A stretch of 15,634 nt of DNA. Origin: Candidatus Hodarchaeota archaeon. Its GTDB lineage: Archaea > Asgardarchaeota > Heimdallarchaeia > Hodarchaeales > Hodarchaeaceae. The notes beneath the pieces were generated by a model, which had not been told where the DNA came from, searched no databases, and worked only from the letters and a program-made list of their open reading frames with translations. The position numbers and the translations under genes were made by a program. Location of the stretch: the NCBI GenBank assembly GCA_016840035.1, contig JAEOTC010000251.1, positions 1 to 15,634 of the forward strand, in the 5' to 3' direction. Shown here in pieces: positions 1 through 15,634 of the stretch; positions within the stretch are counted from its first letter, which is position 1, and each line of letters begins with the position of its first letter.

Positions 1-2573
1 AACATTCTTGACAACTGTTGTATGTTCATTCCTAAAGATCTTTCCACAGCAAGTTCACGAGCACGTCCATGTAATTGATTATAACCGTAAAATAGAATGG
101 CCAAAATTATTACTGCAAGAGAGATGATAAAAAGAACATTGAAATGAAAAAAGAGAATCTGCACATTTACTGAATCCGTAACTTCATGAATAAGCTCTTC
201 AGCAAAAATAAGCGAGTAATTACCGTAAGTTTTCTTCATAGCAGTAAAATTAGCGGATTGTGAAAGATCGAGATAGTATCCCTCTTGTAAAATGGAAATT
301 GGAACCCCGACGGATGATAATGCTGTAAATGTTTCATTACTAATGACGAGTTTGGGTGTAGCGATCGAAGATGAAGGATGAGTCTGGATTAAGCGCGGCC
401 AATAGTTAAAAGAACCTAAGATACTCAACGAAATAGATCCATTATTTTCTGTAGTAATCGACAGAGAATCACCAATTTTCTGTTTAGAAATATCTTGAAA
501 TTCTTCATTTACCAATACTGATAAATTATTCGATAGTAAGTCAGAAATAACCTGAGATTTCACGAAATTATTTTCAAAATAACCTACATCCAAAAATGAC
601 GGAAACACAACAAATGTTTCTAAGGAAATAGGGGATGTTGGAGAAATTGGAAGACTTACAATAGCAAATCGAACATGAGATTGGACATTCGGATCATTGA
701 AGAAGGATGCTTCTAGACTATTATTCCAAAAGTGGTCATAAAAACAGTCAGCACCAACTGAATAATAAGCATTCCGAATACTATTCGACTGAACATTGTC
801 GGGTACCACAAACATTGCCAAAGAAATGGAAAAAATCAGCGAAAATAATAAAATTATCTTTGTTACTGCAAATTTCTGGCGAGTCATATTAGTAACAGAA
901 TATGATATTAAATTTCCAAACCGTTTCCAAAGCTTTTGAGCAATGAAGTTCAGGATTGGATGAATGAGGCGAGAAAGCATCATAATACCTCCTATTAAAA
1001 GGAAAAAAGGAAATGGAATGAATATAACCACCAAAAAGAGTAAAAAGAAGAATGAGAGCACACCTAATTCCATAAATACATTGGTGAAAGACGCATTAAA
1101 TATAAGGTTAAGAAAGAATATATTTCCAATAACACCCATTGCTAAAAGAAGAAAATTAACTTTGTTTTGTTTCCAAAATGGAGATGGAGTACTAGATGAT
1201 TGGGACTCACCAATATCGAGTTTGCTTAATCCAAACATACGACTTATAATAATCACTCCTGAAATTGCTCCACCCAACAATAATATAGCAGGAACAGAAT
1301 AGGAAAATGTGAAGAAAATATCTAAACTCAATAAAACGGTATTAATTGTAATTCCAAGTCCTGATCCTAGTATAAAAGCAAAAAAAAGTGAAAAAAACCC
1401 TTCGATGAATATTATTGCCATTAATTGAAATGTACTAACCCCACGTAACCGAATAAGTTGAATATGGGTTTTTCGCTGCTCAATAAACATATTTGTAGAA
1501 AAATTTGCAAAGAACATGGCAATTAACAAGCTAGGAATCATTAAAAGAAGACCAAAAATGGTTAATAGGAATATTTCATCATAGAGATCTTCAAACTCAA
1601 CTAAATCAAGTTTGTTAGTGGTAGTGTAGAAAATATTATCCAATGGAACATATCTTTGTGGCAAAATTTGGATAGGGGAATAACCGAGAGCAGCTGAAAA
1701 TGTTTGAACATCCTTTATGATTTTTTGGAGAGAGAAAAATGTTGCTTTTCCTTTTAGGGATATTGAAAATTGAGCAGTGACGTGTCCCTTAATCCCTGTT
1801 TCAAGAAATAATGAGCTGATATTACTAAAGAGTTCATGGTCTGTATGAAAGCCAGAATGGACTATCGGATTATTAATAAGAAAGGGATCAGAAATTACCC
1901 ATTCATGATAATCAGAAGATCTTGGATCAATAACTGGAGAGTAGATCCCTACTATAGTCACATTGAAATTGGCTTTAGGTATTTGATTGACTTCAATTGA
2001 AATAGTTACATTATTCCCAAGCTGGACAATCCCTTCTATGTCTTCTTCATGTTGAGATTTATGAGACGTACTATGTATGAATATCATTTCTCCAGGATTA
2101 AATGGAAGTCTACCCTGAAAATTAGGTAATGTTACGACCTCATCTAATTGGGACCGATTTAATGAGGCAATTCCAATATATCTACTTACATTTTTTTCAG
2201 TTAGTGGATTAAATGCAAATATTTTTTGATGATTAAGCTCACAAAAGTTGAGCGAAAAATATTGGTCATCTGAGATAATATCTGCTAGATCATGACTCTC
2301 TGCAGTCTCTAAGACAAGATTACGCAATATTTTAGCTTCATTCTCTAAAAGATCCTTAGAGAATGTTTTATCAAAGCGAATCCCCCAAAAACTAATATCA
2401 CCTTTTTGTGACACCTGTTGGTCAACATAATCCATCTTAAACGATAAATCACTTGTAAAAGTTGTGGTCAGAAGTGCAATTACAATGATCAATCCGATAG
2501 TCGTGACCAGAATATTGTTTCTATCTTCTCGTAGGTTTTCTTTAATAAAATCAAAAAAACTTAGTATACTCAT
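1..2573 (-). CDS. FtsX/MacB-like ABC transporter permease, 3' end outside the window
   Basis: Manual translation from ATG at 2573 (MSILSFFDFIKENLREDRNNILVTTIGLIIVIALL...) showed no stop in the stretches read and appears open to the window edge. It has an N-terminal TM helix, a large soluble loop, the FtsX-type motif EQRKTHIQLIRLRGVS followed by several TM helices, then a second repeat starting NAYYSVGAD. Confidence 0.85.
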   Translation of the reverse strand, partial: MSILSFFDFIKENLREDRNNILVTTIGLIIVIALLTTTFTSDLSFKMDYVDQQVSQKGDISFWGIRFDKTFSKDLLENEAKILRNLVLETAESHDLADIISDDQYFSLNFCELNHQKIFAFNPLTEKNVSRYIGIASLNRSQLDEVVTLPNFQGRLPFNPGEMIFIHSTSHKSQHEEDIEGIVQLGNNVTISIEVNQIPKANFNVTIVGIYSPVIDPRSSDYHEWVISDPFLINNPIVHSGFHTDHELFSNISSLFLETGIKGHVTAQFSISLKGKATFFSLQKIIKDVQTFSAALGYSPIQILPQRYVPLDNIFYTTTNKLDLVEFEDLYDEIFLLTIFGLLLMIPSLLIAMFFANFSTNMFIEQRKTHIQLIRLRGVSTFQLMAIIFIEGFFSLFFAFILGSGLGITINTVLLSLDIFFTFSYSVPAILLLGGAISGVIIISRMFGLSKLDIGESQSSSTPSPFWKQNKVNFLLLAMGVIGNIFFLNLIFNASFTNVFMELGVLSFFFLLFLVVIFIPFPFFLLIGGIMMLSRLIHPILNFIAQKLWKRFGNLISYSVTNMTRQKFAVTKIILLFSLIFSISLAMFVVPDNVQSNSIRNAYYSVGADCFYDHFWNNSLEASFFNDPNVQSHVRFAIVSLPISPTSPISLETFVVFPSFLDVGYFENNFVKSQVISDLLSNNLSVLVNEEFQDISKQKIGDSLSITTENNGSISLSILGSFNYWPRLIQTHPSSSIATPKLVISNETFTALSSVGVPISILQEGYYLDLSQSANFTAMKKTYGNYSLIFAEELIHEVTDSVNVQILFFHFNVLFIISLAVIILAILFYGYNQLHGRARELAVERSLGMNIQQLSRM

Positions 2574-2776
2574 AGCTGTTTCACGAATGGAAATAGTAGA
2601 TAAATTCAGAACTAATAGATACTGGTATCAACCTTAAACATAAATCCTTACAATGTATTATATGGATTCTTTCTTTATTCGAATATTTCAATCAATTCTT
2701 CTTTTATACTTAACTAAGAACTTTAAATTATTTGAAGGAAAATTCCTCCTTTGGATTAATGAATGAGTGGTTGAAA

Positions 2777-2959
2777 TCAAACCATAACGCTTTGTTTTCC
2801 AGCTTCATCATAGAGCTGGAAAAAATAATCAATCGTGGTGTGGATTAACTGTTGGTCTTCAGTAATAACACCTGCTTCATGTAGAACAGTCATAGAACGT
2901 TCTATCAAATTTGCTGACCCTAAGTACATTTTAATTTCATCAGATATAATCAATTTCTC
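2777..2959 (-). pseudogene. C-terminal fragment of a phospholipase D (HKD)-like nuclease/phosphodiesterase domain
   Basis: The frame reads EKLIISDEIKMYLGSANLIERSMTVLHEAGVITEDQQLIHTTIDYFFQLYDEA..., matching (H)xKxxxxD-x5/6-GSANL...E-x-G. A TAA stop (2960-2962) sits at the position of the catalytic His. Confidence 0.6.
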
Positions 2960-3232
2960 TTAATTTAGCTAAGACTCTATTTTATATAATTTTCTATAAA
3001 GTCGAAAAGCTTCATAGACAAGATTCAAGCTAGTTCTTGATTTTAGAGACAAGACTCACTTTCAGTTATCTTTCGTCACTGGCATTACCATAGATAGAAT
3101 GACTCCATAGGTTCCGTGAAGGTCAAGAAATGATCTATACTAAAAAGAACCAAGAAAAAACCACAAAAAAATGTAATTCAGTTATTAGCTTTTAAGGATT
3201 ATTTTTCTCTATTACTTGTCCTTAAGGATGTG

Positions 3233-3319
3233 TCCTGCAATACCCTGCAAACCAGTTTCTCATAAAACTTCTAGGGGAAAAACTGAAAGATTTAAAGCTT
3301 CATCCTGCAATACCCTGCA
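3233..3319 (+). repeat. Left 87-bp direct repeat (att-like), two TCCTGCAATACCCTGCA cores 70 bp apart
   Basis: Aligns without gaps to 13672-13758 with 8 mismatches. TGCA-ataccc-TGCA occurs at 3236-3249 and 3306-3319. Confidence 0.95.
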
Positions 3320-3523
3320 GATAAATAAGGTCTGATGAGAGGCGAACTCGATTGTTCGAATTTCACGCAGAATGAATGGTTAGGAAATCAACAAAAAACG
3401 TAATAGAACGATTTTTCAAACAAGATCTCTCTTGATAATAGTAGTGAAATTACCTATAATTTGTAGTGCTTTTGCTGTGAATGGTCTTCTTTGAAGGTAT
3501 GTGAATTTCATTTTGCATGTCAT

Positions 3524-3566
3524 TTGACACTCATTTTCGGGAAATGGGAGTCAAAGAGTATATAAG
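3524..3566 (+). promoter_or_regulatory. Imperfect inverted repeat plus archaeal TATA box for the 3587 ORF
   Basis: TTGACACTCATTTT-cgg-GAAATGGGAGTCAA (3524-3554, 11/14 paired) is followed by TATATAAG (3559-3566), which ends 20 nt before the ATG. This is consistent with a leaderless archaeal transcript. Confidence 0.55.
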
Positions 3567-3586
3567 ATAGTTAGCTGATGGATTAG

Positions 3587-3982
3587 ATGGTTACTACAAT
3601 GACCCAAGAACAAAACTTGATAAAGCAAAAATCTGAGAAATCAGAGTCAGTAGCACCAGCAATCCCCAACCCCCACAATGAGATCAAAGCAATCTTTGAT
3701 CCACCAACAGAATTACCAATCGTCTGCCTTGAGGCAAGTGAACGGTCATTCATATTAGACCGAAGATGGGCAGGTAAACGAACAGCTGAAATTGTCCAAA
3801 AGAAATTTGGTGGTTACGGTATCGTTACCAATGAACAGCTGAGCCAAGCAACCAAACAAGCGTGGGATGAACGAGTTGCTGTCTGCCAAGCATTGACTCA
3901 GGAGAATAAAACTCCTGTTGAGGCTGAACCAGAGTCAGGGAACCCTGAACCAACACAGAACACAGTGGAGAAAGCTATCTAG
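3587..3982 (+). CDS. Hypothetical protein, 131 aa
   Basis: Stand-alone ORF with a TATA box upstream and an oligo-T tract downstream. No family recognised. Confidence 0.75.
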   Translation: MVTTMTQEQNLIKQKSEKSESVAPAIPNPHNEIKAIFDPPTELPIVCLEASERSFILDRRWAGKRTAEIVQKKFGGYGIVTNEQLSQATKQAWDERVAVCQALTQENKTPVEAEPESGNPEPTQNTVEKAI

Positions 3983-3987
3983 CTTAG

Positions 3988-4009
3988 TTCTCTTCTCCCC
4001 TTTTTTTCC
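3988..4009 (+). terminator. Pyrimidine/oligo-T archaeal-type terminator
   Basis: TTCTCTTCTCCCCTTTTTTTCC directly after the stop codon, between convergent genes. Confidence 0.5.
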
Positions 4010-4047
4010 AGATGTTGTTTATTGTGCTTATTTATAGCCAAATTTAT

Positions 4048-4962
4048 TTAAAACAGAACCTGTTGGCTGATCCCATCGAGGACATTAAAACACATTCTGA
4101 TAAATTTATCCTTCTTTTCGTAATTAGTCACTATTGTACTCTTGAATGAGCTCATTAGTGTAGCATAGAATTTATCATTAACAACTCGTTTTTCAGTAGT
4201 CTTAGATCTGACTTTTTTTCGTTTCTGCTTTTTTTGAAGAGCTTTCATGAACTCTTGAGGAGAATAATATTCACCCTTTTTTTCAGGATAATGCTCAATA
4301 CCCTGTTCAGCATAAATCAACTTCAGAAATGTTCCCATCTTCTCTTTGGCGTCATCCTCATTATCCTCCGCGGAAATAAGATACTTTTGATTAATACTAC
4401 TTCCAAAAGACCTCATGGATGCAAGATCGCTTGATAAAAGCAAATAGGGAAAACTTTCAGGGTATTTTTTCAAACGAGTGAAGATGGAGTTCCAACGCAG
4501 AACAACCAAAACTTCTCTATTAAAGAACATCTTAAGGAACCATTCCCCTGTTTTTTGGCGATTTTTCTTGATTTGTTTAACAAGGAGTAATTTTTGTTCT
4601 TCATCGTGTTCGTCTCTACCCACTGGTTTCGACTTGTCCCCTCCTTCATAGAGATATTCAAACAAGAAGTCCACTACTGCCTTAAAATCAATAGTGCTTT
4701 TTCGTTCTCTAAGACTGAGATTATCTGGATCATTCTTGATCATTCCAGCCCCTCTATTATCCAAATACGACAATGCTTCAGAGATATTTCCCTCTGAACT
4801 TCCTTTGGGATTTTTTCGTATCATAAATTTTGAAATTTCGACATTTTTACACGGTTTTTTCCAACAACATCCGAGAATGCCCGCTACTACTTCTATTGAT
4901 GGTGTGTAACCTTTTCTTTTTTCTTCAAAGATTCTATCAATTTGGATTGTCATTTTTTTCAT
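4048..4962 (-). CDS. Hypothetical protein with a probable N-terminal winged-HTH, candidate repressor
   Basis: 304-aa ORF. The segment NVEISKF...SSEGNISEALSYLDNRGAGMIK resembles a wHTH recognition helix and wing. It is transcribed divergently from the replication operon. Confidence 0.6.
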   Translation of the reverse strand: MKKMTIQIDRIFEEKRKGYTPSIEVVAGILGCCWKKPCKNVEISKFMIRKNPKGSSEGNISEALSYLDNRGAGMIKNDPDNLSLRERKSTIDFKAVVDFLFEYLYEGGDKSKPVGRDEHDEEQKLLLVKQIKKNRQKTGEWFLKMFFNREVLVVLRWNSIFTRLKKYPESFPYLLLSSDLASMRSFGSSINQKYLISAEDNEDDAKEKMGTFLKLIYAEQGIEHYPEKKGEYYSPQEFMKALQKKQKRKKVRSKTTEKRVVNDKFYATLMSSFKSTIVTNYEKKDKFIRMCFNVLDGISQQVLF

Positions 4963-4997
4963 CTATATTGTTTTTTAAAACAATGATTTTTAAACCC

Positions 4998-5050
4998 TTC
5001 GGAAATTTGTTTATTCTCCGAATGCTTCGGAAATATACAGATCACCCGAA
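4998..5050. promoter_or_regulatory. Two tandem palindromic operators TTCGGA-N13-(T/C)CCGAA
   Basis: Sites at 4998-5022 and 5026-5050 with a 28-bp period, next to a TTTTTAAA TATA-like box (4987-4994) in the divergent intergenic region. Confidence 0.65.
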
Positions 5051-5110
5051 ACAATCAATGGAATCGTTATCCAAGAAGGTTTTTCACAATAACAAAGCAG
5101 AATAGAAATC

Positions 5111-5144
5111 TTTTAAAACATAGATATAACATGTTGTATTTGTG
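5111..5144 (+). promoter_or_regulatory. TATA-like box followed by a 26-bp imperfect palindrome
   Basis: TTTTAAAA (5111-5118), then CATAGATATAACATGTTGTATTTGTG (5119-5144, 10/13 pairs Watson-Crick). Confidence 0.5.
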
Positions 5145-5202
5145 AATCAAATTGACCCTACAACCAGAAAAAAAGAAGGCTGAAATCAATTATAACCTCA
5201 TA

Positions 5203-5337
5203 ATGGTTATATGTCAAAAATGCGGTTACAAATGGAATCCCCGCAGAAAAACAAGGCCAGTCAGGTGTCCCCATTGTCAGTGTCTTAAATGGGATAACTA
5301 TCAACCACCAAAAAAGCAGGGTGAAACAAGCCAATGA
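5203..5337 (+). CDS. Small zinc-ribbon protein (CxxC-x14-CxxC)
   Basis: MVICQKCGYKWNPRRKTRPVRCPHCQCLKWD is a motif typical of small zinc fingers of archaeal viruses and plasmids. ATG at 5203 is preferred over the TTG at 5152. Confidence 0.8.
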   Translation: MVICQKCGYKWNPRRKTRPVRCPHCQCLKWDNYQPPKKQGETSQ

Positions 5338-5474
5338 AAAATACTTCCTCTATCAATTCCCAAATTATCAATCAGTTCATCCGCACCCAAAAAACGAGTA
5401 ACGAGTACTTACGAAAAGAGCTTAATGCTTTGAAAGTGCGTGTAGAAGACCTAGAAAACTCTAAGCAGCATTAG
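5334..5474 (+). CDS. Small coiled-coil protein, 46 aa (below the ORF-track cutoff)
   Basis: MKNTSSINSQIINQFIRTQKTSNEYLRKELNALKVRVEDLENSKQH. It has an ATGA overlap with the zinc-ribbon stop, GGGTGA upstream and a heptad Leu/Val pattern. Confidence 0.6.
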   Translation: MKNTSSINSQIINQFIRTQKTSNEYLRKELNALKVRVEDLENSKQH

Positions 5475-5663
5475 AAACAAAAAAAGAGAGAATGGGCGAA
5501 TCATTCACCCCATGAATGTCCGCCTATATGAGAGTAGATCCAATGAAGAAAGACTACAAGCTAGCAGAGACTAGTCCCACTAATAAATCTTTTGATTCTA
5601 ATCCCGTCCCAAATATTGAGTTTTTCAAAAAGGGTTATCATTGGATAAAAGGAGGGATCTAAT

Positions 5664-6962
5664 ATGTCTAGCCCTGAAAAAAGAAAATTAGAGCTCCGAC
5701 CCGAAGACAAACAATTTCTGGCTTACCTGAAAAAACAAGGTCTTACCCCACAAGCCTCAGTAGTCTCCCACTGTCCCGATTGTGCTAATTATAACGAAGG
5801 GGGGTGTATCAAACACCACTGGTCTAGCATACCTCTAGAGAAAACGTCCTTTGTTTTTGATGAAAAATCCCCTGCCTACCATAAAAAACATCCAAGCCTT
5901 CACTGCCTTAACTGGCGAATTAAAACCCCCCAGAAGCCTTCTCGGGAAGAACAGATTAAGACGGAAGAGGAGGAGAAGAGAGAGGAACCTAATCTAAATG
6001 AGTATCATTGCCTGAAGAATTATTTTCCCCTTCTCAAAAATAAGGATGTTACAGAGAAGAAGAAACAATATGTTGCAGAGGATATTGTTTCTGCATTACA
6101 TCGTCAATACCCTGAAATAGACGAATTATCTATGTTAGAACAGATGGATAATTGGAACCAACAACTAAGGGATTCAGGCATATATGGGCTTTCACCTACG
6201 AGGAAGCACCGAGCGATAAAACGGGGGTTTGAGGAAAAACTCTCCTGCGAGCATTATAACGGTATTCTTCCTCTCCAAAAAGAATGTACTCTCTCTGATT
6301 GTCCTAAATATGATGGTACAATAGAACGGGAGAGAACTATAATTGAAAGGTTAGCAGATGAAATTACTCATATAAGACTTTTCAAGGGCGATAACACGGA
6401 GATGACCAAAGATGAATACACCATTTTTCTCCGAGATAAAAGTATTCTGTTATCACATAAGCAATTAATGAGACCAGCTCCTTTTATAGAAAAATATTTA
6501 CAGGTTTTTGGAGACTTACTTAAGATTAGTCCTAGTGAATGGTATATAATCTTCAATGAGATCATTAAACCAAAAATTACAGAGATCATAAAGGGAGAGA
6601 AAGTCGAAACAGAAGAATATTACCGAGAAATGTTTGTAGATTCTCTACATGAACGAGGAGTCGTTTATAGTTGGAATGAGGTTAATCGCAACTCTCCTGT
6701 TTATAATACCAAAGATTCAACCCTCTGGGTTCAAACTACAATTGTTGGGGAGCTAAAAGAGCAAATAGGACTAACTTGTAGCCTTAGAAAACTACGGTCG
6801 ATTCTAAACCCAGTTATAGCTCGTGGCGTGGAACGGAAACGGATTGGAGGAGGGGGAGCTCGGAGTTATTTTTGGATATTCAAGGGTGAAAAACTAGGAA
6901 TAGAACCTCCAATAGACAAACTAGACTCTTACATGAACAATAGCAAGGAAAGAAGAAAATGA
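5664..6962 (+). CDS. Putative replication initiator/primase-associated protein (Cys-rich N-terminus, PriCT-like helical domain, C-terminal wHTH-like region)
   Basis: GGAGG RBS at 5651. It contains CPDC-x7-C and MDNWNQQL...GLSPTRKHRAIKRG...LSCEH-x9-C-x4-CP, resembling primase C-terminal domains. It lies directly before an origin-like region and a helicase. No AEP catalytic or Walker A motif was seen. Confidence 0.55.
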   Translation: MSSPEKRKLELRPEDKQFLAYLKKQGLTPQASVVSHCPDCANYNEGGCIKHHWSSIPLEKTSFVFDEKSPAYHKKHPSLHCLNWRIKTPQKPSREEQIKTEEEEKREEPNLNEYHCLKNYFPLLKNKDVTEKKKQYVAEDIVSALHRQYPEIDELSMLEQMDNWNQQLRDSGIYGLSPTRKHRAIKRGFEEKLSCEHYNGILPLQKECTLSDCPKYDGTIERERTIIERLADEITHIRLFKGDNTEMTKDEYTIFLRDKSILLSHKQLMRPAPFIEKYLQVFGDLLKISPSEWYIIFNEIIKPKITEIIKGEKVETEEYYREMFVDSLHERGVVYSWNEVNRNSPVYNTKDSTLWVQTTIVGELKEQIGLTCSLRKLRSILNPVIARGVERKRIGGGGARSYFWIFKGEKLGIEPPIDKLDSYMNNSKERRK

Positions 6963-6967
6963 TTTTC

Positions 6968-7165
6968 AAATGTCCTATATATAGGGGAAAAACAAATGAT
7001 AGCGAGGAGTAGTAGTAGTGGTACTACTAGTACTACTACTATTCTATCTATTAAAAATATCATGGGACATGGGACACTAGAACTACTATCTTTTATCTAT
7101 GATGTTTTTTTATTTCCTAATAAAAGGAAATTTAATTTTGAAGTGTCCGATGAAGTGTCCTATAT
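6968..7165. other. Putative replication origin: inverted GGACA/TGTCC iterons around an AT-rich core, plus palindromes
   Basis: ATGGGAC x2 (7062-7075), TGAAGTGTCC x2 (7139-7148, 7151-7160), TGTCCTATAT x2 (6971, 7156), the CCTATATATAGG palindrome (6974-6985) and an AGTAGTAGTA/TACTACTACT stem (7008-7040). Confidence 0.65.
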
Positions 7166-7186
7166 CTTCTGGGAGGAGAGGTCAAA

Positions 7187-9316
7187 ATGACCACAATCAA
7201 AGTTATTGGTTTTGCAGGAACAGGAAAGACTTCTTATCTAGTGAATCGTGTTGATAAATTATTTGACAAAGGAGTTCAACCGTATGAGATTGGGTTTTAT
7301 ACTTTTACAAGAGCTGCAGCTAAGGAAGCGATTGATAGAGCGCTCTCCAAGTCTCCCCGGTTTCAAAGGCAGGATTTTGCTCATTTCAGGACGATTCATT
7401 CCGAAGCTGCACGGTTACTGGAATTGCGGGAGGAGGAAGTGTTTGTAACTGATGAGCGATTGAGAGAGTTCTGTAAGAGCATTGGTTACCGTTACCAGAG
7501 CAAGGTTGATCCAGATAATCCCTATGACTGGATAACCAGTCGTTATGAGTCCCCTCAAGTATTTTGGGGGATAAGATCTTTTGGGGTTCATAACCGATAT
7601 ACAGCTAGCGAAGCTTGGGGGCATTATCCAAACCTTCGTTATGTTAAAAGCCCGCGTATTTCAGAATACAAAGCCTTTTTAGATAAATATTCAGAGTATA
7701 AAAACAATAATGGCTTGTTTGACTATGATGACCTCCTAATTAACGTTCTTCAAGAGAAGAAGCGTCCTAATATTAAATATTTGATTGTTGATGAATTTCA
7801 AGACTTAAGCCCCCTGTTATATCAAATCTTTCTTCAATGGGAGGAATCAATGGAGGAAGTTATTATTGCTGGTGACCCCTATCAGGCAATTTACACGTTC
7901 ATGGGGGCGGAACCACGTTTTTTGCAAGATCATCCCTCTGATAAACGAGTCGTTCTTCCCCAAAGTCATAGACTCCCATCGAACATTTTGACTTTCGCAC
8001 AAAAATTCATCAATGATCCTGACTTTCAGACAGTAACTCCTACTCAACAAAAGGGGAAAGTAAAGAAGGAGTTTGGTAAGTCATTCGATTTAGGGGGTCA
8101 ATTGAGACAAGAAAACGGTTCAGTTTTTTTATTAACTCGAACCAACTATCATCTTAGACAATTAATGGAGGAATTGATTGCTGAGGGGATCCCTTTTTCA
8201 ACATACCGAGGTTACTCTCTGTGGGATCGGAAAACCTGTGTCCTTCACAATGCGCTACTTAATTTTTCTACCAATAAGCCTCTCTCTCTTTATGAAACAA
8301 AAGTACTTCTTGCTCATTTCCCTGTGAAAGGCTTTCTCGTTCATGGGGCTAAAGCCAAAATAAACAAGGCTATCAAAGAGAAGGCTTCCTGTGATCTTTG
8401 TTTCCCTGACTCACAAGAGGTTGATCCTGAGAAATTAAAAAAGGTCTTTTTACAAAACCCCACTTTCTCTCATCTAATCCATTCTTTAAAACTTGGTAAA
8501 TGGCATAAAACCGCTCTAAAAGAAAAAATAGACCGTTCTCGAGAGCGCATTGATTATCAGCAATTACTGATCAAGGTAGGTACGATCCACTCTGTCAAGG
8601 GTCGTGAAGCTGATACAGTCTTCTTATTCACTGATATAACCAAGCGAATCCGTCTCTGGGCGGATGTTAAAGAAGAACAGCGGATTTGGTTCGTAGGAAT
8701 GACTCGTGTGCGTCAAAAACTAGTAATAGTAGAGAATCGCTTTAATAAAAAAACTCGTAATAATTATCATATTCCAGTTCCCCCTCAGAAACCCTCTGAT
8801 TCCTCTGAGACTAGCCCAGAAGAGGTTAAGCCTCTAAAATTACCAACGATAAGTGAAATCCCCATAACCCCCGATTTTTGGAAAGACCACATTCTTAAAG
8901 TGGTTGAGGATAGTGAGAAGGGTATCAACAGAGAGGATTTGAGGGAAAAAATAAGGAAGTCAATAGGATTAGGTATTGGTTATTATAATCGTCTAGATAA
9001 ACTGATTGATGAATTACTCCAAGAGGGAATCCTCTTTGAACCTCCAACTGGATATATTCAACTATCTCCCGAATCTGACTTAGATTCCGAAACATTTGAT
9101 TATGACTCGCTTCCCGTACCAGAAGGATTCTTACATTGGATTGGTCGTCGTTCTACAAGACTTGGTGAGCCTGTATCTGTTGTATCCGCCCACTTATGGC
9201 TAGCAAAAAAATATCAATTATCCGATAATGATGTGGAGACAGTAATCAATGAATGCCTACGACAAGGACTAATTTTTGAACCACGTTTGAATCAATTACT
9301 TCCTGTGGGAGAGTAA
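7187..9316 (+). CDS. UvrD/Rep-family SF1 DNA helicase with two C-terminal winged-helix domains
   Basis: Motifs GFAGTGKTS, FTRAAAKEA, FRTIHS, DYDDLL, VDEFQD, AGDPYQAIYTFMGA, QSHRLP, TIHSVKGREAD and EEQRIWFVGMTR. GGAGG RBS upstream. The tail repeats are LLQEGILFEP and CLRQGLIFEP. Confidence 0.95.
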   Translation: MTTIKVIGFAGTGKTSYLVNRVDKLFDKGVQPYEIGFYTFTRAAAKEAIDRALSKSPRFQRQDFAHFRTIHSEAARLLELREEEVFVTDERLREFCKSIGYRYQSKVDPDNPYDWITSRYESPQVFWGIRSFGVHNRYTASEAWGHYPNLRYVKSPRISEYKAFLDKYSEYKNNNGLFDYDDLLINVLQEKKRPNIKYLIVDEFQDLSPLLYQIFLQWEESMEEVIIAGDPYQAIYTFMGAEPRFLQDHPSDKRVVLPQSHRLPSNILTFAQKFINDPDFQTVTPTQQKGKVKKEFGKSFDLGGQLRQENGSVFLLTRTNYHLRQLMEELIAEGIPFSTYRGYSLWDRKTCVLHNALLNFSTNKPLSLYETKVLLAHFPVKGFLVHGAKAKINKAIKEKASCDLCFPDSQEVDPEKLKKVFLQNPTFSHLIHSLKLGKWHKTALKEKIDRSRERIDYQQLLIKVGTIHSVKGREADTVFLFTDITKRIRLWADVKEEQRIWFVGMTRVRQKLVIVENRFNKKTRNNYHIPVPPQKPSDSSETSPEEVKPLKLPTISEIPITPDFWKDHILKVVEDSEKGINREDLREKIRKSIGLGIGYYNRLDKLIDELLQEGILFEPPTGYIQLSPESDLDSETFDYDSLPVPEGFLHWIGRRSTRLGEPVSVVSAHLWLAKKYQLSDNDVETVINECLRQGLIFEPRLNQLLPVGE

Positions 9317-9337
9317 TGAAAGGAGGAGCTTAGAAAA

Positions 9338-9600
9338 ATGAGAATGATTAAGGAGACCCATGAATTAAAATCATTAATTAAAGAAAAGATAAGAACAAAA
9401 AAGAATCAGAAACAGAAGAAATAATAAACCCACAAGATGAAAGACGACTAGAGATAATAAATGAAAAAGAGAAAAAAATAAGGAAAATACAAACAGAATC
9501 ATGGAAAGTAGGAGACACACCAAAAGAACAAGAACCATTCAAGAAAAAGATAATAGCACTCAAAAACGAAATAGAAGAAATAGAAAAACTTCAACGATGA
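9338..9600 (+). pseudogene. Frameshifted (or -1 recoded) small Lys/Glu-rich protein
   Basis: AGGAGG RBS and ATG 9338 give a 28-aa ORF (stop at 9424). It overlaps a start-less open -1 frame 9382-9600 (ESETEEIINPQDERRLEII...LKNEIEEIEKLQR). Confidence 0.45.
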
Positions 9601-10093
9601 AGTATTAAACGAATTAAAGGGATTAGGTCATTCAGATTTTAAAAATGACTTGGAGAGTAATTACTTACGTAATTATCACACAACGGACAGGTAAGCACTG
9701 GTTCAGCTGATTGAAATCGTTTTGTGATATTTGAGGCCAATGTGGCTAAATTTAAATCTGTGCGGGATTCTAAATTCTTTGTTAAAACTGTGGTAGATTT
9801 TCTTCAATTTATCATTAGTAATCAGCACTTCAGGATGAAAGACCATTATCTAGTGAATAAATAAGGGATAAAATACAATTTCTTGATGCGTTTGATAAGA
9901 GATTTAAATGCTCATTAGTGAAATCCGTCATTAATCTCCGTTCGTGCTCAGATCAATCTTCCTTTCTTAAAGGAATAAAAAGAATATTTGATCTTTGACT
10001 CTGTCAAAAAACTTAATATCCACTAACTCGGAGAGAAAATTGAATATTATAAACTAAAGAAGAGAAATTTAGTATAAAAATGAAGTGAATTAG

Positions 10094-10678
10094 ATGCAAG
10101 AGCTTTATTCTGCATTAAATGAGGAAGAAAGAGTTATCCTATTCGCTTTAGGGGCAGCAAATAATTCCCCAATAAACACTAAAACTAAGCTTCAGAAGCT
10201 CATTTTCTTAATCTCAAATGTGTTTCCAGATTATAAAGAGCTAATTGACTTTGAACCACATCATTTTGGGCCATATAGTGAGGATATAGTCGTAATTGTT
10301 GAGGATTTAATTCAGCTCGGACTAGTGGAAAGTAAAGGGAACCAATTTTTTCTAACTGAGAGAGGTGTAGATATATTTTCACAAATAAGACCCGCAGAAA
10401 GATTAATGCGGGTAATTGAGGATTTTAAAGAATTTCTAGACGATTTAACCAATGATGAAATTTTAACTTTCGTCTATGTTACCTATCCAGAATATATCGA
10501 AGAGTCAAAAAGATGGGATCAGTTACAAGGAAAGAGGGTAAATATAGCAATATCGTTATTGAAAAAACAGAAGATTAGCTTTGATAAAGCCGTAGAAATC
10601 GCAGGAAAATCCGCGAAAGACTTTGGAGCCATTTTAATTCAGAGGAAAATTAAGTGGAGACGAGAACCAACACCGTAA
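10094..10678 (+). CDS. Antitoxin-like protein: Panacea/SocA(YwgA)-like wHTH fused to a UPF0175-like HTH
   Basis: The N-terminal signature is TKLQKLIFL...FEPHHFGPYSEDI. The C-terminal AISLLKKQKISFDKAVEIAGKSAKDFGAILIQRKI matches the UPF0175 pattern. Confidence 0.75.
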   Translation: MQELYSALNEEERVILFALGAANNSPINTKTKLQKLIFLISNVFPDYKELIDFEPHHFGPYSEDIVVIVEDLIQLGLVESKGNQFFLTERGVDIFSQIRPAERLMRVIEDFKEFLDDLTNDEILTFVYVTYPEYIEESKRWDQLQGKRVNIAISLLKKQKISFDKAVEIAGKSAKDFGAILIQRKIKWRREPTP

Positions 10679-11238
10679 AGATTCTTGATAACACAGTCAT
10701 TTCCGCAAGTTTGAGAGAAATAGTGTCTATTAATCTACTCGAACGCTGTTCTCAAAGGTATGACATCGTCACTTCTCAAGAGGTTTATGAAGAAGCGAAA
10801 AGGGGATTTACAGACAAAACTCTTGTTGTTTTAAAGAAAATAGTAATGGTTGAAAATTTAAAGCTTCAAAAAGATTATAGCAATTTAATTGGATATTTAG
10901 AGGCTAGATATCCTTATCTTCATACAGGAGAACTATCATCTTTTCTTTTAGCTTTATTAAAATATGAATTAAATCAGTTAGCGTATTTCTATATTACTGA
11001 TGATAATCGGGCAAAAAAGGTGATCAGAGAAATCCATGAAGATAGTCTCTTTATTGAGCAATTAGGAATGCAATTCAGTAAAATTAATATTACAGGAACT
11101 ATTGGTTTAATACAAAGACTTAAAGAACATTGGTTGATAAAAGAAAGTGAAATTGAATCGATTATTCTTGATCTAGAAAAGAGTACATTTTATATTAATA
11201 GCGAAATAATTGTGCTACTAAGAGGTGATAGACCTTGA
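10654..11238 (+). CDS. PIN-domain ribonuclease (DUF3368/VapC-like)
   Basis: ILDNTVI, VYEE, LHTGELSS, ITDDNRAKK and ITGTIGLI supply the acidic PIN tetrad. The gene overlaps the antitoxin-like gene. Confidence 0.85.
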   Translation: METRTNTVKILDNTVISASLREIVSINLLERCSQRYDIVTSQEVYEEAKRGFTDKTLVVLKKIVMVENLKLQKDYSNLIGYLEARYPYLHTGELSSFLLALLKYELNQLAYFYITDDNRAKKVIREIHEDSLFIEQLGMQFSKINITGTIGLIQRLKEHWLIKESEIESIILDLEKSTFYINSEIIVLLRGDRP

Positions 11239-12263
11239 AACTTGATGTAAAATTAGAGGGAATTGATGATGAGCTGTTATATAAGAGAGTTTCACTTAAA
11301 TTAGGAAAAAAGAAGGTCATAACACCCACAAGAACCAATCCATCGACCGTAGTTAATTCAATTAATGAAGTTTACAATAGCTTTAAGACAACAACTATAG
11401 ATAATTGCTTAAATGATAATAAACGCGAAGCTCGTAAGAATAATGAAGTCAAGCGTAAATTAACAAGTGGTTTAAATTTTTATATAATCAGCTATACAAG
11501 CCCTGAAATTCCTAATGACAAACAAATAGAATTTCTTGCAGATATCCAGTATGGACATAGTGATGTAGTAATTACACCAACTTGGTCTCAAATTGTCAGA
11601 GATTCTAAGGATAGTCAGAAACTATTAGCTGAATATCGTAAATTGACTAACACTTTCTTAGATGTTGTTGAAACTCTCAATAATAAATCTATTATTGGCA
11701 TGATTTCCGCTAAACTTCCTAGAATTATACTAAAACCAGTAATAGATAATTATGTTAAAAGAAATATTACTTCATTTGTATTAGATTTCGATGGAAGATC
11801 AATTGATTCAGGAATGAGTTGGATAAGAAATTTAATGAGAATAGTGAAACAAGACACCGGTTTCGAGGAATCTTTTCTATATTCACTTAATCCTAGTCGC
11901 GGTAGGTTCACTAAAACTGCGAAACAAATCCTTGCTAAGGATTTTATCAATACAGCATTTGGTATGGATGTCGTTGGTTTATACCATATACCTTTAAGAG
12001 TCCATTTACCAAAAATGGACATACCTCCTAGAATTTTCATAAAAGAAAGCTATGGGTATGAAAGGATTCCTTCTAAACAATTAACCCAGAGAGGGATTAC
12101 TAATACCAAAGAATATAATCGAAATGAGCAATACAATGAGAAATTAACACTACAAACAAAACTAAAAGAAGAATCAACTATCGTAGACTATATTCAATCA
12201 AAATCCCAAGTAGATGAAAAGATAATTACTAAGATTAAAAAAGTTAAATCTGAAACAACATAA
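11235..12263 (+). CDS. Divergent tRNA-guanine transglycosylase (TGT)-like TIM-barrel protein, probably non-canonical
   Basis: TTGA overlap with the PIN stop and a GAGGTGA RBS. TGT-like landmarks appear in order: RVSLKLGKKKVITP, IQYGHSDVV, FGMDVVG and a C-terminal YN...E...L...L...DY helix. The Zn-binding Cys cluster is absent. Confidence 0.5.
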   Translation: MKLDVKLEGIDDELLYKRVSLKLGKKKVITPTRTNPSTVVNSINEVYNSFKTTTIDNCLNDNKREARKNNEVKRKLTSGLNFYIISYTSPEIPNDKQIEFLADIQYGHSDVVITPTWSQIVRDSKDSQKLLAEYRKLTNTFLDVVETLNNKSIIGMISAKLPRIILKPVIDNYVKRNITSFVLDFDGRSIDSGMSWIRNLMRIVKQDTGFEESFLYSLNPSRGRFTKTAKQILAKDFINTAFGMDVVGLYHIPLRVHLPKMDIPPRIFIKESYGYERIPSKQLTQRGITNTKEYNRNEQYNEKLTLQTKLKEESTIVDYIQSKSQVDEKIITKIKKVKSETT

Positions 12264-12660
12264 TTCACTGCTGAACATTTAATAGAGAGACGTATGGTCT
12301 ATTAAAAATTTTCTACATAATTCATACTGTTATACGATTAGTGAATTTGTGTATTAATTTCTTTTATTTCACTGAATTTAGCAGTTGATTAATTTTTGTT
12401 TGTTGAGAAAGACTTGAAAATAGCTCAATTTAAGGGAGAAATAATACCTACGATAATAGATTAACGACCTTGAGTGTGCAACCCTTAGATTTTTCATATT
12501 GTCCTTTCTAGCAATACGGTTCTTTTTCCAATTTTTAATTCTCTATCTCTTTGATCTTGAACCTTACTATTTTATGCCTCTCATACTGATCTTTCCTTAC
12601 TATCCATTTCTTCAGGAGCTGATTCATTGGTTGATGATTTATTGAAGTAATCGCATGAAA

Positions 12661-12688
12661 ACGTTACATGAATCAAATTATGTAATGT
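12661..12688. other. dif-like 11-6-11 tyrosine recombinase site
   Basis: ACGTTACATGA-ATCAAA-TTATGTAATGT. The arms are 9/11 inverted, and the right arm begins TTATGT like XerD-type arms. Confidence 0.4.
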
Positions 12689-13132
12689 AATATTGCCCTG
12701 AGAAATATTATGTAACGGAAATAAGTCTCTCAACTCACTATTTCTCTGTTCTATTAATTTCCACTCTAAGAAAACTAAATTTAGCCAATCCTCTAATAGA
12801 GGAGTTTATTCAAGCAAAAAAATCAGAGAAACGACCTAGTAATTAGAAATAGCAAAATATTTCCCTTAATGAGCCTTTCCTCCCCTTCAATACACTCGTG
12901 AATGAATAGTCATGTTCTGAGACTCGTTATGAGTCTCCTCACGCATGTAAAATACTCACGGATTCTTGCGGGCTAGAATAGCCCATAAATTAATTTTACC
13001 GTTATTTCCGTTTAATTTTCAAAAATAATCTCATTGAGTGAATCATACATTCTCATTTTTTCTTAAAGCGAGGGGGGTAGTTGGGGGGGTTTTATTTTCT
13101 CAAAGAATCAAGATTTGGAGGTTGATAGACAG

Positions 13133-13288
13133 ATGACTAAGAGATCCCCTATGTTTACATCAGAAAAGAATTTAGCTGTTGTGGATGTGAAAATCAAGCC
13201 TCTCAGTCTAGACCTTAAAGCTAGTGATATGAGTTTAAAGGTTAGTAAGAGAGGTGTAATTTTGCTTCTCAACCTTCGAGAGAGTTAG
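13133..13288 (+). CDS. Possible small protein, 51 aa
   Basis: MTKRSPMFTSEKNLAVVDVKIKPLSLDLKASDMSLKVSKRGVILLLNLRES, preceded by GGAGGT at 13117-13122. No other support. Confidence 0.3.
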   Translation: MTKRSPMFTSEKNLAVVDVKIKPLSLDLKASDMSLKVSKRGVILLLNLRES

Positions 13289-13524
13289 GATGCTCGTGAA
13301 ACATCCAATTTTTCACTTATCATGAGCTAAAAAAGTAAACCTGTCTTTTACAGTGAACTTTTTACGTAGAAAGAGTTGATTAATCACGTTATTTTGGATT
13401 ATACTTAATGAGAGGATGCTCAATGCAAAACAAGGAAAATTAACATCCTTATGGAGAGGAATGCAACATAAACCCCCTTAAAATCAAATCCAATTAACTT
13501 CCTTCAGTTTATCTAATCTTGTTG

Positions 13525-13567
13525 TGCATGAGTGTGCACACTAAGAAATAGCTGTTTTAATAAAGCT
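13525..13567 (+). repeat. Partial copy of the 70-bp unit (core plus Y arm)
   Basis: TGCA-tgagtg-TGCA, then cACTAAGAAATAGCTGTTTTAATAAAGCT, which matches 13759-13786 with one indel and two mismatches. Confidence 0.85.
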
Positions 13568-13671
13568 TATTACTAGGATGTTTGTTACTCATAATGTTGC
13601 CATAAAAGTTACAATATATATCGACATACAATATTTTTACTGACCTGACCTCACTTTTTTGCTTTCTTTTA

Positions 13672-13758
13672 TCCTGCAATGCCCTGCAAACCAGCTTCTC
13701 ATTAAGCTTATAGGGGAAAACCCGAAAGATTTAAAGCTTCATCCTGCAGTACCCTGCA
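13672..13758 (+). repeat. Right 87-bp direct repeat (att-like)
   Basis: 79/87 identical to 3233-3319, with cores at 13675-13688 and 13745-13758. Confidence 0.95.
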
Positions 13759-13828
13759 TACTAAGAATAGCTGTTCTAATAAAGCTATTAATTAAAACCT
13801 TTCAAGTTTAAGTATGCATAAGTGTGCA
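13745..13828 (+). repeat. Second 70-bp unit (Y), sharing a core with the right repeat
   Basis: A third core, TGCA-taagtg-TGCA at 13815-13828, lies exactly 70 bp after the 13745 core. The arm shares AGCT..TTCT.AT.AAGCT and AAAACC...AAG.TTTAA blocks with the X arm. Confidence 0.75.
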
Positions 13829-13866
13829 TGGTGATTACAAAGGTTGAAACTTCAAAATAAGAGTTT

Positions 13867-13886
13867 AGAAAAAAAAGGGGAAAGAA
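13867..13886 (-). terminator. Oligo-T terminator of the recombinase operon
   Basis: The minus strand reads TTCTTTCCCCTTTTTTTTCT just after the stop, the same C4-T7/8 pattern as at 3997-4007. Confidence 0.5.
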
Positions 13887-13894
13887 TAAACTAT

Positions 13895-14857
13895 TTAGGC
13901 TCTCGCTCTCGCAAAATGGTTACGATAATCGTCGAAGGTTTCTTTTTCAGTGATTCCTAGATAGATCTGAGTAGTCCGAATAGAACCATGACCCATCAAT
14001 CTAGAAATAGTTAAAATGTTGACCCCTTCTCTATAAAGATTTGTAGCAAATGTTCTGCGGAGGTCATGCGAGGTAAACCATTGATTTTCCTTTATTTCTT
14101 CTGTATTTCCATAGATTAACTCGCTCATGTGATTAAAGTATCGCTGGAGGTTTCTGATGTCAAACTTACCCCTGCTAGAAAAGAACACTAATTTATGATT
14201 GGTTTGTTTGTATTCTATCCGAGTTTGAAACCATTTTTCCCATTCCTGAATATGATGGTCAAGAATAGGGATTCTTCGATCTTTTTTCCGCTTTGAACCA
14301 CGAATCTTTAGTAATTTATTTGTTAAATCAACATCCTGTAGCGTAAGATTGATATACTCGCCAGCCCTAAGACCGTAATTTATTCCAACCCAAAATAACA
14401 TCTTAAGGATAGGGTCGTGTAATTTTCTTAAACCTGATTTTATCTCGATGTGAGTTAATGCTCTAGTGGTGTATTCCTCATTTTTAGGTAAGTCAGGATA
14501 GTACTTTTGAATTTTTTTTAGTTTTCTATCTGAAATAATCAATTGCCCGTCAGGACTCGTTTTCTCTTCACTATGTAACCATTCAATCCAAGTCCTTATA
14601 GACCAGTAATTGACCTTAATGGTATTGGAGGAACATGGTTTAGGTCGTCTGTCCATCATTTCTTGCACAAATCTGGCGAGGTCTGTGGCTTGAATGTCGG
14701 GAAGCGTCTTTCCGTGCTTCTCCATCTTTTCTAAAAACTTTTGTACGTTGTACCCGTAATTTCTTAACGTTTTATGACTTTTTTGAGAAGTTACTAACGG
14801 GTCATTCATAAATGCTACAATTAGTGGATTCAATTCCTTTTTTTGTTTAGGACTCAT
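13895..14857 (-). CDS. Tyrosine recombinase/integrase (Xer-like)
   Basis: Complete catalytic set: GLRAGE (R), GSKRKKDR (K), SHDLRR (HxxR), LMGH (H) and TTQIY (Y). N-terminal SAM-like region KTLRNY...SSNTIKV. Confidence 0.96.
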   Translation of the reverse strand: MSPKQKKELNPLIVAFMNDPLVTSQKSHKTLRNYGYNVQKFLEKMEKHGKTLPDIQATDLARFVQEMMDRRPKPCSSNTIKVNYWSIRTWIEWLHSEEKTSPDGQLIISDRKLKKIQKYYPDLPKNEEYTTRALTHIEIKSGLRKLHDPILKMLFWVGINYGLRAGEYINLTLQDVDLTNKLLKIRGSKRKKDRRIPILDHHIQEWEKWFQTRIEYKQTNHKLVFFSSRGKFDIRNLQRYFNHMSELIYGNTEEIKENQWFTSHDLRRTFATNLYREGVNILTISRLMGHGSIRTTQIYLGITEKETFDDYRNHFARARA

Positions 14858-15416
14858 TTTCTTTACTATTCCATTTTAATCGTCTAGATCGTACTTTATA
14901 GGATAAAAACCCCTCCTGCATCAATTCTAGAAGAATTTCATCATAAACTTTATCATCTGTTATTTCTTCCTCCTTTAAGGGATATTCCTGAACTAGAAAA
15001 GCTTCAATTTTTTGGTAGGTATCCAATTCTGCTAATTTGTCGTAATTCAGCAGTTTATGTTTAATTTCTTCTAATAAATCTGCCTTTTCTCCATTTTCTT
15101 GTTGGTGGATCAATAACTGACTCATCTGTTGTAGTTTTTGAAGAGTTTCTTGTTGTTGTTGAAATAATCGATCTCCTAGTAGTTGAAAATCTTCTTTTGT
15201 AGCAGTATCGGTGATTATGGGTGCGTCTCCAATTTCCCAAAGCTCAGGACGTTTTAGGTACTTACGTACACCTTGTATAAGTAGCTCTGTTTTGTTTCCT
15301 CTGGTCAAAATCTTAGCAGCTTTCTCTAAGTCAGCTTTATCCTCTTTTAAGAGACGATAAGAGAATACTATGCCTTTTCCTTCCCCTTCTGATTCGTTTT
15401 CATCATTTTCCGTCAA
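14847..15416 (-). CDS. Ribbon-helix-helix DNA-binding protein with a coiled coil and a C-terminal wHTH-like region
   Basis: IVFSYRLLKEDKADLEKAAKILTRGNKTELLIQGVRKYL fits a CopG-like RHH. It has a Gln-rich coil and a tail reading ILLELMQEGFLSY. TTG start with an AGGAG RBS, and an 11-nt overlap with the recombinase start. Confidence 0.7.
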   Translation of the reverse strand: MTENDENESEGEGKGIVFSYRLLKEDKADLEKAAKILTRGNKTELLIQGVRKYLKRPELWEIGDAPIITDTATKEDFQLLGDRLFQQQQETLQKLQQMSQLLIHQQENGEKADLLEEIKHKLLNYDKLAELDTYQKIEAFLVQEYPLKEEEITDDKVYDEILLELMQEGFLSYKVRSRRLKWNSKENES

Positions 15417-15634
15417 TTCTTAACCGCTCCTTAGAATTTATTGGTCAAGCTTGACTGGACTTTTCACATTTATAAATGTATATTTTTTTGCTTTACATTA
15501 TGGGTATAACAAAAATTTTGCGAAATCAAAGTTTTGATAATTCCTTTTTTAACCATCGGAAATACAAAAAGAATCCACAAAGAAAGAAGGAGAAAAAAAG
15601 GAAAGGAGAGGCATTTTATCCTAGTTGGTAGAGT

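Follow-up and report, generated by a model that had tools for sequence, protein, structure and literature searches.

We analysed a window of 15,634 nt from Candidatus Hodarchaeota archaeon (Hodarchaeales; GCA_016840035.1), which covers the entire contig JAEOTC010000251.1 (C244), with no assembled sequence to the right of position 15634. The host assembly is a fragmented metagenome-assembled genome of 4.3 Mb in 293 contigs; the repeat was sought in 60 relatives of the same class, the genus set comprised 21 genomes, and read-level support came from assembled contigs (Logan) at a low depth of ~5x. Two 87-bp direct repeats, DR1 and DR2, enclose a block with replication and toxin-antitoxin-like genes, and a Xer-like tyrosine recombinase gene lies outside DR2 (Table 1).

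Table 1 Features of the window in left-to-right order, positions counted from its first nucleotide
Feature	Position	Strand	Details
FtsX-type ABC permease gene	3-2573	-	Pfam FtsX; incomplete at left contig end
PLD-like (Nudix_N + PLDc_2) accessory gene relic	2783-3001	-	last ~74 codons; ORF 2777-2953
Left repeat DR1	3233-3319	+	TGCA-N6-TGCA at 3236-3249 and 3306-3319, both spacers ATACCC
131-aa ORF, no known family	3587-3982	+	promoter region and first 53 codons (3478-3746) conserved
304-aa ORF, no known family	4048-4962	-	restricted to genus
432-aa ORF, Cys/His-rich N-terminus	5664-6962	+	replication-initiator (Rep) candidate
SF1 (UvrD/Rep-type) helicase, archaeal MCM-type winged-helix tail	7187-9316	+	Pfam, PHROG
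UPF0175-like and DUF3368/PIN-like overlapping pair	10094-10678, 10654-11238	+	toxin-antitoxin-like
342-aa ORF, no known family	11235-12263	+	operon with UPF0175-like/DUF3368 pair
Conserved non-coding patch P2	12623-12740	+	74% to G002:C61; 85% to G005:C360
Integrase-gene relic, first ~29 codons, G002-type	12754-12840	+	opposite orientation to intact integrase
57-aa ORF (13115-13288) and conserved 150-bp downstream stretch	13115-13439	+	patch P3 = 13273-13318
Site X and 38-bp arm Y	13525-13572	+	X TGCA-TGAGTG-TGCA 13525-13538; Y 13535-13572
Right repeat DR2	13672-13758	+	sites 13675-13688 (spacer ATGCCC) and 13745-13758 (spacer GTACCC)
Arm Y' and site X'	13755-13828	+	Y' 13755-13790; X' TGCA-TAAGTG-TGCA 13815-13828
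Xer-like tyrosine recombinase, intact, 320 aa	13895-14857	-	Pfam Phage_integrase E = 5e-27; SAM-like N-terminal domain
189-aa ORF	14847-15416	-	overlaps integrase start; candidate DNA-binding partner or regulator
63-bp stretch with TATA-like TTTATAAA	15462-15524	+	upstream of 189-aa ORF

The repeats and the genes around them

A repeat search and direct comparison found DR1 and DR2 to be identical at 79/87 positions without gaps, 10,439 bp apart from start to start, with identity ending at both borders of the 87 bp; they were also the sole repeat pair in a self-BLAST of the window (E = 1e-27). These results bear out the direct repeats reported in a preliminary description of this DNA, and its statement that the repeat is not a tRNA 3′ end likewise holds, as the window yielded no tRNA with ARAGORN and no match to an Rfam RNA family. 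DR1 and DR2 are the only two copies in the whole 4.3-Mb assembly, with no third copy in the rest of it, and the repeat is absent from the 60 relatives of the same class. The longest exact stretch common to both is 25 bp. DR1 is spanned, with no more than one mismatch, by contigs that come from three runs of a single study (X1, 2507-3404; X2, 3116-3712; X3, 3109-3361). Among assembled contigs at ~5x depth, where absence is weak evidence, we found neither a circle junction nor an empty-site junction.

To the left of DR1, the permease gene is probably the flank on the host side; its paralogues (~25% identity) occur in 18/21 genus genomes, and of eight relatives' loci inspected, six have an ABC ATPase-like gene after the permease. 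The PLD-like relic is truncated at its HKD motif, has two stops upstream, and shows 82-90% nucleotide identity to G005:C353, G002:C32 and G019:C275; the gene is intact (290 aa) in G019, extends over two contigs in G005, and is truncated ~27 bp away in G002.

The region of the 131-aa ORF is 85% identical in nucleotides to G005:C298, and the ORF has a 53%-identical homologue in G008:C56, 3.3 kb from an integrase homologue; homologues of the 304-aa ORF lie in G005:C17, in G020:C73, on contig C217 of its own genome, and in G008:C56, where the 131-aa homologue and the integrase are its neighbours. The 432-aa ORF, our candidate for a replication initiator, matched no Pfam or PHROG family and had one homologue, at 55% identity, among 5.8 billion proteins; its AlphaFold model, with a mean pLDDT of 48.6, was unusable. 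The helicase was recognized by both Pfam (UvrD-helicase, E = 2e-31; UvrD_C; MCM_WH_arc, E = 1e-7) and PHROG (phrog_1967, DNA helicase). Its relatives at 72% and 62% identity come from metagenome assemblies only, and we found no match at E <= 1e-10 in the 60 relatives, nor any at E <= 1e-60 in 400 Asgard genomes when the 62% relative, P0005, was used as the query. The G+C content of this replication module is 0.36-0.42, against ~0.28-0.35 elsewhere in the window. In the overlapping pair that follows, the UPF0175 match scored 29.0 bits in Pfam (cut-off 27.9) and the DUF3368 match 21.9 bits, under its cut-off of 27.3; Pfam revealed no partition genes.

The integrase-gene relic near the right end of the block is identical at 65/71 nucleotides to the 5′ end of the integrase gene of G002:C61, and its translation has 79% amino-acid identity over residues 4-32, then a stop. 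G005:C165 matches the region of the 57-aa ORF at 90% identity across 292 bp and preserves its reading frame. Neither the ORF list nor Pfam contained an intact recombinase between the repeats, so that the earlier claim of a block with replication and toxin-antitoxin-like genes and no recombinase is correct for an intact enzyme, the relic being inside.

The only intact tyrosine recombinase gene in the window has its stop codon 137 bp to the right of DR2. The closest solved structures to its product are those of archaeal XerA, 5HXY and 4A8E, and its R, HxxR, H and Y motifs (GLRAGE, HDLRRT, GHGS and TQIY) line up with those of 5HXY. The enzyme is an element-type paralogue that shares 28-31% identity with the other Xer-like gene of the genome, on C174. 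In alignment, the 189-aa ORF has a conserved C-terminal domain and an N-terminus that may be of the ribbon-helix-helix (RHH) type; the same arrangement of 189-aa homologue and integrase occurs in G002:C61 and G005:C383, and the G008 gene at this position has a weak NikA-like match. The contig's right end is 218 bp upstream of this ORF. The 63-bp stretch in the interval is 92% identical to an intergenic site in G002:C66 between the CitMHS transporter and CTP_transf_1 genes, with no other match in the genus, and is a candidate for a promoter or for the outer junction of the island.

A phased array of candidate recombination sites

The 17-mer TCCTGCARTRCCCTGCA starts and closes each repeat, giving each two TGCA-N6-TGCA sites 70 bp apart. 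There are six such sites in the window (at 3236, 3306, 13525, 13675, 13745 and 13815), where 0.09 would be expected; the motif GGCTGGATT was no more frequent in the window than chance. Site X' lies exactly 70 bp past the last DR2 site, and the 70-bp phasing thus reaches the site beside the recombinase gene. The 38-bp arm Y recurs after site X and after S4, Y' being a gapped copy of Y that is ~90% identical.

Palindromic half-sites around a 6-bp spacer are a geometry that suits a Xer-type enzyme. At sites X and X' the inverted arms are perfect over 5 bp; those of the repeat copies, as read from the sequence, are weakly palindromic and agree past TGCA at only 2 or 3 more positions. We found no TGCA-N6-TGCA sites or comparable repeats at the relatives' integrase loci, and we therefore draw the link between enzyme and sites from adjacency and geometry. 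DR2 sits between the convergent ends of the 57-aa ORF and the integrase gene, not in a promoter position, which is easier to reconcile with a recombination site than with an operator. The cognate spacers of DR1 and DR2 each differ by one base (ATACCC/ATGCCC and ATACCC/GTACCC); spacer mismatch of this kind reduces strand exchange in Cre/loxP or lambda Int, and given these mismatches the 10.4-kb module may be fixed in place.

Relatives' loci and the origin of the block

In G002:C61, the 189-aa homologue, the integrase, P3 and P2 lie in one stretch with no site array; the counterpart of P3 (87% identical) is 170 bp downstream of the integrase stop and that of P2 ~1.2 kb downstream of the integrase. 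The window keeps this order with the array inserted, such that the DNA flanking DR2 on both sides is collinear with one integrase module, a synteny that depends on two short patches (46 and 118 bp). Both P2 and the region of P3 also recur in G005, at 85-90% identity. The order in G008:C56 is regulator, integrase, three genes, 131-aa homologue and 304-aa homologue. Upstream of the regulator gene are cellular-type genes in both G002 (ThyX two genes away) and G008 (PKD- and TPR-domain genes), while the integrase 3′ side in both carries unknown or defence-type genes, with the same polarity as in the window. Contigs from X5, a run of another study (cold seep), are 93-97% identical to 9865-12256 and 13978-15523. 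An alternative account of the G002 synteny is that P2 and P3 were brought by an inserted replicon and not by the integrase module; in a patchwork island, linkage in one relative need not apply in the window.

We favour, with about an even chance of being right, the reading that the contig is a composite, patchwork integrative island in which an integrase-less replication/toxin-antitoxin module has a copy of the recombinase's two-site unit on either side. Because of the linkage in G002 and G008, the integrase relic inside the block and the PLD-like relic outside DR1, we take neither DR1 nor DR2 to be a border between host and element; the idea of the repeats as such borders finds no support, given the G002 collinearity across DR2 and the PLD-like relic to the left of DR1. 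The block is more likely to be a sub-module of the island than a free-standing satellite, and it was this second option of the preliminary description, a sub-module of a larger element, that the linkage and the relics fit better.

In such an island the recombinase and its upstream 189-aa partner gene would form one end and belong to the same element family as the genes between the repeats, and DR1 and DR2 would be two copies of one two-site unit from the array at the 3′ end of the recombinase gene. Such an arrangement would most probably have arisen by site-specific accretion or nested integration. In one version, a circular replicon recombined into the site array; in the other, two related elements joined in tandem and one of them lost its recombinase gene, leaving the 87 bp of relic. 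The outcome would be a helicase, a Rep candidate and a toxin-antitoxin-like pair with sites at both ends on which the recombinase next door could act, comparable to a bacterial cis-mobilizable element (CIME) and its integrase-bearing neighbour. We infer that this recombinase binds the TGCA-N6-TGCA sites, that site-specific recombination gave rise to the repeats, and that crossover between them can still release a circle of 10,439 bp.

The preliminary description had preferred a satellite or giant cassette dependent on an integrase in trans. We consider it unlikely that the block is an autonomous integrase-less replicon of this sort in a chromosomal landing pad, served purely in trans by the recombinase of the pad or of an unrelated neighbour. 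The part that stands is the layout: no intact recombinase between the repeats, and a recombinase gene 137 bp outside DR2 with more phased sites beside it; the helicase and Rep-candidate genes are also without relatives in the genus while the integrase has them, and the replication module differs in G+C from the rest. What finds no support is a recombinase foreign to the block. P2 and the P3 region, both inside it, adjoin the integrase in one stretch of G002; its 131-aa and 304-aa genes have homologues linked to an integrase homologue in G008; and it contains an integrase-gene relic. Moreover, the outer flank of DR1 is an accessory-gene relic, not core genes, and the missing circle and empty-site junctions, weak evidence at ~5x, point the same way.

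Still less probable is that the repeats are duplicated protein-binding arrays (iterons or handcuffing sites, a partition site or operators of the 189-aa protein) at which no excision takes place. Each repeat has four CCTGCA hexamers, in direct orientation and paired 10 bp apart within each 17-mer on one helix face, as is typical of iterons or ribbon-helix-helix operators; iteron clusters flank the replication region on two sides in P1- and F-type plasmids, and the repeat, read directly, contains a BRE/TATA-like GAAAGATTTAAAG. DR2, however, lies between convergent gene ends, far from promoters and from the Rep candidate, and there are no partition genes. DR1 and DR2 have kept not only the sites but also the 53 bp between them, which points to a duplicated DNA segment and not to selection on the sites alone. 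In addition, a Xer-type recombinase gene lies next to the sites, and these have the 6-bp-spacer geometry of such an enzyme's targets.

More doubtful again is the notion of an integron-like system, in which an element-borne Xer-like recombinase, with a phased landing pad of TGCA-N6-TGCA sites in 70-bp units next to its gene, would capture and release whole replicons as double-site giant cassettes, handling plasmids where integrons handle single genes, the replicon being dependent on it in trans. An assembly artefact that joined two molecules through the 87-bp repeat, conceivable at ~5x in a metagenome-assembled genome of 293 contigs, is very improbable, as the 25-bp longest exact match is below usual assembly words, Logan contigs of three runs independently span DR1, and synteny with G002 across DR2 is not expected of a chimera.

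Comparison with known mobile elements

Few Asgard mobile elements have been described, and we found none for Hodarchaeales in the literature searched. This locus offers a concrete, testable case, with a Xer-like recombinase, a candidate site array and an integrase-less module between two two-site units. If the recombinase acts on the sites, tandem accretion and cis-mobilization, so far a matter of bacterial ICEs and IMEs, would extend their influence on gene flow to the archaeal lineage closest to eukaryotes, and a simple pair of enzyme and site would be available from an Asgard archaeon; otherwise we are dealing with an ordinary patchwork island.

Tyrosine recombinases and direct repeats also characterize elements of the pNOB8 type, with an intact integrase inside the att pair, and of the SSV type, with an integrase gene split by integration. 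We rejected a pNOB8-type element: the catalytic residues are present, but the recombinase is outside the repeats and the repeats are not host/element junctions. We likewise rejected an SSV-type split gene, as the integrase is whole at 320 aa and the relic, ~830 bp from DR2 and 92% identical to the G002 integrase gene, is not derived from the window's intact integrase. Nor is the block an integron cassette, which would have a hairpin-forming attC site and be served by an IntI-type integrase with an extra domain, the repeat being built of direct, not inverted, repeats, and IntI4 being the sixth-best solved match to the recombinase (E = 1.5e-7), behind Xer proteins. pTN2-like plasmid replicons combine an SF1 helicase with a primase-polymerase or Rep protein; the window has the SF1 helicase, together with a 432-aa candidate outside the Pfam and PHROG families.

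IMEX elements and dif/pdif modules (the gonococcal genetic island, Acinetobacter pdif) are recombinase-less DNA with 6-bp-spacer sites, moved by a Xer protein encoded elsewhere, namely the host's chromosome-resolving Xer acting with its dif sequence. The block resembles them in having no intact recombinase of its own and in being bracketed by candidate sites with a 6-bp spacer, and differs in that the enzyme is an element-type Xer paralogue, the sites do not resemble the genus-wide motif GGCTGGATT, and the arm symmetry is weak.

Among Asgard elements, Yucahu-i of Atabeyarchaeia is a ~10.9-kb integrated plasmid-like element with a nested, excising mini-Yucahu-i, an 11-bp att, the integrase as first gene inside, and circular forms shown by reads (PMC11529989). 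The two loci have in common an Asgard host, a plasmid-like element of ~10-11 kb, a tyrosine integrase and a sub-part that can act, or in the window may act, as its own unit; in contrast to Yucahu-i, the window's integrase is outside the repeats, no circle appeared among the ~5x contigs, and there is no sequence relation.

Streptococcal tandem accretion of cis-mobilizable elements (CIMEs) with ICEs or IMEs joins integrase-less modules to integrase-bearing ones (PMC5704250, a review citing Pavlovic 2004 and Bellanger 2011). Unlike in these, the host here is archaeal and the recombinase Xer-like; the sites are double, with cores 70 bp apart in a phased array, the target is neither a tRNA nor a gene 3′ end, and the assembly holds no third, outer site, the contig ending at 15634. 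Like a CIME, the module has flanking att-type repeats, no integration genes, and an integrase-bearing neighbour that would share the middle site and whose integrase could excise either the module alone or the composite; the remains of a lost integrase gene are in line with decay followed by accretion.

Repeats and a phased site array

The window is the full contig C244 (15,634 bp) of a metagenome-assembled genome (4.3 Mb, 293 contigs, 87% complete), and the sequencing runs that hold its sequence are marine-sediment metagenomes. We found no overlap of 21-127 bp at the contig ends that would indicate circularity or an adjoining contig, and no piece on other contigs that fitted the missing C-terminus of the permease; a search for a direct repeat between the right end and the region of DR1, the left-hand repeat, returned only an A-rich low-complexity match.

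Features of contig C244 (forward-strand coordinates)
Feature	Coordinates	Strand
FtsX-type permease gene	3-2573	-
DR1 (left direct repeat)	3233-3319	+
131-aa ORF	3587-3982	+
304-aa ORF	4048-4962	-
432-aa ORF	5664-6962	+
SF1/UvrD helicase with MCM-type winged helix	7187-9316	+
UPF0175-like / DUF3368 pair	10094-11238	+
342-aa ORF	11235-12263	+
1.4 kb without a long ORF	12264-13671	
DR2 (right direct repeat)	13672-13758	+
Tyrosine recombinase	13895-14857	-
189-aa ORF, overlapping the recombinase start	14847-15416	-

DR1 and its right-hand counterpart DR2 align without gaps at 79 of 87 identical positions, lie 10,439 bp apart and lose their likeness sharply at both edges. Self-BLAST of the window returned this pair at E = 1e-27 and no second one; there are no further copies in the assembly, none was found in 60 relatives of the class, and tRNA and Rfam scans of the window were empty. 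The repeat comparison and the gene layout therefore bear out the preliminary description, which had reported direct repeats of this identity and spacing that enclose no recombinase and are not a tRNA 3' end.

Each repeat has the 17-mer TCCTGCARTRCCCTGCA at both ends, and therefore two TGCA-N6-TGCA sites within it, spaced by 70 bp. The window contains six such sites (3236, 3306, 13525, 13675, 13745 and 13815), against 0.09 expected by chance. The site at 13815, outside DR2 towards the recombinase gene, keeps the 70-bp phasing, and perfect 5-bp inverted arms are present both there (ATGCA-TAAGTG-TGCAT) and at 13525 (GTGCA-TGAGTG-TGCAC); a 38-bp arm follows both the site at 13525 and the last site of DR2, the copies matching with two 1-base gaps. 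The repeats are therefore parts of a larger array bordering the recombinase gene at its 3' end. Of the eight mismatches between DR1 and DR2, two fall in the 6-bp spacers, one per cognate pair, and would hinder present-day exchange if the spacers are overlap regions.

A search of the genome and viral collections with the 17-mer gave single chance matches only, and a four-hexamer pattern run against the metagenome, genome and viral collections matched nothing but unrelated satellites with 10-bp units, for example (CCTGCAACAC)n. Many metagenome contigs (L268-L347) carry long satellites of this kind, (CCTGCAACAC)n or (CCTGCAGTAT)n, that are unrelated to the locus and confound any CCTGCA-based motif search. 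No shared site motif was found downstream of the integrase in five relatives.

Linkage of the recombinase to the block

Xer-type enzymes act at sites made of two inverted arms around a 6-bp spacer, and the geometry of the TGCA-N6-TGCA sites agrees with this. The closest solved relatives of the recombinase are archaeal XerA (5HXY, 4A8E), then XerD and XerH, and its catalytic R, HxxR, H and Y motifs line up with those of XerA; searches of the viral and metagenome collections gave no close relative. From adjacency and geometry only, we infer that the recombinase uses these sites.

The preliminary description had read the 10.4-kb module between the repeats (the block) as served in trans by an outside integrase. 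This interpretation is partly supported: the block indeed contains no intact recombinase, but linkage in two related genomes, G002 and G008, speaks against the enzyme being foreign to it. In G002 (contig C61), homologues of the 189-aa ORF, a candidate regulator or partner of the recombinase, and of the integrase form the same overlapping pair, and the non-coding DNA downstream of the integrase is collinear with window DNA left of DR2: 13273-13318 matches at 87%, 170 bp past the G002 integrase stop, and 12623-12740 at 74%, about 1.2 kb past it, both oriented as expected from the integrase. G002, which has no such array, thus carries as a single module the DNA that flanks DR2 on both sides in the window. 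The window patches that match G002 recur in a further relative, G005, at 85-90%; a conserved ORF of 57 aa falls within one of these patches.

In G008 (contig C56), a distance of 3.3 kb separates the integrase homologue from counterparts of the 131-aa and 304-aa ORFs, the two that sit just inside DR1 in the window. Genes of cellular type lie upstream of the regulator gene in both relatives (ThyX two genes away in G002, PKD- and TPR-domain genes in G008), and those on the 3' side of the integrase are unknown or of defence type; the window has identical polarity. Finally, contigs from X5, a cold-seep run of a separate study, are 93-97% identical to both 9865-12256 and 13978-15523. The G002 collinearity, the G008 linkage, the shared polarity and the X5 contigs are four lines of evidence that the recombinase belongs to the block. 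That the block is instead a true in-trans satellite or giant cassette, as its lack of an intact internal recombinase had suggested, we consider unlikely.

The related island in G008 (L182, C56 205000-216936) encodes, next to the integrase, HNH, Ras-like GTPase-domain, DUF6602 and PIN proteins and a 1214-aa protein with a weak nSTAND3 NTPase match, a cargo that looks like defence. A non-coding element of about 460 bp, of which window 12623-12740 keeps about 100 bp, is shared at 86% identity by G005 (C360; L186 1229-1681) and G002 (C61, 46296-46756); it could serve this element family as origin, regulatory region or RNA gene.

Replication genes, relics and patches

Within the block, the helicase assignment is clear (Pfam, PHROG), and its C-terminus carries an MCM-type winged helix (Pfam MCM_WH_arc, E = 1e-7). 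Its closest relatives, with identities of 72% and 62% and lengths of 631 and 605 aa, are known from metagenome assemblies alone; they carry no precomputed MCM_WH_arc family and may lack the winged-helix tail. Searching 400 Asgard genomes with the 62% relative (E <= 1e-60) gave no match, alignment against genome contigs found only bacterial helicases of 22-31% identity, and searches of the viral collection gave no close relative of either the helicase or the 304-aa ORF. The 432-aa ORF, the candidate replication initiator, has one homologue; it matched no Pfam or PHROG family and no close relative in the genome collection, and its AlphaFold model (pLDDT 48.6) was unusable. The block can fairly be called plasmid-like, while its description as self-replicating is unproven.

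Two gene remnants lie outside and inside the repeats. An 87-bp stretch at 12754-12840 (+) comprises approximately the first 29 codons of a G002-type integrase gene followed by a stop; it is 65/71 nt (92%) identical to the G002 C61 gene and oriented opposite to the intact integrase gene. The intact integrase itself shares only about 42% identity with the G002 protein. Left of DR1, 2783-3001 (-) is the remnant of a Nudix_N/PLD-like gene, broken off at the HKD motif so that approximately its last 74 codons are left. Of this gene, G019 has an intact copy, G005 one that spans two contigs and G002 (C32) one truncated about 27 bp away; searches of the remaining 18 genomes in the genus gave none. It is unsupported as a precise integration target, given breakpoints some 27 bp apart in the window's genome and G002 and its presence in only 4 of 22 genomes. 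G002 and G005 share its 200-bp 3' end at 98% identity, although the neighbours differ in all four genomes; this may be a hot spot of recombination or a module carried along by mobile DNA.

Patches at 3478-3746 and 15462-15524 are 85-92% identical to other species in other contexts, and nucleotide searches of the class gave no relative of the central 3.7-12.3 kb. With these relics and patches, the contig is thus a patchwork island, in which neither DR1 nor DR2 divides host from element DNA.

The first patch covers the 131-aa ORF's promoter region together with its first 53 codons and matches, at 85%, the start of a 288-aa ORF in G005 (C298; L419 13-281); an aconitase-family gene lies 3 kb from that ORF. 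Proteins seem to have exchanged this N-terminal domain by shuffling. A further stretch, 13115-13439 (+), comprises the 57-aa ORF (ending ...VSKRGVILLLNLRES), which looks AbrB/SpoVT-like by eye, and 150 bp downstream, and is 90% identical to G005 C165 with the frame kept. The 63-bp patch upstream of the 189-aa ORF holds a palindromic TATA-like TTTATAAA. An intergenic site in G002 (C66), flanked by the CitMHS and CTP_transf_1 genes, matches it at 92%; the patch was not found elsewhere in the genus and could be a mobile promoter, scar or attachment site. We rejected placement of the island between these two genes, as in G002, because in the window's genome the CTP_transf orthologue (C229) forms a tight operon with other genes.

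Origin of the arrangement

The mechanism we consider most likely, at about an even chance, is that site-specific accretion or nested integration took place in the array of sites beside the recombinase gene. The outcome would be a replication and toxin-antitoxin module that lacks an integrase and has one copy of the two-site unit on each side, the recombinase operon being its neighbour in cis; the integrase relic agrees with a route of decay followed by accretion. That the repeats are instead binding arrays with no role in recombination seems quite improbable, since the array lies between two convergent gene ends, a position unlike that of an operator.

Reads were checked through Logan contigs at about 5x depth. 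Neither a 13758-to-3320 (circle) nor a 3232-to-13759 (deletion) joint was listed among them and depth looked flat, which says little about excision; a short loose-end probe (run X2, behind 13407) matched nothing. Run X5 gave almost no cover at >=90% likeness over the permease flank and 3.6-8.9 kb, which we did not count as evidence. An assembly artefact is very improbable: in three runs of one study, contigs span DR1 in its assembled form, and this speaks against a chimera.

The arrangement for which we favour accretion or nested integration resembles a bacterial cis-mobilizable element (CIME), which sits likewise beside an ICE or IME (PMC5704250), and is reminiscent of Yucahu-i, a plasmid-like Asgard element with a mini-element nested in it (PMC11529989).

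Follow-up and report, generated by a model that had tools for sequence, protein, structure and literature searches.

A mobile UPF0175/PIN gene pair linked to a diverged protein of the TGT superfamily in an archaeal genome: a candidate tripartite toxin-antitoxin-like cassette

Layout of the locus and its mobile setting

The window analyzed here, i.e., the whole stretch of 15,634 nucleotides of DNA, contains three genes on the forward strand, hereinafter denoted A, B and C. Gene A (10094..10678, ATG start) encodes an acidic protein of 194 aa (pI 5.25), a two-module antitoxin or regulator; gene B (10654..11238, GTG start) encodes another protein of 194 aa, a PIN nuclease of the COG2405/DUF3368 type and putative toxin; and gene C (11235..12263, TTG start) encodes a basic protein of 342 aa (pI 9.5), a diverged barrel of the TGT superfamily. 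The A/B overlap is 25 nt long and the B/C overlap 4 nt (TTGA), and the N-termini chosen for the three proteins agree with those of their homologues. An earlier note on this DNA had described three overlapping genes that are isolated by non-coding flanks and are AT-richer than the helicase gene, and this description holds in each respect: the three ORFs are present at these positions, the flanks (9564-10093 and 12264-13894) contain only ORFs of at most 61 aa, and the GC content is 0.29-0.35 in the trio vs 0.38-0.41 in the helicase gene. A putative promoter and leader (10040..10093, forward strand), read from the sequence only, would include TATA-like A/T-rich stretches at 10044-10053 and 10068-10080 and a purine-rich GAAGTGA at 10083-10089. 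In a vent metatranscriptome, a single contig of 521 nt aligns with positions 11654-12174 at ~97% identity; because this contig comes from a variant and could stem from carried-over DNA, it does not demonstrate transcription of the trio.

The trio is carried by a 10.4-kb element that is bounded by 96-nt direct repeats (family D1; left copy 3233..3328, right copy 13672..13767; 88% identity, spacing 10439), and a gene for a tyrosine recombinase is located just outside the right repeat, on the reverse strand (13895..14857; Phage_integrase 4.6e-27, Phage_int_SAM_1 2.8e-8). No tRNA or Rfam family was detected in the window and accordingly, by these searches, the 96-nt repeat does not qualify as an att site of tRNA origin. 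The helicase encoded upstream is a generic SF1 helicase of the UvrD/GajB-like kind, and its 432-aa neighbor shows no match to a defense family worth naming; neither is counted here as part of the system.

The two-module protein A and the PIN nuclease B

Protein A combines a winged-helix module similar to the C-terminal, Panacea-like domain of DarG with a UPF0175 module. In the AlphaFold2 model (pLDDT 92.8), residues 8-162 (10115..10579, forward strand) resemble the DarT-binding domain of DarG, which is the best Foldseek match (7yk3_D, E 1.5e-4, TM 0.5; runner-up E 0.15) and aligns in VIA over 146 residues (Z 11.3, rmsd 3.8). At the profile level, A is matched by the PADLOC models PDC-M19A (4.4e-13) and DarG (1.1e-4), the NCBIfam DarG model yields 14.9 bits vs a cut-off of 250, and HTH_45 is present in 8/8 members. 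The UPF0175 domain that the earlier note had postulated is confirmed at residues 140-189 (10511..10660, forward strand; PF03683, E 8.6e-7, 29.0 bits, above the Pfam cut-off of 27.9) and recurs in 8/8 relatives (best E 6.4e-11). The Panacea domain proposed in the same note is a borderline case: the structural match to the Panacea-like DarG domain stands, but PF13274, even with the E-value threshold relaxed to 1, matches neither A nor any of its 7 close relatives. The profile of the A N-module also reaches a 313-aa paralogue (E 1e-12), and the equivalent region of that protein shows similarity to PF13274 (E 7.8e-5, 24.0 bits, cut-off 25.7); among the Atlas neighbors, ~20% of the members carry PF13274.

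The C-terminal domain of DarG binds directly to, and thereby holds, a toxin that modifies nucleic acids, according to the discussion in PMC8832971 and to the title of Deep et al., 2023, as given in PMC11825919. The sequence similarity of A to this domain of DarTG (PDB 7yk3) is weak and, unlike in DarTG, no macrodomain was found in A and no DarT ADP-ribosyltransferase in the window, the partner is a protein of the TGT fold, and UPF0175 is the domain to which the DarG-like module is joined. The PanAT systems (Panacea/DUF4065, PF13274) likewise contain a winged-helix module on the antitoxin side, which is found again and again with diverse, unrelated partners; PMC8832971 makes no mention of TGT-like ones. 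Modules of the A N-terminal type are present in 40 of the 83 genomes of the class, vs 4 of 83 for C, and many of them are encoded away from TGT-like genes, which counts against the interpretation preferred below.

The assignment of B to the DUF3368-type PIN nucleases, also made in the earlier note, is upheld by matches to the PADLOC PDC-S70 models (3.3e-6 and 1.5e-4) and by the conservation, in 37 relatives, of the acidic PIN residues D12, E47, E93 (with the adjoining G92) and D116, although DUF3368 itself (PF11848) stays below its cut-off (E 1.7e-4, 21.9 bits vs 27.3) and spans residues 146-186 only. The search of the B profile against the PDB by sequence returned nothing meaningful. B is a PIN protein in which the conserved acidic residues are intact, with a putative toxin role. 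The UPF0175 partner is encoded immediately 5′ of B, and UPF0175 has been reported exclusively with COG2405 PINs (PMC5499597). The C-terminal domain of A together with B corresponds to such a UPF0175 (PF03683)/COG2405-DUF3368 pair, with the antitoxin gene first and the frames overlapping; unlike in the plain pairs, A contains an additional N-terminal module of ~135-160 aa, and there is an obligatory link to the 342-aa TGT-fold gene C. COG2405 systems of three components have been described (PMC5499597), but they also differ from the trio, as they include HTH and DUF955 protease components and no TGT-like protein.

The TGT-fold protein C and its zinc-bearing sister family

Searches with C yielded no match in Pfam (including PF01702, at E 1), NCBIfam or PADLOC (including the DpdA models), nor did its sequence profile match any entry of the PDB, and the direct hhalign comparison of the C family with the ArcTGT alignment is not significant (probability 0.3-1.4%). 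The AlphaFold2 model (pLDDT 81) is a (beta/alpha)8 barrel with an N-terminal beta-hairpin cap and a C-terminal helical part, and the Foldseek comparison that the earlier note had suggested as a check of its proposed TGT fold places TGTs at ranks 1-36. In agreement with this, VIA gives Z scores of 19.6 with both bacterial TGT (285 residues aligned, rmsd 3.7) and ArcTGT (295 aligned, rmsd 4.0), followed by QTRT2 (16.9), Cap10 (13.2) and DpdA (12.9), with unrelated barrels at 11.6 or below. With the TGTs (bacterial TGT, ArcTGT and QTRT1/QTRT2; PF01702), C shares the barrel, the hairpin cap, the C-terminal helical part and the TP motif that follows the hairpin, but it is without the domains, PUA among them, with which the C-terminal portion of ArcTGT binds tRNA.

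Two hallmarks of the TGT superfamily have nevertheless disappeared from this barrel, namely, the zinc site and the nucleophile, the position of which is occupied by Gly. There is no conserved Cys (no column exceeds 21% Cys among 148 relatives), which implies that the zinc site (CxCxxC...H) is absent; H251 is the sole conserved His in the same set. At the strand that carries the GxDxxD nucleophile in TGTs, C has G-M-D245-V-V-G248, with Gly248 in 97% of the 148 relatives, the Gly-for-Asp and pocket assignments being based on motif order and on the profile alignment bridged by the sister family described below. Both the missing zinc ligands and the Gly had been read from this one protein in the earlier note, and both readings extend to the family. 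Among the polar residues, E45, K151, N219, D236, D245, E302 and K323 are conserved in at least 95% of the 148 relatives and D184 in 94%. In the TGT of Z. mobilis, the base-recognizing Asp pair is D102/D156 (10.1101/2025.04.06.647259); S109-D110 of C resembles the SDI motif of TGTs, and the equivalent of D156 seems to be T114, in a region where the alignment is non-significant. The possibility that C is a working tRNA-guanine transglycosylase was rejected, given that it lacks both the zinc site and the nucleophile and that the genome retains its own normal ArcTGT, which is encoded elsewhere whereas C belongs to a mobile toxin cassette. Homologues of C form 531 representative clusters. Ten distant relatives matched no Pfam family, and the clusters to which these belong are nearly devoid of names; viral contigs contained no relative, and nothing in BFVD matched at E <=0.001.

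A sister family, denoted C′, retains the zinc motif of TGTs and, judging by profile comparison, ties C to them. The alignment of the C′ and C profiles extends over 296 columns (probability 97.1%, E 6.8e-11), that of C′ with ArcTGT covers the zinc segment only (probability 94.9%, E 4.1e-8), and C′ has a weak match to PF01702 (E 0.0042). The nucleophile position of C′ is occupied by Ser, Cys, Thr or Pro, and several residues at pocket positions are not the same in C and C′. The N-module of A is encoded beside the C′ gene in 8/8 informative loci, where the third gene encodes a GNAT in 4 cases and a membrane protein in 1 (locus L115, with an A-type protein of 167 aa) and is a small ORF in 2, the remaining locus running off the contig end. 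The three genomes that contain loci L003, L005 and L008 yielded no C′.

Conservation of the cassette and its possible functions

Genes A, B and C occur in the same order at 9/9 genome loci and, where the sequence extends 1.3 kb or more upstream of C (48 loci), 47 loci contain B together with an A that has both domains, 34 of them in a collinear and 13 in a divergent arrangement; in the divergent loci, C has its own promoter. Given this order and linkage, the arrangement is not due to chance, and the conservation of the neighborhood, proposed in the earlier note as a check, is thereby established: the three genes have stayed together across deep divergences and despite rearrangement of the operon. 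Two-gene loci that combine the A N-module with a TGT-like gene alone are not represented among ~55 informative loci. The C gene is split in loci L046, L077 and L086, and loci L001, L037 and L042 have a shortened B. The distribution is sporadic, with the trio present in 4/83 genomes of the class and in 0/21 other species of the genus. The neighbors at other loci, in counts made without a background control, include DNA methylases, OLD/AbiEii-type ATPases, DUF499/DUF1156 proteins and transposases; by the same counts, the trio is often surrounded by transposase genes, genes for OLD-type ATPases and restriction-modification genes, a kind of context that the earlier note had sought, the restriction-modification genes themselves being occasional neighbors that do not occur in the window. 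The trio also displays hallmarks of type II toxin-antitoxin (TA) systems: small overlapping genes, a DNA-binding antitoxin encoded first, mobility and a patchy distribution.

In the predicted complex of A, B and C, protein C scored 0.45, compared with 0.00 for the best of 3 controls, among them the control in which A was replaced and B kept; 82% or more of the contacts are shared between runs, and the partner pLDDT is at least 88. The mark for this score was reached by 58/80 solved complexes and 2/110 mismatched pairs, and the scores at the mark but not above 0.60 came from only 7/80 solved complexes together with both mismatches that passed. The prediction thus weakly suggests that C contacts a complex containing A, the score itself not specifying the interface.

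The interpretation that we tentatively prefer, with slightly less than even confidence, is that the trio is a self-contained, horizontally mobile, tripartite TA-like cassette, a candidate abortive-infection or element-stabilizing module, in which C would be a controlling or sensing subunit docked on the N-terminal domain of A; the task of C is probably control or sensing and not the modification of tRNA. Under this scenario, the UPF0175 domain of A would bind and silence the PIN protein B, as in the ordinary UPF0175/COG2405 pairs, and the helix-turn-helix parts of A would repress the operon. The N-terminal module of A would dock on the basic C, which may keep a conserved polar pocket from an ancestral enzyme that bound nucleobase and tRNA and could read a nucleic-acid or nucleobase cue that decides whether A keeps the PIN inhibited. 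In tripartite toxin-antitoxin-chaperone (TAC) systems, a constant third protein recognizes an extension of the antitoxin, and the toxin and antitoxin families are exchangeable. The logic of the trio is similar, except that the third protein is a SecB-like chaperone in TAC and a TGT-fold protein here; control of A by C would be analogous to the action of that chaperone on the extended antitoxin. The TAC systems as such are mentioned in PMC8832971. The PIN would then be a replaceable effector, and the C′ cassettes, in which the TGT-like protein and the A N-domain are constant and the PIN is replaced by a GNAT, a small ORF or, at one locus, a small membrane protein, fit a sensor or controller role. 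More broadly, and with considerable doubt, it is possible that a TGT-derived pseudo-enzyme or re-tooled enzyme together with a DarG-C-terminal-like adaptor forms the sensor of a new, mostly archaeal immune or addiction family, in which a cue in the form of a nucleobase, a tRNA or a modified nucleic acid would be sensed and one of several interchangeable effectors (PIN RNase, GNAT, membrane protein) would be released.

The high conservation of polar residues in C would fit a catalytic toxin, too. On this account, which appears rather unlikely, C would be a toxin, for instance a TGT-derived tRNA or DNA base remover or exchanger with a remodeled site, neutralized by the N-module of A, with UPF0175 separately neutralizing the PIN, so that two TA pairs would be welded via a fused antitoxin. 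Direct binding of toxins by Panacea-type and DarG C-terminal domains (PMC8832971 and, again, the title of Deep et al., 2023, in PMC11825919), the combination of a basic C with an acidic A, which is the usual toxin/antitoxin charge pattern, and the occasional decay of both the B and the C genes are compatible with such an arrangement, as is, weakly, the predicted contact of C that needs A and not B. However, a self-sufficient pair should often stand alone, and the absence of such two-gene loci argues against a double system; furthermore, the A-type protein of locus L115 is too short to have room for a second antitoxin domain directed against the membrane protein, C is devoid of the canonical nucleophile and zinc site, and its pocket positions differ in part from those of C′. 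The guiding of the PIN nuclease to tRNA by C, which the earlier note had considered alongside a sensor role, is unlikely. A non-catalytic tRNA binder that presents tRNA to the PIN and sets its substrate would be in line with the TGT fold, the structural closeness of the non-catalytic QTRT2 and the basic charge of C. PIN toxins of the VapC type and GNAT toxins of TA systems act on tRNA. The GNAT variant would therefore fit as well, but a membrane protein has no use for a tRNA presenter, and the effector exchange in general argues against a subunit dedicated to guiding the PIN; the loss of the complex score when A is replaced and B is present points, weakly, in the same direction, and ordinary UPF0175/PIN pairs function without a TGT-like subunit (PMC5499597).

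The recruitment of TGT-fold proteins to defense has precedents in the type IV CBASS protein Cap10 and in DpdA, which belongs to the Dpd system, and C could be imagined to insert a 7-deazaguanine into DNA, like DpdA, or to conjugate or transfer a nucleobase onto A or B, like Cap10, by drawing on the archaeal preQ0 pool. Both proteins are structurally closer to C than unrelated barrels are, Cap10 is a TGT fold remodeled to hold a protein N-terminus in a defense system (10.1101/2025.04.06.647259), and DNA methylases are frequent neighbors of the trio. Nevertheless, such an activity is highly improbable: Cap10 and TGT keep the catalytic Asp (10.1101/2025.04.06.647259), as does DpdA, and both Cap10 and DpdA are accompanied by QueC-type partners and deazaguanine synthesis genes, whereas C has neither, and queC/D/E, folE-type and preQ0 synthesis genes are absent from both the window and the 25 commonest Pfam families among 129 neighboring ORFs. 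The scarcity of restriction-modification neighbors and the failure of the PADLOC DpdA models to match C also speak against it. That C is an unrelated neighbor, or that the ORFs are not real genes, would be suggested only by the lack of family matches of C and can be practically dismissed, being refuted by the 531 homologous clusters and the linkage at 47/48 loci; the confident fold of C and the 12 listed differences from a variant present in other runs, 7 synonymous and 5 conservative, are likewise at odds with it.

In the papers searched, the cassette is not described, no text joins TGT, PIN domain and antitoxin or 'TGT-like' with defense and toxin-antitoxin, and the cassette does not figure in two surveys of archaeal 'dark matter'. 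Roles of the TGT fold outside tRNA modification have been seen only recently, in DNA modification by DpdA and nucleobase-protein conjugation by Cap10. If the preferred reading of C as a controlling or sensing subunit is correct, the trio would broaden this view by a third recruitment of the fold, to a TA-like cassette in which the canonical catalytic residues are missing and the effectors can be exchanged, and would provide a testable module for archaeal defense and addiction biology. The C family is large and wholly unannotated, and the bridge via the zinc-bearing C′ offers a basis for its annotation.

Layout and conservation of the A-B-C cassette

The cassette comprises three overlapping plus-strand genes: A (antitoxin or regulator; 10094-10678, ATG start, 194 aa), B (PIN nuclease, putative toxin; 10654-11238, GTG start, 194 aa) and C (a barrel resembling tRNA-guanine transglycosylase, TGT; 11235-12263, TTG start, 342 aa). 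The reading frames of A and B share 25 nt and those of B and C 4 nt (TTGA), and the N-termini given by the chosen starts align with those of the homologues. The earlier description of the trio as overlapping, bordered by non-coding DNA and AT-richer than the upstream helicase gene is borne out: the ORFs of the flanks (9564-10093 and 12264-13894) are all short, and the GC content is 0.29-0.35 vs. 0.38-0.41.

The three genes occur in the same order in 9/9 reference-genome loci, which span Altiarchaeales, Thermoplasmata, Methanosarcinales, Methanocellaceae and Methanosaeta; 59 metagenome loci come from a distant C subgroup (385-415 aa, approximately 25-30% identical). Overall, B and both domains of A are present in 47 of the 48 loci that have 1.3 kb or more of sequence ahead of C, the lone exception having a fragmented C, in line with the expected conservation of C beside the PIN pair. 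All three genes are collinear in 34 of these 47 complete loci; the other 13 are divergent, a short spacer separating A and B from C, which lies on the opposite strand. The linkage thus outlasts both sequence divergence and the change of operon layout and shows that A, B and C form a functional unit.

The C-terminal part of A (residues 140-189) matches UPF0175 (29.0 bits; Pfam cut-off 27.9), as do 8/8 close relatives, so that this assignment of the earlier note stands. The N-terminal part (N-module, residues 8-162) matches the PADLOC models PDC-M19A (4.4e-13) and the C-terminal half of DarG (1.1e-4), and contains a winged helix (HTH_45 in 8/8 members). In PDB, the confident AF2 model of A (pLDDT 92.8, 43 sequences as input) has a single clear relative, the C-terminal domain through which DarG binds DarT, from the M. 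tuberculosis DarTG complex (Foldseek E 1.5e-4, TM 0.5, runner-up entry E 0.15; VIA Z 11.3, rmsd 3.8, 146 residues aligned, vs. generic winged helices with Z of at most 9.7 and about 90 residues aligned). The additional label Panacea is borderline: PF13274 matches neither A nor its relatives, but a 313-aa paralogue reached by the N-module profile (E 1e-12) scores 24.0 bits in the same region, just below the cut-off of 25.7, and about one-fifth of the members among the Atlas neighbours have PF13274. In one genus, 23 of 25 genomes encode proteins of about 313-326 aa with such an N-terminal module (examples from class-level genomes are L105:937-1878, minus strand, and L109:1501-2448, plus strand), and no TGT-like gene adjoins them.

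For B, the DUF3368 match is weak (21.9 bits vs. a cut-off of 27.3); PADLOC PDC-S70 models also match, and the acidic PIN residues D12, E47, E93 and D116 are kept across 37 relatives, consistent with the proposed DUF3368-type PIN. Because UPF0175 has been reported solely alongside COG2405/DUF3368 PINs (PMC5499597), the C-terminal domain of A and B are, judging from their sequences, probably an ordinary type II pair.

The TGT-like protein and its sister cassettes

C has no sequence match in Pfam, NCBIfam, PADLOC or PDB; it has 26 close homologues, and its relatives fall into 531 representative clusters (E ≤0.001), including 140 with E ≤1e-30. In the AF2 model (pLDDT 81), C folds into a (beta/alpha)8 barrel capped by an N-terminal hairpin; the C-terminal part is helical. 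Foldseek ranks 1-36 are TGTs throughout, which agrees with the predicted fold. In a structural search against all representatives, C scored Z 19.6 with bacterial TGT (rmsd 3.7, 285 aligned) and with archaeal TGT (ArcTGT), 16.9 with the non-catalytic QTRT2, 13.2 with Cap10 and 12.9 with DpdA, unrelated barrels starting at 11.6. The same genome encodes a normal ArcTGT elsewhere.

Direct profile comparison of C with ArcTGT gave no significant alignment. The bridge is C', a 384-426-aa protein in operons of other genomes, reached through the N-module profile, which keeps an invariant CxCxxC...H motif and aligns both with the ArcTGT zinc-binding segment (probability 94.9%, E 4.1e-8) and, over its full length, with the C family (97.1%, E 6.8e-11, 296 columns). 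Through this alignment, the strand G-M-D245-V-V-G248 of C would correspond to GxDxxD of TGT, placing at the nucleophile position, as previously suggested, a Gly that 97% of 148 relatives share. The C family alignment contains no column with a conserved Cys, which points to loss of the zinc site, also anticipated earlier. Polar residues E45, K151, N219, D236, D245, E302 and K323 are conserved at ≥95%, D184 at 94% and H251 at 88%. The C of the window is shorter by 11 residues than every aligned homologue in the segment from H251 to the R266-F268 hairpin (11985-12030, residues about 251-266), a low-confidence loop in the model.

C' adjoins an A-type N-module gene without UPF0175 in 8/8 informative loci from two phyla, including L114, which is truncated where its contig stops. 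The third gene encodes a GNAT acetyltransferase in four genomes, from two families (among them L110:1501-3887, L112:385-2676 and L113:356-2649, in other genomes of the phylum). In L115:394-2739, the gene for a 167-aa N-module protein overlaps one for a 207-aa predicted membrane protein, and a C'-like protein of 426 aa falls between the C and C' families (hhalign 91.7% and 99.3%, respectively). In two loci of another phylum (L118:1471-3515 and L119:1486-3505), the C'-like gene is preceded by an A-type protein with an N-terminal zinc ribbon and by a small Cys-rich ORF (61-78 aa) of no assigned family. No locus with only the A-type module and the TGT-like gene was seen among those found. As the third gene differs and these two stay, the constant pair is the TGT-like protein and the N-module of A, and the presumed effector is exchangeable along with the C-terminal part of A.

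Possible control logic

From these sequence comparisons, we rate the cassette as a putative tripartite toxin-antitoxin or defence system; no published description of it was found in the literature searched. In three-component COG2405 systems the third part is a DUF955 protease (PMC5499597), whereas here it is the TGT-like C. Under the reading that we favour, to which we give slightly less than an even chance, C is a controlling or sensing subunit: UPF0175 would silence the PIN, the N-module would dock on C, and an inherited pocket or RNA-binding face of C would read a cue that sets whether A holds the effector off, similar in logic to tripartite toxin-antitoxin-chaperone systems, in which a SecB-like chaperone controls an extended antitoxin. 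The lack of two-gene loci, the exchangeable effectors and one variant without room for a second antitoxin domain favour this role. C could instead be a second toxin clamped by the DarG-like N-module, which is unlikely, or, being basic (pI 9.5; A is acidic, pI 5.25), could present tRNA to the PIN, which we consider still less probable. A deazaguanine reaction like those of Cap10 or DpdA is very improbable for C, which has Gly at the nucleophile position.

Complex prediction weakly suggests a C-A contact. With C as the scored partner, A+B+C scored 0.45 and the best of three controls, which include A replaced with B kept, 0.00; among 80 solved complexes, 58 reach the mark, as do 2 among 110 mismatched pairs, and passing scores of 0.60 or less comprise only 7 of the 80 and both mismatches. 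The runs, with no interface given, share at least 82% of contacts (partner pLDDT ≥88).

Genomic context and mobility

The trio lies in a 10.4-kb stretch bounded by a 96-nt direct repeat (3233-3328 and 13672-13767, 88% identical), each copy of which contains the word TCCTGCAATACCCTGCA twice; a minus-strand tyrosine recombinase gene (13895-14857) lies beyond the right copy, 128 nt away. The 10.4-kb stretch, possibly one integrated element or a tandem pair sharing an att site, also carries a UvrD-type helicase and genes of no known family. The plus-strand SF1 UvrD-like helicase (7187-9316, 709 aa), with an archaeal MCM winged helix at its C-terminal end (PF21120, 1.2e-7), and the 432-aa protein of no known family encoded upstream (5664-6962, plus strand) could be the replication module of the element or another defence pair (GajB-like PADLOC matches).

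C is present in 4/83 genomes of the class and in 0/21 other species of the genus. The trio (9865-12256) and the recombinase region (13978-15523) have counterparts of about 93-97% identity on cold-seep metagenome contigs of a separate study; these contigs cover almost none of 1-9400, although absence cannot be proved from contigs. A 521-nt contig from a vent metatranscriptome lies inside C and represents the same variant.

In other loci, the 129 ORFs lying no more than 2.3 kb from the trio include no recurrent fourth gene. The commonest families, by raw count, are transposases, DNA methylases (N6_Mtase, Eco57I, N6_N4_Mtase), AAA_21/AAA_15 ATPases, NOV_C, DUF499/DUF1156 and integrases; PADLOC names include mad2, type I MTase, HEC-01A and OLD/GajA/PtuA-type ATPases. 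In some loci (L002:9082-14363, L003:2591-4906, L008:257-3709 and 6336-12864), the trio lies within restriction-modification-like systems, for example with a type III methylase and a ResIII helicase directly downstream, or with an SNF2/NOV_C helicase upstream and a DUF499 protein downstream.

Follow-up and report, generated by a model that had tools for sequence, protein, structure and literature searches.

CopG of pMV158 binds two TGCA motifs within a 13-bp element, and its operator, together with the RHH box arrays, is one of the described systems closest to the locus analysed here (PMC3413123). Other comparable systems are the resolution sites cer and psi (PMC5357621) and the integrons, including the archaeal ones, in which a tyrosine recombinase lies beside a row of co-oriented units (PMC9668308). 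Archaeal integrated elements with tyrosine integrases, for which tandem integration is described, carry replication genes, a toxin-antitoxin pair and direct repeats (PMC8371274). The pdif modules of Acinetobacter (PMC6449649) and the IMEX att sites (PMC5357621) are multi-copy families of 28-bp sites of the 11-6-11 form with variable spacers, and in the att sites of IMEX one arm is degenerate.

The locus lies in a window (the whole stretch of DNA that was analysed) of 15,634 nucleotides from a Candidatus Hodarchaeota archaeon. It resembles the CopG operator in its paired TGCA motifs about one turn apart and in the RHH-type gene within the same element; however, the gap is 6 bp and there is no 13-bp element, the pairs are repeated at 70 bp, the array is placed after a recombinase gene and not at the RHH promoter, and the number of units varies. 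With cer and psi it shares an 84-87-bp two-subsite unit beside a recombinase, two direct copies of which bracket a replicon as in a cointegrate. In the array, however, both subsites share one grammar, the units are stacked, and no full-length dyad-arm crossover core was identified. The TnpI IRS and the Sin/beta res sites are further resolution sites of the core-plus-accessory kind. The likeness to integrons ends with the recombinase and its row of units, as an IntI domain, an attC-like fold and genes within the units are all absent. Similarly, the element shares the gene content and direct repeats of the archaeal integrated elements but has no tRNA target, its integrase is unsplit, and its 87-bp repeat is internal to a larger element. 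The comparison with pdif and IMEX concerns another site, at 15499, and not the TGCA cores; the 15499 site has the features named above, including the degenerate arm, but is chromosomal, archaeal and genus-restricted, and its module encodes its own Xer-like enzyme. Judged by these analogies, the locus would behave as an array of CopG-type boxes, or as a resolution site with two subsites, within an integrative element located on a pdif-like site.

The six TGCA-N6-TGCA cores of an earlier note on this DNA (A at 3236, B at 3306, C at 13525, D at 13675, E at 13745 and F at 13815) were all confirmed, while shuffled sequence gave a mean of 0.09 and a maximum of 1. Its two spacer classes were also recovered, and the array, said to end about 65 bp from the recombinase stop, has its last core ending 66 bp away. 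The three 70-bp intervals that it had called consecutive do exist, but only two of them are consecutive, and the third (3236-3306) sits 10 kb apart. The two arm types, X and Y, are related as proposed, though weakly (p about 0.004-0.03 against genomic 56-mers); their homology carries an internal offset of about 6 bp, and yet they are equal in length. The features of the window are collected in the table.

Table. Features of the window and dif-like palindromes in G000 (an empty cell means that nothing is given)
Feature	Position	Strand	Remarks
X1 unit: core A (3236-3249), 56-bp arm, core B (3306-3319)	3233..3319	+	cores A and B identical over 17 bp
10.4-kb segment between the X repeats	3320..13671		ORFs, helicase, UPF0175/DUF3368 pair, non-coding mosaic
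Non-coding block P/Q	13148..13524		element-family DNA; adjoins the array in both sister alleles
Core C, G-type boxes	13525..13538	+	motif
Y', degenerate copy of Y	13539..13613	+	copy span 13539-13597; absent from L098 and L236
Z segment	13614..13671	+	conserved beside core D in L236
X2 unit: core D (13675-13688), 56-bp arm, core E (13745-13758)	13672..13758	+	left half in L236 at 94%
Y unit: core E, 56-bp arm, core F (13815-13828)	13745..13828	+	L098 ortholog with equal 70-bp spacing
Xer-like tyrosine recombinase, 320 aa	13895..14857	-	R164, K189, H264, R267, H290 and Y299 all present
Partner protein, 189 aa	14847..15416	-	directly upstream of the recombinase; arrangement conserved in the family
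Element end, dif-like 11-6-11 site, 28 bp	15499..15526	-	outer arm matches genus-wide GTCGTCAAA palindromes; inner arm element-specific
Dif-like palindromes in G000	C82:265, C114:48874, C176:139, C179:1749, C228:24590		
Further dif-like palindromes in G000	C87:24433, C104:40011, C25:10822, C8:5487, C47:6357		

The two X units form an 87-bp direct repeat (79/87 identical), which holds cores A and B in one copy and D and E in the other, and the homology starts 3 bp before core A or D and stops at the final base of core B or E. As the copies differ at 8 positions and their longest identical run is 25 bp, a misassembly is unlikely. The segment between them contains ORFs of 131, 304 and 342 aa and a 432-aa ORF without a family match, and it further encodes a UvrD helicase with an MCM winged helix and the UPF0175/DUF3368 pair. 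In genome G008, the 131- and 304-aa genes are present 3-4.5 kb downstream of a related module of RHH and recombinase genes, and they are, therefore, assigned to the same element family. The intervals from C to F, on the other hand, measure 70-150 bp and hold no credible gene; Y' may contain a decayed core near 13598-13613, a weak match.

Each core consists of a 7-bp box that ends in TGCA and is repeated head to tail with a 10-bp period. TGCA is its own reverse complement, and a 6-bp spacer separates inverted elements in all nine cores known from the window and its alleles. Beyond TGCA, the symmetry is of the direct kind: the three bases ahead of box 1 agree with those ahead of box 2 in at least two positions for 8/9 cores (the sole exception being the hybrid core of the allele L098), whereas dyad symmetry beyond TGCA was observed in one core of the nine. 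The two spacer classes are thus two classes of 7-bp box. Conserved dyad arms of about 11 bp were absent around the TGCA cores, the conservation past TGCA being direct and not inverted. Such direct box repeats fit tandem binding by an RHH or winged-helix protein better than they fit the arms of a recombinase site. Between orthologous units, none of the 40 TGCA positions differ, against 24/172 positions of spacer and arm (Fisher p=0.005), a comparison that rests on two independent, partial metagenome alleles (L098 and L236). Further, four units are exactly 70 bp, and the arm length is fixed between alleles. The repeats are real and under constraint, and they look like protein-binding sites inside a mobile element.

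The alleles also differ in the units that they carry. In L098, where the element is 92.7% identical, a single Y unit is present with its 70-bp spacing kept, and 220 bp are missing relative to the window. Its left core is composed of the left flank of C, the right half of the E spacer and the right flank of E, which places the break inside the 6-bp spacer; beyond Y, the contig runs on into the homolog of 13524-13330. The contig L236, to which a homolog of the 131-aa gene led, contains core D, Z and part of X but not C-Y'. Past Z, it continues into 13512-13338, and then 3371 and the 131-aa gene follow, inverted with respect to the window. A common non-coding block follows Y in L098 and X-Z in L236. 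From these two alleles and the boundaries of X1 and X2, it follows that the unit content varies and that three precise joints fall at cores. The joints that map inside the spacer, or are compatible with it, are the one L098 hybrid core and the two X boundaries; repeat slippage would give an equal pattern, and the loss in L236 is imprecise. Judging from the alleles, gene-free short units are gained, lost and swapped between strains. What stands of the role that the earlier note had given to the cores is that they are constrained and act as joints where the units differ between natural alleles.

The element has one mapped chromosomal end, and by alignment, this is a dif-like 28-bp site and not a TGCA core. 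The window and three sister copies (93-96% identity) align to about 15526, after which four unrelated flanks follow. Sister elements in the 93-96% range are those of ERZ25074855, SRR30965933 and Ga0114923, the SRR30965933 strain being 96% identical. The site lies 1.7 kb from the TGCA array, and the TGCA cores obtain strongly negative scores on the dif-like site model. In the own genome, 10 dif-like palindromes were counted at a spacer of 6 against 0-2 at other lengths, and palindromes with this 6-bp gap are present in 18/21 congeners against 0/61 other genomes of the class. Of the 13 family members inspected, 11 have the outer arm at a distance of about 100 bp upstream of their RHH gene. In L028, the module of RHH and recombinase genes lies between dif-like sites at 109-136 and 1839-1866, the second of which lies 49 bp after the stop; no second site closing the module was found in the window or in L098. 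Neither the right end of the window element nor an empty chromosomal allele of the window flank or the FtsX gene was found. Congeners have dif-like sites whose spacers match, but the flanks of these are unrelated, and they are, therefore, not simple empty alleles. As the modules sit on one arm of such a site and share spacers with these congener sites, the RHH and recombinase family may be the catalyst of the cassette system built on such sites, or a passenger of it. A palindrome at 15445-15456, upstream of the RHH gene, contains half of a dif-like arm and is a possible autoregulatory site.

The 320-aa recombinase has no IntI insertion, and an N-terminal arm-binding domain is not apparent in it. 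The distance from the catalytic R to H is 100 aa, as compared with about 132 in IntI4 and about 93 in XerA, and the integron integrase model gives 63.9 bits against a cut-off of 265. A homolog at 46% identity comes from a Hodarchaeales genome, and relatives down to about 30% identity have a gene of 150-200 aa directly upstream. In the window, this neighbour is the 189-aa protein, which probably consists of an RHH N-terminus, a long helix and a winged-helix-like C-terminus. Its matches are all weak and mutually consistent; the top match in the atlas is a CopG-family cluster (0.82, to be taken as a lead only), its relatives match RHH-type Pfam families weakly, and no fold match was obtained at E<=0.001. 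The promoter region of its gene (15417-15634) contains no TGCA, so that no TGCA pair is present there. In alignment A1 (columns 260-290), most relatives of the recombinase carry a basic insertion of 15-30 aa before H-x-x-R, which the window enzyme and P0011 lack. A second recombinase has left a 71-bp remnant of its 5' end at 12769-12839 (92% to G002), in an orientation opposite to the neighbouring G002-like blocks; a different fragment of this second recombinase gene is present in L098, and L099 has one from a further relative.

Known copies of the array come from a single genome and two short contigs. In the own assembly of 4.3 Mb, the 30 single matches to TGCA-N6-TGCA are at the background level (gauged by the similar counts for other spacer lengths out of codon phase), and they are clustered only on the window contig. 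The four-box pattern occurs in 5/399 other genomes of the phylum, where it looks like coding repeats or chance, the coding repeats being leucine-rich-repeat-like with a 72-bp period; no second non-coding array was found in these 399, and the array is seen only here among 400 phylum genomes. The earlier note had proposed a test for co-location with homologous recombinases, and no such co-location was seen: 13 relatives (28-58% identity) are without such an array. Among these thirteen more distant members, none has a paired dyad array within 1.5 kb of the recombinase gene, and the array is, therefore, a subfamily feature at most. Pattern matches on viral contigs are mostly 10-bp tandem repeats, none resembling X or Y. 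There was no plasmid match to the array, no viral relatives of the 432-, 131- and 189-aa proteins were found, and no description of this array was found in the literature searched.

To account for these findings, we propose, with about even confidence for and against, that the phased boxes, probably bound by the CopG-like 189-aa protein, are in-register exchange points and that the X repeat fused the 10.4-kb replicon to the recombinase module. The array would be the cis-acting control region of a Hodarchaeales mobile element with an RHH-type gene and an Xer-like recombinase, each core offering two 7-bp boxes one helical turn apart and the core pairs being spaced at 70 bp. A DNA-binding protein encoded by the element, most likely the 189-aa protein, would bind the boxes, and the bound boxes may form a looped complex of the res-like or operator-like kind. 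Because the cores repeat in register, exchanges between them would add, remove or swap gene-free units of 70-150 bp; the variation between alleles is seen, and the catalyst of the exchange may be homology-driven. A single exchange in the 87-bp X repeat would have fused a 10.4-kb replicon circle to the recombinase module. In L236, the X-bearing block lies beside the 131-aa gene in inverted form, and an excised circle, once closed, would give that neighbourhood, with the block immediately upstream of the gene. Against this proposal count the absence of a TGCA pair from the promoter region of the 189-aa gene, where the palindrome is closer to the dif-like arm, the weak RHH fold assignment, the right end that was not found and the small number of sister alleles, two in all and both partial. 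A head-to-head fusion of two related elements would give a map identical to that of the circle model.

A more tentative explanation is that the adjacent recombinase uses the cores as true 11-6-11 crossover sites and would excise, insert and swap both the units and the 10.4-kb replicon, while the host XerA, encoded on contig C174, would handle the dif-like end; it takes in the stacking idea of the earlier note in a weaker form. The 6-bp gap and the in-spacer break in L098 fit a tyrosine-recombinase crossover equally well. The spacer is of the length found in Xer/dif (PMC8371274), the array lies 66-90 bp from the stop, a place at which L028 shows a full dif-like site (49 bp past the stop), and 3/3 of the precisely mapped joints are compatible with an exchange in the spacer. 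Further, a host enzyme could serve the dif-like sites, since they occur in 18/21 congeners and the 189-aa gene was detected in only 1 of these with the query used. Against it, conservation reaches no further than 4 bp per arm, and the wider symmetry is of the direct and not of the inverted kind; the thirteen relatives have no paired dyad array near the gene, and 11/13 family members have the dif-like outer arm upstream. Moreover, the L098 joint combines two non-identical spacers in mid-spacer. Such a joint is unusual for tyrosine recombinases. This explanation nevertheless keeps a minor share of our confidence because the 6-bp gap, the gene-adjacent position and the L098 joint all fit it. Somewhat more doubtful is a nested second system, in which the Xer-like enzyme and its RHH-winged-helix partner would recombine minimal TGCA-N6-TGCA cores, so as to add, remove and swap the gene-free 70-bp units, and would capture whole replicons, while the module would travel as a cassette between the dif-like sites of the host.

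The idea that the earlier note had advanced, namely that every 70-bp unit terminates a gene-carrying element and that such elements stack at each other's ends as in an integron, is now improbable. Two unit types do abut through one shared core, and one X-to-X interval carries genes. However, the units from C to F are gene-free and internal, a common non-coding block follows Y in one allele and X-Z in the other, no second array exists in the 399 genomes, and the mapped end is another, dif-like site. The integron-like part of the claim also falls, as the IntI domain and the attC-like fold are absent and no gene cassettes lie between the sites. A shade less probable is that the units are regulated promoters, with a BRE-TATA-like motif in X (about 13722-13736, + strand) between two operators firing antisense into the recombinase or towards the 131-aa gene. 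Both copies of X have the motif, at 15 bp upstream of their cores B and E, but Y lacks it at the equivalent place, and a conserved TATA-like motif is present at the 131-aa gene itself. A neutral origin, by slippage and tandem duplication of non-coding junk, would suit the surrounding mosaic of decayed fragments but is the least credible of all, given the box invariance (p=0.005) and a length that is fixed despite the offset internal alignments.

A few other candidates were rejected. A structured RNA or attC finds no favour in the folding z-scores, which are -1.2 to 0 for X and about -2.5 for Y, the latter being due to local hairpins, which in L098 have lost pairing in their arms with no compensating change. 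A tRNA-targeted att repeat was set aside as there is no tRNA or Rfam match, and a CRISPR mini-array as the cores are variable and 14-17 bp long, the arms are duplicated and related, and no Rfam CRISPR repeat is present. A serine recombinase was considered because the L098 joint is mid-spacer; the assembly (87% complete) has only a short resolvase fragment at a contig edge, and the cores are not alike in their central dinucleotides.

Little is known about how DNA moves and is reshuffled in Hodarchaeales, which are close archaeal relatives of eukaryotes. The locus offers a small testable set: a single recombinase with a single partner protein, candidate sites of two types, and three alleles from nature. 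If the recombinase acts on the TGCA cores, the site would be unusually short; if it acts on the dif-like site, it would be a candidate catalyst for a genus-wide 28-bp cassette system. The array itself is rare and carries no genes.

Several smaller features were observed in the surrounding DNA. An imperfect inverted repeat (13/20; 3361-3380 / 13340-13359, and L236:276-296) is present where L236 inverts relative to the window and is a possible inversion joint. A motif with two CCTTA boxes, spaced by about 33 bp, has copies at 3190-3232 and 13437-13490 that are inverted and diverged; the left copy abuts core A, and similar boxes are repeated at L053:14880-14953. Directly after core B, a hairpin (3323-3365) is part-hammerhead-like, without the GAAA motif and with no Rfam match at the gathering score. 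At 2749-2957 there is a 3' fragment of a phospholipase-D-like gene, of which longer copies are found in G005 and G019, while G002 has nearly the same fragment alone. An imperfect repeat (12623-12740, L053:9458-9494 and 12653-12777) brackets the G002 module, and its copy in the window is an apparent hybrid of both ends.
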